A stretch of 64,000 bases of DNA from Gemmatimonadales bacterium (lineage in GTDB: Bacteria > Gemmatimonadota > Gemmatimonadetes > Gemmatimonadales > GWC2-71-9). Both the position numbers and the translations under genes were made by a program. Below, piece by piece: positions 1-64,000 of the stretch. The notes below the pieces were generated by a model. The model ran no database searches. It worked only from the letters and a program-made list of their open reading frames with translations, and was not told the origin of the DNA. The stretch spans positions 4,443 to 68,442 of the forward strand of contig JBOHSD010000013.1 of NCBI GenBank assembly GCA_050733075.1, in the 5' to 3' direction. Position 1 is the stretch's first letter. Each line of letters opens with the position of its first letter.

Positions 1-539
1 TCTACGCCGATTTTCACAGTCTCTTCCTGGGTATGCAGAAGGACGGCATCCGGGTTTTGCAGCCGCTTCCCCAAGCGGCCGACTGGTTCGGCTGCTTCGA
101 CCTGGTGCAGCTCAACGAAGAAGAGATGCGACAGCTCTCGCCTGACCCGCTCACCCTGGCAGCCGGAGCGCTGGATGCCGGAGTCTCATTGCTGACGGTG
201 ACGCTCGGACCGCGGGGGGTGGCGTATGTCTCCGCACCAGGATTCGACGGAATCGGCGAACTCGGTGTCACCCCGAGCGACCCGCAGCCTCCTCGCTTCG
301 CTCAGGGTGACACCCACACAGCCGTACGCACGGCGTTAATACCGGCGCCGCCGGTGGAAACCCTCGACCCCACCGGCTGCGGCGACGTGTTCGGTGCCGC
401 GGCATTTGCTCGGCTCCTGGCCGGCGATCGGGTGGAAGCCGCGCTCCGGCATGCCGTCGCCCTGGCAGCCCGCAACGCGGGGTTCCGGGGGGCCAGCGGC
501 CTGAGCCGCCATCTGCGCGGCGAGCTGGTGACCCCGTGA
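1..539 (+). CDS. PfkB-family carbohydrate kinase, C-terminal part (5' end outside window)
   Basis: Frame of track ORF 33..539 stays open back to the window start. PfkB motif-2-like DPTGCGDVFGAAAF. Stop overlaps the next start (GTGA at 536-539). Confidence 0.7.
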   Translation, partial: YADFHSLFLGMQKDGIRVLQPLPQAADWFGCFDLVQLNEEEMRQLSPDPLTLAAGALDAGVSLLTVTLGPRGVAYVSAPGFDGIGELGVTPSDPQPPRFAQGDTHTAVRTALIPAPPVETLDPTGCGDVFGAAAFARLLAGDRVEAALRHAVALAARNAGFRGASGLSRHLRGELVTP

Positions 540-1438
540 CCCGGGTCATCGAGGTTCCTGCCCACTTCGAAGATCGCACCTTTGACGCATTCGCCGCCGG
601 CTTCGGCGAGTGGCCCCCAACCGAAAAGTTGTTGCTGGATGCCCGTGCCACCCAGTGGGCCTCACCCTACGGCCTGATCGGTATCCTCACTGCCGGACAG
701 GCGATCGCCGAGGCCAAGCGGGACAAACCGCTGCTCACGGTGCCGACCAGCGACGAGGTGAAGCGCTATTGGGCGCGGGCAGGATTCTTCCATCACGCAG
801 CGGAGCTCTTCGAGCTTCACGGCAAGGTGCCCCGAGGCGGGGCAACCGGGCCCTCGGATGTATTGCTCGATGTGACACCGGTCCGCGCCTCCGAGGATGT
901 GCACGGAGTGGTGGACAAGATCTCCGAAGGGGCCTCCCGGATACTGCACGGCGAGCTGGGCCTCGAGATGAAGGCCACCTTGCGCTTCAGTATGGCGCTT
1001 TCGGAGGCCTGCCAGAATATTGTGGAGCACGCGGGCACCAGCGGCTGGGTGGCGGTTCAGGCCTATACTTTTCGGCGGCGCCTTGGCCGGCGCGTCGTCG
1101 TCATTGCGGTGAGCGATGCCGGGGTCGGTTTCCGCCGCTCCCTCGAAAGCACTCATGCCAAGCGATTCGGCGACCGCTGGGGCGATGGCGCGGCGCTCGA
1201 GGCGGCGCTGATTCAGGGCGTCAGCCGGTTCCGCGACCCCGGCCGCGGGCAGGGGCTCGCCTTCATCAAGCGATTTCTCGACCAGTGGGAGGGGAAGATC
1301 TCCATTCGCAGCGGTACCGCCCGGCTATCCATCGTGCCATCATGGGACGAAGATGTGCCGCTGAACGATCATCTTCCCCCGTTCCCCGGAGCCCAGGTGC
1401 AGATCATCATCCCCGCTCAGGTCCCGAAGTCCCCGTGA
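536..1438 (+). CDS. GHKL/HATPase_c-type ATP-binding protein (RsbW/SpoIIAB-like kinase fold, no H-box)
   Basis: Track ORF 536..1438 with a GTG start. ATPase boxes EACQNIVEHAG, VSDAGVGF and GRGQGLAFIKRF. No HisKA phospho-acceptor motif seen. Confidence 0.6.
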   Translation: MTRVIEVPAHFEDRTFDAFAAGFGEWPPTEKLLLDARATQWASPYGLIGILTAGQAIAEAKRDKPLLTVPTSDEVKRYWARAGFFHHAAELFELHGKVPRGGATGPSDVLLDVTPVRASEDVHGVVDKISEGASRILHGELGLEMKATLRFSMALSEACQNIVEHAGTSGWVAVQAYTFRRRLGRRVVVIAVSDAGVGFRRSLESTHAKRFGDRWGDGAALEAALIQGVSRFRDPGRGQGLAFIKRFLDQWEGKISIRSGTARLSIVPSWDEDVPLNDHLPPFPGAQVQIIIPAQVPKSP

Positions 1439-1968
1439 TACAAACGATCCGGATCGGACACCTGCTGCGCGAGGCGGTGGCAGCTCCCTACCGCAACCTC
1501 GTCACCCGGCCCACCGGAGCCGCCGTGCGCACCCGTATCGAGGAGACCCTGGCGCGCTCCAACTGTCTGACCGCACTTCTGGATTTCTCCGAGGTCGAGC
1601 TGGTCGATCTGAGCTGCGCCGACGAAGTGGTGGCCAAGTTGCTCCTGGCTGTACCGACCCCGTATTTCGTGGTGCTCCAGGGCCTCCGTGAAGATCATCA
1701 CGAGGCCATCGATCACGTGCTTACCCATCACCGGCTGGCCATAGCGGCGGTTCCGCCCGGTGGCGAGCCCCGGCTGCTCGGCTGGGTGCGGGCCGACTCG
1801 CGGGAAGCGTTCGCCTGCATCTGCCAGAGCGGCCCGCTGGGAGTGGCGGATCTGTCGCAAGGGCTGGGCTGGCCCGAGGCCCGGAGCCGGGACGCCCTCA
1901 GCGATCTGGCGCTGCTCCGGCTGGTCCGCCTCATAGGCGAGCGCTATTACCCGCTCCAGACCGCATGA
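1435..1968 (+). CDS. STAS-like (DUF4325-type) domain protein with wHTH-like C-terminus
   Basis: Only the 3' third of track ORF 610..1968 is credible. GTG at 1435 overlaps the upstream stop (GTGA). TRPTGAAVRTRIEE...LLDFSEVELVDLSCADEVVAKLL fits the DUF4325 pattern. Confidence 0.55.
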   Translation: MIQTIRIGHLLREAVAAPYRNLVTRPTGAAVRTRIEETLARSNCLTALLDFSEVELVDLSCADEVVAKLLLAVPTPYFVVLQGLREDHHEAIDHVLTHHRLAIAAVPPGGEPRLLGWVRADSREAFACICQSGPLGVADLSQGLGWPEARSRDALSDLALLRLVRLIGERYYPLQTA

Positions 1969-3116
1969 CCCGTCCCGCACTGGGTCTCTCGACTATAGCC
2001 ATCCACGGCGTCCCCCACCGCCGAGCCGACTGGAGCCCGGTGTCGCCTTCCCTGCACCAGAGCAGCACCTTCGTGAACCCGATCGGCGCCGATGACGAGG
2101 TGATCTACAGCCGCTACGGCAACAATCCCAACCAGGTAGATCTGGCCCGGAAGTACGCCCTGCTGGAGGGAGCCGACGCCGCCATCTTCGTCGCCAGCGG
2201 GATGGGCGCCACCGCTCTGGCCCACATGGCGGTGTTGCGCCCGGGCGATCACCTGATCTCCAGCACCTGGATCTACGGCGGAACCCAGCGCCTCTTCGAT
2301 GAGGAGCTGGGGCGGTACGGAGTCGAGGTCACCTATGTCGTCCCCAACGAGGCGCGCGGCTGGCGCAAGGCGGTTCGGAAGTCTACCCGGGCCATATTCG
2401 TGGAGACTCCGACCAATCCGCTCATGCGGATCATCGATCTGGGGCCCATAGCCTACGTGGCCGAGGAGTTCGGGCTGGCGCTGCTGGTGGATGCCACTTT
2501 TGCGAGCCCCATCAACTTCCGCCCGCTGGAGCACGGCGCCGACGTGGTCATCACCAGCGCAACCAAATACCTGAACGGCCATAGCGACGTGATCGCCGGC
2601 GCCGTGGCGGGCTCGGTCTCATTCGTCGAGGAGGTGAACCGGCTGATGCGGCTTTGGGGCCAGGCGATCGATCCTCACGCTGCCTGGCTCATCGACCGGG
2701 GCATGCGGACCCTGGCGGTCAGGATGGAGCGCCACAACGCCAACGGCATCGCCGTGGCGCAGTGGGCCGAGCAACACTCCGGCATTGCCAGAGTGCACTA
2801 TCCCGGCCTGCCCTCCCATCCCGATCACCCGTACGCTAAGTCCGTACTGGCCGGCTTTGCCGGGATGGTGGGCCTCGAGGTCGCGGGCGGTGCAAAGGCG
2901 GCCGAGCGCCTGCTCGGGCGCCTCAAGCTCATCACCCACGCCCCCAGCCTGGCCGGCGTGGAGACCCTGGTGTCGGAGCCCCGGCTCACCTCCCACAAGG
3001 GCATCGGTCCGGACGGCCGCGCCAAGATGGGAATTCCGGATGGCTTTCTCCGCCTGAGCTGCGGGATCGAGGATGCAGCCGACATCATCGGGGATCTGGA
3101 GCAGGGGCTGAAGTAG
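1965..3116 (+). CDS. Cys/Met-metabolism PLP-dependent enzyme (cystathionine gamma-synthase/beta-lyase family)
   Basis: Track ORF 1965..3116. PLP-lysine region SATKYLNGHSDVIAG. Family-typical GMGA and HPSH motifs. ATGA overlap with the upstream gene. Confidence 0.85.
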   Translation: MTRPALGLSTIAIHGVPHRRADWSPVSPSLHQSSTFVNPIGADDEVIYSRYGNNPNQVDLARKYALLEGADAAIFVASGMGATALAHMAVLRPGDHLISSTWIYGGTQRLFDEELGRYGVEVTYVVPNEARGWRKAVRKSTRAIFVETPTNPLMRIIDLGPIAYVAEEFGLALLVDATFASPINFRPLEHGADVVITSATKYLNGHSDVIAGAVAGSVSFVEEVNRLMRLWGQAIDPHAAWLIDRGMRTLAVRMERHNANGIAVAQWAEQHSGIARVHYPGLPSHPDHPYAKSVLAGFAGMVGLEVAGGAKAAERLLGRLKLITHAPSLAGVETLVSEPRLTSHKGIGPDGRAKMGIPDGFLRLSCGIEDAADIIGDLEQGLK

Positions 3117-3125
3117 GAGCTAGTA

Positions 3126-3195
3126 GCTATTGGCTATTGGCTATTGGCTATTGGCTATTGGCCATTGGCTATTGGCTATTGGCTATTGGCTATTG
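3126..3195. repeat. Heptamer microsatellite array 1: (GCTATTG)x10, one GCCATTG variant
   Basis: Read directly. Ten contiguous 7-nt units start 10 nt after the stop at 3116. Confidence 0.95.
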
Positions 3196-3269
3196 CCTCT
3201 CGGCGGTGAATCGGTACTGGAATCATTGTAAGGATTAGGCAGTCGAGGAAGACACCCCATAATTGACCT

Positions 3270-3668
3270 ATGGGTGACTTCAAGAAGTTGGATGTATGGC
3301 AGGCTGCGCATTTACTCGCCTGCGCGGTATATAAGAGCACTTGCATTTTTCCGAAGACAGAAGCCTATGGCCTCACCAGCCAGCTCCGCCGTTCAGCGGC
3401 TTCAATCCCCGCGAACTTAGCCGAGGGTTGTGGGCGCAGCGGAGATGTCGAGTTCGGTCGCTTCGTGCGAATCAGCCTTGGCTCGGCAACAGAACTTGAG
3501 TACCACCTTCTTCTCTCACGAGACGTTGGGTTGCTGGACGAGTCGACCTACACACAGCTATCGGCACAGGCAAGGAGAATCCAAGGCATGCTGGCCGGGC
3601 TTATACGCGCACTCAAGTCAAACAGTTCGCACTCGAGGTCAAAAGGGGCAAACGCCAATAGCCAATAG
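3270..3668 (+). CDS. Four-helix-bundle protein (23S rRNA intervening-sequence / S23-IVS family, Avd-like)
   Basis: Track ORF 3270..3668. Family hallmarks DVWQAAHLL, YGLTSQLRRSAASIPANLAEGCGR and LGSATELEYHLLL. Visibly AT-richer than its neighbours. The last codons read into heptamer array 2. Confidence 0.85.
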   Translation: MGDFKKLDVWQAAHLLACAVYKSTCIFPKTEAYGLTSQLRRSAASIPANLAEGCGRSGDVEFGRFVRISLGSATELEYHLLLSRDVGLLDESTYTQLSAQARRIQGMLAGLIRALKSNSSHSRSKGANANSQ

Positions 3669-3684
3669 CCAATAGCCAACAGCC
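3654..3684. repeat. Heptamer microsatellite array 2: (GCCAATA)x3 + GCCAACA + GCC, inverted relative to array 1
   Basis: Read directly. It is the reverse complement of the array-1 unit and lies between the four-helix gene and ftsE. Confidence 0.9.
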
Positions 3685-3700
3685 TTCTTATTATCCCCTC

Positions 3701-4386
<686 letters not shown>

Positions 4387-4390
<4 letters not shown>

Positions 4391-5256
4391 AGCTCCTCAC
4401 CCGGGAAGCGCTCCTCTCCTTCCGGCGGGCGCCGCTGCTCTCGGTGCTCTCGGTGACCACCATCGCCTTTTCGCTCTTCACGGTCGGCCTCTTCGGACTG
4501 GTGGCGGTCAACCTGCGCCAGGCACTGAAAGGGCTGGAGGAAAGGGTGGAGATCGTCGCCTACACCCTGCGGGGGACGCCGTCCGAATCGATCGCGCTGG
4601 CCACCCAGGACATCGCCGCGTTTCCCGAGGTCAGGGACGTGAGCTACGTGAGCGAGGAAGATGCCCTTCGGCGCGCGCGGGCGGAGCTGGTGGAGTTCCG
4701 GGACGCGTATCGCGACATCCAGGTCAATCCGCTCCCTGCCTCGATCGAGGTGCGGATGAAGGAGGGCTACCGGGATGCGGCCACGGTCGAGCGGGTAGCC
4801 CAGCGGCTCCGCGGCTTCGGGTTCATCGAGGACGTGCGCTTCGGCCGGGAGTGGGTCCAGAAGCTCGATCACCTGCGCAACATCACCGGCATCGTCGGCT
4901 TGGTGATAGGACTGGCGTTCGCGGCCGTCGCCGTGGTCATTATCGGCGTCACCATTCGCCTCACCGTCCTCCAGCGGGCCCGCGAGATCTCCATCATGCG
5001 GCTGGTCGGCGCAACCAACTGGTTCGTCCGCGGGCCGTTTCTGCTGGAGGGAGCGCTGAAGGGCCTGCTCGGAGGGCTCCTTTCCCTGGTGCTCTGCTAC
5101 GCCGGATACATCCTCTTTCGCGACAACAGCGGCGGCACCCTCGCCGACCTCATCTTCTTCGGGCCGGAGCAGATGGCGCTGCTCATCATCTTCGGGGTCC
5201 TCCTCGGCCTGGGCGGCAGCATGGTCAGCGTGGGGCGGCATCTCAGGCATGTTTGA
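4387..5256 (+). CDS. ftsX: Cell-division permease-like protein FtsX
   Basis: Track ORF. GTGA overlap with ftsE. One N-terminal TM, a periplasmic loop and three C-terminal TMs (FtsX topology). Confidence 0.85.
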
Positions 5257-6496
5257 GAGGACGGAGAGGGCGGAGAGGACGGAGGCAGCGGAGAGGTGGT
5301 TCCGTCTTCTCCGTCCTTTCCGTCTTCTCCGTCTGGTCCTCCCCACCCTTGTGCTCGCCCTATCGCTTCAAGCACAGCAAACGCCGGATCTCGAGGAGAG
5401 TCGCCGCCGACTGGAGGAGATCCGGGCGGAGCGCGACCGGCTGCAGCAGCAGCAGCGCCGCTTGCAGGGGCAGGTGCACGACGTCAACGACGAGCTGAGC
5501 AACCTGGAGCGGCAGCGGGAATCCACCCACCGGATCGTGAACGAGATCGAGCGGCAGATCGGCGGCCTGGCCTCCCAGCTCGACCGATCGAGTGCGGAGC
5601 TGATTCTGGCGCAGGACAACCTGGCCGAACGCCGGGCAGTGCTGCAACGCCGCCTGGCCGACATCTACAAGCGGGGCCCGCTGCACACGTTTCAGGTGCT
5701 GCTTGCCGCCGAGGGCTTCGGCGATCTCCTGAGCCGCTACAAGTATCTCTATCTCACCAGCCAGCAGGACCGGGCCCTGGTGAGTGACGTGGAAAAGCTC
5801 CGCAATCGTGTCGTGCAGCAGCGCAATAATATCCTCAACGTGCGGGGGGAGCTCGACCGCCGGAGGGACGAGCGCGAGGCAGAGTTCAGCAAGTACAGCG
5901 ATCTCGCCGCCGAGAGGGCCAGGAAGCTCCAGACCCTGCGGCGCTCGGCTCGCACCACGGAGCAACGTCTCACGGCGCTCCAGAAGGACGAGGCCCGGCT
6001 CAACGGGGTCCTCGCCGCGCTGGAGCGAGCCCGGCGTGAGGAGCTCGCCCGGGGTGCGCTCCGCGGCGGCGTCGCGGCGCCGGGCTCGATCACCACGGCC
6101 GACCTGGGCCGGCTCGATTGGCCGGTCGAGGGAGCAATCGTATATCGATTCGGTCGCGATACCCTCCCCAGCGGAGGCATCATCCGCTGGAACGGGGTAG
6201 GCATCGCCGCGGGGCTCGGCACACCGGTAAAAGCAGTCGAGGCTGGAAAGGTGCGGCTGGTGGGACAGTTCGGAACCTACGGACTGACCATCGTGGTGGA
6301 GCACGGCAACGGTTATTACTCGGTGTACTCGCACCTGGAGTCGGCCGGTGTCAAGCTCGGCGCGTCGGTTACCAAGGGTAGCATCCTCGGTACCGTGGGA
6401 GGCCAGCACTCGGACTATGGCCCCCACCTGCACTTCGAGATCCGGGGCGAGAACCAGATCGCGCTCGATCCGACGACGTGGCTTCGGCGGAAGTGA
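5249..6496 (+). CDS. envC: EnvC-like murein hydrolase activator (coiled coil + M23 peptidase domain)
   Basis: Track ORF. Long Q/R/E/L-rich coiled coil, then an M23 region (YGLTIVVEHGNGYYSVYSHL...GPHLHFEIR). Position after ftsEX. The start is uncertain because the first ~90 nt are repeat sequence. Confidence 0.75.
   Translation: MFERTERAERTEAAERWFRLLRPFRLLRLVLPTLVLALSLQAQQTPDLEESRRRLEEIRAERDRLQQQQRRLQGQVHDVNDELSNLERQRESTHRIVNEIERQIGGLASQLDRSSAELILAQDNLAERRAVLQRRLADIYKRGPLHTFQVLLAAEGFGDLLSRYKYLYLTSQQDRALVSDVEKLRNRVVQQRNNILNVRGELDRRRDEREAEFSKYSDLAAERARKLQTLRRSARTTEQRLTALQKDEARLNGVLAALERARREELARGALRGGVAAPGSITTADLGRLDWPVEGAIVYRFGRDTLPSGGIIRWNGVGIAAGLGTPVKAVEAGKVRLVGQFGTYGLTIVVEHGNGYYSVYSHLESAGVKLGASVTKGSILGTVGGQHSDYGPHLHFEIRGENQIALDPTTWLRRK
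5255..5333. repeat. Complex GGAGAGG/CCGTC repeat block (9-nt periodic arm 5255-5297, inverted tandem arm 5300-5333)
   Basis: Read directly. 5259-5284 is an exact reverse-complement match to 23612-23637. Confidence 0.85.
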
Positions 6497-6561
6497 GGCA
6501 GACGGGCGCAGCCCGCCGACTCACCCATCCGCCCGTCCGCCCCGCTGCCCCGCTGCCCCGC

Positions 6562-7467
6562 CTACATTGCCATTCCTATTCGCTCACCGGCCTGAGCCTT
6601 GCCCCGCATCAGCGCCGCCTCGGCCAGAGCGTACAGCTCGTCGGTCTGGGAGACTGCCGGGTGAGGATAGGTTACGATGCCAGCGGTGAAGCGGGGACGA
6701 TCCAGGCGAGGATCTCCCTCCGAAGGAACCACGGAGAGCCGCTCGCGAACCCGGAGTACCGATTGCCGGGCCCCGGTCTGACCGGTCTCGGGTAGAACTA
6801 TGGCAAACTCACTGCTCCCATAGGTAACCACGAAATCAGGCACCCTGAGCTCCTTGCGGAGCACGCCGGCAACCTCTCGTCGGAGCTGGTCCGCCGCTTC
6901 CGGGCCGCGCCGCTCCTCGATAGTCCGAAGCTCGTCGATTCCCAGCAGGATGAGGCTGAAGCTGAGGGAGTACCGTCGCGCCCGCTCGAACTCCTGCCGC
7001 ACCCTTCGGTCGAGTGCTTCCGACGCCGCGCCACTTTCGGGAAGCTCCGCGGCGATATCCTCTCCAGCAGGTACGGCGGCCACGGCTTGCCGTTCGCGGA
7101 TCCGCGCGTGCAGCCGGGCGCAGAGCTCGGGGAGATGTACCGGCGCCGCCAGAGCATCGGCCGCGCCGAGAGCCAGCGAGGCTGCCGGTGCGTCAGGATC
7201 TTTGGCGGCGGTGATGACGATGCGGGGCGGAGCCGGACCAGACTCCGGAGGCAGGGGCCGGAGCAGGTCGGCGAGCTGGCCCTGCTCCAGCTTTCCGACC
7301 GTGATCAGGACGGCATCGGCCGCGGGCTCGGCGGACGGGTCCCCGAGCTCGACCAGCTGAAAGCCCGCCCGGGTGAGCGCCCGCTCCAGCCCAGAGGGTC
7401 GGGCGGACGGGTCTCCGGCAAGGAGCACTTTAGGGCGAGCGACCGGCCCTAGCGCCTCGTCGCTCAC
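6562..7467 (-). CDS. Receiver-like domain + degenerate GGDEF domain protein (motif GSSEF)
   Basis: Track ORF 6562..7554. I prefer the GTG at 7467, because 7554 would overlap the divergent nfo start at 7485 by 70 nt. GGDEF-domain pattern RYSLSFSLILLGID...TYGSSEFAIVLPET. Confidence 0.7.
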   Translation of the reverse strand: MSDEALGPVARPKVLLAGDPSARPSGLERALTRAGFQLVELGDPSAEPAADAVLITVGKLEQGQLADLLRPLPPESGPAPPRIVITAAKDPDAPAASLALGAADALAAPVHLPELCARLHARIRERQAVAAVPAGEDIAAELPESGAASEALDRRVRQEFERARRYSLSFSLILLGIDELRTIEERRGPEAADQLRREVAGVLRKELRVPDFVVTYGSSEFAIVLPETGQTGARQSVLRVRERLSVVPSEGDPRLDRPRFTAGIVTYPHPAVSQTDELYALAEAALMRGKAQAGERIGMAM

Positions 7468-7484
7468 GCTATACAGAGGAACGA

Positions 7485-8366
7485 ATGCATCAGCCGAATA
7501 CGCCGGAGCGTCTGGGGGCGCATGTTTCGGTCCAGGGCGGCGTCGAAAGGGCACCGGTCAGGGGCAAGGCGATTGGGGCCACGGCCATCCAGGTGTTCAC
7601 CAAGACGCCCAGCCAGTGGCGCGAGCCAGGCCACTCGTCGGAGTCGTGCGCCGCGTTCCGGAGGGAATGCGAGCGCTGCGATTTGGCTTCTATAGTGGCG
7701 CATGATTCGTACCTTATCAACCTCGCGTCGCCCGACCCCGCCTTAAGTGCTCGCTCGGAGGCGTCTTTCGCGGCCGAGCTTCGGCGCTGCCAGGCTTACG
7801 GGATATCATACGTGGTGTCGCACCCCGGCAACTATATCGATTCCAGGGATGCCGGCCTGGTCCGTAATGCCAGGGCCTACACCCGGGTCCTTCGGGCCGT
7901 GCCCGGCTCCATAGCCGTGCTGGTCGAGACCACGGCCGGCTGCGGGACTGCACTCGGTAGCACCTTCGAGGAGCTCGCCGTCCTCCGCAGCCTGATCGCT
8001 GATGACGTCAGGCACCGAATAGCCTTCTGCGCCGACACCTGCCACCTCTATTCCGCAGGGTATGATCTGCGGGGCCATTACGATACCGTGTGGCAGCATT
8101 GGGACGAGGTCCTCGGGCTCGAGAGCCTCGTCTGTCTTCACCTGAACGACTCCAAGACAAGATTTGCATCGCGGCGCGATCGACACGAGCTGATCGCTGA
8201 GGGCTCCCTCGGGCCCCAGCCGTTCCGCCGGATCATGAACGATCCCCGGCTGGCCCATGTCATCAAGATTCTGGAGACCCCCAAGGGAAAGGATGGGGTC
8301 ACGGCAGACCGAAAGATGCTGCGGCGCCTGCGACGCTACACCAGATCGGGCCGGCACCCGCGTTGA
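7485..8366 (+). CDS. nfo: Deoxyribonuclease IV (endonuclease IV)
   Basis: Track ORF. N-terminus LGAHVSVQGG...AIQVFTKTPSQW, and later HDSYLINLAS, VSHPG and HLNDSK motifs typical of Nfo. Confidence 0.85.
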   Translation: MHQPNTPERLGAHVSVQGGVERAPVRGKAIGATAIQVFTKTPSQWREPGHSSESCAAFRRECERCDLASIVAHDSYLINLASPDPALSARSEASFAAELRRCQAYGISYVVSHPGNYIDSRDAGLVRNARAYTRVLRAVPGSIAVLVETTAGCGTALGSTFEELAVLRSLIADDVRHRIAFCADTCHLYSAGYDLRGHYDTVWQHWDEVLGLESLVCLHLNDSKTRFASRRDRHELIAEGSLGPQPFRRIMNDPRLAHVIKILETPKGKDGVTADRKMLRRLRRYTRSGRHPR

Positions 8367-8398
8367 CCGGTGTTCCTCGCCGGTCCATACTTGCCGCC

Positions 8399-8992
8399 AT
8401 GCGCGCCTTTCCGCTGTCGCTTCTGTTGTCCCTCGCGGCCGTTTCCGTGGTTCAGGCCCAGATGGATTATTACGTCAGGCTTGGTGTCACCGCCGCCACC
8501 AACCTCATGCGCGACCATGTGGTCGAGGAGATCGAGGTGCGACAGGGACTGGCCCCCACCCTGGCATTGGGCGCGGCCTTTCCCATTGCGCCGCTCTACC
8601 GCGCCGGGCTCGAGGCCACGCTGACCACCTCCGGCCACCGCAGCACCCAGGGCGGAACCGAGACCGATCTGGGCACCATCAGGACCGGCTCCATGATCCT
8701 GGGGCTCGACGGGCCTATCGGGCTCAACTTCCGGTGGCGGGCCGGAGCCGGTCTCATCTCATATTGGCCCAGCGAGGAGCGCGGCATCTTCTTACGGGGC
8801 GGGACCACCCGGTTCCTGGCGGGCGCGGGCTTAGACTATCGCCGGCCGGCAATGGAAAGCTGGGAGCTGATGGTCTCTCTGCGGTACGACGTGCACCGAT
8901 TCACCACCGACGAGCTGCAGGCTCGGGGCTTCAGCCAGAGCCAGGGAGTGCAGCGGATTGCCGCCACCATCGGACTGGCCCGGGGCAACTGA
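8399..8992 (+). CDS. Secreted/outer-membrane hypothetical protein (beta-rich)
   Basis: Track ORF 8363..8992. The ATG at 8399 gives a clean signal peptide MRAFPLSLLLSLAAVSVVQAQ. Alternating beta-strand-like pattern. Confidence 0.5.
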   Translation: MRAFPLSLLLSLAAVSVVQAQMDYYVRLGVTAATNLMRDHVVEEIEVRQGLAPTLALGAAFPIAPLYRAGLEATLTTSGHRSTQGGTETDLGTIRTGSMILGLDGPIGLNFRWRAGAGLISYWPSEERGIFLRGGTTRFLAGAGLDYRRPAMESWELMVSLRYDVHRFTTDELQARGFSQSQGVQRIAATIGLARGN

Positions 8993-9666
8993 TGACCATC
9001 CGCCCAGCCTCGGTGCTCCACGTACTGGTCGCCGGGTCGGCCCTGCTCTCCTGCGCCGATATAGCCTCACCTACCCGGAGCGAAGCATACGAGTGGCGCC
9101 TTCTGATGCCCACCGGGACCGGCGATGGGGTGGATACCCTGAGCTTCCACTGGCCCCGCTCCCGGCTCCCGGTCAGGATCTGGGTGGAGGACTCGCTGAG
9201 CCTGCCGTCACACGTGCGGCAGGGGATCGAGCAGTGGGAGGCGGCCTTTCTTTACCGCGAGTTCTCGGCGGTGCTCGTGTCCGACTCCAACGCGGCCGAC
9301 GTGATGGTGCAGTCCGGTATAGCGCCCAAGGCCGGGTTCTCGATTACCCGGCTGGGAGGCTTCCTGGCACCTGAATGTGAGGGCGCCACCGATATCGAGT
9401 TGCCCCCCGGCAGCCGGCAGATCCAGCCTCCGCTGCGAGTGTACGTCGAGCCGAGATTCGACCCGTCCACCCCGGGGGTGGACGAGTGCATGGCTCTGAC
9501 CACCGCCCACGAGCTGGGACACGCGCTCGGCATTTTCGCTCACTCCCCCAATACCGCGGACCTCATGTATGCCGACCCGACCGCATCCGCGCTCACCACC
9601 CGGGACCGCGCCACGGCGGAGGTAGCATACCACACGGAGCCCACGCTTACCGTCGGCTCCCGCTGA
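8992..9666 (+). CDS. Matrixin-like zinc metalloprotease lipoprotein
   Basis: 3' part of track ORF 8257..9666. ATG at 8992 overlaps the upstream stop (TGATG). Lipobox LLSC. Zinc motif HELGHALGIFAH. Confidence 0.65.
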   Translation: MTIRPASVLHVLVAGSALLSCADIASPTRSEAYEWRLLMPTGTGDGVDTLSFHWPRSRLPVRIWVEDSLSLPSHVRQGIEQWEAAFLYREFSAVLVSDSNAADVMVQSGIAPKAGFSITRLGGFLAPECEGATDIELPPGSRQIQPPLRVYVEPRFDPSTPGVDECMALTTAHELGHALGIFAHSPNTADLMYADPTASALTTRDRATAEVAYHTEPTLTVGSR

Positions 9667-9783
9667 GGTTGCATGGCGCGCTCCTGCTGTTGATCTTTCC
9701 CCGCGTAAGCAAGGACAATTCGGGGCCTGCGTCCCGGCTCGAGCCAGGTCGTCTGCCGCGCGTCGAACGCGCATTGGAAGCGT

Positions 9784-11382
9784 ATGACTGCCGAAACAAC
9801 TGCGGCCCGACGTGAGAATCTCACCCTGGTCGAGCACGGCCTCTTTCCCATCCGGATCCACGCCAACCTGACTCCTCCAACCCTGATCGAGCACGCGGTT
9901 CGCCGGAGCGAGGGCGTCTTGACCGATCGCGGGGCGTTCACGGCAGTGACGGCTCCGCATACCGGCCGCTCGGCCAAGGACAAGTTTCTGGTCGAGGAGC
10001 CGGGTGCCCGCGACCGGATCTGGTGGGGCAAGAACGCGCGTCTCGAGCCCGAGGCCTTCGACCGGCTCCAGGAAGAGGTGCGTGCCTACCTGGACGCGCG
10101 CGAGGTCTACGTCCAGGACCTCTTCGCCGGCGCCGATCCCGCATACCGCCTGCCGGTCAGGTTCATCACGCCGAACGCGTGGCACGCCCTCTTCGTGCGG
10201 AACATGTTCATCCGGGCTCTGCCGGCCGAGCTGGCCCAGTTTCGGCCGGGTTTCACCGTGCTGCACGCCCCCGATTTTCAGGCCGATCCGGCACGGCACG
10301 GCACCCGTACCGGGACCTTCATCGTGATCAACCTGGGTAAGAGGTTGGTCCTCATCGGCGGCACCCGATACGCCGGCGAGATGAAGAAGTCGATCTTCAC
10401 CGTTCTCAATTATCTGCTTCCCGGCCGGGGCGTCATGCCGATGCACTGCTCGGCCAACGTTGGACCGGCCGGCGATACCGCGATCTTTTTCGGCTTGTCC
10501 GGCACCGGCAAGACCACCCTTTCCGCCGATCCGGACCGGCACCTTATCGGCGACGACGAGCACGGTTGGAGCGACCGTGGAGTCTTCAATTTCGAGGGCG
10601 GCTGTTACGCCAAGGTGATTCGGCTCCGCCCCGATACCGAGCCGGAGATCTTCCAGGCCACCCAGAGGTTCGGCACCGTGCTGGAGAACGTCGTGCTCGA
10701 TCCCGCCACCCGGACGGTGGACTTCGACGGCGACAGCATCACCGAGAATACCCGGGCCTGCTACCCGATCGACTTCATCCCCAATCACCTGCCCAGCGGA
10801 GCGGGCGGGCATCCGAAGAGCATCGTATTCCTCGCGGCGGACGCGTTCGGGGTAATGCCGCCGATCGCACGGCTGACGGCGGAGCAGGCGATGTATCACT
10901 TCCTCTCGGGCTACACTGCCAAGGTGGCCGGCACCGAGCGCGGCGTCACCGAGCCCTCGGCAACCTTTTCGGCCTGCTTCGGGGCCCCATTCCTGCCGCT
11001 CCCCGCCGGGGTCTATGCCCAGATGCTGGGCGAGCGCATCGCCAAGCATGGGGCCGCCGTGTGGCTGGTCAACACCGGCTGGACCGGCGGCGCGTACGGC
11101 ACCGGCTCCCGCATGAAGCTGGCCTACACCCGCGCCATGCTGCGGGCGGCCTTATCGGGGGCGCTGGACCAGGGCAGGTTCACCCAGGATCCGGTGTTCG
11201 GGTTCAAGGTACCGGTATCGGTGCCGGAGGTTCCCGATAGAGTACTCTCGCCGCGCGGCACCTGGGCCGACGCAAACGCGTACGACACGCAAGCCGGAAG
11301 ACTGGCCACGATGTTCCGGGAAAACTTCGAGCAGTACCGAGCTTCGGTACCGCCATCGGTGGCGGGAGCGGGACCCTTGTGA
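9784..11382 (+). CDS. pckA: Phosphoenolpyruvate carboxykinase (ATP)
   Basis: Track ORF. Kinase-1a [20 protein letters not shown] and NTGWTGG motifs. Length fits the family. Confidence 0.95.
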
Positions 11383-12692
11383 GTGGGGCAGTGGGGCGGC
11401 CCCACTGCCCACAGGAAGTGATCCGCGATCCCCTTTGGGACAACATTCGCCTGGACCATCCTGCGCTCGTCGCCCTCGATACCCCCACCGTTCAGCGCCT
11501 CCGCTACATCCGTCAGGTTGGCCACAGCTTCCTGGTCTATCCCGGCGCCACTCACAGCCGTTTCGAGCACGCGCTGGGTGCCTACCATCTGACCCGGCGG
11601 GCATTGGCGGCGCTCGAGGAGCTCGGCGACCTGGGCCCGGCCAGCGAGACCGATTGTATGGCGGTTCGAATGGCGGCCCTGCTCCACGACATCGGACACT
11701 ATCCCTTCTCTCATGCGCTGGAGGAAGCCGGGTTCCCCTCGCATGAGGCGCTCGGGATGGCCAAGCTGTACGAGGGGGAGCTGGGTGAGCGACTGGTCGA
11801 GATCGGGGGGAGAGACTTCCCTGCCAGCGTGGGCGCACTCATCACCGGCGCGAGCCGGAGCCCGCTCCAGGGACTCATCTCGGGCTCGATCGATCTCGAC
11901 AAGGTAGACTACCTGAGCCGCGACGCCAGAATGTGCGGCGTCCCTTACGGGACGGTTGACGTGGACCGCCTGCTCTCGTCCCTTACGCTGGTGGAGGTGG
12001 AGCCCGGCCGGTACGAGGTGGGGGTGCAGGAGAAGGGAATCAGCGCGCTGGAGTCGCTCCTCTTCTCCAAGTACCAGATGTATCGCAACGTGTACTGGCA
12101 CCACGCGGTGCGTTCCGCCACCTGCATGTTCAAGCGCGCCGTGCGCCAGGCGGTGCGCCGCGGCAGCGTCACCATGCAAGTCATCGCAGAAGCCACTGAC
12201 GACGGATTGATGGAGCTTCTGATCGGAAAGGATCGCAACCAGCTGGCTATGTCTATCCGCGCGCGGCGCCTCCACAAGCGGGCCCTGGACCTGCCGGCGA
12301 GCGATGTGCCAGCCGACCTTCAGCCCTGGGTGTCGGAGGACCCGGATCTGCTGGAGATGGTTGAGGACGCGCTGGCCGAGCCGGCCGGCTTGCCGCCGGG
12401 CGGCCTGCTGCTGGACTTCCCTGCCCGCTCCGCCATGCTGGGGGTCAATCTGCCGCTCAGGACCCGCGCCGGCTCCATCGAGCGGCTGACCGATGAGGGG
12501 CGCGCCGGGCATCTCGGGCTGCCCCGAGTTGCCGGCGAACTGTACCGGAGCGCCCGCCGGCTTCGTATCTTCGTATCCAGCCGGCCGGACCGGCCGTTGG
12601 AGCCGGTGCTCACGCTGTTGACCTGGCCCGCGGATGAGGTGCGGCGGCGAATCCGCGAAGGGGCCAATCTTTTTGATCGAGAAATGAAATGA
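11379..12692 (+). CDS. HD-domain phosphohydrolase (COG1078/SAMHD1-like family)
   Basis: Track [26 protein letters not shown] and [11 protein letters not shown] motifs. GTGA overlap with pckA. Confidence 0.8.
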
Positions 12693-13165
12693 TTCAGCGA
12701 CGCGCGTTCGTGGCCCGCATTGCCGGGCTCGTTGCGGTTGGTGTCACCAGCCAGCGACTTTGGGCCCAGGTGACGGGACTACTGGATAAGCCCACGCCCA
12801 TCACGGTCTACAAGAGCAGCTCCTGTGAGTGCTGCGCCAAATGGGTCGACCATATCCGTGCCAGCGGATTCGCTCCGGAAGTGCACGATGAAGAGGGAAT
12901 GGACGGGCTCAAGGATAGGCTCGGGGTTCCCGAGAACGTGCGCTCGTGCCACACCGGCCAAGTCGACGGCTACCTGGTAGAGGGGCACGTGCCCGCCTCT
13001 GATATCCGGCGCCTGCTGGACGAACGGCCCAAGTCGTCAGGCCTGGCCGTGCCGGGGATGCCACCTCGTACCTACGGCATGGCGCCCCCAGGCGTCGCGG
13101 TTGGCGGGTACGAGGTGGTCTCGTTCCAGCGCAACGGCAAGACCGCGGTCTTCGCCCGGCACTAA
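12689..13165 (+). CDS. DUF411-type metal-binding periplasmic protein (Tat signal)
   Basis: Track ORF. Twin-arginine N-terminus [22 protein letters not shown] and SCHTG..VEGHVP motifs. Confidence 0.7.
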   Translation: MIQRRAFVARIAGLVAVGVTSQRLWAQVTGLLDKPTPITVYKSSSCECCAKWVDHIRASGFAPEVHDEEGMDGLKDRLGVPENVRSCHTGQVDGYLVEGHVPASDIRRLLDERPKSSGLAVPGMPPRTYGMAPPGVAVGGYEVVSFQRNGKTAVFARH

Positions 13166-13222
13166 CTGGACGGGGTCAGGCTGGGGCACCGCCCGGCGGG
13201 GGTTCTGAAACCGCTCACACCG

Positions 13223-13573
13223 CTACTGTGGCGGGATGGTCAGGGTTACCTGATCGCCGGGCTGAACGGTCATCTCTTCGCTCACCGGCATCCGGTTGCC
13301 TCCCACCGGGTCCGCCAGAAACCGCAGCGGACCCGCTCCTCCCACCAGAAACGCCGGAATAGTGAACCTCTTGGTCGAGTGGCCCGTCGCCAGTCCCAGC
13401 CGGATCCTCTGCGAGCCCCTGACAGCGTAGATTACCATGTCGGCAAAGCCCCGGTTTTCGACCTCCACCGTCGCGGCTTCCGATGGCTGGGGGCCCGTGT
13501 CCGCCGGCCGGCCGCCGCAGGCGGCCAGGATCACCAGCGTTACAACCCACGAAGCTCGAATGAATGGGCCCAT
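13223..13573 (-). CDS. Hypothetical lipoprotein
   Basis: Track ORF 13223..13609. The internal ATG at 13573 gives MGPFIRASWVVTLVILAAC, a lipobox-type signal peptide. Confidence 0.5.
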   Translation of the reverse strand: MGPFIRASWVVTLVILAACGGRPADTGPQPSEAATVEVENRGFADMVIYAVRGSQRIRLGLATGHSTKRFTIPAFLVGGAGPLRFLADPVGGNRMPVSEEMTVQPGDQVTLTIPPQ

Positions 13574-14093
13574 GAATACCGCCAGTAAGATTGTGGACCC
13601 CCCCAGCATCGTGCCTTACCGGGAGGAGTTCCGTTCCGCGTTCGAGCGGTTGAACCGCGAATGGATCGAGACCTATTTCGAGCTCGAGGATGCCGATCGT
13701 GAAGTTCTGGGCAATCCGCAGCGAGCCATCCGGGAGCGCGGTGGCGAGGTCTTCTTCGTGCTCGAAGGAGGCCAGGTGCTCGGTACCTGCGCTGTGCTCC
13801 GCCACCATGCGGACGAGTACGAGATAGCCAAGATGGCGGTATCTCCCAGCGCCAGAGGCCGCGGTTTGGGTGACCTCCTGATGGAAGCGTCGGTCGCTTA
13901 TGCCGTCAGGAGCGGGGCTCGGCGGCTGGTGATCGTCTCGAATACCGTGCTGGAGCCAGCCATCCGGCTCTATCTGAAGCACGGCTTCGTCCAGGTGCCT
14001 CTGGCCGCCGACGGTCGCTACCGCCGAGCGAATATCAGACTGGAACGGGAGCTTCCTAGACCCGGCGCCTCGTTCCCCGCAGCAGGCGGATGA
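13560..14093 (+). CDS. GNAT-family N-acetyltransferase
   Basis: 3' part of track ORF 13437..14093, with an ATG at 13560. Acetyl-CoA motif region IAKMAVSPSARGRGLGDLLM. Confidence 0.7.
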   Translation: MNGPMNTASKIVDPPSIVPYREEFRSAFERLNREWIETYFELEDADREVLGNPQRAIRERGGEVFFVLEGGQVLGTCAVLRHHADEYEIAKMAVSPSARGRGLGDLLMEASVAYAVRSGARRLVIVSNTVLEPAIRLYLKHGFVQVPLAADGRYRRANIRLERELPRPGASFPAAGG

Positions 14094-14316
14094 TCAGCAG
14101 CAGCACGACGGCTCCCACAAAGGCCACGAAGATGGCTCCCGCTATCCCGGGGAACGGCGTTCCCCATCCCATCTCGCTGAAGAGCCAACCGCCGACCAGC
14201 GCGCCCAGTATGCCGACAATGATATCGCCCAGAATGCCGAAGCCGATGCCACCCATGACCAGAGACGCCAACAGACCGGCTACCAGCCCGACGATAATCC
14301 AGGTCAGAACATCCAC
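14056..14316 (-). CDS. GlsB/YeaQ/YmgE-family (transglycosylase-associated) small membrane protein
   Basis: Track ORF. Gly-rich TM pattern WIIVGLVAGLLASLVMGG...GDIIVGILGALVGGWLF. Confidence 0.8.
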   Translation of the reverse strand: MDVLTWIIVGLVAGLLASLVMGGIGFGILGDIIVGILGALVGGWLFSEMGWGTPFPGIAGAIFVAFVGAVVLLLIIRLLRGTRRRV

Positions 14317-14444
14317 ACGTCCTCCTTTAGTGCAGGTTCACACACTGCCGGAACACCCGCTGAGCGAGACTAGCTCGAAGGCGCCGGGGAGGATGTGCGG
14401 GATATCACCGGTGTCCTTCGCGAGCCAACCGGGAGGAGCCTGAC

Positions 14445-14882
14445 GTGCTCAAGGAAGCGCCCGACCACCACGACGCCGACCTGGTGTTAAAGCTGTACGA
14501 TCTCCGCCGCGAGGCGGTCATGCGCGAGTCGCGCAACGCCATCGATTCCGGGTTCTGGCCCCGGAATGCCGATGAAGCCGTGGCCGTTATCGCGACCGAC
14601 CACCCGCTCAAAGCAGCCTTCGGTCGAGCCTCGGCCTACTGGGAGATGGTGTATGGAATGGCCCGGCATGGGATCATTCATCCCGATTTTCTGGTGGAGA
14701 ACAACGAAGAGGGGCTTTTCCTTTACGCTCGGGTCGAGCCTTACCTGGACGCGATCCGCCGCGCCGGCTGGCCGCGGGCTTTTCGCAACGCCGAGTGGGT
14801 CGTGGCCAACTGTGAGACGGGGAAGATGCTGATGGAGGGATATCGGGCCCGGGTCAAACGGGTCCTCGAGTCACGCCGGTAA
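14445..14882 (+). CDS. Hypothetical protein
   Basis: Track ORF. GTG start preceded by GGGAGGAG. Normal-looking composition. No motif recognised. Confidence 0.5.
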   Translation: MLKEAPDHHDADLVLKLYDLRREAVMRESRNAIDSGFWPRNADEAVAVIATDHPLKAAFGRASAYWEMVYGMARHGIIHPDFLVENNEEGLFLYARVEPYLDAIRRAGWPRAFRNAEWVVANCETGKMLMEGYRARVKRVLESRR

Positions 14883-14883
14883 T

Positions 14884-15669
14884 CTAGGAGCGCTGGCTGG
14901 CTGCGGCCGGCACGACCGGATATTCGCCGGTATCACTGTCCACCGAGTCGATGCGGATGACGATGGCAGTGATGTTGTCGAGCCCGCCCCTTCGGTTGGC
15001 TTCCGCCACCATCCGATCCACCCACATCTGCGGCCCGCCCTCGGATTCGAGAATGCCGACCAGATGCTCGTCTTCCAGCATTCCGGTCAAGCCGTCCGAA
15101 GCCAGCAGCAGCACGTCACCTTTTTCCAGCGAGCCGAAGTAGATATCCGGCGCGACGTCTATGCCCGCACCAACGCAGCGGGTGATCACGTTGCTGTAGG
15201 GATGTACCCGGGCCTGGTCGGGCGTGAGCAGCCCGGCATCGACCTGTTCCTGGACGTAGGAGTGGTCCTTAGTGAGCTGCATGAGCTGACCCTCCCGCAG
15301 TAGATACGCCCGGCTGTCTCCCACCTGGCCGATGAGATAGCGCTGGGGCATCAGCACCAGCACAGTGGCTGTAGTGCCCATCCCCCGCTTGTCGTGCTCC
15401 GAGAGAGTCCGCTCGAAAATGGCGTCATTGGCGGCCCGGATGGCGCTCCGGACCCGTTCGCCGGCTTCCTCGTCGCCGACTCCCCGCAAGGATCCGATGG
15501 ACTGGGACGTTATTCGGACCGCCATCTCGCTCGCGACCTCCCCTGCCGCATGGCCACCCATCCCATCGGCCACGATGAAGATGCCGTGCTCCGCGAGCAT
15601 GAGGTAATTGTCTTCATTGCCCGAACGGACCACGCCGACATCGGTGCGAGCGGCACAGGTGAAGTTCAC
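14884..15669 (-). CDS. PP2C-family Ser/Thr phosphatase
   Basis: Track ORF. RTDVGVVRSGNEDN, VADGMGGHAAGEVAS, LLLASDGL and DNITAIV motifs. Confidence 0.9.
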   Translation of the reverse strand: MNFTCAARTDVGVVRSGNEDNYLMLAEHGIFIVADGMGGHAAGEVASEMAVRITSQSIGSLRGVGDEEAGERVRSAIRAANDAIFERTLSEHDKRGMGTTATVLVLMPQRYLIGQVGDSRAYLLREGQLMQLTKDHSYVQEQVDAGLLTPDQARVHPYSNVITRCVGAGIDVAPDIYFGSLEKGDVLLLASDGLTGMLEDEHLVGILESEGGPQMWVDRMVAEANRRGGLDNITAIVIRIDSVDSDTGEYPVVPAAASQRS

Positions 15670-15678
15670 GAGACCCCG

Positions 15679-16986
15679 TCAGCTCAACAGCAGGTAAGCC
15701 AGCACCACTAGGAGCACCAGCAGGCCCATGACCACCAACGGGGGAGGGCCGGAGGGACGCGGAGGTGGCATGCGGAGCGGCCGGCGCGGCCGGGGCCGTT
15801 CCGCCCGGGCCTCCGGCGCCGCTTTCTCCGCCGGCACGTCCACCCGATCCATGAGGCGGGTATGGTGAGTACGAGCCGCGGGAACGTCATCGTCCAGCGG
15901 CTCGAATAAAGCCGTCACATCACCGAACCGGAGCGTCGTGCCCGGCCCGAGGGGCGCCTCGCCAGTGAGTCGCTCCCCTTCGACGAAGGTACCGTTGGTG
16001 GAGCCGAGATCGGTGAGGATCCAGATTGCCTCCCGGCGCTGCAGCTTGGCGTGCATGGTACTCACGCTGGGGTCGGCGATGACCACGTCGTTGTAATCTC
16101 CCCTTCCCACGTTGACGACCGGCACCCTGAGAGGAACCCGCCTTCCCTTGAGGTCACCACTTCGAAACAGCAGAGAGGCGAGGGGCGGAGGTTCGGGCGA
16201 TACCGGCGTGACGCGCTGCTCTGACTCCGATCCCGGAATCCCATGCATGGTGTCCGAGAGTCGCTGGGATGCTCCGGGCGGCGGCTGAGCCGGCGGAGCG
16301 GCCGGCCGGGGCTCGGGCGGTGATTCCGGTGGCGGCTGCGCCATGTCGGCGTAGAAACGGAACTCATCGTTGCCGATGCGAATCACGTCGGCACGCGACA
16401 GCAGGTGGGTTTTGCCCATGCGCTGGCCGTTGATGTAAGTCCCATTCACACTGAGATCGACCAGCATGTACCCGGCCGGATCCGAGCGGATCTCGGCGTG
16501 GTTGCGGGACACCTCACCGCCGCCGACCACTACGTCGGATCCGGCATCCCTCCCGAAGGTCAGGGGCTCGCTCCCCACGGTGTACTCCCGGCCATCCGTA
16601 AGACAGACCAGCCGGCCTCCAGTCTTGGTACCGCTTCCCCTGGTGGTGGCCGACGGGGCGAGATCCGCAAACGCACCGGAATCGAACAGCTGGGTGCTGC
16701 CTGCCCGGGTGGTATCGACCACGAGAAGCTCGTGGCCTCCGATCTCTATTTTGTCGCCGTGCAGCAGAGGGGTGGGCTCGGCCCCCAGACGCACTCCGTT
16801 GACTCTGACCTCGGCCTCGCTTTCAGCGGCCCGGATTGCGGCTCCGCTGGGCATTGATTGGACCACGGCGTGCCGGGGCCGCACGCCCTCGCCACTTAGC
16901 GCCAGTGCGCTGTCCGAGGCCGAGCCTATGACTGTCTCACCGGCGCCGATGGGGTATCTCTCGCCGCCGATTTCGAGTTGGATCAT
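15679..16986 (-). CDS. Multi-FHA-domain protein with Pro-rich linker and C-terminal TM anchor
   Basis: Track ORF 15679..17049, whose TTG start is doubtful; I prefer the ATG at 16986. Three FHA-like units (GR..D..V......VSR.HA...; NGT..NG). C-terminal LVVMGLLVLLVVLAYLLL. Confidence 0.8.
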   Translation of the reverse strand: MIQLEIGGERYPIGAGETVIGSASDSALALSGEGVRPRHAVVQSMPSGAAIRAAESEAEVRVNGVRLGAEPTPLLHGDKIEIGGHELLVVDTTRAGSTQLFDSGAFADLAPSATTRGSGTKTGGRLVCLTDGREYTVGSEPLTFGRDAGSDVVVGGGEVSRNHAEIRSDPAGYMLVDLSVNGTYINGQRMGKTHLLSRADVIRIGNDEFRFYADMAQPPPESPPEPRPAAPPAQPPPGASQRLSDTMHGIPGSESEQRVTPVSPEPPPLASLLFRSGDLKGRRVPLRVPVVNVGRGDYNDVVIADPSVSTMHAKLQRREAIWILTDLGSTNGTFVEGERLTGEAPLGPGTTLRFGDVTALFEPLDDDVPAARTHHTRLMDRVDVPAEKAAPEARAERPRPRRPLRMPPPRPSGPPPLVVMGLLVLLVVLAYLLLS

Positions 16987-17071
16987 CGATTGATCTCGTG
17001 GGTAATGTCGAGTGCGGAGAAACGTACCGCCCGAGCTGTAAGCAGGCAAGCCAATAGAGGTTAGGTGCTCC

Positions 17072-18853
17072 CTACGCGATCTTTCGCTCCTCCTGACCCC
17101 TCAACTGCAGCTGGTACAGCCGCTGGTACACTCCTCCCAGAGCCAGGAGCTCGCGATGGCTGCCACGTTCCCGGATCTCCCCGTGCTGGAGCACCAGGAT
17201 CTCGTGGGCATGGAGGATAGTGCTCAAGCGGTGGGCCACTACCAGGCTGGTACGGCCCGCCATGAGCTCGGCGATGGCTCGCTGGATCTGCCCCTCGGCC
17301 TGGGCATCCACCGAGCTGGTGGCCTCGTCGAGCACCAGAATCGTGGGGTCGAGGGCCAGAGCGCGCGCGAAGCTCAAGAGCTGTCGCTCCCCGACGCTCA
17401 GGCTCCGACCCCGCTCACCCAGCCGGTGGTCGTACCCATCCGGCAGGCGCTCGATGAAGCGGTCCGCCCCCACCCGGCGGGCGGCCTGCCTGGCCGCTTC
17501 CGGCTCGATCGGCGCGTCCAGAGTGAGGTTGTGCTGGATGTCACCCGCAAAGAGGAAGAGGTCCTGCTGCACGAACCCGATCTGCGACCGAAGGTCGGAG
17601 GTCGAAAGCTCCCTGAGGTCCACGCCGTCCAACAGAATCCGACCCTGGTCCGGGTCATAGAAGCGCAGCAGGAGATTGACGATGGTGCTCTTGCCTGCCC
17701 CGGTGTGGCCGACCAGCGCAACCGTCTGCCCCGGCGATGCAGTGAAGGAGACGTCCCGGAGAACCCAGGGGCCATCGGCGCTGTAACGAAACCACACCTC
17801 CTCGAACCGGACCTCTCCCCGCACCGGCCGGGGCAACGGGGCCGGCCGGGCCGGCTCGAGCACGGTCACCGGCTGATCCAACAGGCTGAACACCCGCTCG
17901 GAGGAGGCCATGGCACTCTGGAGCAGATTGAACTTCTCCGACAGATCCTGAAGCGGCTGAAAGAAGCGGCGGGTGAGCTGAATGAAGGCCGCCAACACAC
18001 CTACCGTGAGAGTGCCGCCCAGCGCCCGGAGCCCGCCGTAGTAGAGCAGCAGGGCCATGGCCACCGCCGTGAGGATCTCGACCACGGGGAAGAACACCGC
18101 GTAGATCGTGATCGAGCGGCGATGCGCCTCGAGGTGATCGCGGTTGAGCGCCGCGAACCGCGCCGCCGAATCGGCCTCGCGCCCGAATAGCTGCACGACC
18201 CGCATGCCGGAGAGCCGCTCCTGGAGATAGGCGTTCAGGCGGGCCAGCCGCACCCGGATATCGCGGAACGCCTCCCGCACCCGCCGGCGGAAGATGCGGG
18301 CAGTGAGCCAGACCAGCGGGATCACCGAGAAGGTGACCAGGGCCAGGCGCCAGTCGATCCAGAGCATCATGGTCATGATGGCCACGAGGGTAAACACATC
18401 GCCAAATACCGTGACCACGCCCGACGAGAACAGCTCGTTCAAGGTCTCGACATCCGAGGTGACTCGCGTCATCAATCGCCCCACCGGGTTGCGATCGAAG
18501 TAGCTGACGCTCAGCCGCTGGAGATGGCCGAAGATCTGCATCCGCAGATCGTACATCACCAGCTGTCCGATGTAGGTGGTCAACAGCGTCTGGCCGTACT
18601 CGACCACGAAATCGAGGAGGAGGGCGGCCAGGAAGAGGGCGGCGAGGGTGCCGAGCAGGCCCATGTCCCGGTTCGGAATCGCCACATCGAGCGCCCGCTG
18701 GGTGAGCGCCGGCCCCACCAGGGCCAGGCAGGCGCCGGCCAGCAGCAGCAGGACGGCCAGTGCCGTGAAGCCCCGGTAGGGCCGGAGATACACCAGCAGC
18801 CGGCGAAGCAGGCGGCTATCGTACTCCCGGGACAGAACCTCGTCCTGGTCCAT
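17072..18853 (-). CDS. ABC exporter, fused TMD-NBD (MsbA/multidrug type)
   Basis: Track ORF. Six-TM N-terminal half. Walker A GHTGAGKST, signature LSVGERQLLSFARAL, Walker B ILVLDEATS. Confidence 0.9.
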   Translation of the reverse strand: MDQDEVLSREYDSRLLRRLLVYLRPYRGFTALAVLLLLAGACLALVGPALTQRALDVAIPNRDMGLLGTLAALFLAALLLDFVVEYGQTLLTTYIGQLVMYDLRMQIFGHLQRLSVSYFDRNPVGRLMTRVTSDVETLNELFSSGVVTVFGDVFTLVAIMTMMLWIDWRLALVTFSVIPLVWLTARIFRRRVREAFRDIRVRLARLNAYLQERLSGMRVVQLFGREADSAARFAALNRDHLEAHRRSITIYAVFFPVVEILTAVAMALLLYYGGLRALGGTLTVGVLAAFIQLTRRFFQPLQDLSEKFNLLQSAMASSERVFSLLDQPVTVLEPARPAPLPRPVRGEVRFEEVWFRYSADGPWVLRDVSFTASPGQTVALVGHTGAGKSTIVNLLLRFYDPDQGRILLDGVDLRELSTSDLRSQIGFVQQDLFLFAGDIQHNLTLDAPIEPEAARQAARRVGADRFIERLPDGYDHRLGERGRSLSVGERQLLSFARALALDPTILVLDEATSSVDAQAEGQIQRAIAELMAGRTSLVVAHRLSTILHAHEILVLQHGEIRERGSHRELLALGGVYQRLYQLQLRGQEERKIA

Positions 18854-19977
18854 CAGCCCTCCGCCACCTGGAGCTCGGGATCCGGCTTGGCCAGAGGCGA
18901 CTCCTCGACCCCTCTCAGGCCCCGGCGAACCCAGCTGGAAAAGACCAGGAAGCCGAGTCCGATGGTGAAATAGCTCAGCGTCAGGCGCCAGATCAGGATG
19001 TAGATCGGGGTGAGCTCCCGGGGGACGTACGACGACATGACGGCCGCAGAAAGCACCTCTCCCACCCCGGAGGCACCGGGAGTGGGAGCGAAGTACAGGA
19101 GAAACATGACCAGGGTCTGGACCAGCAGAATGTCTACGAAGTTGGCCTCGATGCCCACCGCGCGCAGCGCCACGTAGCCGGCCAGGAGCTTGTTGGCGTG
19201 GGACGGGCCCGAGCAGACCGTGGCCCAGAACAGGGCCAGCCAGCCGCGGGGGCTGTTGAACGCCACCAGGCTCTCGTGCGCCTGGTCAATCCCGGCCTGG
19301 AGCTTCTCGAGCCGGTCCGCCACCCGGCGGCTCCTCCGGCCGATGGCTTCCGCGGCGCGATGGATCAGGTCTCGCGCCAAGCGGGGGAACAAAAGCACCA
19401 GCGCCATCAGGAGGCCGATGCCCGCGATGACCGTGAGGCTGCCAAGGAAGAGATCGAAAAGCGATAGGCCGAGCACGTTCCCGCGCTCCCCCAGCGAGCG
19501 GCCGGCCCCGAAGAAGACGGCGAGCGGCCCGGCGATGGCAAAGAAAAGCACGGTGGCTACAAAGCTCATGAAGGTCGAAGTGACCGCCACCGGAAACGGG
19601 ATGCCGTACCGCCGCATGGTGTACATGGTCATCGGGCCGGCGCCCGAGTTGACCGGGGTGATATAGCCGGCCCAGGCTCCCATCCCACCGGCGAGGATCA
19701 CCGCCTTGAGCGGCGGATTGGGATAGACGTGCCGGGCCACCAGCCAGAGCCTGATCCCCCCGCCGATCCAGTCCATCGAGGCCAGGCCGAGACCGGCGAG
19801 AATCCAGATCCAGTGCAGCCGACCGATCGCCTGGATGAAGGCGGAGAGATCGTTGCCATACAGGAGCGTGACGCCGAAGCCCACCAGGGAGGCCAGGACC
19901 GAGATCTCGAAACCACGCAGCAGGAGCTTGGGGGTGAGGAGTCGGGGCATGGAAGGGGAAAATAGCGCTATTTTCAC
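18853..19977 (-). CDS. Lysylphosphatidylglycerol-synthase-TM-like (UPF0104, flippase-like) membrane protein
   Basis: Track ORF. Polytopic membrane protein. Its stop abuts the ABC start at 18853. Start uncertain (alternative MPRLL at 19950). Confidence 0.65.
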   Translation of the reverse strand: MKIALFSPSMPRLLTPKLLLRGFEISVLASLVGFGVTLLYGNDLSAFIQAIGRLHWIWILAGLGLASMDWIGGGIRLWLVARHVYPNPPLKAVILAGGMGAWAGYITPVNSGAGPMTMYTMRRYGIPFPVAVTSTFMSFVATVLFFAIAGPLAVFFGAGRSLGERGNVLGLSLFDLFLGSLTVIAGIGLLMALVLLFPRLARDLIHRAAEAIGRRSRRVADRLEKLQAGIDQAHESLVAFNSPRGWLALFWATVCSGPSHANKLLAGYVALRAVGIEANFVDILLVQTLVMFLLYFAPTPGASGVGEVLSAAVMSSYVPRELTPIYILIWRLTLSYFTIGLGFLVFSSWVRRGLRGVEESPLAKPDPELQVAEG

Positions 19978-19979
19978 CG

Positions 19980-22790
19980 ATGCCCCACTCCGTCATCCGG
20001 ATCGTCAACGCCCGCCAGAACAACCTGAAGGGCATCAGCGTCGAGCTGCCGCACCGCTCGCTCATCGTGATCACCGGACCGTCGGGGTCGGGCAAGAGTA
20101 CCCTGGCCTTCGACACGCTGTACGCCGAAGGGCAGCGGCGGTATATCGAATCGCTCTCCACCTATGCGAAGCAGTTTCTCGACCGCATGCCCAAGCCGCT
20201 GGTGGACCGGCTCGAGGGACTGGCGCCGGCGGTGGCGATCGAGCAACGAAACCCGGTCGTGTCCAGCCGCTCCACGGTGGGAACGGCGACGGAGGTCTAC
20301 GACTACCTGCGGCTGCTCTGGGCCCGCATCGGCAAGCCCTATTGCCGGGCCTGCGGCGGTCCGGTGCGCCGCGACGCGCCCGAGGCCGCCGCAGAAGACA
20401 TTCTTGGCCGCGTAACCGGGCAGCTTCAGGTCTGCTTCCCCTTGCCGCCGGTGGCCCGACTGACCCATGCAGCCGTGGTCGAGAACCTCCGGGCGCTCGG
20501 CTTCGTGCGGGTGGTGGCCGACGGGGTGACCTTGCGCCTGGACGAGCTGCCACCCGGGGTAGAGCTGACCCAGGTGGAGCAGCTCCTGGTGACAGTAGAC
20601 CGGCTTACCGCGGACCCGGCGTCCGCCCCGCGTCTGGTCGAAGCCCTGACCACCGCGTTCGCGGAGGGTGAGGGAATCGCGGTAGTGCTGCACTCAGAGC
20701 AGGCACCTGGCCGCACCCGGTTCACCGAGTTTCCGGCCTGCAGCAGTTGTGACACCCCGGCCGCCGTAGTCACCCCCGCACTCTTCTCCTTCAATAATCC
20801 GCGGGGAGCCTGCTCCACCTGCAATGGGTTTGGGGCGGTGCTGGAATACGACGAGTCCCTGATCGTCTGCGATCCGGAGAAGAGTCTGGCGCAGGGTGCC
20901 ATGGACCCCTGGACCAAGCCACGCTACGAGTCGCGCCGCCGGATCCTGCTCGATTTCGCCCGCTCGCTGGGCGCCGATCCCAACCACCCCTGGTCCCGGC
21001 TCAAGGCAGCCCACCGGCGCGAGCTCCTGTATGGGAGAAAGGGCCGTTTCGTCGGAATCTTTCCCTTCCTGAAAGGCCTGGAGGAGAAGCGATACAAGCA
21101 GTACATCCGGGTATTCCTCCGGCAGTACCAGCTCGCCAGAACCTGTGCCGCATGCGGCGGAAGCCGCCTCAATCCGGATGCACTCTCAATCCGAATCGGA
21201 AACGAAGCCATCGGGTCGGTGGCGGGCCGCTCGGTGGACGCCGTCCACCAGTGGCTGCACAGCCTGTCGCTCACCCCATGGGACCGCCAGGTAGCGCAGC
21301 TCATTATTGACCAGCTCGATGCCCGGCTCGGATTTCTCCGGGATGTAGGCCTGGGCTATCTGACTCTCGATCGCCAGACCCGCACCCTCTCCGGTGGCGA
21401 AGCGCAGCGGATCTCTCTCTCCAACGCCCTTGGCTCCCACCTGGTAGACACGTTGTACGTGCTGGACGAGCCATCGGTCGGCCTCCACCCGCGAGACACC
21501 GACCGTCTCCTGGCCCTCCTCCGGCGGCTCCGCGACGCGGGAAATACTGTGGTGGTGGTCGAGCACGACCTGGCAGCCATTCAACAGGCCGACTTCATGC
21601 TCGAGCTGGGACCTGGATCCGGCGAGCACGGCGGGCGTGTGGTCCACGCCGGTGCGGTGGCCGAGGCCAGGACATCCCTCACCGGTCAATACCTCACCGG
21701 CAAGAAGCGGATCGGGGTACCGAGCGTCCGACGCCCAGCGGGGCCCCAGTGGCTGCGGGTGCGGGGAGCCGAGCTGCACAACCTGAAGGGCGTGGACGTG
21801 GACATTCCTCTGGGCACCCTCACGGCGGTAACCGGCGTGTCGGGCTCGGGAAAGAGCACGCTGCTCCACGACGTGGTCTACCGCCATCTCGAGGCCAGGC
21901 TCAGAGGTGAGCACTCGGCCAAGTCCCACCTGGGGGAGCCCGTGGGCCAGGTCGCTTCGATTACCGGGTGGGAGCTTCTTCGTGACGTGCTGCTGGTCGA
22001 CCAGTCTCCCATAGGAAGGTCGCCTCGCTCCAACCCGGTCACCTACATCAAGGCGTTCGATGAAATCCGGGAGCTGTTCGCCGCCCAGCCCCTGGCGCGG
22101 CAGCGCAAGTACGGCTCGGCCACCTTCTCCTTCAATCTCCCTGGCGGGCGTTGCGAGACCTGCGAGGGTGCGGGTCACGTCCGGGTCGAAATGGTTTTCC
22201 TGGCGGATGTGTTCGTCCCCTGCGAAAGCTGCGGCGGTACCCGTTACCGGCCCGAGGTGCTCGACGTGCACATCCAGGGGACCTCGATCCACGACGTGCT
22301 TCAGTGGACGGTGGACGAGGCGATTACCCGGTTCCGCCACCAGCCCCGGCTCGGCAGCGCGCTCTGGCAGCTGCAGCAGGTTGGGCTGGGCTACCTTCGG
22401 CTCGGCCAGCCCGCAACTACGCTCTCCGGGGGTGAGGCGCAGCGCCTCAAGATCGCCCGGGAGCTGCATCAGGCCGGCAAGCGCGAGGGACGGAAGCTCT
22501 ACATTCTCGACGAGCCCACCACCGGCTTGCACCTGGACGATGTCCGGGTGCTCATACACGTGCTCGACCGGTTGGTGGACGCGGGCCACACCGTGGTGAT
22601 CATCGAGCACCACCTGGACGTGATCAAGCGCGCCGATTGGGTCATCGACATGGGACCCGAAGCGGGCGATCGGGGTGGCCAGGTGGTTGCGCAGGGAACC
22701 CCGGAAGAGATCGCCGAAGTGACCGGCTCCCACACCGGCCGGTATCTGCAGCCGCTCCTCTCTACCACTCAGGCCGTCCTCGCCGGATGA
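19980..22790 (+). CDS. uvrA: Excinuclease ABC subunit A
   Basis: Track ORF, 936 aa. NNLKGISVELP, two ABC modules (GPSGSGKST / GVSGSGKST; LSGGEAQR twice) and Zn-finger Cys pairs. Confidence 0.95.
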   Translation: MPHSVIRIVNARQNNLKGISVELPHRSLIVITGPSGSGKSTLAFDTLYAEGQRRYIESLSTYAKQFLDRMPKPLVDRLEGLAPAVAIEQRNPVVSSRSTVGTATEVYDYLRLLWARIGKPYCRACGGPVRRDAPEAAAEDILGRVTGQLQVCFPLPPVARLTHAAVVENLRALGFVRVVADGVTLRLDELPPGVELTQVEQLLVTVDRLTADPASAPRLVEALTTAFAEGEGIAVVLHSEQAPGRTRFTEFPACSSCDTPAAVVTPALFSFNNPRGACSTCNGFGAVLEYDESLIVCDPEKSLAQGAMDPWTKPRYESRRRILLDFARSLGADPNHPWSRLKAAHRRELLYGRKGRFVGIFPFLKGLEEKRYKQYIRVFLRQYQLARTCAACGGSRLNPDALSIRIGNEAIGSVAGRSVDAVHQWLHSLSLTPWDRQVAQLIIDQLDARLGFLRDVGLGYLTLDRQTRTLSGGEAQRISLSNALGSHLVDTLYVLDEPSVGLHPRDTDRLLALLRRLRDAGNTVVVVEHDLAAIQQADFMLELGPGSGEHGGRVVHAGAVAEARTSLTGQYLTGKKRIGVPSVRRPAGPQWLRVRGAELHNLKGVDVDIPLGTLTAVTGVSGSGKSTLLHDVVYRHLEARLRGEHSAKSHLGEPVGQVASITGWELLRDVLLVDQSPIGRSPRSNPVTYIKAFDEIRELFAAQPLARQRKYGSATFSFNLPGGRCETCEGAGHVRVEMVFLADVFVPCESCGGTRYRPEVLDVHIQGTSIHDVLQWTVDEAITRFRHQPRLGSALWQLQQVGLGYLRLGQPATTLSGGEAQRLKIARELHQAGKREGRKLYILDEPTTGLHLDDVRVLIHVLDRLVDAGHTVVIIEHHLDVIKRADWVIDMGPEAGDRGGQVVAQGTPEEIAEVTGSHTGRYLQPLLSTTQAVLAG

Positions 22791-23644
22791 CCCCCCGCCA
22801 GGCGGTGGTCTGGCTGGTGCTGGTCTCTCTGGTCTGGGGTATCTCTTTCACGATAATAAAGGAGATCCTGGGCTTCGTCTCGCCCCTTCTGCTCATGGGG
22901 ATCAGGTTCGGCCTCGCGTCTCTGGTCCTCATCGGCAGTTTCCGGGGAATCTCCCGTTACGAGCTGAGTGGTGGCTTGGTGCTGGGAGTGCTGTTCTGGG
23001 GCGGGTTTGCCTTTCAGACCTTTGGTCTGGAGGAGACAACGCCCAGCCGGTCGGCGTTCATCACCAGCCTCTCCGCGCCGCTGGTGCCGGTAGTCGCCTT
23101 CATGGTGTACCGCGCGCTTCCCCGCGCGCATACCATCGCGGCGGTGCTCCTGGCCGGTGTCGGCATGTACTTCCTCACCCTACCCGACAGCGCCGCTCAG
23201 GGGCCCAACCGTGGCGACCTGCTGACGTTGGGCTGCGCCGTGCTCTTTGCCGGGCAGATCGTGGCGGCGGGGCACTTCTCGCGCCGGGCGCCTCCCATTC
23301 GGCTGCTCGCGGTCGAGATGGCGACCACCGCCGGGCTCTCGCTCCTCCTGGTCCCGCTGCTCGAGACGCCTCGACTGACGCTCGACGCCTGGGTGGGACT
23401 CGCCCTTCTCTTCCTGGCCCTGTCCGGAGTCTGGTCCTTCTACCTGCAGTTGCGAGCCCAGCAGGTGCTGAGCCCAACCCACACGGCCCTCCTCTTCATG
23501 CTGGAGCCGGTCTTTGCCGCCTGGACCAGCTTTCTGGTGCTCGGTGAGCGACTCTCGCCGGTGCAGTGGGCCGGCGCCGCTCTCATCCTGGCGGCTATGG
23601 CGCTGCCCGGACTCCGTCCTCTCCGCCCTCTCCGTCCCCTGTAA
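22787..23644 (+). CDS. DMT-superfamily transporter (EamA domains)
   Basis: 3' part of track ORF 22637..23644. ATG at 22787 overlaps the uvrA stop (ATGA). About ten TM segments. The C-terminal LRPLRPLRPL is encoded by a dispersed repeat. Confidence 0.8.
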   Translation: MTPRQAVVWLVLVSLVWGISFTIIKEILGFVSPLLLMGIRFGLASLVLIGSFRGISRYELSGGLVLGVLFWGGFAFQTFGLEETTPSRSAFITSLSAPLVPVVAFMVYRALPRAHTIAAVLLAGVGMYFLTLPDSAAQGPNRGDLLTLGCAVLFAGQIVAAGHFSRRAPPIRLLAVEMATTAGLSLLLVPLLETPRLTLDAWVGLALLFLALSGVWSFYLQLRAQQVLSPTHTALLFMLEPVFAAWTSFLVLGERLSPVQWAGAALILAAMALPGLRPLRPLRPL

Positions 23645-25073
23645 CGGCCGCCGCCTCCTCGATCAAGCGCCACGCCTCCTCTACATGCTGCCGCTCGGTC
23701 TGCCGCTGACCGATCGCCATCCGGAGGACGTAGCGTCCGCTCAGCCGAGTATGGGTGAGGTGTACCCGTCGGGTGGCGTTGACCCGGGCCAGCAGCCTGC
23801 GATTGAGGTGGTCCACCGCTGCTTCACCATTCCGCCCGCCGGCGGGCCGGTAGCGAAAGCAGACCAGCCCCAGCGGCACCGGCGCCATCAGCTCGAAATC
23901 CGGCGCCGCCTCGATCCAGCCGGCCAGCTCGCGGGCCAGCTCGACGTGCTTCCGAACCAGCGCGCGCAGGCCGTCCGTGCCATAGCTCCGGATCACGAAC
24001 CAGAGCTTGAGCGCCCGGAATCGCCGGCCCAGCTGGATGCCCCAATCCCGAAAGTTGACCGCCTCGGAGTCCTGGGCGGTTCGGAGATACTCCGGCGTGA
24101 GCTGAAAGGTCCGGAGCAGCGTGTCCCGGTCGCGGACGAAGTAGGCGCTGCAGTCGAAGTTGACCAGCATCCACTTGTGCGGGTTGAAGACGAAGCTGTC
24201 GGCGTGCTCGATGCCCTGAAACAGGTGCCGCAGCTCCGGTGCGATGGCCGCCGAGCCTGCGTAGGCCGCGTCGACGTGGAGCCAGACGCCGTGCCGGCGG
24301 CAGATCTCGGCTATCCTCCCGACCGGATCGATGGCGGTCGATGACGTGGTCCCGATCGTGGCCACCACACACGCGGGCACCAGCCCCGCACCGACGTCGG
24401 CCGCGATGGCCCGGTCCAGCGCATCGGGATCCATGGCGTAGCGCCGGTCTACCGCCACCCGCCGGAGCTGTTTCAGCCCATAGCCGGCGAGCTTCACCGC
24501 CTTGTCCACCGAAGAGTGCGCCTCGCTCGAGGCGTAGACGCCCAGCCCTTTTCCCGTGCCTGCAAGGCCATCCTGGCCGGCGGCGTGCTGGGTGGCCCGT
24601 TCCCGAGCCGAGAGCAGCGCCACCAGCGTGGCCGTGGAGGCGGTATCCTGGATTACTCCGGAGAACCCGGGGGGAAGTCCGAGCATCTGACGGAGCCACT
24701 CCATGGTCAGCTGTTCCAGCTCGGTAGCCGCCGGGGAGGTCGCCCAGGACATGCACTGCGCCCCGAGGGTTGCGGTCAGCATCTCGGCCAGAACCGAGGC
24801 CGGACTGTTGTTGGCGGGGAAGTAGGCGAACCAGCCCGGGTGATTCCAATGGGTCATGCCCGGGAGGATGATCTCCCGGAAATCCTGAAACAGCCGTTGA
24901 AACGGCTCTCCCTGGTCCGGAGGGGACGATGGCAGTTGCCGCGCAATGTCGCCCGGCCTCACCGCCGGAGTAACGGCAAGCTCGCCCACGTCCCGGAAGT
25001 AATCAGCCATCCAGTCGGCCAGATGGTGGGCGTGCCGTCGGAATTCGTCCGGATCCATGAGAGAAGATGCCAT
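23595..25073 (-). CDS. Pyridoxal-dependent (aromatic-L-amino-acid/group II) decarboxylase
   Basis: 3' 492 codons of track ORF 23595..25703. ATG at 25073 gives MASSLMDPDEFRRH. Group II decarboxylase pattern (HWNHPGWFAYFP..., NPHKWM PLP-lysine region). Confidence 0.85.
   Translation of the reverse strand: MASSLMDPDEFRRHAHHLADWMADYFRDVGELAVTPAVRPGDIARQLPSSPPDQGEPFQRLFQDFREIILPGMTHWNHPGWFAYFPANNSPASVLAEMLTATLGAQCMSWATSPAATELEQLTMEWLRQMLGLPPGFSGVIQDTASTATLVALLSARERATQHAAGQDGLAGTGKGLGVYASSEAHSSVDKAVKLAGYGLKQLRRVAVDRRYAMDPDALDRAIAADVGAGLVPACVVATIGTTSSTAIDPVGRIAEICRRHGVWLHVDAAYAGSAAIAPELRHLFQGIEHADSFVFNPHKWMLVNFDCSAYFVRDRDTLLRTFQLTPEYLRTAQDSEAVNFRDWGIQLGRRFRALKLWFVIRSYGTDGLRALVRKHVELARELAGWIEAAPDFELMAPVPLGLVCFRYRPAGGRNGEAAVDHLNRRLLARVNATRRVHLTHTRLSGRYVLRMAIGQRQTERQHVEEAWRLIEEAAAVTGDGEGGEDGVRAAP
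23612..23637. repeat. Dispersed repeat copy (exact reverse complement of 5259-5284)
   Basis: Checked base by base: the reverse complement of 23612-23637 is GGACGGAGAGGGCGGAGAGGACGGAG, identical to 5259-5284. Confidence 0.9.
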
Positions 25074-25113
25074 CGGGCCTCGGCCATTGGCTATGGGTGT
25101 ATGTTTTCCCCAT

Positions 25114-25779
25114 ATGGCCTCGCCGCAGCCCATCCCCCTGTTCGACCCGCGCTCCGACGGCCTGGGTTTCGACCCCGATACCGCTTGCCGCCACCTGAGC
25201 CGGGTCGATCCCGACATCGGTCTCCTGATCTCCCGGGTGGGAGAGTTCACCATGCGGCCGGACCCGACCCAGAGCCTCTTTGCGGCGCTGGTGCGGTCCA
25301 TCGTGTACCAGCAGCTCACCGGCAAGGCGGCGGCGACCATTCTGGGCCGGGTGCAGCGCCTCTTCGCCCCCCGGCGCTTCCCGACGCCACGCGATCTGCT
25401 GGCGGTTCCACCCGAGCGGCTTCGTGAGGCCGGGCTCTCGGCCGCCAAGACAGCGGCCCTGCGAGATCTGGCGGCGCGGACTCTCGACGGGACGGTGCCC
25501 GCGCTGGCCCAGGTGCGCAGGATGGCGGATGAGGAGATCATCGAGCGCCTGACGACGGTGCGTGGGGTCGGGCGCTGGACCGCCGAGATGCTGCTGATTT
25601 TCAAGCTGGGGCGGCCCGACGTTCTGCCCCTCGCCGACCTCGGGGTCCGCAAGGGGTTCGCCCTGACGTTCCGGAAGCGCAAGCTCCCGGATCCCGCCGC
25701 CATGAGCCGGCGGGGCGAACGCTGGCGTCCGTACCGATCGGTGGCGAGCTGGTATCTCTGGCGCGCCCTGGAGCTCTAG
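25114..25779 (+). CDS. DNA-3-methyladenine glycosylase II / HhH-GPD family (AlkA-like)
   Basis: Track ORF 25057..25779. The ATG at 25114 avoids overlap with the divergent decarboxylase start. HhH-GPD region GVGRWTAEMLLIF...PDVLPLADLGV. Confidence 0.8.
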   Translation: MASPQPIPLFDPRSDGLGFDPDTACRHLSRVDPDIGLLISRVGEFTMRPDPTQSLFAALVRSIVYQQLTGKAAATILGRVQRLFAPRRFPTPRDLLAVPPERLREAGLSAAKTAALRDLAARTLDGTVPALAQVRRMADEEIIERLTTVRGVGRWTAEMLLIFKLGRPDVLPLADLGVRKGFALTFRKRKLPDPAAMSRRGERWRPYRSVASWYLWRALEL

Positions 25780-25798
25780 CCGAGCCGGAGGCAACGAT

Positions 25799-26158
25799 AT
25801 GGCACCATTCGAACCGGGGCTGACTTTCACCCCCAGTCCGCAGGCCATCGAGGCGGTCCGCGAAAGATTACAGCGGGCGGGCTTTCAGATCACTGAGGCG
25901 GGAGCGCGCAGCCTGGTCGAGTCGGTCCTGGCCATCGAGGGGCCTCGCATGCAGGCGATCGCTCGCGGTATTCTCCACGGATCGCTGGAGACCATCCGGC
26001 AAACGGCGGAAGTGGCCCTGAGCGCGCTCACGGAGAAGCGCTCGGATCGCCCCGGTCTGGTGGGGGTCCTGAAGGAGCAGTCGAGAGCCGCGGAGCCCGT
26101 CGAGCACCCGGACGAGGACGATACCCGCCCGGTGTTCAAGCGACCGCGCGGGCGGTAG
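25799..26158 (+). CDS. Hypothetical protein
   Basis: Track ORF. Helical-looking, normal composition. No motif recognised. Confidence 0.4.
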   Translation: MAPFEPGLTFTPSPQAIEAVRERLQRAGFQITEAGARSLVESVLAIEGPRMQAIARGILHGSLETIRQTAEVALSALTEKRSDRPGLVGVLKEQSRAAEPVEHPDEDDTRPVFKRPRGR

Positions 26159-26168
26159 GCTTTCCGCC

Positions 26169-26609
26169 TCAAGCAGGTTTATCCTCCTGGTCCACGCCGT
26201 CGAGGAGCCTGGCCACCTCTTCCGGTGAAAGCCCGACGTCCTGAAGCATCTGTGCCGTGCTCGGCCGGCTGAAATCCTCGCGCCTCGCCTCGAAGATCAG
26301 CTCGTGAGCCTCCGGGGTATCCAGACCCTGCTGCTGCCGGAGCACCCATCCGCTCTCATCCACGAACAAGCGGAGTGCGTGGTCGATGGACTCGAACACG
26401 TTCTCGCTCCAGCGATGATCCCGGGGATGCCAGAACCGGGTGATGATGTTGGTGCCCGGAGGTACCTTGTCCTTGATGGTGCTTTTTCGAGTGACCACCA
26501 CGACCCAATGAATCCGTCCCGGCCGCTCGGATTCAAGCGGGTCGAGGGCGGCCTGCACCGCGGGTGCCGGCCTTTCGCCGGCCGAAAAATGCAGGCGCTG
26601 ATCGTTCAT
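26169..26609 (-). CDS. Hypothetical protein
   Basis: 3' part of track ORF 26169..26876. ATG at 26609 (MNDQRLHF...). The upstream part overlaps the GNAT gene in another frame. Confidence 0.45.
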   Translation of the reverse strand: MNDQRLHFSAGERPAPAVQAALDPLESERPGRIHWVVVVTRKSTIKDKVPPGTNIITRFWHPRDHRWSENVFESIDHALRLFVDESGWVLRQQQGLDTPEAHELIFEARREDFSRPSTAQMLQDVGLSPEEVARLLDGVDQEDKPA

Positions 26610-26641
26610 CACGCTGTCCTTGGCGAGGTAAGGGGAAGCCC

Positions 26642-27205
26642 TCAGTTCCGGTCCTCTCGCAGAACGGCATAGAGGACCACGTCCTCGTACGCACCCCACT
26701 TGCGCACCCGTTGGCGCAGCAGTCCTTCCTGAAGCATTCCGGCGTGACGCAATACCCGCCCGGCGGCGGGGTTCCGAACCATGTGGTGGGCGTAGATGCG
26801 GTTGAGACCCAGTTCGCAGAAACCGAAGCGAATCACGGCTGCCGCAGCCTCGCGGGCGTACCCCTGTCCCCACCATTCGAGGCCGATCCAGAACCCCAGC
26901 TCTGCCTGCAAGTGCTCGGGGTCGATATCCCGGAGTCCGGCCGACCCGATCAGGCGCCCCTCGGATAAGAGCCGCACGGCGAAGTTGGTGGCCCTGCCGC
27001 GCACCGATTCCCGGCGCTGGTTTCCGATCCAGGCCAGAGCATGATCCAGGGTGTAGGGATGCGGAATCGAGAGGGTCGTGTCGGCTATCCGGCGCTCGCC
27101 GGCCAGGCGCTGCAGCTCCGGGGCGTCTTCGGGGGAGAAGCTGCCGAGGACCAGGCGCGGTGTTCGCAGCGTCGGCGTGGCACTCACGAGGGTACTAGAA
27201 GGCAC
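26642..27205 (-). CDS. GNAT-family N-acetyltransferase (RimJ/RimL-like)
   Basis: Track ORF. RLVLGSFSPEDAPEL... and WWGQGYAREAAAAVIRFGF motifs. Confidence 0.8.
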   Translation of the reverse strand: MPSSTLVSATPTLRTPRLVLGSFSPEDAPELQRLAGERRIADTTLSIPHPYTLDHALAWIGNQRRESVRGRATNFAVRLLSEGRLIGSAGLRDIDPEHLQAELGFWIGLEWWGQGYAREAAAAVIRFGFCELGLNRIYAHHMVRNPAAGRVLRHAGMLQEGLLRQRVRKWGAYEDVVLYAVLREDRN

Positions 27206-27548
27206 TTCGCTGGGCCTGATCGATGCTGTCCGCCAACTCCGCAGCCGCTTCCCGCAGCCCGACCAGCTCCCGGTATCGTCCGCTGATGGAGCCAGCTCGC
27301 AGCTCCCCGCTCAGGTTGCGGTTCATCTCCGCCGCCCGTCGGATACGAAACAGCTCCTGAAACCCCTTCGAGTCGCTGCCGTCCGCCGCGCTCAACAGCC
27401 CCCAGAGACGCAATCTCATGTCGTCCAGAGCGCTCTTGAAATCTTCCAACCCCTCCACTGGAGCGCGCCCCAGAGCCAGGCGCACCTCGATGGCGCGGAG
27501 AGTAGAGTTGAGGGTGGCCATCTGATCCGCAAAGGTCGGCTCAGCCAT
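27195..27548 (-). CDS. Hypothetical helical protein
   Basis: Track ORF. Its 3' end overlaps the GNAT start by 11 nt on the same strand. No motif recognised. Confidence 0.45.
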   Translation of the reverse strand: MAEPTFADQMATLNSTLRAIEVRLALGRAPVEGLEDFKSALDDMRLRLWGLLSAADGSDSKGFQELFRIRRAAEMNRNLSGELRAGSISGRYRELVGLREAAAELADSIDQAQRSAF

Positions 27549-27728
27549 AGCAAGACTCCTTCCACCCGGAGTGAGTCGCTCCAGTTTCTTTGGGATCCAA
27601 GATGCGGCGGAACCGGGCTCTGCGCGAGCACGGCCGGGCCTGATTACCTGGTGAGAAACGGCAAACGGCGCTGCCCCCGGTCGAAGGCAGCGCCAACCGT
27701 GACCAACTGCCGAGGTGAAACGAGGGCC

Positions 27729-27932
27729 CTACTCTCGATAGGCATCAATCGAGGCGTTCAGGTCGCGCCGCAGCTCGGTTTCGCCCCCAATCAGGGAGCT
27801 CCAGGAAACTTCATGCCCCTTGCGCGCCCCCTTGGGCGTGACCTTAACGCCCTCGGGCGAGATGGCGACCGTGTACAGCTTGCCGTCGAGATCCAGCTCT
27901 CGCTTGATCGTCTTGTCGAGTTTCGTAGCCAT
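27729..27932 (-). CDS. Small hypothetical protein (67 aa)
   Basis: Track ORF. Lys/Glu-containing, non-artefactual composition (MATKLDKTIKRELDLDGKLYTV...). Confidence 0.4.
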   Translation of the reverse strand: MATKLDKTIKRELDLDGKLYTVAISPEGVKVTPKGARKGHEVSWSSLIGGETELRRDLNASIDAYRE

Positions 27933-28269
27933 TCCGTCCTCAGGTTTGGGGATGAGGCGCCTGGCGGCGCGCGAGTCATCTAGGGGCAGCCTGCCCCTGC
28001 CACCGGTCCCGCCAAGTATACGTAGCTGGGGTCCTCAGCGTCGAGTTGTACCCCGAAAAAGGCCGGTTGCGGTGTCCGGTCGCCTCGCCGCGCTGGGCCG
28101 GTACTGGGGCCCTAATCTCATTGCACGAGCGAGCTTGGGTGCCCATATTTTTCGGCTGCAACCCGTCCCCCATATCCTCACTCGACCCCCGGTGGCCTGT
28201 TTCCGGCCGACCTCGAGGGGGTCTGGCTCCCAGCCGGAGAGGTTTCAATGCTCTCACCAGGTCAGGCCC

Positions 28270-29358
28270 TTGCCGCTCGTTGATGACGGGCTGACGGGGG
28301 CGCGGATCCTCATCGTGGACGATGAGGAACCGAACATCCGGGTGCTGGAACGGATTCTCGCCCAGTCGGGATACCAGCTGGTCGAGAGCACCACCTCGCC
28401 GCGCACCGTCGGATCGCTTTGCGCCCAATGGAAGCCCGATCTGATCCTGCTCGATCTCCAGATGCCCGACCTCGACGGCATCGGGGTCCTGCGGGAGCTC
28501 AGGCCGCTCATCCCGGCCGACAGCTACCTTCCCATCCTCATACTCACCGGAGACCAATCTCCGGACGCCAAGCGCAAAGCCCTGTCGAGCGGAGCGACCG
28601 ACTTTCTCACCAAGCCGTTCGACATGACCGAGGTGCTCCTCCGCATCCGAAACCTGCTGGAGGCGCGGAGTCTCCACCTGCGGTTACAGAACCACAACCA
28701 GCTGCTCGAGTCGCGGGTGCGGGAGCGTACCCGGGCCCTCGAGAAAGCGCAGCACGAGATCCTCGACCGGCTGGCCGGGGCGGGAGAGTTCCGGGATGAC
28801 GAGACCGGGCAGCACACCCACCGGGTCGGCACCATGTCGGCCGCGCTCGCTCGGGCCCTCGGAGCGGATGCCCGCGCGGTTCACCTGATAGGCCGGGCGG
28901 CGCCGCTGCACGACCTGGGTAAGATCGGCATACCGGATCGGGTGCTGCTCAAGCCCGGCCCGTTCACCGCGGAAGACGCCGCCATCATGCGGACCCACAC
29001 CACCATCGGCGCTGAGATCCTTTCGGGCGGGGAGTCCGAGCTCATCCTGATGGCGGAGCAGATCGCCCTCAGCCATCACGAGCGTTGGGATGGAACCGGA
29101 TATCCCGAGCGCCGCGCGGGGACCGACATCCCCTGGCCGGCCAGAGTGGTGTCGGTGGCCGACGTCTTCGACGCACTCAGCCACGACCGGCCCTATCGCC
29201 CGGCCTGGCCGCTGGACGCGGTCATCCGCGAGATCGAGAAGGTTGCGGGGAGCCAGCTCGACCCCGAGATGGCGGGCAGGTTCCTGTCCTCATGTGTCAA
29301 AGACTACACCGAAACGCTCAACCTCCCACCCTGGCGGCGTGAGGGCCGCCGGGGGTGA
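28270..29358 (+). CDS. Response regulator with HD-GYP domain (c-di-GMP phosphodiesterase type)
   Basis: 3' part of track ORF 27820..29358, with a probable TTG start at 28270. REC (ILIVDDEEPN...DLILLDLQMPDLDG...TKPF). HD-GYP (HDLGKIGIP, HHERWDGTGYP). Confidence 0.85.
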   Translation: MPLVDDGLTGARILIVDDEEPNIRVLERILAQSGYQLVESTTSPRTVGSLCAQWKPDLILLDLQMPDLDGIGVLRELRPLIPADSYLPILILTGDQSPDAKRKALSSGATDFLTKPFDMTEVLLRIRNLLEARSLHLRLQNHNQLLESRVRERTRALEKAQHEILDRLAGAGEFRDDETGQHTHRVGTMSAALARALGADARAVHLIGRAAPLHDLGKIGIPDRVLLKPGPFTAEDAAIMRTHTTIGAEILSGGESELILMAEQIALSHHERWDGTGYPERRAGTDIPWPARVVSVADVFDALSHDRPYRPAWPLDAVIREIEKVAGSQLDPEMAGRFLSSCVKDYTETLNLPPWRREGRRG

Positions 29359-31690
29359 GCAGGTCCATCCGCCGCAGCAGATCCTGAAAGCGCGGATCGC
29401 TGCGCAGCTCGTCGAAAATCGGGTCCACGCTGAGATAGGGCATATTGGGGTCGCGCGCCTGGTACGCCTTCTCCAGCCAATCGAGGGCCGCCTCATTTTT
29501 CCCGGCCCGGGTGTAGAGGGTCCCGATCTGCCAGGGCGTGACATGTGAGGTCCGCGAGCGTGCTGTCAGCAGCTCCGCCACCCGGGTCAGGGCCCCGGAA
29601 TAGCCCGCCTCCGCCGAGCCCCGAGCCAAGGCTTCTGCGGCTTCTGCGTCACCCTTCGCGAGGAAGGAAGCCTTCCACACATCCAGCGCCTCAGGGTACA
29701 TCGCCTTCTGGTGGTAGGCCGAGCGCAGGGTCGCCAGGGCCACCGCGTTGTGCGGCTCGGTCTTGAGGGTCTCCTGGAGGAGTGCGATGGCATCGTCGAA
29801 ACGGCGGGCGTACATCAGGTCCATGGCGTAAAGACCCTGGAAGAGCGGGTTGAGCGGGTCCAGCTTCAGGGCGAGGTCGATCTGGGCCATGGCCTCTTTC
29901 GGCCGGCCGAGAATGTGCAACAGGTGGGAGTAGTAGGCGCGCGACTGAGGTCCGTTAGGGTTGAGCGCGATGGCCCGCCGGAAAGAGCTCTCCGCTCCCT
30001 TCCAGTCCCAATCGGTCCAGCATCTTATACCCGCCAATGTGAAGTGGACGTCGGCGAGGGTGCTATCCAGGGCCAGGGCTCTCGCGGCGGCCGCCTTCGC
30101 CAGCGGGCTCGCCTTGCTGGCAGCTACGTACCCGTTCTGCTGGCGTGCCACCCAGACCAGCGCGATTCCGGCATGAGCCAGCGCATAGCCCGGATCCCTC
30201 GTCAGCGCCAGGCGGAAGTACTGTTCGGCGGTCTCGAGATCCTGTGGCGTGGCTCTGCGCCAGTGGAACATCCCCTTGAGATAGGCCTCATACGCCTCGG
30301 GGTTCACCGGTTGCGCGTCGCTCAACCGGGCCTCCGCTTCCGGCGTCAGCGCCGAGCGAACCTCGCCGGCGATGGCCCGCGTCACCTGGCGGTGCAGGGC
30401 CTGCACGCTCCGCAGGTCGCCGGCATAGGCGCCTGCCCACAGCGTTTGCTCGGTCCCACCATCGACCAGTTGCGCCCGGATGAACACGCTGTCTCCCGAC
30501 CGGGCCACCGAGGCCTCCACCACGGCGTCGGCGTTCAGTTCCCGGGTGATCTCCCGAGCCGGCTTGATAGTTTGTTGGTACTGCATCACCGAGGTACGGC
30601 CGATGACCGGGACCCCCGCCTGGGCCAGCTCGGATATCAGCGCGTCGTGCATCCCCTGGGCGAAGTATTCCTGTTCGGGGTCGTTCGTGAGGTTGGCGAG
30701 GGGGAGCACGGCCAGACGCCGGATGGCGGGCTCCTCCACCATGCCGGACACCCACCAGCCACCGGCTCCCAGGAGCAGAACGCCGGCCGCCGTTCCCCAG
30801 GTACGACGGCGGCGGGCCGACCGGGCCCGACGAGTCTCCGCCGCGATCGACTCGGCCGTGCTGGCCCGGGCCAACTGGGTAGCAAACTGGTCGGCCGTAG
30901 CGAAGCGGTCGGCAGGCACCTTCGCCAGCGCTTTCTGGACCACGCGCTCCACCCCCTGGGGAACGGTCGGACGCAGTGTGCGCAGCGATGGGACCGGGTC
31001 GATGGCGTGACGCGCCATCACCGCCTGAGCCGTGGGCCCGGTGAAGGGCGGCTCACCACCCAGCATCTCGTAGACCAGGCAGCCCAGGCTGTAGATGTCG
31101 GAACGGGCGTCGGCCCCCCGCTCCCCGCTGGACTGCTCCGGGCTCATGTAGGCCGGCGTTCCCAGGGCCAGTCCCGTCTCGGTCAGCCGCGTACCCGCGG
31201 CATCCGCGGCGCGGGCGATGCCGAAGTCGGCCACCACGAACTGGCCACCCGAGAGGAGGACATTCTCGGGCTTGATGTCTCGATGCACCACCCCGTGGGT
31301 GTGGGCATGGGTCAGCGCGTCGGCCACGTTCCTGGCGATCCGCACCGCCTCGTCCAGGGGAAGATGCCGTTCACGATCGAGATGATCCCGGAGGCTTTCG
31401 CCCTCGACATACGGCATGACGTAGTAGAGGAGCCCGTCGGCCTCTCCCGAGTCGTGGAGCGGCAGGATGTTGGGGTGGGAGAGCCTGGCCGCTATCTCGA
31501 TCTCCCGGAGGAATCGCTCGGGACCGATGGCATGGGCCAGCTCCGCCCTGAGCACCTTCACCGCCACCGGGCGTCCGTGCTTCAGGTCGGTCGCGAGGTA
31601 TACCGTAGCCATGCCGCCGTGGCCGAGCTCGCGCTGTATGCGATAGCGGTCGCCGATAATGGACTGGAGGCGGGCAAGGGAATCGGCCAT
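29318..31690 (-). CDS. Ser/Thr protein kinase - TM - TolB-N-like domain - TPR repeats
   Basis: Track ORF 29318..31957. ATG at 31690 gives MADSLARLQSIIGDRYRIQRELGHGGMATVYLA. HRDIKPEN, DFG and SPEQ motifs. TPR-rich C-terminus. Confidence 0.85.
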   Translation of the reverse strand: MADSLARLQSIIGDRYRIQRELGHGGMATVYLATDLKHGRPVAVKVLRAELAHAIGPERFLREIEIAARLSHPNILPLHDSGEADGLLYYVMPYVEGESLRDHLDRERHLPLDEAVRIARNVADALTHAHTHGVVHRDIKPENVLLSGGQFVVADFGIARAADAAGTRLTETGLALGTPAYMSPEQSSGERGADARSDIYSLGCLVYEMLGGEPPFTGPTAQAVMARHAIDPVPSLRTLRPTVPQGVERVVQKALAKVPADRFATADQFATQLARASTAESIAAETRRARSARRRRTWGTAAGVLLLGAGGWWVSGMVEEPAIRRLAVLPLANLTNDPEQEYFAQGMHDALISELAQAGVPVIGRTSVMQYQQTIKPAREITRELNADAVVEASVARSGDSVFIRAQLVDGGTEQTLWAGAYAGDLRSVQALHRQVTRAIAGEVRSALTPEAEARLSDAQPVNPEAYEAYLKGMFHWRRATPQDLETAEQYFRLALTRDPGYALAHAGIALVWVARQQNGYVAASKASPLAKAAAARALALDSTLADVHFTLAGIRCWTDWDWKGAESSFRRAIALNPNGPQSRAYYSHLLHILGRPKEAMAQIDLALKLDPLNPLFQGLYAMDLMYARRFDDAIALLQETLKTEPHNAVALATLRSAYHQKAMYPEALDVWKASFLAKGDAEAAEALARGSAEAGYSGALTRVAELLTARSRTSHVTPWQIGTLYTRAGKNEAALDWLEKAYQARDPNMPYLSVDPIFDELRSDPRFQDLLRRMDLLTPGGPHAARVGG

Positions 31691-32008
31691 CAGGATGTAA
31701 TATGCAGGCCGGACACGGAGATGCACGGTCAAGGCAAGAGGCGTCCTAAAGGAGGCCCACCGAGCGTTGAGTCGCACGCCCTCGGTGAGTAAGGACCGAT
31801 GAGTGTTGCGGGGTCGCGAACACATCTGTCTCAGAGCGCCAGCCCATTGCTTCCGGGAACCAGCATCAACCAGACGATAACCAGTAGCTGAATGAGAGGT
31901 TATCCGCCGAATTCGATCGGGCGCCTTATATGGCCTGGCATATGCAATCGGATGCACTCACGGCCATACAGGATCTTTTCGGCTCGCTCCCCCGCGTCGG
32001 AGACCATC

Positions 32009-33064
32009 ATGTCGCCCCGCCCCACGCTCGAGTTCGCGCTCCCCCTTACCGTGCTTGCCTTGCTCGCTTGTGGTGAGACCACGACCCCGACCCAGCCCGA
32101 TATGGGCGGGGATCCGGCCGCCCTATCGCTGGCAGCGGCCACGAACAGTTGGACCCCACGGGCTCCAACGCCCTTTAGTGAAGAGTTCTACGGGTATGAT
32201 CTTGGGATGGCGCCCAACGCCGCCGGGCAATCAATCGTGTATACGTTCGGCGGCACCGATGGCGAAGGAGGCACCGGGTTCTCGGTGCAGGCCTACAACG
32301 TGACCACTGATACCTGGACGGGAAAGCTCTCCCGGGTCGGCGTGTTCCACTCCAACGGCGTCGGCAAGATCGGGGGCAAGCTCTACTTCTCGGGCGGCTA
32401 CAACGAGGTCGAGACCCCACCGAGCTTCTCCAATCTGGTGTGGGCTTACGACTACTCCCGTGACCGGATGATTCGGAAGGCCGATCTGCCGATCTTCAGC
32501 GCCGAAGGCGTCACGGGTGTCATTAATGGCAAGCTCTACGTGCTCCCGGGCGCCTGTTCCGGGGAGCGCTACCCCAATGCGGGCTACTGTGCCGAGGAAC
32601 CCACTCGCCGCTTCTACCGCTACGATCCGGCCACGAACACCTGGGTGAGCAGGCGACAAGCGCCGCACTTTCACCGGCAAGGCGCTGCTGCCGTGATCGA
32701 CGGCAAGTTGTATGTAGTGGGCGGCCACAACAACTTCACGCCCGTTGCCGATCTTGATGTCTACGATCCGGGGACGAACAGTTGGCGCAGCCTCGCTCCA
32801 ATTCCAACAGCCGGAGGCGCGGCCGGAGCAGCGTTGGGGGGACAATTCTATGTTGTTGTCCAGCAATTCAGCGGAGCCTCTTTCTCCTATCGCTTCTACG
32901 CCTACAACCGATTCACCAACCAGTGGAAGGAGAAGGCAGCTCCCAGCTTTGACCAAGGAGTAGGGGCGTTCCGCGGCAAGGGGTCAGTGACGAAAGTGAC
33001 GCTCGACGGCCGCCCCCGCCTCTTCATGGCCACTGGAGATCAGAGCGCGCTGTACACGCCATGA
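32009..33064 (+). CDS. Kelch-repeat beta-propeller lipoprotein
   Basis: Track ORF 31892..33064. The ATG at 32009 gives a lipobox signal (LALLAC). Repeated GG..GKLY..GG / W motifs. Confidence 0.75.
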   Translation: MSPRPTLEFALPLTVLALLACGETTTPTQPDMGGDPAALSLAAATNSWTPRAPTPFSEEFYGYDLGMAPNAAGQSIVYTFGGTDGEGGTGFSVQAYNVTTDTWTGKLSRVGVFHSNGVGKIGGKLYFSGGYNEVETPPSFSNLVWAYDYSRDRMIRKADLPIFSAEGVTGVINGKLYVLPGACSGERYPNAGYCAEEPTRRFYRYDPATNTWVSRRQAPHFHRQGAAAVIDGKLYVVGGHNNFTPVADLDVYDPGTNSWRSLAPIPTAGGAAGAALGGQFYVVVQQFSGASFSYRFYAYNRFTNQWKEKAAPSFDQGVGAFRGKGSVTKVTLDGRPRLFMATGDQSALYTP

Positions 33065-33104
33065 TGCAAGGGACCGAAACGGTGGGTGGCGAGAGATTAG
33101 AGGA

Positions 33105-33134
33105 AAGGCTTACCTGCTCAGGTAAGCCTTTTTT
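33105..33134 (+). terminator. Rho-independent terminator after the Kelch gene
   Basis: AAGGCTTACC-TGCTCA-GGTAAGCCTT perfect 10-bp stem followed by TTTT. Confidence 0.6.
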
Positions 33135-33162
33135 AAGGTGTGGTAAGTGCTGGTCTGAGAAG

Positions 33163-33235
33163 CTCCCGAGGAGGGACTCGAACCCCCGACCCGGTGATTA
33201 ACAGTCACCTGCTCTACCAGCTGAGCTACTCGGGA
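33163..33235 (-). tRNA. tRNA-Asn (anticodon GTT)
   Basis: Folded by hand. Acceptor TCCCGAG/CTCGGGA, D-arm GCTC-AGCTGGTA-GAGC, anticodon arm GGTGA-CTGTTAA-TCACC, T-arm GGGGG-TTCGAGT-CCCTC. CCA is not encoded. Confidence 0.9.
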
Positions 33236-33245
33236 AAGCGTAACA

Positions 33246-33274
33246 ATTGTAATGACTTAGCCAGCCGTACTCAA
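33246..33274 (-). promoter_or_regulatory. Candidate sigma70-type promoter for tRNA-Asn (TTGAGT-17 nt-TACAAT)
   Basis: Minus-strand reading: the -35 element is at 33274-33269 and the -10 element at 33251-33246. The -10 ends 10 nt before the mature tRNA 5' end. Confidence 0.4.
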
Positions 33275-33289
33275 GACCTCATTACTCGT

Positions 33290-33309
33290 AAGTTATCCTA
33301 AAGTTATTC
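33290..33309. repeat. 20-nt AT-rich direct repeat, left copy (AAGTTATCCTAAAGTTATTC)
   Basis: Exact match to 37710-37729, read directly. Confidence 0.9.
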
Positions 33310-33556
33310 CTCCGCGCGCCTAAGCTAGCGGCCTGGCCCCCCGGGTCAAGGCGCGTAGGCGGGAAACCTTCGGAACGCGGAGCGAAACAGGCACCCTGGC
33401 TTTGGGCGGCCAGACTCTATAGTATCAGGCAGAAATTCGGCGTTTCTTCAAGTATCAGTACTCTCGATCGTTGTAGACTACGTCACTGCCTTCCGCCATT
33501 TCGGACCAGGGTGCCCGACGAAGCCCTGCGGCAAGGGAGATCCATCCTCAAGTGTC

Positions 33557-33973
33557 ATGTCACCGCCGCGTCATAGTCGCCCGCCACCGGAAGAACTGAA
33601 ACGGCTGCTCGCCCGCACGCCGTTCATCCAAAACGAGTGCGACCTCGATCTGCTGGCGTTCTTGCACCGGCATCCGCGCACCCTGCTGACCAGCGAGCAA
33701 CTGGCCGGGTTTGTCGGCTACAACATCAAGGATGTCGCCAGAGCGGTGGATGCCTTCATCGAGGCCGGCCTGCTGGGACGGGCGCCTCAGCATTCGATGC
33801 ATGCGGCACGCATGTTCCTTCTCCTGATCGATGGCCCGCATGGAGGACCAGTACGCGCGTTGCTGGAAATGGTTACCACCCGAGAAGGAAAGCGGGCCAT
33901 TCTGGAAGCCTTGAACGCGCCAGGACCCCACCCAGAACCTGGCCCCGCTCTGGAACTGCGGGTGGCGAGATAG
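33557..33973 (+). CDS. Hypothetical wHTH-like protein (first gene of islet)
   Basis: Track ORF. The segment LTSEQLAGFVGYNIKDVARAVDAFIEAGLL looks like a MarR/wHTH recognition region. No family recognised. Confidence 0.5.
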   Translation: MSPPRHSRPPPEELKRLLARTPFIQNECDLDLLAFLHRHPRTLLTSEQLAGFVGYNIKDVARAVDAFIEAGLLGRAPQHSMHAARMFLLLIDGPHGGPVRALLEMVTTREGKRAILEALNAPGPHPEPGPALELRVAR

Positions 33974-34000
33974 CTAGCAGCTCAAAGCTGGAGAGTTTTC

Positions 34001-35551
34001 ATGCCTGAATCTGATCTGGTAAGAACCGGTGTCGCCGGGCTCGATGAGATCTTGTCCGGCGGAATTCCGCGCGGCAACCTGATACTCCTGGAAGGCGCCA
34101 TCGGCTGCGGCAAGACCACGCTGGGCGTGGAGTTTGTCTACCGCGGGGCTAGCCAGTTTGATGAACCCGGCATCATCGTCCTCTTCGAGACGTCGCCCGA
34201 CAAGATCATCCGGGATGCCCAGCGCTTCGGCTGGGACCTGCGCGAGTTGGAACGCACCAACCGGTTGAGAATCGTGTTCACCAGTCGCGACGTCTTGCGC
34301 CAGGAGCTGCAGCAGGCCGACAGTGTGTTGCTCGAAGAGGCCACCAGGATCGGCGCCCGCCGCATCTTCATCGATGGTGTGGCCCGACTGGGCGGTGGCA
34401 ACGGCACCCAGGAGTCCCGTTCGGCGTTTCATGTCTTCACCGAGGGGCTGCAGCGGGAGAACCTGACGGCTATTCTGGCGATTGAAGCCTCGGAGTACAA
34501 CCCCGACCAATCCGTTTCGCTGCCCGAGGAATCCATTGCCGACACGGTCATCCGCCTGAGGATGGAGGACAACCAGCGCGCCGTTGTCCGCTCGATCGAG
34601 ATCGTGAAATCACGGGGCCAGCACTACCAGATGGGGCGCCACACCTTTCGCATCATCGATGGCCACGGCCTCCAGGTGTACCGCCGGGTGCAGGCACCCC
34701 GGGGCGGGCAGCGCGACCGCGCCGCGGCCTACGATCCCACCACCCGCATCTCGACTGGAATCCCCGGGCTCGACGAGCTCACCAATGGGGGATACTTCGT
34801 CGGCAGTACCACCGTGGTGGCAGGAATCTCCGGTGTCGGCAAGAGCGTGATGGGTCTCCAGTACATCGCGGAAGGCGCGCGGCGCGGCGAACGCAGCCTG
34901 ATGCTGAGCCTGGACGAGCAGGTGGAACAGATCATCCGCAATGCCGCCAGCATCGGCATCGATCTTCGCCGCGAGGTGAAGCGTAGCCTGATCCGCGTAG
35001 AGTATGAGCCGCCCCAGGAGATCGAGGTGGATGTGCACTTCCACCACATCGAGCAACTGGTGGAGGAGTTCCAGCCCAAGCGGGTGGTAATCGACAGCCT
35101 GTCCACTTACGGTTCGAATCTCGGCACCCAGGGAAGGATCTTTCGAGATTTTTTCCACGCCATGGTGGCCCTGATGAAGGAGCATCAGATCGCGGCAGTC
35201 TACAATCACGAAAACCCGGAGATGCTGGGGATGGCGTCCATGATGGGCGACTTCGCCATGAGCTCGCTGGTGGATAACATCATCCTCATGAACTGGGCCG
35301 AGCTGGGTGACACGTTCCGCCTGGGGCTGACCATCGCCAAGATGCGCGCCAATCCGGTCATCAGGACCACGCGCGAGGTTGAGGTTCTTGACGGCCAGGG
35401 CATGCGCGTGCTGCCGCGAGAGCTGCGCGTGCCGGCGGACCAGCACCCATTCTCCAGCTACGCCGGGCTGGTGTCGCGGGCCCCCGAGCGGCGCGACCTT
35501 CACCGGCAAGCTGAAGTAAAGGACAAAGCTCGTGGTAAATCCCCGCGCTGA
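34001..35551 (+). CDS. KaiC-like double RecA-domain ATPase
   Basis: Track ORF. GGAGAG Shine-Dalgarno 7 nt upstream. Two KaiC-type domains, each with GLDE..GGIP/GGYF, Walker A (GAIGCGKT, GISGVGKS) and Walker B (RIFIDGV, VVIDSLS). Confidence 0.85.
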   Translation: MPESDLVRTGVAGLDEILSGGIPRGNLILLEGAIGCGKTTLGVEFVYRGASQFDEPGIIVLFETSPDKIIRDAQRFGWDLRELERTNRLRIVFTSRDVLRQELQQADSVLLEEATRIGARRIFIDGVARLGGGNGTQESRSAFHVFTEGLQRENLTAILAIEASEYNPDQSVSLPEESIADTVIRLRMEDNQRAVVRSIEIVKSRGQHYQMGRHTFRIIDGHGLQVYRRVQAPRGGQRDRAAAYDPTTRISTGIPGLDELTNGGYFVGSTTVVAGISGVGKSVMGLQYIAEGARRGERSLMLSLDEQVEQIIRNAASIGIDLRREVKRSLIRVEYEPPQEIEVDVHFHHIEQLVEEFQPKRVVIDSLSTYGSNLGTQGRIFRDFFHAMVALMKEHQIAAVYNHENPEMLGMASMMGDFAMSSLVDNIILMNWAELGDTFRLGLTIAKMRANPVIRTTREVEVLDGQGMRVLPRELRVPADQHPFSSYAGLVSRAPERRDLHRQAEVKDKARGKSPR

Positions 35552-37574
35552 CCCGCTCTTCAGCTCCGAGCTGTGGGAGTCAGCGCTGGAGAAGTTTGCC
35601 ACCGTGGCCCACCTGACCGTCCGCTTGTTCGATACGGACGCGCGCGCTGTCCTCGGCCCGGTGCATCCCACGCCGTTGTTCCAGGTGTTCGAGGAAACCG
35701 GCTACGACCCCGGTATTTTTGCCGAATGTGCCCGCCGCTGCATCGCGCAGACCGAGGAACGTCCCGCGGTTGTGGTCTCTCAGTTCCAGGGTTTGGCTGT
35801 CGTAGGGGCCTCGCTGATGCTGGAGGGCAAGATCGTCGGGGCGGCGGTTGCCGGATACGCCTTTGCGGACTTCTGTCAGGTATCGGAGGTTCAGCGCCTG
35901 GCGCGCCAGTCCGGCATTGGCTTCGAGCGGCTGTGGGAGGTCGCGCGCAAGGAGCCGCCGGTACCCCAACGCCGGTTGCTGGTGCATGGCGAGCTGCTGC
36001 AAGTCCTCGGTGATTCGCTGCTGCGAGAGAACTACCGCACCCGACAGTACGAGCACGCCGCCGCCATCGTGAATTCCTCCGACGATGCCATCATCAGCGA
36101 GAATCTCGAAGGCGTTATTACCAGTTGGAATCGGGGGGCGGAGCGTCTCTTTGGCTATACCGCGCAAGAAGCCGTTGGGCGGCCGATAGCCATTCTCACG
36201 CCTCCTGGGCGGATCGACGAAGCCCCGCGCATTCTAGAGCGGATCCGCCAGGGAGAGTCCATCGAACATTATGAGGTGGTCCGCCGCCGCAAGGACGGCA
36301 GGTTGCTCGACATCTCGTTGACGGCTTCTCCCATCACCGCTGCGCGCGGTCAACTTGCCGGCATTTCGGAGATCGGACGCGATAACACCGACCGCAAACG
36401 GGCCGAGGAGGCGCTCCGCAGCGCTGACCGCATGGAGGCGGTGGGCCGGCTGGCCGGCGGCGTGGCCCACGAGGCCAACAACCAGATGACGGTGGTGCTG
36501 GGTTGCGCGGGTTTCGCCCTCCGCCAGCCTGATCTGGCACCCGAGCTGCACCAGGAGCTCCTCAATATCCGCAAGGCGGCAGAGCGAACTGCCGCCATCA
36601 CCGCACAGCTGCTGGCCTTCAGCCGGCGCCAGATACTCCAGCCGGCGCCATTGGACCTGAACGAGGTGGTCCGCGCATTCGCGCCGATTCTTCACCGGAC
36701 GCTGGGCGATGCAAGCGAGCTGGAGCTAGAGCTCTCGCCGTGTGAGGTCGCGGTTGTCGCCGACCGGGGCCAGCTGGAGCAGGTCCTGCTCAACCTGACC
36801 CTCAACGCCCGCGATGCGATGCTAAATAGCGGCAGGCTCACGATCGGGACCGGCATCGTGACACTCCCCCGGCTGGGGCCCCACAGCGTCCTCACAGAGC
36901 CCCTGCCTCCCGGTCAGTACGGGGCGCTCACGGTGCAGGACACGGGACAGGGCATGAGCCCGGAGACGGTGACCCGGATCTTTGAGCCGTTCTTCACCAC
37001 CAAGCCCATTGGCGACGGCACCGGCCTCGGACTCTCCACTGTGTACGGCATCGTGCGGCAATTGGGCGGCACGATCCGGGTGCATAGCGCACCCAGCAGC
37101 GGCACGATCTTCCGGATGTATCTGCCGCTGACAGAGTTGCCCAAAGCGGCGGAAGCCGATCGGCCCACCGGGCCCTGGGCCGCTGCGACCGGCACCGTCC
37201 TGGTTGTGGAGGATGAGCCGGCGGTGCGCACCTTGGCGGTGCGCGCGTTGCAAGCCGATGGGTTTCAGGTGCTCGAGGCCGGGCACGGCCAAGAGGCCGT
37301 CGAGCTCCTCGGCAGGCACCGGGGTTCCGTACAAGCCGTCGTCGCTGATGTGGCGATGCCGGTCATGAGTGGTCCCGAGCTAGCCGAGCGGCTGGCGCAA
37401 TCCCATCCGGGAACCCCAGTGCTCCTGATGTCGGGCTATGCCGCCGAGGAGTTGGTGCGGCGGGGAATGCTGCCGAAGGACGCCGCACCGCTGCTGACGA
37501 AACCGTTTGCGCCGGAAGTCCTGGTCGAGCGGGTGCGGGCCCTGGTGGAATCGGTGCGATCCCTGGCTGGATAG
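35532..37574 (+). CDS. Hybrid sensor histidine kinase: PocR-like N-terminal domain - PAS - HisKA - HATPase_c - REC
   Basis: Track ORF. GTG start 20 nt inside the kaiC-like 3' end. PAS (ITSWNRGAERLFGYTAQEAVGRP), H-box GGVAHEANNQM, G-boxes DTGQGM and GTGLGLS, REC (VLVVEDEP...DVAMPVMSG...TKPF). Confidence 0.85.
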   Translation: MVNPRADPLFSSELWESALEKFATVAHLTVRLFDTDARAVLGPVHPTPLFQVFEETGYDPGIFAECARRCIAQTEERPAVVVSQFQGLAVVGASLMLEGKIVGAAVAGYAFADFCQVSEVQRLARQSGIGFERLWEVARKEPPVPQRRLLVHGELLQVLGDSLLRENYRTRQYEHAAAIVNSSDDAIISENLEGVITSWNRGAERLFGYTAQEAVGRPIAILTPPGRIDEAPRILERIRQGESIEHYEVVRRRKDGRLLDISLTASPITAARGQLAGISEIGRDNTDRKRAEEALRSADRMEAVGRLAGGVAHEANNQMTVVLGCAGFALRQPDLAPELHQELLNIRKAAERTAAITAQLLAFSRRQILQPAPLDLNEVVRAFAPILHRTLGDASELELELSPCEVAVVADRGQLEQVLLNLTLNARDAMLNSGRLTIGTGIVTLPRLGPHSVLTEPLPPGQYGALTVQDTGQGMSPETVTRIFEPFFTTKPIGDGTGLGLSTVYGIVRQLGGTIRVHSAPSSGTIFRMYLPLTELPKAAEADRPTGPWAAATGTVLVVEDEPAVRTLAVRALQADGFQVLEAGHGQEAVELLGRHRGSVQAVVADVAMPVMSGPELAERLAQSHPGTPVLLMSGYAAEELVRRGMLPKDAAPLLTKPFAPEVLVERVRALVESVRSLAG

Positions 37575-37709
37575 GGACAATTGTCGCAGAACGCGGGGAG
37601 TTCCGGCATTCTTAGCTCCGGGGTGTGTTGTGTGTTGCCTTAGGCTCTCATTCCGAATCGACTCAGCCAACGCCCGCCGTCTCCATTGGGTGAAACGTAC
37701 GACTGAGAA

Positions 37710-37729
37710 AAGTTATCCTAAAGTTATTC
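37710..37729. repeat. 20-nt AT-rich direct repeat, right copy
   Basis: Exact match to 33290-33309. Confidence 0.9.
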
Positions 37730-37872
37730 TTGGGTGCCAAAATTAGGCGATTTCAGTGGAGTCGAACAAAATCGTACGCACTCGTCACTCGCGACGTAAG
37801 CTGTTGCTCTAAAATGAACTGTGTGAGGATTACAACGACTTACAGTTTCGGCTGGAAAGCAGCGAGGAGTAG

Positions 37873-37910
37873 TTAACAGTCACCTGCTCTACCAGCTGAG
37901 CTACTCGGGA
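37873..37910 (-). repeat. Orphan copy of tRNA-Asn nucleotides 1-38 (5' half through the anticodon loop)
   Basis: Exact 38-nt identity with 33198-33235. No matching 3' half is adjacent. Confidence 0.9.
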
Positions 37911-38299
37911 TTGTCGGCGGGTGAGCGCCTGCTTTGCGCCCTGCCGGCAGGGCAAAAACTAGCGGCGCGAGCCAGGTTAGGCAACGAGAACCCGCGAGTC
38001 ATCATCCCACCTTCATCACCCCTCCCTGCTAGAGAATCGGCCTGTCCAATTTGAGTGCCTCAGCGACGAAAGCTGCATACGACGTGAGGCGCAGCACAGC
38101 CAAGCCCCGCCAACCGAGGTATCTTGGCGGCGCCGTTGGTGCAGTCTGATCCCGGTTCAGCCCCTGAAAGTGCCACTGAGCAGCCGCTCGCAGACCTGAG
38201 GACTATGTGAGTAGTCACTCTTGCAAAGTGTCAAGAAAGGCACCCTGTTTGTTGACACCTCGTCCCTCCAGTTTGCACCTAAGTCATTGTTGAGAAAAA

Positions 38300-38308
38300 T
38301 GTTACAAT
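38300..38308 (+). promoter_or_regulatory. Extended -10-like element TGTTACAAT upstream of holB
   Basis: Sits in an AT-rich stretch 44 nt before the ATG at 38352. No good -35 element. Confidence 0.25.
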
Positions 38309-38351
38309 ATCCATACTACCGCTTTTCCGCCCACTGCGTAGCTTCGGTTCG

Positions 38352-39443
38352 ATGCCTTTACCCCCGCTGATCGGGCACCAGGCAACCCGGGAACGCCTGG
38401 CCCGGGCTGTGCGGGGTGGCAGGCTGCCCCAAGTCCTGCTGCTCAGCGGACCGGCAGGGGTAGGCAAGCAGCGGCTGGCGCTGTGGCTAGCTCAACTGCT
38501 CTCGTGCGAGCAGCGGGCCGCAGAGCCTTGTGAACGGTGCCGGGCCTGCCGCCTGGTGGCTGGTCTCTCTCATTCCGACGTGCATTGGTTTGTCCCGATC
38601 CCCAGGCCCAAGGCCTCCGATCCGGACAAACAGGTAGAAGAAGCGGCCCTGGCCATCGCCCAGGTGCTGGAGGAGCGGCGAACCGTGCCTCTGTACCAGC
38701 CGGCCGACGGCATGGCCGCGCACAGCCTGGCCAGCGTGCGGCTGATCCAGCGCCACGCGGCGCTCACGTCGGTGGAGGGTGGTCCGCGGGTCTTCATCCT
38801 GGGCGAGGCCGACCGGCTCATCGCCCAGGAGTCGAGCCAGGAAGCGGCCAACGCGCTGCTCAAGCTCCTGGAAGAGCCGCCGCCGGGCAGTCTGTTCGTG
38901 CTGACGACGGTGGAGGCTCGGCGGCTGCTGCCCACCATGCGCTCCCGGGCAGTGCCACTCCGCCTGGGCCGCTTGAGCGACGCCGAGGTGACTGGGTTCC
39001 TGAAGGCGCAGTTGCAGCCCGCGCTTTCGGCCAGAGAGCTGGAGCACCGGGTGGCCCTGGCCGAAGGATCCATCGGTTGCGCCATCGCAGCCGGAGACGA
39101 TTCCGGCAAGGCGCTGCAAGCGGCGCAGCAGTGGCTGGAGGCAGTGCTGGCCGGGTCGGGTCCCTCGCTCGAGCGCGCGCTGCGCCAGCCGCCCTGGTCG
39201 GCCCGCGGCGAGTTTACCGCCATGCTCGACGCAGTCGCCGAGACCCTGGGCGAAGCGGCAAGAGGAACGCTGGGGCAGCCGGTGCGCCGGCCGGTTCCGC
39301 CGGCACTGCTGCGCTACCGGCATCCCGATCCGCTGCTCAAGGCCATGGAACACGTGGCCGACGCACGCGAGGCGGCATGGGGAAACGTGAACCCCCAGAT
39401 CCTGCTGGCCGTTCTAGGCGAGGAGCTGGCGGAGGTCCTGTGA
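38352..39443 (+). CDS. holB: DNA polymerase III subunit delta'
   Basis: Track ORF. GRLPQVLLLSGPAGVGKQRLALWLAQ (AAA+ clamp-loader P-loop-like), Cys cluster CERCRAC, RVFILGEADRL. Confidence 0.8.
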   Translation: MPLPPLIGHQATRERLARAVRGGRLPQVLLLSGPAGVGKQRLALWLAQLLSCEQRAAEPCERCRACRLVAGLSHSDVHWFVPIPRPKASDPDKQVEEAALAIAQVLEERRTVPLYQPADGMAAHSLASVRLIQRHAALTSVEGGPRVFILGEADRLIAQESSQEAANALLKLLEEPPPGSLFVLTTVEARRLLPTMRSRAVPLRLGRLSDAEVTGFLKAQLQPALSARELEHRVALAEGSIGCAIAAGDDSGKALQAAQQWLEAVLAGSGPSLERALRQPPWSARGEFTAMLDAVAETLGEAARGTLGQPVRRPVPPALLRYRHPDPLLKAMEHVADAREAAWGNVNPQILLAVLGEELAEVL

Positions 39444-39919
39444 AGCTGACGCATCTCGACGAGCGGGGCCGGGCCCGCATGGTAGACGTGGGCGGCAAGC
39501 CCGAGTCCGAGCGAGCCGCCGAGGCCGAAGGGGTGGTGCGCATGTCCCGGCAGGCGTTCGACCTGGTGGCAGCTCAGGCAATCACTAAGGGAGACGTGCT
39601 CGCCGTCGCCGAAGTCGCGGGCACGATGGGCGCCAAACGGACCGGCGACCTGATCCCGCTGTGTCACCCCATCGGCCTGGACACCGTCCAGGTGGAAGCC
39701 CGGCTGGAGCCTGAGCTCCCGGGCGTGAGAGTAACTGCCGTGGCTAAGGCCACCGGGCGCACCGGCGTCGAGATGGAAGCGCTCACCGCCGTCGCGGTGG
39801 GGTGTCTCACGGTGTACGACATGGTCAAGGCGGCCGACCGGGCCATGACTATCGAAGAGGTGCGGCTGGTGAGCAAGACCGGGGGAACCCGGGGAGATTG
39901 GCGCCGGACCGAGTCGTAG
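39440..39919 (+). CDS. moaC: Cyclic pyranopterin monophosphate synthase MoaC
   Basis: 3' part of track ORF 38537..39919. GTG at 39440 overlaps the holB stop. LTHLDERGRARMVDV, KGDVLAVAEVAG, LIPLCHP and MEALTAV motifs. Confidence 0.9.
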   Translation: MKLTHLDERGRARMVDVGGKPESERAAEAEGVVRMSRQAFDLVAAQAITKGDVLAVAEVAGTMGAKRTGDLIPLCHPIGLDTVQVEARLEPELPGVRVTAVAKATGRTGVEMEALTAVAVGCLTVYDMVKAADRAMTIEEVRLVSKTGGTRGDWRRTES

Positions 39920-39956
39920 AGGCGGAACGGCTTCTCATAAAGAAAGGGGTTGGCGC

Positions 39957-40658
39957 GTGGCCAGACCAATCGATTACGGGGAACCGAAGCCAGTCACGGC
40001 GGAGCGGATCCTGCTGCGGGGCGGGGTGCTGTTGGCCACCGCCATCGGCATCGGAGCGCTGGGCGGCTGGAACAAGCTCGTCCGCGCGACCGACGACTCG
40101 GCCACCCCCGACATCAGCGCGGTCGCACGCCAGATGGGAAGCCTGGGCGAGCAGCTCGAGGCGGCCCGGGGTGAGAACGTGGTCATCAAGCTTCAGCTCG
40201 AGCGGGCCAACGCCATCATCGCCAACTCGAGCCGCTACCGGATTCCCGCCGATCTGTCGGCGGCCATCTACGATATCGCCCTGAGCGAGGGGATCGATCC
40301 CTCGCTCGGCTACCAATTGGTCAAGATAGAGAGCGGCTTCAAGGCCGACGCTCGAAGCCGGATGGAGGCGTACGGCTACACCCAGCTCCAGGTGCCTACG
40401 GCCCGATTCTACCAGCCGGGCATCACTCAGCGCGACCTGTACCACCGGGACACCAACCTGCGCATCGGGTTCCGGTTCCTGAACGACCTGCTGAAGCGGT
40501 TCAACTATGACGTGCACCTGGCGCTGCTGGCCTACAACCGCGGCCCGGCCCGGGTGAACCAGATTCTGGCCAAGGGCGGTAACCCCGCCAACGGCTACTC
40601 CGACGCGGTGCTCAAGGGCTTCCAGCCCATCAGCACCACCGAGTCTCTGGTGCGCTAG
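39957..40658 (+). CDS. Membrane-anchored lytic transglycosylase (SLT domain)
   Basis: Track ORF. N-terminal TM. Catalytic region LVKIESGFKADA...GYTQL...LLAYNRGPARV. Confidence 0.75.
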   Translation: MARPIDYGEPKPVTAERILLRGGVLLATAIGIGALGGWNKLVRATDDSATPDISAVARQMGSLGEQLEAARGENVVIKLQLERANAIIANSSRYRIPADLSAAIYDIALSEGIDPSLGYQLVKIESGFKADARSRMEAYGYTQLQVPTARFYQPGITQRDLYHRDTNLRIGFRFLNDLLKRFNYDVHLALLAYNRGPARVNQILAKGGNPANGYSDAVLKGFQPISTTESLVR

Positions 40659-42349
40659 CCGGGAATTCTGAGGGCAATGCCTGCCCTCAGGATTTCGCGC
40701 TCCGTCATTCCGTTCGCTGTTCTGAGGGCCTGGACCGAGACGCCGTAGCGTTTCGCCAGGCCCGTCAGCGTTTCACCCCTGCGCACGATGTGAGTCCTTC
40801 CGCTCGGGGCGTCCGGCGAAGAGACCCGGATGCGCTGCCCGGCCCGAATCCGTCCCCGCCGGTCCAGGCCGTTCCAGGTTAGCAGCTCCCGCTGGGTCAC
40901 ACCGTACTCGTCGGCCAGCTCGGAGATGGTCTCACCCCGCCGCACCCGATGGTACGCGCCGGTGCTCGTCCCCGCCGCAACCACCGGCTCGGCCATCCGC
41001 CGTGCCACCCTGGTGGAGGGCACGCCACCGGTAGGCACCACGATACGCTGGCCGATGCGAAGCAGGCGGCTCTTGACCTTCGGGTTGGCCGCGAACAGCA
41101 CCGACTGGCTCACCCGGTACCGCAACGCTATGCCGCTCAGCGTCTCGCCGCGAGCCACGAAGTGTTCGATGAAAGTCACCCGCTGTCTCGGCGGCAGCTC
41201 GGCGTAGGCGGCCACGGTCACGGGACCGAGTCCCGCCGGCAGGCGCAGGATCGAGCGGGCACCAGGTGGCGTGGCCAGGCGGAGGTACTGGGGGTTCAGC
41301 TCCCGGATCGCGGCGACGGTGGTATCGGCCAGGCGGGCGATCACGTCGAGACCGGTCATGTCGGGCACGACGAGGGAATCGTAGGCGGCCGGTTCGGCCG
41401 TACCGGGATTGAACCCGTAGCGCTGCGGTTCCTTGGCGATGAGCGCGGCGGCGATCAGCTTGGGGACGTAGTCCTTGGTCTCACGCCGAAGCAGCTTGGT
41501 ATCGTAGAGCCGGAAAAAGGTGGCATCGGAGCCGGGCGAGTTGTCGTCGGGCAGGCGTCTCAGCCCGCGCGAAACCTTTCCCGATCCCGCGTTGTAGGCC
41601 GCGGCTGCCAGATACAACGAGCCGAACCTCCGGTTGAGGTCGCGGAGATGGCGTACCGCCGCGTCGGTCGCCCGATACGGATCGCGCCGCTCGTCGACCC
41701 AGGAGTCCACCCGCAAACCGTATCCTTTGGCCGTCGCTTTCATGAACTGCCACATCCCCACGGCCTTAGCACGGCTGGTGGCGGTGTTGGAGAAGCCGCT
41801 CTCGATCAGCGCGAGGTACACCAGGTCGCCCGGCAGGCTCTCCCGCTGGAGCCGCTCGCGAATCATGCCCTCGTATTTCGGCATGCGGGTAAGCCAGATC
41901 TCCATCCGCTCCCGGCCTCTTCCCTGGAAGAAGTCGAGGTAGTACTGCACCCGCGCATGGTCGTTGAACGTCTCCACATCGATGTCCCAGGTGACCGCAT
42001 CGGCCAGCTCCTCCGCCGCGGTCCCTTCCACCCCATCCTTCCCCGCTTCACCGGCATTCTCCCCCGGATGAGCCGCGGCCAGCTCCTCCAGAACCGCTTC
42101 GTCGGCCGCGGAATCGGCCGCCACCCGTAGCTCGTCGGCGGTATCCGCGGCGAGCAGCGCCGAGTCTACCACCGGAGCCTGGGTGAGGTCGTTGGGCTCC
42201 TGCGCGGTTTCCAGCATTGAGCCGGGGAGCGGACCGGAAACACCGGTGAGAGGGGAGCCACTTGCCACCGGCGATAACAGCGGTGCGGAATTCCGCCCTC
42301 CACACCCCAGGACGAGAGCCAGAACGAGAAGCACGGCGCCACGAGACAT
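40655..42349 (-). CDS. MltD-like lytic transglycosylase with C-terminal LysM repeats
   Basis: Track ORF 40655..42493. The ATG at 42349 gives lipoprotein signal MSRGAVLLVLALVLGC. LALIESGFS...GMWQF...AAYNAG. Three LysM-like units (H.V..GETL..IA..Y). Confidence 0.85.
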   Translation of the reverse strand: MSRGAVLLVLALVLGCGGRNSAPLLSPVASGSPLTGVSGPLPGSMLETAQEPNDLTQAPVVDSALLAADTADELRVAADSAADEAVLEELAAAHPGENAGEAGKDGVEGTAAEELADAVTWDIDVETFNDHARVQYYLDFFQGRGRERMEIWLTRMPKYEGMIRERLQRESLPGDLVYLALIESGFSNTATSRAKAVGMWQFMKATAKGYGLRVDSWVDERRDPYRATDAAVRHLRDLNRRFGSLYLAAAAYNAGSGKVSRGLRRLPDDNSPGSDATFFRLYDTKLLRRETKDYVPKLIAAALIAKEPQRYGFNPGTAEPAAYDSLVVPDMTGLDVIARLADTTVAAIRELNPQYLRLATPPGARSILRLPAGLGPVTVAAYAELPPRQRVTFIEHFVARGETLSGIALRYRVSQSVLFAANPKVKSRLLRIGQRIVVPTGGVPSTRVARRMAEPVVAAGTSTGAYHRVRRGETISELADEYGVTQRELLTWNGLDRRGRIRAGQRIRVSSPDAPSGRTHIVRRGETLTGLAKRYGVSVQALRTANGMTEREILRAGIALRIPG

Positions 42350-42528
42350 AAAAGGCCTCCCAGGGTGCGTGACATGAAACTCGACGCGCACCTTCGGAAA
42401 GATTTCGGGGTGGCGGGTTGGAGCCACCCGATGACGTGCAATCCGCGGGACCAGAGGCGAACTGAGACAAGCGGCCCGGTCGCCGGGGTGCATCTGATTG
42501 CGCGGCTACGGATGACGGCGTTTCGGCT

Positions 42529-42948
42529 TCAGCGCATGAAAAGACGATTGCCGAGTATTCGGTTGGTCGCGTTCAGCACGGCCAGGGCCGCGCCGCGGGG
42601 AGTATCGGTCTCCGTGAGATAGGATCCGACCACCCGATGCCCGCTCCCATCGCCGTGTACAGCCAGGGAGACGATCACCACCGTGGCATCGAACGCCCTG
42701 ACCGCCTTAACGCCCAGCAGCTCGAAGCTCAGCCCGCCCTCCACTGCCTGCCCCAGCGCGATGACGCACGCCTGCGCCGAGCAGCGGAGCTCCCCGGCCT
42801 GCGAAGCCAGACCTTCGCCTTCACCGGTGAACTGCTCGGAGGCTCGCCAGGTCAGACCGACTCGCGCCCTGCAGCGTCCATTGGGCAACCGGTCCAGCGT
42901 GAATTCCGCAAAACGGAGCCGCTCCGGGAGTGGGTCTGGTGATGACAA
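42529..42948 (-). CDS. Hypothetical protein
   Basis: Track ORF. Plausible composition. No motif recognised. Confidence 0.45.
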   Translation of the reverse strand: MSSPDPLPERLRFAEFTLDRLPNGRCRARVGLTWRASEQFTGEGEGLASQAGELRCSAQACVIALGQAVEGGLSFELLGVKAVRAFDATVVIVSLAVHGDGSGHRVVGSYLTETDTPRGAALAVLNATNRILGNRLFMR

Positions 42949-43018
42949 TGGCCGTCCTTGAGCAGGCTCGGAATTCAGGGGAAAAAACCGCGGGTAAGCA
43001 GGGCAAAGCCCATGCCAA

Positions 43019-43258
43019 TCAGCCGAGTTGCTGCACCAGAAGTGCTACCAGATCTTCGTTCGAAACCCGGTCTGCCTGAGCGAACAGAGCGGCCTTGGAT
43101 GAGGATGAAAGGGGATAGGTTACCCACACGGAGCGCTGGCCCGGATCAACGGCGCGGAAGGAGAACACGAGATTCCAGTTCGGCGAATTGGGCCGGCGCT
43201 CGGCCGCCATGGAGACGTTCCAGCGCCGGTCGGCATGCTCGAGGACTCTCCAGGCCAC
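43019..43258 (-). CDS. Small hypothetical protein
   Basis: Track ORF, 79 aa. Non-repetitive composition. No motif recognised. Confidence 0.35.
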   Translation of the reverse strand: MAWRVLEHADRRWNVSMAAERRPNSPNWNLVFSFRAVDPGQRSVWVTYPLSSSSKAALFAQADRVSNEDLVALLVQQLG

Positions 43259-43315
43259 CAGGGAGACTCCAGGGTGGAAGACGAAAGGTCGGCCAATATG
43301 ATCGGGAGCGGGGAA

Positions 43316-43909
43316 TCAGGTCAAGAGTCCTTCGGCACGCGCGTCCTCCGCTGTGCCGATGCAGCGCAGTGCGGCAAGCTCGTGCCACGTCGCACTGATG
43401 CGGGCGAGCCGGGCACGGGTCTCGGCGAGTATTCGGTTGGTGGCCCACGGCATGGCGGTGAAGATGTCGGGAAGCGGCGTCCGTCCGCCCACTAGATAGT
43501 AGCCGCCGTTGTACGAAGGACCGATGACGAGCCCGGCACGCTCGAGACTGGTGCACGCCTGCCGCACCACGGCGGCGGTGACAGCCGGACAATCGGAGCA
43601 AACCGCGATCCAGGGATATCCTCGCGGAACGGTGCCGGCCGCAGCCATGAGTCGGGCACCGGTATCGCCGGAGACCTGGGGCCGCAGCTCCCACGATTCA
43701 CCCAGCCAGAATTCCATCTCGGCCCGAGCGTCGGACGGAGTGAACCAGACGATCGCATCCAGTCCTGCGCCACGCACGGCAGCGAGCACCCGGGCCACCA
43801 TGACCCGATACAACCGGAGTGCATGGCGGTCGCCGATCTCGGAGGCGAGCCTGGTCTTGACCATGCCCGCCCGCGGGGCTTTGAGCAGGAGCGCAACCGG
43901 AGGAATCAC
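43316..43909 (-). CDS. DUF2064-family nucleotidyl/glycosyl-transferase-like protein (TIGR04282-like)
   Basis: Track ORF. The N-terminus LLKAPRAGMVKTRLA is the DUF2064 hallmark as I recall it. Confidence 0.65.
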   Translation of the reverse strand: MIPPVALLLKAPRAGMVKTRLASEIGDRHALRLYRVMVARVLAAVRGAGLDAIVWFTPSDARAEMEFWLGESWELRPQVSGDTGARLMAAAGTVPRGYPWIAVCSDCPAVTAAVVRQACTSLERAGLVIGPSYNGGYYLVGGRTPLPDIFTAMPWATNRILAETRARLARISATWHELAALRCIGTAEDARAEGLLT

Positions 43910-43958
43910 CGGAGTAAATGCAGCACCGGCGGATCAGCCCGACGGCGATGGAACGTGG

Positions 43959-44864
43959 TCAGCTCCGCACGAGCGCCTGGAAGCGGGCGCGAAGATCTCG
44001 GGTGACGGGGCCCGACTTGCCGGTCCCGATCACGCGACCATCCAACTGCCGGATCCCCACGATCTCACTCGCAGTGCCGGTGAAGAAGGCCTCGTCCGCG
44101 GTGTAGAGATCGTAACGGTTGAGAATCGTCTGCTCCACCTGGTATCCCGCCTCGATGGCGAGCTCGATCACCGCGTCACGGGTGACGCCCTTCAGGATGC
44201 CGGCGTAGGCCGGTGGAGTGCGCAGTTGCCGGTTCTTCACCACGAACACGTTCTGCCCCGACCCTTCGGCCACCTGACCCACGCTGTCGAGCATGAGCAC
44301 CTCGTCGGCGCCCGCATGGATTCCTTCGAGCTTGGCCATGATGTGGGCCAGGTAGTTGAGCGACTTGACCCGGGGCGACAGCGACTCGCGATGGGGCGTG
44401 GGCGTCCCCGCCGTGATCACGTTGAGCCCCGCTTCGTAGACCTGTTCCGGCCACAGCTTGATCGTGTCCACGATGATGATCACCGAAGCCCGGGGACACT
44501 TCCGCGGATCGAGACCCAGGTCGCCGGGGCCCCGGGTGACCAGATGCCGGATGTAGGCTTCCGTCATGCCGGATCGGCGAACCGCCTCTCGGGTGATTGT
44601 GGCCAGCTCGTCCTTTGGCATCGGTATGGTGAGCCAGATGGCCTTGGCCGAGTCGTAGAGCCGATCCAGGTGCTCGTCCAGGCGGAAGATCTTGCCGCCG
44701 TATACCCTGATTCCCTCGAACACGCCGTCACCGTAAAGCAGGCCATGATCGTAGACCGACACGGTGGCGCTGGCGCGGTCGCACCATTCACCATCGAGCC
44801 AGATCGTCGGCACACCTACTCCAGAGCCCGAAGGGCTCGCGGATGGTTTGGCGCTGACTGTCAT
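43959..44864 (-). CDS. ilvE: Branched-chain amino acid aminotransferase (class IV)
   Basis: Track ORF. VYDHGLLYGDGVFEGIR, KSLNYL and GITR-like motifs. Confidence 0.9.
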   Translation of the reverse strand: MTVSAKPSASPSGSGVGVPTIWLDGEWCDRASATVSVYDHGLLYGDGVFEGIRVYGGKIFRLDEHLDRLYDSAKAIWLTIPMPKDELATITREAVRRSGMTEAYIRHLVTRGPGDLGLDPRKCPRASVIIIVDTIKLWPEQVYEAGLNVITAGTPTPHRESLSPRVKSLNYLAHIMAKLEGIHAGADEVLMLDSVGQVAEGSGQNVFVVKNRQLRTPPAYAGILKGVTRDAVIELAIEAGYQVEQTILNRYDLYTADEAFFTGTASEIVGIRQLDGRVIGTGKSGPVTRDLRARFQALVRS

Positions 44865-44883
44865 GTTCCGAATGTAAGGAGTC

Positions 44884-44939
44884 GTTGGGTGGTTGGGTAT
44901 TGGCTATTGGCCGTTGGCTATTGGCTATTGGCTATTGGC
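44884..44939. repeat. Heptamer microsatellite array 3: degenerate lead-in + (TATTGGC)x6, one CGTTGGC variant
   Basis: Read directly. Same orientation as array 1. Lies between the aquaporin 3' end and the ilvE start. Confidence 0.95.
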
Positions 44940-45595
44940 TGCGAACGGAGCAGCTCGTAGACCCTGGCTGCCGTCATCATCCCGGTCACTGGAGCCAGCC
45001 AGTAAACCCAGTGGGCTCCCCAGAGCACTCCCACCGCTGCCGGGCCCAAAGAACGGGCCGGGTTCATGCTTGCCCCGGTCATCGGGCCTCCCACCAGCGC
45101 GCAGAAGCCGACGGTCAGCCCCACGGCCACGGGAGCCAGGCCGCCCGCCGCGCGTTCGTCGGTCGCGACGGCCATGATAACGAACATGAGCGCGAACGAC
45201 AGCAGCCACTCGACGGCAAAGGCGGACGCCAGTGGAACCCGGGGTAGGGTCGCACCCATCTGGCCCACCGGGCCCAGCGTGGCCCGCAGCACGAGCGAGG
45301 CAGCCACCGCGCCGCCGCACTGGGCCAGAATGTAGGGTATGACCTCGCCCGGAGGGAACCGACGCACCGACCAGAAGCCGATGGTTACCGCCGGGTTGAT
45401 ATGCGCTCCCGAGAAACGTCCTACCGCAAAGACCATGGCCAGCACGACGAACCCGAAGGCGAGAGCGATTCCGACCGGGCCCAGCAGGCCGCCGCTGAGG
45501 GCATCCACCATCACCGCGCCCGGTCCTATAAACACCAGAAAGAAGGTGCCCAACGCTTCGGCGGCGGCTCTCCGGCCGTTGACGGCCACCCTCAC
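44918..45595 (-). CDS. MIP-family channel (aquaporin/aquaglyceroporin)
   Basis: Track ORF. Two NPA boxes (HINPAVT, SMNPARS). The last codons (PIANSQ) are encoded by heptamer array 3. Confidence 0.85.
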   Translation of the reverse strand: MRVAVNGRRAAAEALGTFFLVFIGPGAVMVDALSGGLLGPVGIALAFGFVVLAMVFAVGRFSGAHINPAVTIGFWSVRRFPPGEVIPYILAQCGGAVAASLVLRATLGPVGQMGATLPRVPLASAFAVEWLLSFALMFVIMAVATDERAAGGLAPVAVGLTVGFCALVGGPMTGASMNPARSLGPAAVGVLWGAHWVYWLAPVTGMMTAARVYELLRSQPIANSQ

Positions 45596-46371
45596 CGGGA
45601 GGGTTGCTTGGCCGCAGCGACAGTCTGCAGCCCGCCGGTCCGGAGGTATTCGGCGAAGTCGTCCGGCAGGTCGCTCTCCCGGATGCCGCGGACGGCCCGC
45701 TCGATATCGTACTCCAGCCGGACGAATTCAACGGCAACGGGACCGTCGCCGACATCGAGCAGGACGTAGCCGGCGCGCCAGTCGCCATCCTTAGGACGTC
45801 CCACGCTTCCGGTATTGACGAAGTGGATACCGCCCACCTCGCGATGCCACGGCAGGTGGGTATGGCCGAAGGCGATGACGTCTCCCCGCTTCGCTCCGGC
45901 ATGGCCGGCCATCTTGAGGCAGAAATCGTCGGCCCGGTCTTCGGTCCAGTAGACGGTGTTGAGTATGGGTGTGCCGTGGACCAGAATTACCCGCGGCCCG
46001 GCGGTGTGACCGCCGCCCGGCAGCAGGTCGAGCCGGAATGGAAGTCCGGCCAGAAACTCCTTCGTGGTACTGGAGACCTGCCGGCGGGTCCACTGGTAGC
46101 TGACGTGGGAAAGCTCTTCCTGGCGAGGATCCTCATAACGGCAGCCGCAGTGCTTGTAATCGGTGCCTACCGTGGAATCGTAGTTCCCGGCTACACCGAA
46201 GACTCGGAAGCCCCTTATGAGCGCGACGGCCTCATTCGGCCAGGGCGCATAACCCACCAGGTCGCCCAGATGATAGGTGGCGGCCACGCCGCGCTGGCGT
46301 CCCACGTCTTCCAGTACGGCCTCCAGCGCAGGAAGGTTGGCATGAACGTCAGAGATCAGGGCATATCTCAC
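45592..46371 (-). CDS. Metallophosphoesterase (YfcE/MJ0936-like)
   Basis: Track ORF. ISDVHAN, GDLVGY, GNYD and GHTH motifs. Confidence 0.8.
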   Translation of the reverse strand: MRYALISDVHANLPALEAVLEDVGRQRGVAATYHLGDLVGYAPWPNEAVALIRGFRVFGVAGNYDSTVGTDYKHCGCRYEDPRQEELSHVSYQWTRRQVSSTTKEFLAGLPFRLDLLPGGGHTAGPRVILVHGTPILNTVYWTEDRADDFCLKMAGHAGAKRGDVIAFGHTHLPWHREVGGIHFVNTGSVGRPKDGDWRAGYVLLDVGDGPVAVEFVRLEYDIERAVRGIRESDLPDDFAEYLRTGGLQTVAAAKQPSR

Positions 46372-46419
46372 GCGCTGCCTCCTCTCAAGCTCTTCCGCAT
46401 TACCACCGGGACGCGGGCA

Positions 46420-47235
46420 CTAGAGCGGCTTGCGGGCACGGACGAAGGCGCCCATCACCCGGCCGCTCACCTCCCGGGCCAGCACCTCGGCATTCAGGCC
46501 GGTACCCGAGAGAAAGGCCTTTGCATCCTCGAGCTGGTACACCCGGGTCGGCTCGATCCCCACGTCCTCGAAGCCTGCCTCATGAAGCCGCTCCTCATAC
46601 TGCTCCTCGGTGAGCGCCCCGGCGACGCAACCCACCCAAAGCTCCATGCTCCGGCGAACGTCCGGCGGCACTTCGCCCCGGATCACTACGTCGGATACCG
46701 CAAACCTGCCACCTGGCTTCAGAACCCGAAAGGCCTCGGAAAGCGCCCGCTGCTTGTCGGTGGAAAGGTTGATGACACAGTTGGAGATGATCACGTCCAC
46801 CGAGTCGTCGGGAAGGGGGATGGCCTCGATCTCACCCTTCAGGAACTCCACGTTGGTCACGCCTGCCTTCGTCTGGTTCTCGCGGGCCAGGGAGAGCATG
46901 TCGTCGGTCATATCCAACCCATAGGCCTTGCCGGTCGGCCCCACCCTGCGGGCCGAGAGGAGGACGTCGATCCCGCCGCCGGAGCCCAGATCCAGGACCA
47001 CCTCGCCCTGGTGCAGCTCGGTGAGTGCAGTCGGATTGCCGCAGCCCAGCGATGCGAGCACCGCCCCCTCGGGCAGGCCGGCCGTCTCGGCTTCACTGTA
47101 GAGGTTGGAGGTGATGGGGTCATCGCCACCACAACAGGTGGTGGAGCAACACGAGGCGCCGGTCCCGGCGCTGGCCCGGCGGGCCGCCTCACCATACTTC
47201 ACGCGGACCGTCTCCTTCACTTGCTCGGTACTCAT
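46420..47235 (-). CDS. arsM: Arsenite S-adenosylmethionine methyltransferase
   Basis: Track ORF 46420..47247. The ATG at 47235 has GGAGG 5 nt upstream. Cys pairs ([14 protein letters not shown]), SAM motif [11 protein letters not shown] and later WVGCVAGA. Confidence 0.8.
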
Positions 47236-47283
47236 TCTGACCTCCAATCAATAATTGTTGATGGTTGAGAGAAAAAAAGCCGC

Positions 47284-47607
47284 TCAGCAGCAGCCACTCC
47301 GGCGCTCCGCGGCAGAGGGCTCGGCCGCAAGCGCCTCTATCAACTCGCGAGCCTGGTCCAGACTATCCGGGTTCAAGGTGTAGTACATCCAGCGACCTTC
47401 TCGACGGTCAGTGACCAACCCGGCGTCCTTGAGTACCTTGAGGTGGAAAGAAAGGCGCGACTGAGCTGCGTCGAGCGCGTCGGTCATGTCGCAGACGCAG
47501 CGCTCGCCAAAGCGGAGCCGCTCCAGGATGGAGAGCCGCGTAGGATCGGATAGCGCGTGAAACAGCTCGGTAGCGCGGCCGGTGTCGGGGCGTGAACGGG
47601 TAGCCAT
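47284..47607 (-). CDS. arsR: ArsR/SmtB-family metalloregulator
   Basis: Track ORF. ELCVCDL-type metal site (ERCVCDM). wHTH (QSRLSFHLKVLKDAGLV). Confidence 0.85.
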   Translation of the reverse strand: MATRSRPDTGRATELFHALSDPTRLSILERLRFGERCVCDMTDALDAAQSRLSFHLKVLKDAGLVTDRREGRWMYYTLNPDSLDQARELIEALAAEPSAAERRSGCC

Positions 47608-47618
47608 GGAGCTAATGT

Positions 47619-47634
47619 ATCAAGAATACTTGAT
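47619..47634. promoter_or_regulatory. Perfect 6-4-6 palindrome ATCAAG-AATA-CTTGAT, candidate ArsR operator
   Basis: Lies 12 nt upstream of the arsR start codon, in the arsR/doxX divergent intergenic region. Confidence 0.4.
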
Positions 47635-47828
47635 CTGTCAAGGTGACCCCAGTCACATCAGTACCCCGATCCGGCTCCCCATCCTACGCCCCACCGGAAA
47701 CCGGCTCGCAAGCGCGGAGAAAATTCGGCAGGGAACCGGGCGACCTCCAGGTGTGTTCTCCTTGCCATTGCTGCTCTAGAGCGCGTAGCAGCGTTCAACT
47801 CGAACCCGACGACTCCGGAGACGACACC

Positions 47829-48266
47829 ATGACGATTGCCTCCACCCCCACAACTCCAGTCCCCCAACTGTCCGCCGCCCTTGCCATCCTCCGAGTCGTA
47901 GTTGGTGCCATCTTCATCGCTCACGGGGCCCAGAAGCTCTTCATTTTCGGACTAGCCGGGGTCACCGGCGCTTTCGCCCAGATGGGAGTGCCGTTACCGG
48001 GCATCACCGGCCCGCTGGTGGCCTTCCTGGAGTTCTTCGGCGGTATCGCCCTCGTACTGGGACTGTTTACCCGTCCCATGGCGCTGCTCTTTGCCATCGA
48101 GATGGTGGGGGCAATTCTGCTGGTGCATCTGAAGAACGGATTCTTCCTGCCGGACGGCTTCGAGTTCGCTCTGGCGCTCCTCGGCGGCTCTCTGGCGCTG
48201 GCGCTGGTCGGCGGGGGCGAATTCTCGGTTGACCGGGCCATGGCCGGCAGGAAAGGCAGGGTCTGA
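47829..48266 (+). CDS. DoxX-family membrane protein
   Basis: 3' part of track ORF 47643..48266, ATG at 47829. [17 protein letters not shown] and four TM segments. Confidence 0.8.
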
Positions 48267-48273
48267 GAACACG

Positions 48274-49248
48274 ATGGCCATGGATAACACCATCACCGGC
48301 CTGCATCACATCACCGTGATCGCGGGAGACCCGCAGGAGAACCTCGACTTCTACGTCGGAGTTCTCGGCATGAGGCTGGTAAAGAAGACGGTCAATCAGG
48401 ATATGCCCGGGACCTATCATCTCTTCTACGCCGACGGCGTAGCCCATGCCGGAACCGATCTCACGTTCTTTCCCTGGCCCGATATGGGGCCGGGACGCAG
48501 GGGCGTGGGCTTGACGGTCGAAGTGTCACTGGCGGTTCCGAGCGGAAGTCTGGGCTACTGGACCGATCGGCTGCGGCAGCACGGGGTCGGCGTCGGTGAG
48601 CCGACTCAGCGGTTCGGAGAGCGGCTACTCACGTTCACCGATCCGCACGGCCTGGCGGTCGCGCTGGTCGAAACCAGCAAGGAGCGCGAGTTCACCCCCT
48701 GGACCAGGAGTCCAGTCCCCGAGCCACATCAGGTGCGCGGTCTCCACGGAGTGAGGCTGTTGGAGCGGAACGTGGGTCCGACGGTGGAGCTCCTGGTGAA
48801 CACGCTGGGCTTCGAGGAGATCGGCTACGAAGACGGCTGGCTGCGTTACGGTCTCGAGGGTGGCGGCACCGGCCGGGTGCTCGACGTGAACGAGATGCCG
48901 GACGTGGCGCCCGGCACCTGGGGGACCGGGAGCGTTCACCACATCGCCTGGCGGGTTCCCGACGATACGACCCAGGTGCTGGTACAGCGTCGATTGTCAC
49001 GTGGCGGACGGCAACCGACTCCGGTGATAGACCGCTTCTGGTTCCGCTCGGTGTACTTCAGAGAACCGGGCGGCGCCCTCTTTGAGGTTGCAACCGACGG
49101 GCCCGGATTTGCCGTGGACGAATCGCCGGAGGAGCTGGGAGGCAGCCTGGTACTGCCGCCCTGGCTCGAGCCCGAGCGGAGAGCAATCGAGGCGGAGCTC
49201 CCCGCGCTGCGAAACCCCGAGCCTGCCGCCATCGATCCAGCGCTTTGA
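48274..49248 (+). CDS. VOC-superfamily ring-cleaving dioxygenase (two glyoxalase-fold modules, MhqO/MhqE-like)
   Basis: Track ORF 48229..49248, ATG at 48274. GLHHITVIAGDPQENLDFYVGVLGMRLVKKTVN and HHIAWRV. Confidence 0.8.
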   Translation: MAMDNTITGLHHITVIAGDPQENLDFYVGVLGMRLVKKTVNQDMPGTYHLFYADGVAHAGTDLTFFPWPDMGPGRRGVGLTVEVSLAVPSGSLGYWTDRLRQHGVGVGEPTQRFGERLLTFTDPHGLAVALVETSKEREFTPWTRSPVPEPHQVRGLHGVRLLERNVGPTVELLVNTLGFEEIGYEDGWLRYGLEGGGTGRVLDVNEMPDVAPGTWGTGSVHHIAWRVPDDTTQVLVQRRLSRGGRQPTPVIDRFWFRSVYFREPGGALFEVATDGPGFAVDESPEELGGSLVLPPWLEPERRAIEAELPALRNPEPAAIDPAL

Positions 49249-49886
49249 GGGGCCCTCATCAGGGGCAGCCGGTCCGTACTGCTGGCGTGCCGCTCGACCA
49301 GGCTAGGGCCGCCATGGTACTGCTCCACGGACGCGGCGCTACGGCGGAGAGCATTCTGACGCTCGCCCCGGCGCTGGACGTTGCCGGCTTCGCGTACCTG
49401 GCACCGCAGGCGAGTGGCCACACGTGGTATCCCCAGAGCTTTCTCGCTCCGATCCCCCACAACGAGCCGGGCATCTCGTCCGGGATACAGGCCATCGCGG
49501 ATGTGCTCTCGACCGTGACGGCCGGCGGGCTGCCGCTCGAGCGCACCATCTTGCTGGGCTTCTCGCAGGGGGCCTGCCTGGCCCTGGAGTTCGCTGCCCG
49601 GCACGCGCGGCGGTATGGCGGCGTCGCCGGCCTGAGCGGAGGTCTGATCGGCCCCGATGGCACATCGCGCAATTATGCGGGGTCGCTCGAGGAAACCCCC
49701 GTGTTCCTTGGTTGCAGCGACACCGATCCGCACATTCCGGCCGAGCGGGTGCGACACTCCGCCGACGTGCTGCGGGAGCTGGGGAGTGATGTGACGATGC
49801 GGCTCTATCCCGGCATGGGACACCTGGTCAACGATGATGAGATCGCCCAGGTGCGGGGCATGATGAGGCCGCTGGCCAGTCAGTAG
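49245..49886 (+). CDS. Alpha/beta hydrolase, phospholipase/carboxylesterase family (MhqD-like)
   Basis: Track ORF (TTG start, uncertain). LLHGRGA, GFSQGA nucleophile elbow and a C-terminal H in GMGH. Confidence 0.75.
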   Translation: MRGPHQGQPVRTAGVPLDQARAAMVLLHGRGATAESILTLAPALDVAGFAYLAPQASGHTWYPQSFLAPIPHNEPGISSGIQAIADVLSTVTAGGLPLERTILLGFSQGACLALEFAARHARRYGGVAGLSGGLIGPDGTSRNYAGSLEETPVFLGCSDTDPHIPAERVRHSADVLRELGSDVTMRLYPGMGHLVNDDEIAQVRGMMRPLASQ

Positions 49887-49899
49887 CCCGCTCGCGGAC

Positions 49900-51069
49900 T
49901 CATTGCGGCCGGACCCGCAGCACCCGTCCATTAGCTTCATCGGTCACCAGGTAGATCAACCCATCCGGGCCCTGCTGCACGTCCCGGATCCGCTCTCCCA
50001 GATTGCCCAGGTAGCGCTCTTCCCCTGTGACCTTCCCGTCCTTCATCTCCAACCGCACCAGCCGCCCGGGCTGAAGGGAGCCGATGAGGACGCTTCCCTT
50101 CCAACCGGGATAGGCATCACCGGTGTGGAAGGTCATGCCTGAAGGTGCGATTACCGGATCCCAGTAGTACACCGGCTGCTCCATCCCGGGCTTCGCCGTG
50201 CCTTCGCCGATCTTGGCGCCGGAATAGTCTACGCCGTAGGTGATGATGGGCCAGCCGTAGTTCTTGCCCGCCTCGGGGCGGTTCAGCTCGTCACCACCCC
50301 TGGCGCCATGCTCCACCGTCCACAGTCTTCCGGTCTCCGGGTGGAGAGCCGCGGCCTGGACGTTCCGGTGGCCGTAGGACCAGATCTCCGGCTGGGCGCC
50401 GCTCTTCCCGACGAACGGGTTGTCCTTGGGCACCGAGCCGTCCGGGTTGATCCGCACGATCTTGCCGATGCCTTCCGAAAGGTCCTGGGCCCGTTCCCGG
50501 TGGCTCATCCGGTCGCCCTGAGTCACGAACAGAGTACCGTCCTGGCCAAACACCAGGCGAGAGCCGTAATGGCCCCCGCCCTCTACCTTCGGGCGCTGGC
50601 GGTAGATAACCTGCACGTCATCCAGGCCGGCATCACCCAGCCGGCCGCGAGCCACGGCCGTGCCTGCCTTGCCATCCTCTCCCGGCTCCGCGTACGACAG
50701 ATAGACCAGCCGGTTGTCGGTAAAGCGGGGGTCGAGCGCCACGTCGAGGAGCCCGCCCTGGCCCTGGGCGTGGACCTTGGGCACCCCATTCAGCGGCCGG
50801 GAGACGCGGCCGTCCCGCTCCACCAGGCGGAGCCGTCCCGGGCGCTCGGTGACGAGGATGCGACCATCGGGAAGGAACGCCAGTCCCCAGGGATGCTCCA
50901 GCCCCTTCGCAACCGTTTCGGCTCGAACCACCCCGCTCACCGACTCCGGTGTGGGTGAGCGTGGCGCGGGGCCCTCTCTCGTGGCCTGGGCCTGGCACCG
51001 CGTCACCAGAGGCGCGACAGATATCATGCACACCATGAGCGCCACTCTACCAATCGGACCTGACATCAC
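49900..51069 (-). CDS. PQQ-dependent soluble sugar dehydrogenase (YliI/sorbosone dehydrogenase-like beta-propeller)
   Basis: Track ORF with a signal peptide. [26 protein letters not shown] and NYGWP motifs. Confidence 0.85.
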
Positions 51070-51334
51070 AGCCTCCCCTGTCGGTTCAGTCCTGAATGCG
51101 AGAACGGCTACCTGGGTGGGTAGCCGTTTGCTGGCGACCTACAACCTCTGTGCTCGGTCGGCTACGCTCAGGTGCTCGGCTCGCTCAGCTTCTGCTGAAT
51201 CTCTTCGGCACGCTCGAGGTGCTTCTGGAGGAAAGTACCCGGCGCGGCGGAGGACCGGTGTGATGCGGGTCACCCGGGTAGCGACTCTCGGGTAGCACGG
51301 TCAGATTCAAATAGTCTCCAACTCAGGCCGCTGC

Positions 51335-53989
51335 GTGGCTGCCGTTCCAACCCCGTTGGCCGATGCTCTCCGGGGCCGCTATGTAGTCGAGCGCCAGCTC
51401 GGCCGCGGCGGCATGGCAACGGTCTATCTGGCCCGCGACGTCAAGCACGACCGGTACGTTGCGCTCAAGGTTCTGCGCCCCGAGATCGTGGCCGCGCTCG
51501 GGCCCGAGCGCTTCCTCCTGGAAATCCGTCTAGCCGCCCGGCTGCAGCATCCTCACGTTCTCACGGTCTTCGATTCCGGCGAGAGCGACAGCTATCTGTG
51601 GTTCACCATGGCCTACGTGGAGGGCGAAAGCCTCCGGGACCGGCTCGGTCGCGACCGTTCGCTCCCCCCTGCGGTGGCAGTGCGAATTGCAAGCGAGGCC
51701 GGGCAGGCCCTGCAATACGCTCACGAGCACGGCGTGGTGCACCGCGATGTGAAGCCCGAGAACATCCTCCTGACCAGGGACGGCAACACCCTGGTCGCCG
51801 ACTTCGGCATCGCGCGTTCATTGGAAACCACGGGGCCGCACCTCACCGCCACCGGCATGGTGGTAGGCACACCGAGGTACATGAGCCCGGAACAAGCCGC
51901 GGGCGCCGAGCCGGTGGATGCCCGAAGCGATGTGTATTCGCTTGGGTGTGTGCTCTATGAGATGCTCGCGGGCACCCCGCCATTCTCCGGGCCCACGGTT
52001 CAAGCGGTTATCGCAAAGCATCTGACGCAGCCTGCGCCCTTGCTGGTGGGCCGCGCCGGGGTGTCGCCCGCAACGGCCGCCGCCGTCGCCCGGGCGCTGG
52101 CGAAAACGCCCGAGGAGCGATTTGCCAGCGTGGCCGAGTTCGTGGGCGCACTGGGCGCGGAGTCTGCGGACATCAGGGGCTCGCCGCTCTCCCGTTTGCG
52201 ACGGTCACCTGCCAGGGCAGCAGGACTCGCGCTGGCCATGGCCGCGATCCTGGGTGCCCTGGTCATTGTGGGACAATGGCTGGCGGAGGGTCAAACCGGA
52301 GCGCCTGGATCGGTCGCTCCGGGGCGCGAGCGGAAGCTCTCCCAGATAACCGTGGCGAGCGGCGTCGAAGAGTGGCCCGCGTGGTCGCCGGACGGGACCC
52401 GGCTGGTCTACGCTGGAGAGGACGAGGGATTCAAGCAGCTGTTCGTGCGTACGCTCGCCACCGGCGAAGAGCGGCGGCTGACCGACAGCCGGCGCGACGA
52501 TATCCAGCCGGTGTGGTCGCCCGACGGGCGGAGGATCGCATTTGTCCGGGCCAATAACCCACGCGGAAGGCTCGAGCCGAGCGACATCAACGGCTGGTAC
52601 TTCGAGGGCGGCGATATCTGGACCATCGAGCCCGGGTCAGGTATCGAGTCGAAGTTGGTGGACGCCGCCTTCGGGCCCGCCTGGTCACCCGACGGAAGCC
52701 GGCTTGCTTTCGATGCGCGGTGGGCCGGTCCCCGCCGCATCTGGCTGGCGGACGCGAGGGGCCGAAACCCGCGTCAGGTCACCGCCGACTCCAACGAGGC
52801 AGTGGTGCACGCGGGCGCCCGGTGGTCGCCGGATGGATCGCGCCTGGTCTTCCGGCGAATCGAGAAAACCAACTGGGACATCGCCGTGGCCGACCTGGGC
52901 TCGTCCGCGCTGATCCGGCTGACCAACGAGACCGTCCCGGACCTCGACCCCGTCTGGGCGCCCGACGGGAGACACGTCTACTTCACCTCGGCCCGGGGGG
53001 GCGGGCTCAATCTGTGGCGCCTGCCGGTGGCGCCGAGCGGCGCTCCCAGCGGTCCCGCGGAACAGCTCACGACCGGTGCGGGCGACGATGTCCAGCCGGC
53101 TCCGTCGCCTGACGGGCGGCAGATCGCCTTTGCCGTGCTGGGCATCAACACCGACATCTGGCGGTTGCCGGTCTCCCCGGAGACCGGCCGGGCCACCGGG
53201 AAGCCGGAGCCTCTGGTCACGACCACGCGGGTGGAGAGTCGCGGCGCCTGGTCTCCGGACGGTGGCGCCATCGCATTCAACAGCGACCGGAGAGGCGACA
53301 TGAACCTCTGGATCCGGTCGCTGGCGGATGGCGCCGAAAAGCAGCTCACCGAGGGTCCCGGCGGTGATTACCAGCCCAACTGGGCGCCCGACGGCCGCAC
53401 GATCGTCTTCTTCTCCACCCGGGCCGGCAACGCCGACATTTGGGCGGCACGGGTCGGCGACGGAGCGCTGAGCCGCCTAACCGACGATCCCGGCACGGAT
53501 ACCAACCCGTTCTATTCACCCGACGGCAGCCGAATCGCATACATCTCGGATCGCGATGGGCGGAACGAAGTCTGGGTGATGAATGCGGATGGGTCGGGCC
53601 AACGGCGGCTTTACGAGAGTGCGGTGGGCGGCCATTTCCTGCGCTGGACCCGGGATGGGCGCTCGATCGTGTTCCGGGCCGAAAGCGGGGTACACATAGA
53701 GGTGCTGTCGGTTCCGCTGAGAGGCGGCCCGGCTATCCGGCTACCCGAGATCCACAGCGGCGCTCACCTGTCGTTTTCTCCCGCCGGGTCGCTGGCGCTG
53801 GACGTGCGGGGCCACAAGTCTCTTTGGGTTCACCCGGTGGATGGTGGCCCGCCGTACCAGGTCTTCGAGTTCTCCGATCCGGACGTGCGTATCGACTACC
53901 CCGTCTGGTCACCCGGCGGGCACTGGGTGGTGTTCGACCGGGCCGTTCCCCGGAGTGGAGACGTGTGGATGCTGGAGGGGGCGGAATAG
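51335..53989 (+). CDS. Ser/Thr protein kinase - TM - TolB-like beta-propeller repeats
   Basis: Track ORF (GTG start). Kinase motifs GRGGMATVYLA, HRDVKPEN and DFG. Ten or more W(S/A)PDG..(I/L)(A/V)F propeller-blade motifs. Confidence 0.85.
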   Translation: MAAVPTPLADALRGRYVVERQLGRGGMATVYLARDVKHDRYVALKVLRPEIVAALGPERFLLEIRLAARLQHPHVLTVFDSGESDSYLWFTMAYVEGESLRDRLGRDRSLPPAVAVRIASEAGQALQYAHEHGVVHRDVKPENILLTRDGNTLVADFGIARSLETTGPHLTATGMVVGTPRYMSPEQAAGAEPVDARSDVYSLGCVLYEMLAGTPPFSGPTVQAVIAKHLTQPAPLLVGRAGVSPATAAAVARALAKTPEERFASVAEFVGALGAESADIRGSPLSRLRRSPARAAGLALAMAAILGALVIVGQWLAEGQTGAPGSVAPGRERKLSQITVASGVEEWPAWSPDGTRLVYAGEDEGFKQLFVRTLATGEERRLTDSRRDDIQPVWSPDGRRIAFVRANNPRGRLEPSDINGWYFEGGDIWTIEPGSGIESKLVDAAFGPAWSPDGSRLAFDARWAGPRRIWLADARGRNPRQVTADSNEAVVHAGARWSPDGSRLVFRRIEKTNWDIAVADLGSSALIRLTNETVPDLDPVWAPDGRHVYFTSARGGGLNLWRLPVAPSGAPSGPAEQLTTGAGDDVQPAPSPDGRQIAFAVLGINTDIWRLPVSPETGRATGKPEPLVTTTRVESRGAWSPDGGAIAFNSDRRGDMNLWIRSLADGAEKQLTEGPGGDYQPNWAPDGRTIVFFSTRAGNADIWAARVGDGALSRLTDDPGTDTNPFYSPDGSRIAYISDRDGRNEVWVMNADGSGQRRLYESAVGGHFLRWTRDGRSIVFRAESGVHIEVLSVPLRGGPAIRLPEIHSGAHLSFSPAGSLALDVRGHKSLWVHPVDGGPPYQVFEFSDPDVRIDYPVWSPGGHWVVFDRAVPRSGDVWMLEGAE

Positions 53990-54006
53990 CCGAACGGCCG
54001 GCGGGC

Positions 54007-54744
54007 TCAGCCGATCCCGGAATTACGGCCCAGGAGCATGTAGCCGCCCAGGCCCAGCAGGAGGAGAGCGATCAACCGGCGGAACATCGCCTCAGTCAGC
54101 CGTCCAAGGACATGCCTCCCCAGGAAGGTGCCTACCATCACGGCTGCAGTTGCGATGAGAACCTGGGGCAACAGGCCGGCAATCTCCTCGCCCTGCGTTA
54201 GCAGGTAGACCGGCAGCCGGGCTGCGTCCACCAACAGGGCGATCAGCGTCGCGGTCGCCACGAACGACTCCTTGGGAACGTGGTAGCCCAGCATCGCCGC
54301 CGTGCGGATGCCACCCTGGTTTCCTACCAGCCCGCCGAGGACGCCCGAGAGTGCCCCAGCTACCCATGCGGCGGACCGGCTCCACCGCACCTTCTGCATC
54401 CACCCGGTCAGCTCGGTGGTGCCGGCCAGGACCAGGAGCGTCCCGAAGACAACCTGGAGGGCTCGGCCCGACGCGCGGGCCTGGAGCAACGCTCCGGCCA
54501 GCCCCCCTATCGCGCTGGTGATGCCGAAGGTCCGGGCGACTCGCCAGTCTACGTGGCGGCGCAGAAGCCAGAACCGCTGGGCGGTGCCCACGGCGTGGGG
54601 GATGGCGATCGCGGCCACCGCGAGCTTGGTGCCGATCTGTAGGGCCAGAACCGGGGTCAACAGGCTCCCGATTCCGAAGCCGCTGACGGCGGCGACGCTG
54701 CCGGCAAGCACGCCGGCGCCGGCGAGGAGCAGGTAGTAGAGCAA
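54007..54744 (-). CDS. TauE/SafE-family anion exporter (sulfite exporter family)
   Basis: Track ORF. About eight TM segments. G-rich motifs typical of the family. Confidence 0.75.
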   Translation of the reverse strand: MLYYLLLAGAGVLAGSVAAVSGFGIGSLLTPVLALQIGTKLAVAAIAIPHAVGTAQRFWLLRRHVDWRVARTFGITSAIGGLAGALLQARASGRALQVVFGTLLVLAGTTELTGWMQKVRWSRSAAWVAGALSGVLGGLVGNQGGIRTAAMLGYHVPKESFVATATLIALLVDAARLPVYLLTQGEEIAGLLPQVLIATAAVMVGTFLGRHVLGRLTEAMFRRLIALLLLGLGGYMLLGRNSGIG

Positions 54745-54779
54745 CGCTCTCGATCTCTACGGCGGACGAGGCTTCGACC

Positions 54780-56531
54780 TCATCCCCGCATCGCTGCCGC
54801 GACCACTCCGGGGACTCTCGACCAGCTGGCCCGCTCTTCCAGCCGAGTGATCCGCTGCATGAGCGTGTGAGCGGTGCGGTGGCTGGGGAACGTGGCCGGC
54901 TTCGGCACCAGGGTGAGCGGATGCCGCAGCACCGCCTTCTCCACACCCTCGATCATGGGCGTGTTGTGAACCCACCCGTTACCGCTCTGGATGTCAGCGG
55001 GGGTCGAGCCCGGGTGGGCGCCCCAGGCCGGAGAACCGAATACGAAGATGAAGCCGCTCCAGCTGTTCACCGTTACGGCACCGTAGCGCAGCCGGATTAT
55101 CGCCCGCTCCAGGGCGGCGGCGATCCGGGGATCTTTCAGACTCTTGGGGTGGACGACTAAATCCGCCGACAGCGTGCCCCACAGCCGGTTGTTGGCAAAG
55201 TCCACCGCCCGATCCAGAAACTCTACCGGGTCGTCGCTTCCGACTTCCGTCTCAGACAAGATCGAGCAGAACGGCTCCTCCGTGAACGCCGGCTCGCCCG
55301 CGTCGGCCGCCTCCAGGCCGGACAGTATAGTCCACGGAAGCTCTCCCTTACCCGGGGCCCCGATCGTGCGCATCATTTCCCGACCATCGGTGAGGCGCTG
55401 CCAGCGCTTTTCCGCCCCCGGATAGTAGGCCTTCCGGGCCGGGACCTCGGCAAGGACACGCTCGATGGCAGACAACAGGGCCGGCCGCTGCTCCCAGCCC
55501 TTCGGCGTAACCAGCATCTTGGCCGCGTTGCACAGGAATGAGGCATTCCAGGTCACGGCGCCGGCGATGGTTTCCGCGCGGAAGATCATTTCCTTTTCGG
55601 TGTAGTGCCCCGGAACCACGAGCACCGGTGAGATGTTGCCCAACTCTGCGGTCACCGGCTTGGTCACCACCGGCTGGTTTCGCGCCTTCCTCGCGTCTCG
55701 CTCCGGCCCCGGCGGTCCCCAGACAATGGCATCGTAGGTCGCGGCAGATCCGGTGAGATGGATCTCGTCGATGCCGGCATGCTGAGCGAGGTAGCCGCCT
55801 TCCTCGGCCCCTCCATAACCCACCGCCAAAAACCCCCTGGCAATGGCCTCGGCGAAGGCATCTTCGATAAATGGCCCGAGATACTGATTGACCGGGTTCA
55901 TCTTGAGGAGGCAGACAGCACCCTCGTTGAACAGCTTCGTGACGACATCCATCGCCGGGATAGCCGCAATGTTGCCGGCGCCGAGCACCAGAACGGTACG
56001 GCCCTGGTGTATCCGGCCTCTATAGAAGCCGGCCCGGGAGGCGTGGAGCTCCTTCTCACTTACTCCCGATTGCAGGTGCATGTCCACCGTGATCCCGGAG
56101 AACAGCACTCCGTCGATCTTGTTGGTCGGAAACACGGAAACCATGAGCCGCCCATCGCTGGTCTGGCCGACGCGGCCGATCGGCGTGTTACCGGTTCGCT
56201 GAATGGCGCGCAGCGATTCAGTGACCAGGCGCAGCTGGCGCACGACCGGCCAGGGGCCGGTGGCCCACTCCTCACCGGCCAGCGGGGTGTCAACCGGAAT
56301 GCCCTTGGCTGCGCACGCGGCCGCTACGCTACGTTGGGCGACCCGCAGGTATCCGGCCTGCATCGAGCGGGCAAGGGCGATGCGGTCCTCCAGCGAGAGC
56401 CGAACGAAGTTGGGTGCCGCTTCCTCGAGACGGGCCACCATCTCATCCAGTTGCCGAAACGTCGTCGGCCGGACCGGCGGCCCCGGTTGAGCGGCGCTTC
56501 GGACGCCGGCCGAGTGGCTCAGGGTAGTCAT
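54780..56531 (-). CDS. Aldehyde dehydrogenase-family protein (long form)
   Basis: Track ORF. Rossmann VLVLGAGNIAAIP, HLTGSAATYD and ELGNISPVLV (catalytic region pattern). Confidence 0.75.
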   Translation of the reverse strand: MTTLSHSAGVRSAAQPGPPVRPTTFRQLDEMVARLEEAAPNFVRLSLEDRIALARSMQAGYLRVAQRSVAAACAAKGIPVDTPLAGEEWATGPWPVVRQLRLVTESLRAIQRTGNTPIGRVGQTSDGRLMVSVFPTNKIDGVLFSGITVDMHLQSGVSEKELHASRAGFYRGRIHQGRTVLVLGAGNIAAIPAMDVVTKLFNEGAVCLLKMNPVNQYLGPFIEDAFAEAIARGFLAVGYGGAEEGGYLAQHAGIDEIHLTGSAATYDAIVWGPPGPERDARKARNQPVVTKPVTAELGNISPVLVVPGHYTEKEMIFRAETIAGAVTWNASFLCNAAKMLVTPKGWEQRPALLSAIERVLAEVPARKAYYPGAEKRWQRLTDGREMMRTIGAPGKGELPWTILSGLEAADAGEPAFTEEPFCSILSETEVGSDDPVEFLDRAVDFANNRLWGTLSADLVVHPKSLKDPRIAAALERAIIRLRYGAVTVNSWSGFIFVFGSPAWGAHPGSTPADIQSGNGWVHNTPMIEGVEKAVLRHPLTLVPKPATFPSHRTAHTLMQRITRLEERASWSRVPGVVAAAMRG

Positions 56532-56557
56532 AGCTGGCTCCTTTCAGGCGACCCGGT

Positions 56558-57091
56558 TCACTTCTCTGCCAATGCGCCGGAGAGCTCGCCATCCCAGTCC
56601 ACCGTGTACTCCGTCTGAGAGGTGAACCGGCCTCTGTAATTGCCGCTTCCCGCCACCGCCTTATAGCGACCGGTGCCCTTGACCTTGCTCCAGGTCCCTT
56701 GAAAGGTGGTGATCGGAGTCTGTTCCGGCGAGAGGGTGGTAGTCACCTTACCACTCCATTTCGAGATCACGGTATCGGGACCGCTGCTCATCGAGATATA
56801 GCCCTGCTGGGGTCCGTTGCCCTGCACCAGGTCGGCAAACTCGACGTTGGTGACCTTCGCCCGGTCCATGTAGGGAGTTGGGCCGGTATTCCGGTTGATC
56901 CCCTGCGCTCGGCCCAACATAATCATGTGGCCTGTGGCGTCGGAGATGGGCGCGGGGTGCTGCTCGGTGTATCTGGCCGCGAAGGTCCCGGCAATCCGGG
57001 ACGGTGCCTCACGAGGGACCCAGCCCGATAGGGCCAGAGCGGCCAGCGGGAGAGCCAGCCCCAAACTCGTGAGAATCATCTTTCGAGACAT
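56558..57091 (-). CDS. Secreted hypothetical protein
   Basis: Track ORF. Signal peptide MSRKMILTSLGLALPLAALALSG. Divergent from the BTAD regulator. Confidence 0.5.
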   Translation of the reverse strand: MSRKMILTSLGLALPLAALALSGWVPREAPSRIAGTFAARYTEQHPAPISDATGHMIMLGRAQGINRNTGPTPYMDRAKVTNVEFADLVQGNGPQQGYISMSSGPDTVISKWSGKVTTTLSPEQTPITTFQGTWSKVKGTGRYKAVAGSGNYRGRFTSQTEYTVDWDGELSGALAEK

Positions 57092-57215
57092 AGCCTTACC
57101 CTCCGATGCTTTGATGGGAACCTGTCTTGCTATGAGCGGTTACGGGACCTACAATAGCTCGGAGGTGTCAGACCCGAATCAGACTCCTATCAGATTCCCA
57201 TCAGCCCAGGTGGCC

Positions 57216-59438
57216 ATGCTGAGGCTCAGGGCATTCGGCGGCCTCGCGCTCGAGGACGGGCGCCCGAGATCGGCTGGCGCCGTCACCCAGCCCAAGTCCC
57301 TGGCTCTCCTTGCGCTGCTCGCGAGCGTCGGGGAGCGTCCCATCAGCCGCGACAAGGTCCTGGCATACCTATGGCCCGAGACGGAGCCGGGTAGAGCCGC
57401 CCATAGTCTGGCCCAGGTCCTCTACGCCCTCCGTCACGATCTCAAGCTCGACTCGTTGGTTCGGGGGACGAACGATCTCCGCCTTAACCCGCGGGTCATC
57501 GGCTCGGATCTCCAGGATTTCACCGAGGCGCTGGAGCGCGGCGACCTGAGAGGTGCCCTCGCGTTCTACCAGGGACCGTTCCTGGACGGGTTCTACCTAT
57601 CCGGCGCTCTGGAATTCGAGCGCTGGGTGGAGGTCGAGCGCGCAGAGCACATCCGGAAGTACTGCGCCGCCCTCGAGGCGCTGGCCTTGTCGGACGCTCG
57701 GCGGGGCAACGCGATCGGAGCGGCAGACTGCTGGCGCCGGCTGACTGAGGCCGATCCTCTCAACTCCAGGATCGTGGTCGCCTACATGGAAGCGCTGAGC
57801 GTAGCGGGCGGATATGCGGTCGCGCTCCAGTTCGCCCGCGACTACGAGAGGCGCCTACGAACGGAGTTCGACACCGGTCCCGACCCCGCGGTGGTGGCAG
57901 CCACCGTGCGCTTGCGGAACTCGCCGGGAGCGGCTCCGCTGGCCGCAGGACCGACACCCCTGGCCCTTGCGGTGCTGCCGTTTCTCAACCTGACGCCGGA
58001 CCAGGAGAACGACTACTTCAGCGATGGGATGACGGAAGAGCTGGCCCACGCCCTGGCGCGGGTGCCGGGGCTTCGCGTCTCGTCGCGCACCTCGGCGTTC
58101 GCCTTCAAGGGAAAGAGCATGGACGCACGCCAGATCGCCGAGCAGCTGGGCGTGAGCGCGCTGGTGGAAGGAAGCATACGAAAGGTCGGCAACCGGATTC
58201 GTCTCACTGCCCAGCTCGTCAACGCTGCCGACGGCTGCGATCTATGGTCCGGGATATACGAACGTACGCTGGACGACGTGTTCGCATTGCAGGCAGAGCT
58301 CTCGCAGGCCATCGTGGCCGCGCTACCGCTCCCCCGGGCCGAGCCGGCATCAGACCTGGTACGGCCGCCGACACCGGCGCTGGACGCATACACCCTCTAC
58401 CTGAGGGGCCGCTACTCTGCTCACAAGCGCTCGGTTGAGGGATTTGCCCTTGCAATCGAGTACTTCGAGCAGGCGGTCGAAAAGGACCCGGGATACGCCC
58501 TGGCCTACGCGGGGCTCGCCGAGTGCTGGGCCCTGCGGGGCTTCTCGGAGTTCGGCGATCTCCTGCCGTACGACGCCATGCCCGGGGCCAAGGCAGCGGC
58601 TCTCGAGGCGTTGCGGATCGATCCCAGGCTGCCGGAGGCGCATACCTGGCTAGGGGTCATTCAATTTCTCTTCGATTGGGATTATCCGGCCGCGGAGGAG
58701 GAGCTGCGTCAGGCCCTGCGATTGCAACCGGAGTACGCCTACGCTGAGACCTGGTACGCCATCTTCCTCGGGGCGATGGGCCGGCACGAGCAGGCTCTTC
58801 AGCGGATCCTTCACGCCCAATCGCTGGAGCCGCTATCGCTCTCGATCCGGCTCTGCGTGGGGCGTTGCTACTTCTTTGCCCGACTTTACCAGCAGGCGCT
58901 CCAGTGCATCGAGGGCCTGCTCAAGGACGAGCCCGGTCACTTGCTCACCACGATCTGGGCCGCCCGGAGCCTGTGTGGGCTGGGGCGCTTCGCGGACGCC
59001 CTCGAGCTGACCAGAGTGGTACCTCCGGAGCGGCGGACGCCGTTCCTAGAGTCGCTTATGGCGGGCGCGCTGGCCGGGCTGGGACGGGCGGATGAAGCGC
59101 GGAGCCTCTGCCGGCACCTGCGGCGGCAGTTCGACGAGGGACGGGGGGTTACCCTCTTTTACATAGCCGCCGCCTACGCGCGCCTGGGCGACTGCGGCGC
59201 CGCAATGGAGTCGCTGGAGGAGGGGGTGCGTCGTCGCGACGGCTACCTTCCGTTCGTGTTCACGGAGCCCGCTTTCGACGCGCTGCACGGTGATGCGCGT
59301 TTCGTTCGGCTGCTGGAGGAGATTCGGCTTCCGCAGCAGCCCATAGCCCGCGCCGCTACCGGGATCCGCGGGTCAGCAGACCATGGACTGCGGATGTCTC
59401 TCAAAGAGGGGACCGCCCCAGAGGCTCGGACCTTCTAG
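57216..59438 (+). CDS. BTAD/SARP-like transcriptional activator - TolB-N-like domain - TPR repeats
   Basis: 3' part of track ORF 56895..59438, ATG at 57216 (MLRLRAFGGLALEDG). wHTH + BTAD (ALAFYQGPFLDGF), then LAVLPFLNLTPDQENDYFSDGMTEEL and TPRs. Confidence 0.8.
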   Translation: MLRLRAFGGLALEDGRPRSAGAVTQPKSLALLALLASVGERPISRDKVLAYLWPETEPGRAAHSLAQVLYALRHDLKLDSLVRGTNDLRLNPRVIGSDLQDFTEALERGDLRGALAFYQGPFLDGFYLSGALEFERWVEVERAEHIRKYCAALEALALSDARRGNAIGAADCWRRLTEADPLNSRIVVAYMEALSVAGGYAVALQFARDYERRLRTEFDTGPDPAVVAATVRLRNSPGAAPLAAGPTPLALAVLPFLNLTPDQENDYFSDGMTEELAHALARVPGLRVSSRTSAFAFKGKSMDARQIAEQLGVSALVEGSIRKVGNRIRLTAQLVNAADGCDLWSGIYERTLDDVFALQAELSQAIVAALPLPRAEPASDLVRPPTPALDAYTLYLRGRYSAHKRSVEGFALAIEYFEQAVEKDPGYALAYAGLAECWALRGFSEFGDLLPYDAMPGAKAAALEALRIDPRLPEAHTWLGVIQFLFDWDYPAAEEELRQALRLQPEYAYAETWYAIFLGAMGRHEQALQRILHAQSLEPLSLSIRLCVGRCYFFARLYQQALQCIEGLLKDEPGHLLTTIWAARSLCGLGRFADALELTRVVPPERRTPFLESLMAGALAGLGRADEARSLCRHLRRQFDEGRGVTLFYIAAAYARLGDCGAAMESLEEGVRRRDGYLPFVFTEPAFDALHGDARFVRLLEEIRLPQQPIARAATGIRGSADHGLRMSLKEGTAPEARTF

Positions 59439-59472
59439 CGGCAGCTATCAACTGAAAAGCCGGCCGTCTGGT

Positions 59473-60795
59473 TCAGCTCCCGGGGCGCGCCAGATAATCG
59501 AGTACCAGGGAGGACATCAGACGCATACCGACGGCAACTGCCTGGTCGTCCGCGTAGAAGGTGGGTGTGTGATGCCCTCCGGAGATTCGGCCCGGAGGAA
59601 CGGCGCCGAGAAAGAAGAAGAAGCCAGGTACCTCGTTTGCGAAGTAGGCGAAATCCTCAGCACCCGTGATTGGTGGTCGCTCCCGAAGGCTCGCGCCTCC
59701 GACCAGCCGGTGCAGCGTGGGCAGGAGGCGGTCTGTCAGAGCCGTGTCATTGACGGTTACCGGGTTGCTCCTGTCAAACTCGAGGCTGAAGCTCGCCCGC
59801 GAGGCTCGGGTTACGCCATCGAAGATCTCGCGCATACGCGTCTCGACGGTGTCCTGCACCGCCATGTCGAAAGTCCGGATGGTGCCCTCCAGCTCGACCT
59901 CACCCGGGATGATGTTGTTGCGGGTCCCTCCTCGTATGATGCCAACGGTAAGCACGCTTGGAGTAAGCGGCGGGAGATTTCGAGAGCGGATCGTCTGGAG
60001 GGCCAGGACGATCTGTGAGGCAATCACTACCGGATCCACCGAGAGGTGGGGCGCCGAACCATGTGCGGGTCGTCCCCGCACGGTTGCGCGCCAAAGCGTA
60101 GCAGCGGCCAGGGCTGGGCCACGACTATATGAAACGCTCCCGAGGAGCTCGTGCTCCCCCTCTTGCTCGGGCGGGTCACCATTCATATGGAGGGCGAAGA
60201 TTGCTTCGGGCTTCAGCTTGGCGAAGACCCCTTCTTCAATCATCAATTCGGCGCCGCCGCGCTCACCAGCGGGAGCTCCTTCCTCGGCCGGCTGGAAAAT
60301 GAACATGACAGTGCCGGCCAGCCGGTCACGCATGGGCGCGAGCACGGCGGCGACCCCGAGTTGAATCGCGGTGTGAAGATCGTGGCCGCAAGCATGGGCG
60401 ACCCCAACCTCACGCCCCAGGTATGTCGTTCGCGCTGTAGAGCGAAACGGAAGGTCGGTGGCCTCGGTGACCGGCAACGCGTCCATGTCGGCTCGCACCG
60501 CGACGACTGGCCCCGGCAGCTTGCCTCTCAGCAACGCGACGACGCCCGTGTGTGCTATTCCAGTCCGAATCTCCAGGCCGAGACGCCGCAGGTGGGAAGT
60601 CACCAGCTCCGCAGTCTTGACCTCGCGATTACTGAGCTCCGGGTGCTGGTGAATCTGCCTACGGTAGCGGACCATCTCGCCCGCCAGGCTCTCAACGGCC
60701 CTTGCGACCTCTCGGTCGTGAGATTGCGCGTGGACCTGCGTGGCTCCGGCGCTCAGGAGGGCAGCCATGGAGACAGCGCACGCACATGAATTCAA
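59473..60795 (-). CDS. M20D-family amidohydrolase (secreted)
   Basis: Track ORF with a signal peptide. HQHPELSNRE, HACGHDLH and FQPAEEG motifs. Confidence 0.85.
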   Translation of the reverse strand: MNSCACAVSMAALLSAGATQVHAQSHDREVARAVESLAGEMVRYRRQIHQHPELSNREVKTAELVTSHLRRLGLEIRTGIAHTGVVALLRGKLPGPVVAVRADMDALPVTEATDLPFRSTARTTYLGREVGVAHACGHDLHTAIQLGVAAVLAPMRDRLAGTVMFIFQPAEEGAPAGERGGAELMIEEGVFAKLKPEAIFALHMNGDPPEQEGEHELLGSVSYSRGPALAAATLWRATVRGRPAHGSAPHLSVDPVVIASQIVLALQTIRSRNLPPLTPSVLTVGIIRGGTRNNIIPGEVELEGTIRTFDMAVQDTVETRMREIFDGVTRASRASFSLEFDRSNPVTVNDTALTDRLLPTLHRLVGGASLRERPPITGAEDFAYFANEVPGFFFFLGAVPPGRISGGHHTPTFYADDQAVAVGMRLMSSLVLDYLARPGS

Positions 60796-61571
60796 GCGTT
60801 CGCCTTTCGAGAGCTCTCGAGCACCGCGCTCACTACTTTCATCATTTCCGCCACGGTGAACGGCTTTTCAATGGTCCGTGACGCGCCAAGCAGCTTGGCC
60901 TCGGGGAGCAGATCTATCTGGTTGGCTCCCCCACCGGACATGGCAATGATTGGAACCTGAGGGCTTTGCGCCCGCAGCTCCATCAGAGTCTCTAAACCGT
61001 CCTTTTCCGGCATGAATAAGTCCAGGATGACCAGGTCTGCACCGGCCTCTCGCCAGATCCGTATCGCCTCGTTCCCGTTCCCGGCCAGCATGACATCGTG
61101 CCCTGCGGTGGTGAGCACTTTGGCCAGTGACGATCGGATACCCGCGTCGTCATCCGCCACCAAAATCCGCTTCCTCTGACGATGCTGCTCCAGAGCTTCC
61201 TTGACCTTCGCCAGGGCCTCGCCTCGAGTGTACGGCTTGGCCAGGAAGGGAACGCTCAACGTGGTTTGCCCATAACGGGCCAGAACCTCGGCGGGATGAG
61301 CCGACATGTACAGAATACGCTGGGCCGGCCACTGCTCTAACACATGGCGCCCGATGGCGACACCGTCACAGTCGGGCATGACCACGTCGATCATGAGAAG
61401 ATCCACGCGGCCGTTGGCCTGGTGGAGGGCATCCAGCGTCTCGGCACAACTGGAGGCCTCGAGCACTCGGAATCCCTCCTCACTGAGGATCCGGTACGCG
61501 ACCCGGCGCGAGACCGACTCGTCATCTACCACTAAGATGGTGGCGGGGCCGTGGAGCGGCGGAGGAGACAA
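60792..61571 (-). CDS. Tandem-receiver response regulator (REC-REC, no output domain)
   Basis: Track ORF. Two REC domains (ILVVDDES...IDVVMPDCDG...AKPY; ILVADDDA...LDLFMPEKDG...EKPF). 4-nt overlap with the M20 gene. Confidence 0.8.
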   Translation of the reverse strand: MSPPPLHGPATILVVDDESVSRRVAYRILSEEGFRVLEASSCAETLDALHQANGRVDLLMIDVVMPDCDGVAIGRHVLEQWPAQRILYMSAHPAEVLARYGQTTLSVPFLAKPYTRGEALAKVKEALEQHRQRKRILVADDDAGIRSSLAKVLTTAGHDVMLAGNGNEAIRIWREAGADLVILDLFMPEKDGLETLMELRAQSPQVPIIAMSGGGANQIDLLPEAKLLGASRTIEKPFTVAEMMKVVSAVLESSRKANA

Positions 61572-61731
61572 AGAGACCTCTTGGGTCAGGGTCTGGTACC
61601 GGGAAACGGCAGGTGGAGCATGCTATACGATCGCGAAGCCACAGGCAACCAGGGAGCAGCACTGAGGCGTCGCTTTGGGCCGCGAGGAGGTCTAACGGCC
61701 CCGTATTGCAGGCAGAACCATGCCCAGCCCA

Positions 61732-62541
61732 TTAGCGGGAAGTAGGTGCAGGACCCGCGGTTGGCCGGCTGAGATCGGCTCGGTAGGCCATGACAAGCTG
61801 CCTCGCGTTGCGAACGCAGCGCAACCGAGTCTCCTCCAGGCTGCGAGCCTCGGTCTCGCCGTAAGCTTCGCGCAGGATGGTCAGATTACTCGGCCAGCTG
61901 TCGCGTTCTGCGAAGCTATTGAATGGGACGGCCGTCACATACGTGTTGGCCGCTCCCAGGACCGCAACCCGGCGCACGGCCGTGGGAGCCTGTGGCGACT
62001 TCTCCTGGGCTGTCCTCAACCGAGCGAGATAACCCTCCCACGCGGGAACCATCGCGGGCTCGACCTCGGTCACGAAGAGATGCATGAAGGCAGCAGGCGG
62101 ATCGAAGACCTTCGGACGCGTGCTCAGGTCTGGAAGGAGGCGATACACGGCGGTTTCAGTGCGCTCCATGGCGGCACCGCCTGCCTTCAGGATCCTGGTT
62201 CCTTCGGCTTGTCCGTGAGCCTTGAAGATGATCTGAGACACGGGCATCCACTTGTCGACTTCTTCCCACTTGCTGAACGGAAGTACGATGCTGTAAGTGC
62301 GCCCGGGCCCGCCGAGGCTGACCTGCGAGGTAAACCAGCGTTGGGGCGCGCCGATCTTGTTGGCCGCGTTGGTGATCTTTCTGGTGAAGTCCTCATACTC
62401 GCGGACGGCTCCCGATCTTGCTGTCACGGTTATGACTTGAATGAACTCAGCGGGCTGGCTGGGTGGGCTCTGTGTCGCTGCGACCGACGTGAACCCCAAT
62501 GAGAACGGGAGGAACGACGCGAGAGCGCGTAACCGCTTCAT
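61732..62541 (-). CDS. Secreted hypothetical protein
   Basis: Track ORF 61732..62628. The ATG at 62541 gives signal peptide MKRLRALASFLPFSLGFTSVAATQ. Looks like two similar halves. Confidence 0.5.
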   Translation of the reverse strand: MKRLRALASFLPFSLGFTSVAATQSPPSQPAEFIQVITVTARSGAVREYEDFTRKITNAANKIGAPQRWFTSQVSLGGPGRTYSIVLPFSKWEEVDKWMPVSQIIFKAHGQAEGTRILKAGGAAMERTETAVYRLLPDLSTRPKVFDPPAAFMHLFVTEVEPAMVPAWEGYLARLRTAQEKSPQAPTAVRRVAVLGAANTYVTAVPFNSFAERDSWPSNLTILREAYGETEARSLEETRLRCVRNARQLVMAYRADLSRPTAGPAPTSR

Positions 62542-62828
62542 GGCGAGCTCCTTTTCACTTACCTCGGTTCCATGCTGACCGCCTGAACCAGGCCCGGAGC
62601 CGGCGCAGGATGGTCCACCTGATAGCACGAAGCCGAGCCACTAGTGCGCATTCGGCGGCTCGGCGGGCGTGGGTCCTTCGAGGCGGGTGTGCCTTTGTCG
62701 GAAGAGATGTGACGGCTGGTGGTGCATACCTTACGGGGAGATACACACCTCGTCAAGCAGCCACGCGGCTCCGCGTCGGCTGAATTCGCCGGACAGGCCT
62801 GACTCTTGCTTGGCTAACCCCGGGGTCA

Positions 62829-62844
62829 TGTGACCTACGTCACA
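62829..62844. promoter_or_regulatory. Perfect CRP/FNR-type palindrome TGTGA-CCTACG-TCACA
   Basis: Read directly, in an AT-richer intergenic region. Centred about 41.5 nt upstream of a TSS predicted from a TAGACT -10-like hexamer at 62866-62871. Confidence 0.35.
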
Positions 62845-62900
62845 TTAGGTACTGTTTTGCTCGCCTAGACTAAATTGTTTTGTCCCTTGATGAGGTCCGC

Positions 62901-63326
62901 GTGTCTAGTCCGTTTCCGCATGCCGCGACGACCATCCTAGTCGTCGATGATGAAAGAATGTCCCGGCGCGTGGCCTACCGCATTCTGAGCGAGGCGGGTT
63001 ACCGGGTGCTGGAGGCGGAGGACGGTGCCGAGGCCCTGGACGTGCTCGGCAAGGCTCGCGCCGGCGTGGACCTGCTGATACTGGACGTTGTGATGCCCGG
63101 GTGCGACGGTGTCGAGCTGGGCCGACGCGTCCTGGAGCAATGGCCCGACCAGCGCATCCTCTACATGTCAGCGCATCCAGCGGAGGTGCTGGTCCGCCAC
63201 GGGCTGCCCTCGCTCGACGTTCCCTTCCTCGCCAAGCCATACACCCGTGACGAGGCACTGACCAAGGTGCACGAGGCGCTGGAGCGCCGTCGTAGCTCCC
63301 GAGCCGGGACGCGGACCGGCCGCTAG
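62901..63326 (+). CDS. Single-domain response regulator (paralog of the first REC of 60792..61571)
   Basis: Track ORF 62880..63326. The GTG at 62901 has GAGG 5 nt upstream. Shares runs RRVAYRILSE, RILYMSAHPAEVL and VPFLAKPYTR with the tandem-REC protein. Confidence 0.75.
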   Translation: MSSPFPHAATTILVVDDERMSRRVAYRILSEAGYRVLEAEDGAEALDVLGKARAGVDLLILDVVMPGCDGVELGRRVLEQWPDQRILYMSAHPAEVLVRHGLPSLDVPFLAKPYTRDEALTKVHEALERRRSSRAGTRTGR

Positions 63327-63373
63327 GGTGATTGGGTTGAGGGTTCCGCAGAAAAGGGCCTCCCGCGAAACGC

Positions 63374-63751
63374 TTGCTGATCCTCGTCACAGAACGGGCT
63401 TATGACTGGCCGGTAGAACCATTTCGCGCGGTGGCCGATGCAGGTGGGTTATTTATCCGGCTCTACGACCTCAGGCACACCTCGGCCACCATTCTGCTGA
63501 AGGAGAAGGTGAGCCCCAAGATTGTGCAGGAACGACTGGGACACTCCACGATCACATTGACGATGGACACCTACTCCCACGTCTTGGAAGGGATGCAGGA
63601 AGCAGCGACAGAGGCGATGGAATCCGCTCTGGTGGCGCAAGGCCGAGCCGAGCACAACCTCACGGGTCTGGAAACCTCATCTCCGTCAGGATCCGGGCGA
63701 CGCGCGGATGGGAATGCAGGTTCTCGAACGACCCCGACCGCAGTAAGATGA
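63374..63751 (+). pseudogene. Tyrosine recombinase (phage-integrase family) C-terminal remnant
   Basis: Only about 75 aa of the catalytic C-terminus is recognisable: LYDLRHTSATILL...VQERLGHSTITLTMDTYSHV (box II H-x-x-R / H / Y). The N-terminal and box I regions are absent. The ORF tail overlaps the convergent gene. Confidence 0.6.
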
Positions 63752-64000
63752 GCCCCGGATTGCGTTCGTCGTAGGCACGGTCGAGCCAGTGGAAGGCCTG
63801 GGCAGTGTCGCCGATCAACGCCCACAGGGAGGCGACGCGCAGGGGATCGGGAGTGCTCTCGGACTGCCGCAGGTCCATGGCCAGCCAGCTCCGCCAGAAC
63901 CCCGGCATGGCTGACTCCGCGAAGGCGCTACGCATCGAGTCCAGCTCACTCCCGGTGGCGCCGCGCAGCGTCGCGATCCTGACGTACTCGTCCACAGCTT
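63660..64000 (-). CDS. C-terminal TPR-type module of a larger protein (5' end outside window)
   Basis: Track ORF 63660..63995 stays open to the window edge. The C-terminus LDRAYDERNPGLILL...HPRVARILTEMRFP parallels the C-termini of the kinase (29318) and the BTAD protein (59438). Confidence 0.5.
   Translation of the reverse strand, partial: AVDEYVRIATLRGATGSELDSMRSAFAESAMPGFWRSWLAMDLRQSESTPDPLRVASLWALIGDTAQAFHWLDRAYDERNPGLILLRSGSFENLHSHPRVARILTEMRFPDP

Follow-up and report, generated by a model that had tools for sequence, protein, structure and literature searches.

A probable decayed, integrase-less island in the anticodon loop of a Gemmatimonadales tRNA-Asn gene, supplying the 5′ half and promoter of the gene

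Most tools and textbooks take it for granted that an element integrating into a tRNA gene restores the 3′ end of that gene and sits downstream. The sublocations of integration within tRNA and tmRNA genes, as classified by Williams, reportedly include the anticodon loop, and attachment sites of the lambda type (lambda, L5, HP1) consist of a core flanked by arm-type Int sites. The configuration filter of Islander discards a 5′ fragment only if it is downstream of the tDNA and a 3′ fragment only if it is upstream (PMC4383910), so a 5′ fragment lying upstream passes, and islands at the 5′ end of arg2 have been described in Klebsiella (10.1101/2020.11.02.365908). Integration that replaces the 5′ half is a rare but recognised island mode; a preliminary description of the locus treated here had held that known elements duplicate the 3′ part of the tRNA gene, which is right in that the 5′ configuration is uncommon, but both of these sources had already recognised it. 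On the side of decayed elements, the cis-mobilizable elements (CIMEs) of Streptococcus and other Firmicutes derive from decayed ICEs and IMEs and have been mobilised experimentally after accretion with an incoming element (PMC5704250).

The window, the 64-kb stretch of DNA analysed here, contains a single tRNA gene, a functional tRNA-Asn(GTT) with its anticodon at position 34, on the minus strand (33162–33235 by ARAGORN; 33163–33235 in Rfam, 67.8 bits, the sole Rfam match between 32900 and 38500). A 38-mer, TTAACAGTCACCTGCTCTACCAGCTGAGCTACTCGGGA, is present in exactly two copies on the same strand, at 33198–33235 and 37873–37910, and found no match in 100 shuffles even with up to 3 mismatches allowed. 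It corresponds to nt 1–38 of the tRNA-Asn, from +1 to the final base of the anticodon loop, and ends at the boundary of loop and stem; the bases neighbouring the two copies are unlike each other on either side. The proximal copy is the 5′ part of the functional gene, whose nt 39–74 are continuous with the host flank bearing the Kelch gene, and it includes the 7-nt anticodon loop (33198–33204) in which the crossover would have taken place. The distal copy (minus strand) is an orphan 5′ half, apparently a displaced host fragment with the native promoter still attached, lying 4,675 nt from the corresponding part of the full gene and in the same orientation. A search of all 64 kb that tolerated as many as 12 mismatches over 36 nt detected no remnant of a tRNA-Asn 3′ half. 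The preliminary description is borne out in these respects: it had placed the tRNA-Asn on the minus strand, with nt 1–38 repeated perfectly and in the same orientation as an orphan lacking a 3′ half, and had named the 5′ half as the duplicated part.

The perfect identity of the two 38-mers alone is no proof of recombination, because the sequence is so conserved that it differs by only 0–2 nt among Gemmatimonadales relatives. An unoccupied tRNA-Asn/holB junction, for which the related genomes were searched, is present in most of them (∼30 Gemmatimonadales), in keeping with the earlier view of the repeats as a scar left by site-specific integration at this gene. Two of these genomes, L005 and L054, have the order Kelch – tRNA-Asn – A-type promoter – holB. 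The 3′ flank of the window's tRNA-Asn is syntenic with both, the DNA to the right of the orphan 5′ half is homologous to what precedes the tRNA in empty-site relatives, and once 33236–37910 is removed in silico the window aligns seamlessly with L005 and L054. The two halves, the 3′ one beside Kelch and the orphan 5′ one beside promoter A, are each orthologous to one half of the single L005/L054 gene. A search for empty-site alleles within the species turned up no holB relative above 87% identity, and among the closest genomes, L064–L067, which are short contigs, only L066 is informative. The region on either side of the tRNA-Asn is generally variable, with an RND efflux operon in L033/L035, and relative to L066 the window has extra RR-HD, Ser/Thr kinase, and Kelch genes.

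Two other origins for the repeats were considered and rejected. A decayed tandem tRNA-Asn gene, raised in the preliminary description, would not account for the lack of any 3′-half remnant or for two halves that rebuild the single gene of the empty site. For a transposon or insertion sequence with target-site duplication, no transposase domain was recognised by Pfam, and the duplication is 38 nt long and gene-specific. Likewise, no inverted repeats pairing the islet ends were present among the 25 longest pairs listed for 31000–40000.

Three promoter-like elements are associated with the two copies of the 5′ half. Promoter C (TTGAGT-17-TACAAT, 33246–33274, minus strand), located by consensus scan on the islet side, stops 10 nt short of the tRNA-Asn +1, and its hexamers are kept in L028, L068, L080, L111, L125, and L126. 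The site had been pointed out before as promoter-like, to which the scan and its conservation in related islands lend weight, and the functional tRNA-Asn is predicted to be driven by this islet-borne promoter. Deeper inside the islet lies a B-type promoter-like element (TTGACC...TAGCTT, 33322–33349, minus strand) homologous to the usual tRNA-Asn promoter of other Gemmatimonadales, which occurs directly upstream of tRNA-Asn in L006, L013-18, L034, and L055 and also in the islands of L028, L080, L111, L125, and L126. The native A-type promoter (TTGCCT-17-TAGTTT, 37956–37984, minus strand) is conserved in relatives, lying at equal distance upstream of an intact tRNA in L004, L005, L007, L010, L054, and L066; in the window it now stands before the orphan half only.

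The preliminary description overlooked another exact direct repeat, the 20-mer AAGTTATCCTAAAGTTATTC, which lies at 33290–33309 and 37710–37729. In the proximal arm it makes up units 2 and 3 (AGTTATCC / AGTTATTC) of three 11-bp-phased units (33279–33311), the first of which is degenerate; in the distal arm (37710–37729) it consists of a pair of AGTTATYC units with a spacing of 11 nt, which L108/L008 and L126 have kept. The AGTTATYC motif occurs four times in the 64 kb, every time at the islet ends, at 54 nt and 143 nt from the core. All three proximal units are intact in L125 and L126, and equivalents stand beside tRNA-Ala in L069. These 11-bp-phased repeats are candidate arm-type integrase-binding sites; a scan for them in viral contigs returned low-GC chance matches only. 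Adjoining the distal units is a conserved non-coding right end (RE, 37730–37838), part of the distal att arm, which is 86% identical to L008/L108 and 71% to L126. Together with the 39 nt that adjoin the orphan half, it is element DNA common to L108 and L126. The RE had no Rfam match, and a reading of it as an sRNA was dropped because the RNAalifold structure was weak (−10 kcal/mol) and the covariation unconvincing. In an alignment of the window with L108 and L126, a putative integrase promoter with conserved hexamers (TTGGCA-17-GATAAC, 37712–37740, minus strand) is overlapped by the distal arm repeats and now faces a spacer.

No recombinase was recognised by Pfam or NCBIfam in the three genes of 33236–37872, no integrase remnant was recovered from the islet by tblastn with the full-length family integrase P0244 or by all-frame translation of the spacer and RE, and neither an excisionase nor a circular form of the islet was seen. 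Outside the islet the window has one recombinase piece, a truncated ORF at 63374–63751, 32% identical to the integrase fragment of L108 and 41% to P0244. In the related islands of L125, L126, and L108, a tyrosine integrase gene, or part of one, lies between cargo and distal arm, on the minus strand and convergent with the kinase where the cargo includes one; in L125 the integrase stop is 20 nt from the kinase stop, and in L126 and L108 the integrase fragment adjoins the distal repeats. These pieces form one family, 84–97% identical to P0244, a full-length member of 397 aa whose ∼65 extra N-terminal residues gave no Pfam arm-binding-domain match at E<0.01. Because the relatives hold the integrase where the window has a 135-nt spacer (37575–37709), the islet appears to be an integrase-deleted derivative and the spacer the site of the deletion. 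The earlier remark that the islet lacks a recombinase holds for this copy, but the absence is best read as a secondary loss in the window's lineage.

As previously noted, only three co-directional genes lie between the 38-mers, all on the plus strand: a 138-aa protein (p138, 33557–33973) with no Pfam, NCBIfam, or PADLOC match, a double-domain KaiC-like ATPase (34001–35551; Pfam PF06745, 6.4e-89), and a PocR-PAS-HisKA-HATPase-receiver hybrid histidine kinase (35532–37574; Pfam and NCBIfam). The KaiC-like protein is 77–91% identical at the amino acid level to homologs in Nitrospira, Terriglobales, and others, and p138 is always found 5′ of this KaiC type (L068, L069, L070 (Nitrospira), L125, L127, and L128). 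The three genes form a signalling cassette that occurs in several phyla and beside other tRNA genes. Family ends were absent at other close KaiC homologs: none were found in L127, and the L128 cassette lies downstream of tRNA-Thr. PADLOC gave only a weak P-loop match (mad8) for the three proteins, so no reading of the cargo as a defence system is warranted.

The non-coding islet flanks are AT-richer, as described earlier (GC of 0.55 and 0.50 vs. ∼0.63–0.66 in genes), but the reduced GC3 attributed to the islet genes did not hold up: the KaiC-like gene (0.812) and the kinase (0.791) match the mean of 23 neighbouring genes (0.797 ± 0.042; holB 0.816 and Kelch 0.747 in the flanks), and p138 (0.683) is the only low-GC3 gene of the islet. 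The composition and GC3 tests of the islet genes thus revealed a native-like profile and no foreign signature. At synonymous sites the window and L068 have diverged by 0.48–0.57 in the cassette vs. 0.76–1.41 in the flanking genes, and the cassettes of L125 and L069 are just as far apart (∼0.5).

The islet is one of a family of islands whose ends are conserved and whose cargo varies; at least six other genomes carry a member upstream of tRNA-Asn, and one has a member beside tRNA-Ala. The left end, in which promoter C, the repeats, and promoter B abut the tRNA +1, is shared by L028, L080, L111, L125, and L126, and promoter C alone, without repeats, by L068; the right end (repeats and RE) is shared by L008/L108 and L126. 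The KaiC cassette is the cargo in the window, L068, and L125, and L028 has an inverted, distant copy. Other members carry a TPR protein and a lipoprotein (L108) or HTH and Schlafen/AlbA_2 genes (L126), and in L069 an identical cassette type with a similar left end abuts tRNA-Ala. Every member lies upstream of, and abuts, the tRNA +1. The window is the only genome found to retain the orphan 5′ half, which is absent from L008/L108, L028, and L068, so the case for a 5′-replacing att site rests on one junction and on the steady upstream position of the family.

The islet is probably a decayed, integrase-less mobile island that entered the anticodon loop of tRNA-Asn and supplied the 5′ half of the gene and its promoter. 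Its ancestor would have been a circular element encoding a tyrosine integrase, in whose attP tRNA-Asn nt 1–38 followed promoters belonging to the element; the strands would have been exchanged in the 7-bp anticodon loop, which is contained in the window's orphan nt 1–38 and also in an orphan tRNA 3′ part (nt 32–76) of L108. Integration into the single host gene, in the order Kelch – tRNA-Asn – native promoter – holB, left two products: next to Kelch, an intact tRNA with the host 3′ part and a 5′ part and promoter on element DNA, and next to holB, the 5′ half that had belonged to the host, cut off behind its native promoter. The arm-repeat pairs would serve as arm-type integrase sites, the distal pair overlapping the apparent integrase promoter. 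The integrase gene would then have been deleted in the window's lineage, leaving an islet movable only by a cognate integrase acting in trans.

A bolder version, which we put forward tentatively and think rather doubtful, is that the islet is a still-mobilisable member of an undescribed Gemmatimonadales integrase lineage that, through crossover in the anticodon loop, systematically replaces the 5′ half and promoter of tRNA genes (Asn here, Ala in a relative). If so, the element would have taken over transcription of perhaps the only tRNA-Asn gene, so that a cell which lost the element end imprecisely would die, and the insertion would be self-stabilising. That the 38-mer and arm repeats are perfect would then mean that an integrase supplied in trans is still acting on the att sites, and the native promoter would keep transcribing the orphan 5′ half, antisense into the element arm.

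An unlikely alternative is a classical element whose attP carried the integrase followed by the tRNA 3′ part, or a whole tRNA-Asn; integration would have given two copies, complete or split in a different way, and the orphan half would be left over after nt 39–76 on the holB side were lost to a later rearrangement or deletion. In L108, the orphan tRNA 3′ part (nt 32–76) stands inside the element straight after the integrase fragment; the simple model above does not predict this, and the order integrase fragment – anticodon loop – nt 39–76 – terminator hairpin is a classical attP layout. In L125, too, an orphan 3′ part of the classical type follows the same tRNA 1.3 kb downstream, and arm-repeat unit 3 and promoter B resemble what lies natively upstream of the tRNA in B-type hosts, L006 among them, which suggests that the 5′ part was captured from a host. 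A random deletion ending precisely at nt 38/39 is improbable, however, and what follows the orphan half is not tRNA but the 39 nt and RE shared with L108 and L126. Neither the lack of a 3′-half remnant in the window nor the position of all family members, upstream and abutting +1, fits such an origin.

That no site-specific recombination took place is quite improbable: foreign or paralogous DNA with its own tRNA-Asn (behind promoters B and C) and the cassette would have been inserted or duplicated beside the native gene, the native copy truncated through illegitimate recombination or decay, and the 38-nt identity kept by conservation alone. The near-invariance of the tRNA 5′ half across Gemmatimonadales is compatible with this, as are the general variability on both sides of the tRNA (comparisons with L033/L035 and L066) and the presence of the cassette in L068 without any orphan fragment. 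Against it, the orthology of both halves and their flanks to parts of the single L005/L054 gene points to one gene split rather than two decaying, the break falls on the anticodon-loop boundary, and the family has conserved ends, repeats in both arms, and a cognate integrase in relatives.

An assembly artefact, in which the contig was mis-joined across the 38-nt repeat and the islet does not truly lie between tRNA and holB, hardly deserves credit even though the source is a metagenome-assembled genome and an independent contig from Logan, L003, ends after 30 nt of each repeat and leaves the outer junctions unspanned, since L068 independently has Kelch – tRNA-Asn – the same cassette – holB, L080 and L125 join the tRNA to the left end, L108/L008 join the RE to promoter A and holB, and the repeat is shorter than reads or typical assembler k-mers. 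Contig L003 (4,697 nt) was also considered as an excised form and rejected; it equals 33206–37902 of the window, i.e., the islet with 30 nt of each repeat, as expected from a k=31 break in the de Bruijn graph rather than from a circle junction.

The locus offers a clean comparative case, in a poorly studied phylum, of a 5′ half replaced via the anticodon loop together with the element's own promoter. The family that it defines is small, and with its conserved arms, its candidate arm-type sites, the cognate integrase P0244, and interchangeable cargo it could serve to study the evolution of att-site polarity, any effect of promoter takeover on tRNA expression, and the handling of 5′-side and integrase-less islands by island finders. 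The locus also marks the KaiC–kinase cassette as horizontally mobile cargo. The consequence for annotation is modest: the orphan 38-mer would be labelled a displaced att fragment, not a gene.

Of the systems introduced above, tRNA/tmRNA islands of the Islander type, with their tyrosine integrases, share with the islet a whole tDNA at one boundary and, at the opposite one, a displaced fragment of it in direct orientation. In the terms of Islander (PMC4383910), the window has a full tDNA, a cognate end-fragment in the same orientation, a 5′ fragment lying upstream, and an unoccupied target in relatives; an integrase inside the island is lacking in the window copy and present in the family. The repeat boundary at the anticodon loop, the empty site, and, among family members, the integrase beside one att arm follow the same plan, as does the switching of the family between tRNA targets (Asn and Ala). 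Unlike the usual islands of this type, which regenerate the 3′ part and come to lie downstream of the gene, here the 5′ half (nt 1–38) is regenerated and the island lies upstream, so the island must bring a promoter, and the window copy has lost its integrase.

The arg2A-VII tRNA-Arg islands of Klebsiella pneumoniae (integrase clade I.d; 10.1101/2020.11.02.365908) likewise lie upstream of the tDNA with a repeat drawn from its 5′ part. Their repeat comprises the 5′ acceptor strand, D-stem, and D-loop, whereas that of the window reaches through the anticodon loop (nt 1–38), and they encode an integrase, which the islet lacks, and belong to another phylum and integrase lineage.

In lacking integration and transfer genes, the islet resembles a cis-mobilizable element. 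Both 38-nt cores and both arm-repeat sets look intact by sequence: the cores are identical at 38/38 positions and the arm repeats at 20/20, and the RE is conserved. CIMEs differ in being defined from decayed ICEs or IMEs, with mobilisation shown by experiment, and in integrating on the 3′ side, where the islet uses the 5′ side. Finally, if circularised, the islet would present the order repeats – 143 nt – 38-nt core – 54 nt – repeats, as in a lambda-type attP, with tandem repeats about one helical turn apart and, in relatives, the integrase gene beside one arm; it differs from that type in the direct orientation of the repeats on both arms and in an integrase whose arm-binding domain is not recognised by Pfam.

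The islet (33236-37872), which lies between two copies of nucleotides 1-38 of tRNA-Asn and is flanked by a Kelch gene on the left and holB on the right, carries three co-directional genes. These encode a 138-aa protein (p138) without a family match (33557-33973), a double-domain KaiC-like ATPase (34001-35551), and a PocR-PAS-HisKA-HATPase-receiver hybrid kinase (35532-37574), with no recombinase among them. The lower GC3 attributed to these genes in the preliminary description did not hold, as the KaiC (0.812) and kinase (0.791) genes match their neighbors (mean 0.797 +/- 0.042 over 23 neighboring genes; holB 0.816, Kelch 0.747), and a low value is limited to the small first gene (0.683).

The tRNA-Asn(GTT) gene (33162-33235, minus strand, anticodon at position 34) was the sole tRNA identified by ARAGORN in the 64-kb window, and Rfam concurred. 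An exact-match search of the window recovered both same-strand copies of the 38-mer described previously, at 33198-33235 and 37873-37910; shuffled sequence yielded no matches with up to three mismatches allowed. The repeat spans tRNA +1 through the final anticodon-loop base, the outer and inner bases next to the two copies are unlike on both sides, and no remnant of the tRNA 3′ half was found elsewhere in the 64-kb window. Perfect identity between the copies is compatible with a fairly recent event, with gene conversion by the neighboring tRNA, or with ongoing use as an att site. An independent assembly (L003; Logan SRR27067773_20454, 4697 nt) corresponds exactly to window 33206-37902, comprising the islet and 30 nt of each 38-nt repeat. 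Such a contig can pass for an excised element; that reading was rejected here, as the ends carry the mark of a k=31 de Bruijn graph broken at the repeat.

Species-representative genomes were scanned with the holB product, yielding 54 loci, nearly all labeled Gemmatimonadales or Gemmatimonadota. At most of these, a minus-strand tRNA-Asn lies 260-890 nt upstream of holB-moaC-SLT with nothing between, and the empty junction is thus present in most relatives, including L005 and L054, in which the order is exactly Kelch, tRNA-Asn, promoter, holB. On the holB side, the DNA next to the orphan 38-mer (37911-38351) shares homology with the tRNA-upstream region of these relatives, including the native tRNA-Asn promoter, promoter A (TTGCCT-17-TAGTTT, 37984-37956, minus strand), which is conserved in empty-site relatives. 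An in silico join of 33040-33235 and 37911-38010 aligned unbroken to five empty-site loci (L054, L005, L066, L010, and L007); a single ancestral tRNA gene was therefore split, which left the 3′ part beside the Kelch flank and the 5′ part behind the native promoter. Reconstitution of one gene excludes a decayed tandem tRNA-Asn gene, which the preliminary description had raised as another possible source of the orphan 38-mer.

The 3′ flank of tRNA-Asn also varies between relatives. In L066, acetyltransferase, 117-aa, and 67-aa genes directly abut tRNA-Asn, whereas the window has ∼5.1 kb extra on this side (28059-33160; RR-HD, Ser/Thr kinase-TPR, and Kelch genes), in which no tRNA 3′-fragment repeat was found. 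In two more distant Gemmatimonadales (L033 and L035, 3600-10000), an RND efflux operon (OEP, AcrB, HlyD-like) separates holB from tRNA-Asn, which has an A-type promoter there, marking the interval from the tRNA to holB as a general insertion hotspot.

The promoter noted previously on the islet side of the junction (TTGAGT-17-TACAAT, promoter C) was borne out as a consensus match ending 10 nt ahead of tRNA +1, and its hexamers are kept in seven islands. A further perfect direct repeat, AAGTTATCCTAAAGTTATTC (20 nt), was overlooked in the preliminary description; it is present at 33290-33309 and 37710-37729 and consists of two AGTTATYC units spaced 11 nt apart; the motif occurs four times in the whole window, always at islet ends. 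The distal repeat pair overlaps a conserved promoter-like site, TTGGCA-17-GATAAC.

These ends define a family of islands, all found members of which sit upstream of their tRNA. The tRNA-proximal end has a fixed order, with promoter C followed by AGTTATYC repeats and a second, B-type tRNA promoter, and adjoins tRNA-Asn +1 at 77-93% identity in L028, L080, L111, L125, and L126, with three tandem 11-bp repeat units visible in the last two; L068 retains only promoter C beside tRNA +1. The distal end, made up of repeats and a conserved non-coding stretch of ∼105 nt (RE), was found in L008/L108 (86%) and L126 (71%). The orphan 38-mer is retained in the window only and is absent from L008/L108, L028, and L068, despite the continued presence there of promoter A or the native intergenic region. 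The L028 island (4912-9480) shares the proximal end but lacks a distal end, an orphan fragment, and promoter A, with native intergenic sequence restarting at ∼9480.

Cargo varies across the family: L068 and L125 carry the p138–KaiC–kinase cassette of the window (81-85% nucleotide identity), L080/L108 a TPR protein and a lipoprotein, L126 HTH and Schlafen/AlbA_2 genes, and L028 an inverted, distantly related KaiC/kinase pair (KaiC 25%, hybrid kinase 46% identity). At L069 (5903-6110), a B-type promoter and three 11-bp-phased repeat-like units (GGTTATCC / AGCTATCC / AGCTGTTCC) abut tRNA-Ala(TGC), and the cassette is 82% identical in nucleotides to that of the window, suggesting a target switch between tRNA-Asn and tRNA-Ala within the family. 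The L128 cassette is located downstream of tRNA-Thr.

The islet indeed contains no integrase, as reported previously; however, this absence is a secondary loss, since relatives carry pieces of one. In L108, which overlaps L080 and shares its genome with L008, the minus strand after the distal repeats encodes the catalytic C-terminal portion of a tyrosine recombinase (...RRHVTHLLYARVPVQSVSKRVGHGNPTIAMKVYAHV...); this fragment as a query retrieved three short Phage_integrase proteins. L125 begins within an integrase gene whose end is 20 nt from the kinase stop codon of a KaiC cassette, beyond which come promoter B, three repeats, promoter C, and intact tRNA-Asn; the order in L126 is RE, repeats, integrase fragment, other cargo, proximal end, and tRNA. 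A full-length family integrase (P0244, 397 aa; Phage_integrase and a weak SAM-like N-domain) shares 92-97% identity with the pieces in L126 and L125; P0393, on a 7413-nt JGI contig, and P0394 are further full-length integrases. The integrase position of L125 corresponds to the 135-nt spacer 37575-37709 in the window, in which no integrase remnant was detectable; the islet thus derives from an L125-type element by deletion of the integrase.

Other integrase pieces were encountered. A 72-aa family piece (P0398) is on an NCBI contig of 18,728 nt, and the longest contig with the holB homolog P0065 (76% identical) likewise measures 18,728 nt; this may be another occupied tRNA-Asn/holB site. Within the window, a 125-aa ORF (63374-63751, plus strand) covers no more of a tyrosine recombinase than its C-terminal catalytic part (...LYDLRHTSATILLKEKVSPKIVQERLGHSTITLTMDTYSHV...), 32% identical to the L108 fragment and 41% to P0244. 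It is preceded by two similar response-regulator ORFs (60792-61571, minus strand; 62880-63326, plus strand), no tRNA was found nearby, and the region, ∼25 kb from the islet, may represent a further decayed mobile element.

The tRNA gene is split at the anticodon-loop boundary, with element DNA abutting tRNA +1 and the 5′ half of the host gene still joined to its own promoter; the arms are conserved, phased repeats lie on both sides, and relatives carry a cognate integrase. The earlier reading as an integration scar is supported, including its 5′-half polarity and element promoter. The ancestral circle would have carried an attP ordered promoter B, repeats, promoter C, tRNA nt 1-31, loop (crossover), 39 nt, RE, repeats, and int, with the AGTTATYC repeats as putative arm-type Int sites and int driven from the TTGGCA-17-GATAAC promoter under the distal repeats. 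When circularized, the islet would read repeats, 143 nt, core, 54 nt, repeats, a layout resembling a lambda-type attP, and the functional tRNA is probably now transcribed from promoter C. The orphan fragments in the window (nt 1-38) and L108 (nt 32-76) share the 7-nt loop, which fits a crossover there.

The L108 fragment (1706-1750), an orphan tRNA-Asn 3′ part with the loop and a terminator hairpin, lies inside the element directly past the stop codon of the truncated integrase, a position that a simple 5′-replacing model neither requires nor explains. It may point to a different origin, in which the family descends from a classical element that acquired the 5′ half and B-type promoter of a host, or the circle had two cores, although we consider this improbable. 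Insertion by illegitimate recombination of DNA bearing its own tRNA is less probable still, as both tRNA halves are syntenic with empty sites and each junction type is present on independent contigs of other genomes; the same two observations make misassembly scarcely credible. Separately, in L125 a Methyltransf_21 gene separates the intact tRNA from an orphan tRNA-Asn 3′ part (6341-6383, nt 39-76) situated 1.3 kb downstream; this orphan part looks like a classical 3′-side island scar on the opposite side of the tRNA bearing the 5′-side island.

L068 is laid out like the window, and synonymous divergence between the two was 0.48-0.57 for cassette genes and 0.76-1.41 for seven flanking genes; the cassettes of L125 and of tRNA-Ala-associated L069 lie at the same distance (∼0.5). 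These values suggest that the cassette copies share a later ancestor than their hosts, in keeping with horizontal spread, although stronger constraint on the cassette is a possible explanation. The KaiC is 77-91% identical to Nitrospira and Acidobacteria proteins, where gene order is shared and the island ends are absent. One Nitrospira MAG (GCA_024998685.1, L070/L071) carries a p138–KaiC–PAS/kinase cassette at 9569-13606 (KaiC 84% amino acid identity, dS 0.89) with neither island ends nor a tRNA, an unusually strong conservation of the module across phyla.

The islet is a decayed tDNA-targeting tyrosine-integrase island; the window copy contains no integrase, and the family does. To our knowledge, no such elements have been described from the phylum of the window. 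The kind of system is already known, since both Klebsiella islands at the arg2 5′ end, with a repeat covering the acceptor strand, D-stem, and D-loop and called a novel sublocation (10.1101/2020.11.02.365908), and CIMEs, which have lost their integration genes and keep attL and attR (PMC5704250), have been described. The 5′-half polarity, which the preliminary description considered unlike known elements, is therefore rare but not unprecedented; what is uncommon in the islet is that the 5′ half is regenerated through the anticodon loop, with the promoter supplied by the element.

Follow-up and report, generated by a model that had tools for sequence, protein, structure and literature searches.

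Three genes lie in the same orientation on the forward strand of the window, by which we mean the whole 64-kb stretch of DNA that was analysed. The first (positions 33557-33973) encodes a small protein (138 aa) with a winged helix-turn-helix (wHTH) of divergent MarR type. The second (34001-35551) encodes a 516-aa KaiC-like ATPase with a double RecA domain, and the third (35532-37574, GTG start) a 680-aa hybrid histidine kinase delineated by Pfam and motif positions. The first two genes are separated by 27 nt, with a GGAGAG motif ahead of kaiC. The kaiC-like gene and the kinase gene overlap by 20 nt, with a Shine-Dalgarno-like AAGGA motif 8 nt ahead of the kinase GTG, and the identical 20-nt overlap was found in loci L001, L002 and L032. 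An earlier reading made from the letters alone (the sequence-only reading) had given the ORF positions, the overlap and the domain architecture, all of which proved exact upon ORF and Pfam analysis. No fourth gene was conserved with the trio across the loci compared, and a comparison of the DNA ahead of the operon at 24 loci turned up no conserved operator. The trio is a tightly linked three-gene signalling module consisting of a MarR-like regulator, a KaiC-like ATPase and a sensor kinase.

Pfam recognized two KaiC domains in the ATPase (PF06745, E 6e-89), CI at about aa 7-229 and CII at about aa 250-470. The match to the solved KaiC 8zn5 reached an E-value of 3.9e-71, and the match to Rhodobacter KaiC (4.6e-44) was weaker than those to cyanobacterial or ancestral KaiC (1e-60 to 4e-71). 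Both domains had been described as carrying intact Walker A and B motifs, and the expected residues are indeed in place (K38 and D125 in CI, K281 and D365 in CII), as are both arginine fingers (R205 and R449). A Ser-Ser pair had also been placed at the KaiC phosphosites, and a HMMER alignment to solved KaiC chains agreed by setting S421-S422 (nt 35261-35266, forward strand) opposite S431-T432. These serines and the KaiC active-site residues were invariant in 120 homologues. When the phosphosites and the catalytic glutamates were checked together, the serine pair stood but the canonical EE pairs did not: CI has E63-T64, which is E-V in 113 of the 120 homologues, and CII has D305-E306. The E318 of KaiC, replaced by an aspartate here, normally counts as the general base of the enzyme, and a glycine (G416) stands at the position of T426. 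With CI lacking the second glutamate, an aspartate for E318 in CII and a glycine for T426, the autokinase and ATPase activities may differ from those of KaiC or be weak. The NCBIfam cut-offs for circadian KaiC were missed (299.9 against 408, and 215 against 546), and by its sequence the protein is a KaiC-family ATPase and not a clock KaiC. It is 70-91% identical across phyla. Its C-terminal tail motif PFSSYAGLVSRAPERR (35447..35494, forward strand, aa 483-498) is at least 90% conserved at 12 positions. Its P[FL]Sx[YF]xG[LI] pattern recurs in the KaiC-like proteins of Variovorax and Agrobacterium, which lack KaiB, but not in a KaiB-linked KaiC of Sinorhizobium.

The co-occurrence of the trio was followed from two of its members. 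Starting from the small protein, all 26 distinct loci with room carried KaiC and the PocR-like domain that forms the N-terminus of the kinase. Starting from KaiC, the small protein was present in 61 of 69 loci, the PocR-like domain in 57 of 59, and the full triad in 42 of 50. The phosphosites are present and the trio is co-conserved, the two points on which the sequence-only reading had been staked. NJ trees of the three components were mutually congruent, with the phyla mixed. The hosts are soil bacteria of four phyla, namely uncultured Nitrospirota, Acidobacteriota and Gemmatimonadota and some Proteobacteria, among which the triad is nearly unchanged; the reference-genome matches of the family were all MAGs (24/24). 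KaiB was searched for with a probe that was validated against PDB 4kso (E 5e-62) and also picks up Rhodobacter and Legionella KaiB. With the threshold relaxed to E<=10 the window still gave no match, and there was none at E<=1e-3 in about 110 related loci and none at the loci found from KaiC (0/80). The first reading had likewise noted the absence of KaiB.

The kinase consists of a PocR-like, PAS/GAF-like N-terminal domain (aa 9-168, 35556..36035, forward strand; 32.9 bits for Pfam PocR, cut-off 23.9) followed on the same strand by an output part (36054..37538) that varies between loci. Here it comprises PAS (aa 175-290, 36054-36401), HisKA (aa 305-367, 36444-36632), HATPase_c (aa 411-534, 36762-37133) and REC (aa 556-669, 37197-37538). 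The kinase motifs are intact (H-box H313, N421/N425, G1 470-474 and G2 494-499), and the receiver has E560-D561, D606, S634 and K657. Every locus retained the PocR-like domain at 56-85% identity, whereas the domains downstream of it varied, being HisKA_3, HWE_HK, GAF, SpoIIE or GGDEF elsewhere. Among 51 complete partners, Pfam found PocR in 47, HisKA in 30, HisKA_3 in 10, HWE in 9, REC in 23, PAS in about 20, GAF in 2 and SpoIIE in 1; the GGDEF output was found in P0308. The outputs range over three kinase classes, with or without REC, a GGDEF domain and a phosphatase of PP2C type. What is conserved as the third member of the triad is the PocR/PAS-like N-terminal domain and not the kinase.

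The sequence-only reading had assigned this N-terminus a ligand-binding input role. Because the domain stays constant while the kinase is swapped, it is better read as an adaptor that couples to KaiC, whether or not it also senses. A precedent comes from Pseudomonas putida, where KaiC binds the neighbouring hybrid kinase and the N-terminal PAS (aa 1-138) is sufficient (bioRxiv 10.1101/2022.01.26.477890). A constant PocR-like domain with varied outputs fits a comparable KaiC-docking adaptor, and we infer such docking from the co-occurrence and from the precedent of a possibly related PAS domain. It is possible, though we consider it rather doubtful, that the domain serves chiefly to sense small molecules or redox state, and that KaiC does not dock on it but acts elsewhere, for example on the PAS or DHp domain or on the small protein, or in parallel. 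The PAS/GAF-type fold is a small-molecule-binding fold; the domain was predicted by AF2 with a pLDDT of 90.6, and Foldseek returned only weak PAS/GAF/IclR-LBD matches. The invariant pair C66-x3-C70 sits on a single helix that lines the fold and suggests that a metal, a cofactor or a redox site may be present. PocR domains were also first defined as predicted ligand-binding sensors, according to the account in PMC5847659 of Anantharaman & Aravind 2005. However, a pure input domain would be unlikely to remain this conserved and strictly adjacent to one KaiC subfamily while the transmitter is exchanged, and a homologous domain in Variovorax lacks the Cys pair and still follows a KaiC-like gene. 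The roles of sensor and adaptor are not mutually exclusive.

The small protein had no Pfam match, but 30 of 47 divergent relatives matched Pfam MarR_2. Its AF2 model (pLDDT 78) has a wHTH topology, and the best 50 Foldseek matches were all of MarR/ArsR type. It belongs to the MarR-type winged helices as a divergent member, and the first guess of a wHTH-like protein was right at the level of the fold. The family comprised 422 clusters at 50% identity among 1.84 billion representatives. The invariant residues, which include C28, D31, F35, L36, R38, H39, P40, T45, E47 and G54, cluster in H1-beta1-H2 and the wing; in the predicted recognition helix, the positions exposed to solvent show less conservation than H1-beta-H2. 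With this less conserved helix face and no conserved operator at the 24 loci, the small protein could act through protein contacts. It might then be a KaiC-binding modulator, a stand-in for KaiB/KaiA that binds KaiC, for example at its PFSSY tail, and thereby determines how far it is phosphorylated, instead of a transcription factor. The high conservation for a regulator (58-76% identity across phyla, n=284) and the conserved KaiC tail, a candidate contact for a partner, would agree with this. We nevertheless find it unlikely, since by fold and family the protein groups with DNA-binding MarR regulators and its core is mildly basic, with a median pI of 9.0. A bona fide DNA-binding regulator of the Crp/FNR wHTH type also occupies the same slot in 6 of 8 loci without the small protein, all in one sub-clade. 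In loci found from KaiC the small protein diverges faster (32-69% identity) than KaiC (70-86%), unusual for an obligate subunit, and the KaiC-likes of Variovorax and Agrobacterium, although they have no such small protein, carry the tail motif as well.

An intact tRNA-Asn (GTT) lies ahead of the trio at 33162..33235 on the reverse strand (ARAGORN; Rfam RF00005, 67.8 bits). Its 5' half (33198-33235) is repeated exactly and directly at 37873..37910 on the forward strand, 4,675 nt away, as a truncated 38-nt tRNA-Asn fragment that ends in the anticodon loop; this second copy is absent from the syntenic locus L032. A second exact direct repeat of 20 nt, AAGTTATCCTAAAGTTATTC, with two internal AAGTTAT, lies at 33290..33309 and 37710..37729, both on the forward strand (2 occurrences across the window against 0 expected). 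In L032 and L033 a similar motif is spaced equally far from the tRNA. The 54-nt gap that separates the tRNA from the 20-nt repeat holds a sigma-70-like promoter by consensus match, TTGAGT-17-TACAAT (33246..33274, reverse strand), which points into the tRNA; its L032 equivalent is TTGAGG/TATAAT. The att-like-bounded 4.7-kb segment probably records a site-specific integration at tRNA-Asn with an integrase acting in trans. No integrase was found in the segment or within 10 kb. The first reading had hinted at mobility and had proposed to check for a recurrent tRNA or island neighbourhood. The exact tRNA-half repeats, which it had not noted, give that hint some physical substance in this genome, but the bracket is not general among triad loci. 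About 104 of 108 loci are not next to a tRNA, and tRNA or island adjacency is only occasional (about 4/108).

That the trio is mobile-element cargo or serves maintenance or defence, which would explain its distribution without housekeeping signalling, we regard as very unlikely. Besides the repeats, it could draw on the tRNA adjoining the trio in L032, L033 and L072, on transposase, integrase-fragment, toxin-antitoxin or excisionase-like genes near some loci, on the intermixed phyla in the trees, and on a weak PADLOC match of the ATPase to mad8 (E 2.9e-9). Against it, in addition to the missing integrase and the rarity of tRNA adjacency, the small protein was found in 0 of 72,556 plasmids, PADLOC was blank for the other two proteins, and mad8 reflects generic RecA/KaiC-type similarity. 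The GC3 of kaiC and the kinase gene equals that of host genes, and the divergence from L032 equals that of flanking housekeeping genes, which together point to a long vertical residence. A generic RecA/RadA/DnaB-like ATPase of DNA transactions with a kinase next door by chance, suggested by weak secondary Pfam/NCBIfam matches to DnaB_C, RecA and RadA, is effectively refuted by a full-length two-domain KaiC match far above any of RecA/RadA type, by the invariant phosphosite serines and by the strict co-occurrence with signalling domains.

The reading we prefer, to which we give a probability of roughly 55%, is a KaiB-independent, KaiC-based signalling triad in which a KaiC-like ATPase, a PocR-like adaptor with its output and a MarR-type regulator form one coupled operon. 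The trio would be transcribed together and translationally coupled. By homology, the KaiC-like protein should assemble into a hexameric ATPase with a double ring and may autophosphorylate on S421/S422 of CII, giving a slowly changing nucleotide and phospho-state. The PocR-like PAS-fold domain would dock on KaiC as a dedicated adaptor and relay this state through its long C-terminal helix to the fused output, here a PAS-HisKA-HATPase-REC hybrid kinase and elsewhere an HisKA_3/HWE kinase, GGDEF or PP2C phosphatase. The small protein would be a DNA-binding regulator of the operon itself and/or of the output genes.

With cyanobacterial KaiABC and SasA/CikA-RpaA the triad shares a KaiC-family double ATPase with CII phosphosites, and a histidine kinase that reads KaiC through a dedicated N-terminal docking domain, as we propose for the triad. 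Unlike that system, the triad has neither KaiA nor KaiB, its putative docking domain has a PAS/PocR fold instead of the thioredoxin/KaiB-like fold of SasA, and its ATPase has E-T/V in CI, D-E in CII and Gly for T426 instead of EE and T, fails the NCBIfam equivalog cut-offs and has a different C-terminal tail. Proteobacterial KaiBC operons with PAS kinases (Rhodopseudomonas, Rhodobacter; compared here through plasmid p2 of Sinorhizobium sp. B11) likewise place KaiC before a PAS-domain kinase and have SS phosphosites, but kaiB lies between the two genes, both domains have EE, and the 561-aa KaiC is extended at its C-terminus by a long coiled coil.

Plasmids of cultured Proteobacteria commonly carry KaiC with a kinase and without KaiB. 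Plasmid 4 of Variovorax sp. WDL1 (NZ_LR594692.1) encodes a KaiC-like protein and an overlapping PocR-HisKA kinase whose N-terminus matches the PocR-like domain (hhalign probability 99.4, E 5e-21). Its KaiC-like protein shares the single-Glu CI, the D-E in CII and the PFSSY tail, but is only 39% identical and has S-H for S-S. The PocR-like domain there has no Cys pair, the gene upstream encodes a 128-aa protein without relationship to the MarR-like one, and an IS481 element interrupts the kinase. Archaeal KaiC-like proteins are of another lineage and architecture than the triad and are mostly single-domain. What they have in common with the triad is the idea of a KaiC-family ATPase as a hub connected to varied signalling partners, as presented in the account of Makarova, Galperin & Koonin 2017 given in PMC5847659.

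The architecture of KaiC with a kinase and without KaiB is not new, since it has been described experimentally in environmental Pseudomonas by Terrettaz et al., whose group III is P. putida PP_3834/PP_3835, with SS at the phosphosites and phosphorylated (bioRxiv 10.1101/2022.01.26.477890). Those modules also pair a double-domain KaiC homologue, with SS at S431/T432, with a (hybrid) histidine kinase of the same operon, in genomes without KaiB, and their role is stress-related and not circadian (bioRxiv 10.1101/2022.01.26.477890). The part of their kinase that binds KaiC is its N-terminal PAS-type domain, a candidate counterpart of the PocR-like domain. In contrast to them, the triad includes a small MarR-like partner, none being reported there (bioRxiv 10.1101/2022.01.26.477890), and is confined to the uncultured Nitrospirota, Acidobacteriota and Gemmatimonadota and some Proteobacteria. 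By analogy with Pseudomonas, the triad likely signals stress or the energy state, or works as an hourglass-type timer, and is not a self-sustained clock.

The trio is encoded on the plus strand by a small protein gene (138 aa; 33557-33973), an open reading frame without a Pfam match, a KaiC-like ATPase gene (516 aa; 34001-35551) with two Pfam PF06745 domains (E 6e-89), and a hybrid histidine kinase gene (680 aa; 35532-37574) assigned by Pfam, which starts with GTG. There are 27 nt between the small protein gene and kaiC, and kaiC in turn overlaps the kinase gene by 20 nt. Upstream of the start codons are GGAGAG for kaiC (ATG) and, at a distance of 8 nt, AAGGA for the kinase (GTG). The sequence-only reading had given the open reading frames, the GTG start and the overlap exactly, and the kinase architecture that it proposed was recovered by Pfam as PocR (9-168), PAS (175-290), HisKA (305-367), HATPase_c (411-534) and REC (556-669). 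All motifs expected of a hybrid histidine kinase are intact, namely the H box (H313), the N box (N421/N425), the G1 box (DTGQG, 470-474) and the G2 box (GDGTGLGL, 494-499) in the transmitter, and the acidic pair E560-D561, the Asp D606, the Ser/Thr position S634 and the Lys K657 in a complete receiver. Two other receiver-domain genes in the window, at 61179-61541 (minus strand) and 62922-63296 (plus strand), share 34-40% identity with the kinase REC domain.

A tRNA-Asn on the minus strand is located immediately upstream of the trio, and on the downstream side the kinase is followed, after 777 nt, by a holB-like gene. The 777 nt between the kinase and holB (37575-38351) are without genes, have a lower GC content of 0.50-0.57 and contain the downstream copies of the repeats that flank the trio. 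A palindrome, GCCCTGCCGGCAGGGC, is present in this spacer at 37933-37958, the stretch 37938-37990 is kept in the syntenic relative L032, and a search of the spacer against Rfam gave no family match. Further upstream are a Ser/Thr protein kinase gene with TPR repeats (29318-31957, minus strand) and a gene for a Kelch/beta-propeller protein with a hydrophobic, signal-like N-terminus (31892-33064, plus strand), which is syntenic in L032 at just 67% identity, the lowest among the flanking genes.

By its sequence, the 516-aa ATPase belongs to the KaiC family (PF06745) but is not a clock KaiC orthologue, because it failed the cut-offs of both NCBIfam circadian-KaiC equivalogs (NF006799, 299.9 bits against 408; TIGR02655, 215 against 546.25). 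Its two RecA-like KaiC domains are in tandem, each with Walker A, Walker B and an arginine finger, and all of 120 homologues share K38/T39, D125, R205, K281/S282, D365 and R449, in agreement with the earlier claim of intact Walker motifs in both domains. The alignment to solved KaiC chains covered the whole protein. Among these chains 8zn5 scored best (3.9e-71), an entry that is cited in a paper on the evolutionary origins of the Kai oscillator where ancestral Kai proteins were examined (PMC12081879); the match to Synechococcus KaiC was ~5e-60 and that to Rhodobacter KaiC just 4.6e-44. S421-S422 is placed opposite S431-T432 by the HMM alignment to the solved chains, so the same assignment in the sequence-only reading was correct, and this pair of candidate phosphosites is invariant in the 120 homologues. 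Ser-Ser is likewise found at the phosphosites of KaiC2 and of the Pseudomonas group III proteins (PMC5520375; bioRxiv 10.1101/2022.01.26.477890). The canonical catalytic Glu pairs, which the sequence-only reading had proposed to check, were not found in either domain. In CI, E63-T64 replaces E77-E78, and the position of E78, occupied by T64 here, is V in 113 of the 120 homologues. In CII, D305-E306 replaces E318-E319, with D at the E318 position in all 120. The position of T426 is occupied by G416 and is likewise Gly in 120/120 homologues. Cyanobacterial KaiC keeps EE in all subgroups and has a highly conserved T426 (PMC5520375).

The C-terminal tail of the ATPase contains a motif, PFSSYAGLVSRAPERR (aa 483-498; 35447-35494), with at least 90% conservation at 12 positions. 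In a relaxed version, P[FL]Sx[YF]xG[LI], it was present in three KaiB-less, kinase-coupled KaiC-like proteins (the window family, Variovorax and Agrobacterium pAt) but missing in the KaiB-linked KaiC of Sinorhizobium. Since this comparison sets three proteins against one, a tail motif specific for KaiB-less proteins is only a lead. The tail motif may be a partner-docking peptide.

The claim that the module lacks KaiB was upheld, as a validated KaiB probe had no tblastn match in the window's 64 kb (E<=10) or in ~110 related loci, and the ATPase differs from clock KaiC also in this partner. The small protein and the PocR-like domain at the N-terminus of the kinase were both considered as KaiB in disguise, and this was rejected since neither fold is thioredoxin/KaiB-like. 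No conserved fourth gene, such as a cognate response regulator or Hpt, was found downstream, where the best cluster was present in 6/38 loci; a stand-alone REC gene was located downstream in 3/38 loci. The companion genes of the Pseudomonas type (a single-domain response regulator, CsrA-family or EPS-sortase genes, groups III / I) are not conserved downstream either. A defence system was dismissed, as PADLOC gave one weak generic mad8 match to the ATPase only.

The trio is co-conserved in other genomes, as the sequence-only reading had proposed to verify. Homologues of the small protein numbered 284, with 58-76% identity, and at 50% identity its family falls into 422 clusters within a set of 1.84 billion representatives. 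When reference genomes were scanned, 24 loci were found, all in MAGs, from Nitrospirota, Acidobacteriota, Gemmatimonadota and Proteobacteria, and the contigs of several are long, between 26 kb and 6.9 Mb. In this set the gene order was small protein, KaiC and PocR-like domain in all loci with room for the three, KaiC being 70-85% and the PocR-like domain 56-73% identical. At least 306 loci were confirmed in a metagenome scan started from KaiC, and 80 were retrieved. Among these the small protein was directly 5′ of KaiC in 61/69 loci and the PocR-like domain directly 3′ in 57/59; the triad was complete in 42 of 50 loci, and KaiB was present in 0/80. The family is common in soil metagenomes and has no cultured representative. 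NJ trees of the three components were mutually congruent, with the phylum labels interleaved, which indicates that the three genes are passed on together and have moved between phyla. The phylum labels of two short contigs, L011 and L020, are possibly binning errors and were given no weight. In one Acidobacteriaceae MAG (L014:5789-7772), a partial second module with a kaiC fragment, a PocR-like domain and a REC domain lies directly 5′ of a complete pair of small gene and kaiC and may stem from a tandem duplication or be a copy in decay. The sole broken operon order was seen in a Bryobacteraceae locus (L017:10048-11274, minus strand), where a PocR-domain gene is 3′ of kaiC on the opposite strand.

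The PocR-like domain was assigned to PF10114 with 32.9 bits, above the gathering score of 23.9. Among 51 complete KaiC partners, Pfam detected PocR in 47, HATPase_c in 43, HisKA in 30, HisKA_3 in 10, HWE_HK/HisKA_2 in 9, REC in 23, PAS in ~20, GAF in 2 and SpoIIE in 1, and the domain search also gave one PocR-like protein with GGDEF. Because the parts downstream of the PocR-like domain vary, the N-terminal domain of ~170 aa is the constant part of the third gene. In the AF2 model of this domain (pLDDT 90.6), a sheet of five strands interspersed with helices is preceded by one helix at the N-terminus and followed by a long one at the C-terminus, and Foldseek gave weak matches of the PAS, GAF, IclR-LBD and LOV type and nothing thioredoxin-like, consistent with a PAS-like alpha/beta fold. 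In P. putida, the N-terminal PAS (aa 1-138) of the KaiC-adjacent hybrid kinase suffices for KaiC binding (bioRxiv 10.1101/2022.01.26.477890), and by analogy we infer that the PocR-like domain would be a KaiC-docking adaptor. The evidence that bears on docking between KaiC and kinase as predicted here is the co-occurrence and the congruent trees. Two cysteines, C66 and C70 (C66-x3-C70; 35727-35741), are positioned a single helical turn from each other on helix 62-71 and are invariant within the triad subfamily; the homologous domain of Variovorax has no such pair. In the small protein, C28 (33638-33640), beside the invariant R38-H39-P40, is also invariant, yet not universal in divergent relatives. 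The cysteines of the two proteins hint at a possible redox or metal input.

The guess that the 138-aa protein is wHTH-like gained support from structure prediction. Its AF2 model (pLDDT 78, core 85-93) has the topology H-H-b-H-H-b-b-H-H, with the winged helix between N- and C-terminal helices as in the MarR-type fold, and the top 50 Foldseek matches were all of the MarR/ArsR type (TM 0.43-0.51, E ~4e-3). The profile of the small protein gave weak MarR matches in the PDB (E 2.5e-3), and whereas the window's own small protein has no Pfam match, 30/47 divergent relatives matched MarR_2 (E<=0.01, best 5.5e-8). The small protein was absent in 8 of 69 KaiC loci, where a profile HMM search was also negative. 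In six of these eight (L071, L072, L083, L101, L109 and L113, which form a sub-clade), the slot is filled by a conserved Crp/FNR-type regulator of ~235 aa (HTH_Crp_2, E 9e-13; for example L072:558-1262). This suggests that the upstream slot holds a predicted DNA-binding regulator, because one wHTH transcription factor has been swapped for another. Caution is warranted since no conserved operator was found, with no 8-10 nt k-mer common to more than 4 of 24 upstream regions, and since conservation in the small protein is highest in H1-beta1-H2 and the wing and not on the exposed face of the recognition helix; a protein-protein role is possible. A blastn search with the window's non-coding flanks against all loci gave matches to the same genome alone.

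The trio is bracketed by an exact 38-nt direct repeat (38/38) identical to the 5′ half of tRNA-Asn as far as the anticodon loop. One copy (33198-33235) is within the intact tRNA-Asn and the other (37873-37910), 4,675 nt away, is a truncated fragment. Just inside each copy is an exact 20-nt repeat (20/20), AAGTTATCCTAAAGTTATTC, at 33290-33309 and 37710-37729, so that the 38-nt and 20-nt repeats are separated by 54 nt on the upstream side and 143 nt on the downstream side; no such repeats are expected by chance. This layout is what the integration of a circle would give, with an attP made up of the 38-nt core and the 20-nt site on both arms. It is unusual for integration into a tRNA to duplicate its 5′ and not its 3′ part. 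The element would then need to bring a promoter for the tRNA, and the 54-nt arm does contain a promoter-like TTGAGT-17-TACAAT directed into the tRNA.

The repeats of the target tRNA at both ends are as in a tRNA island, but other marks of such an island were missing. Only the trio genes are located between the repeats, and there was no integrase among these or among the genes called within 10 kb on either side, nor an excisionase of the element's own. Neither an empty site nor a foreign composition was found. L032, whose KaiC is 91% identical, is syntenic, with the Kelch-like gene, tRNA-Asn, trio, holB and moaC, and carries the trio at tRNA-Asn without the distal 363 nt that contain the second repeat copies. 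Identity to L032 is 70/91/81% (aa) for the trio proteins and 67-84% for the neighbouring housekeeping genes; GC3 is 0.81 for kaiC and 0.79 for the kinase against 0.75-0.89 in the flanks. Since the divergence matches the flanks and GC3 is host-like, the trio has been at this site since before the window genome and L032 diverged. Repeat copies without a single difference would imply conversion or an event of later date. The idea that the trio is a mobile unit was favored by the att-like repeats at tRNA-Asn but weakened by the lack of an integrase, the host-like GC3 and the long residence.

A recurrent association with tRNA genes, which the sequence-only reading had proposed to check, was rejected as a general property since tRNA adjacency was missing in ~104/108 loci. 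In L033 (KaiC 89% identical), whose contig ends within the kinase, the trio is directly 5′ of a tRNA-Ala (5903-5975), which lies 285 nt before the small gene, and a motif resembling the 20-nt repeat is found at an equal distance; in L072 a tRNA-Ser (4722-4816) is located 55 nt after the kinase. A 4,697-nt Logan contig (L031) was considered as a circular form and discarded, because the exactly 30 nt of repeat at each end are what a break of the assembly graph at the 38-nt repeat would leave; we take the 30 nt to be k-1 for an assembler k of 31. Mobile-element or toxin-antitoxin genes (L005:5224-6798, L001:12162-12811, L002:28-318 and L057:60-635) were seen near some copies, namely an integrase Arm-DNA-binding fragment, a DDE_3 transposase, a PIN toxin pair, an HTH_17 excisionase-like gene and an IS1595 transposase.

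The most far-reaching reading is tentative, with a probability of roughly 0.35, and holds that a KaiC-family ATPase has evolved KaiB-free "plug-and-play" signalling. One PAS/PocR-fold adaptor, possibly sensitive to redox or metal through its invariant CxxxC, would read the state of KaiC and would have been fused repeatedly to three classes of histidine kinase, to GGDEF and to a PP2C phosphatase, while the private MarR-type protein would close the loop on DNA or on KaiC. That the ATPase is so extremely conserved, at 70-91% across four phyla, would on this reading reflect a multi-partner hub for timing or energy sensing in uncultured soil bacteria, spread in part as a 4.7-kb integrase-less element that targets tRNA genes. 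Tractable systems for KaiC function outside cyanobacteria and for KaiB-less signalling are very few, and the trio is a sharply defined minimal one, with three genes, a constant adaptor domain, invariant candidate phosphosites, altered catalytic residues and a conserved C-terminal tail as handles. It also indicates that the co-evolving partner of KaiC can be a single domain and not a whole kinase, which offers a way of predicting KaiC interaction partners in other genomes.

The architecture of a KaiB-less KaiC with a kinase is already known. KaiC homologues without KaiB that are coupled to (hybrid) histidine kinases were experimentally studied in Pseudomonas (bioRxiv 10.1101/2022.01.26.477890), and the trio has all features by which such KaiB-independent systems were defined there, namely an operon of a KaiC homologue and a (hybrid) kinase, no KaiB, and phosphorylatable residues at 431/432. 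KaiB-less systems of this kind are common on plasmids of cultured Proteobacteria. The KaiB-linked KaiC of a Sinorhizobium plasmid has EE in both domains, unlike the window ATPase, whereas the KaiB-less KaiC-like proteins of Variovorax and Agrobacterium have a single-Glu CI and a D-E in CII, as seen here. We did not find described a fixed triad with a private MarR-type protein, a constant PocR-fold partner with interchangeable outputs, very high conservation of the subfamily and fixed non-canonical active-site residues; in the literature searched, which had limited coverage, there was nothing on such a system for KaiC with PocR or KaiC with MarR. The N-terminus of the hybrid kinase adjacent to KaiC on Agrobacterium pAt was rejected as a homologue of the PocR-like domain. 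A search for plasmid-borne copies in cultured hosts gave none of the small protein. The best KaiC match on a plasmid of a cultured host was on the mobilizable plasmid 4 of Variovorax sp. WDL1 (L114, NZ_LR594692.1: 27510-31363), where a 39% identical KaiC-like gene is followed by an overlapping kinase gene, interrupted by an IS481 transposase. The 128-aa protein encoded upstream showed no homology to the small protein. A similar KaiC-like gene was seen on a second Variovorax plasmid (NZ_CP138497.1, H2). The N-terminus of the plasmid 4 kinase of Variovorax is homologous to the PocR-like domain (hhalign probability 99.4, E 4.9e-21), and this distant plasmid version, in a cultured host, is a possible entry point.
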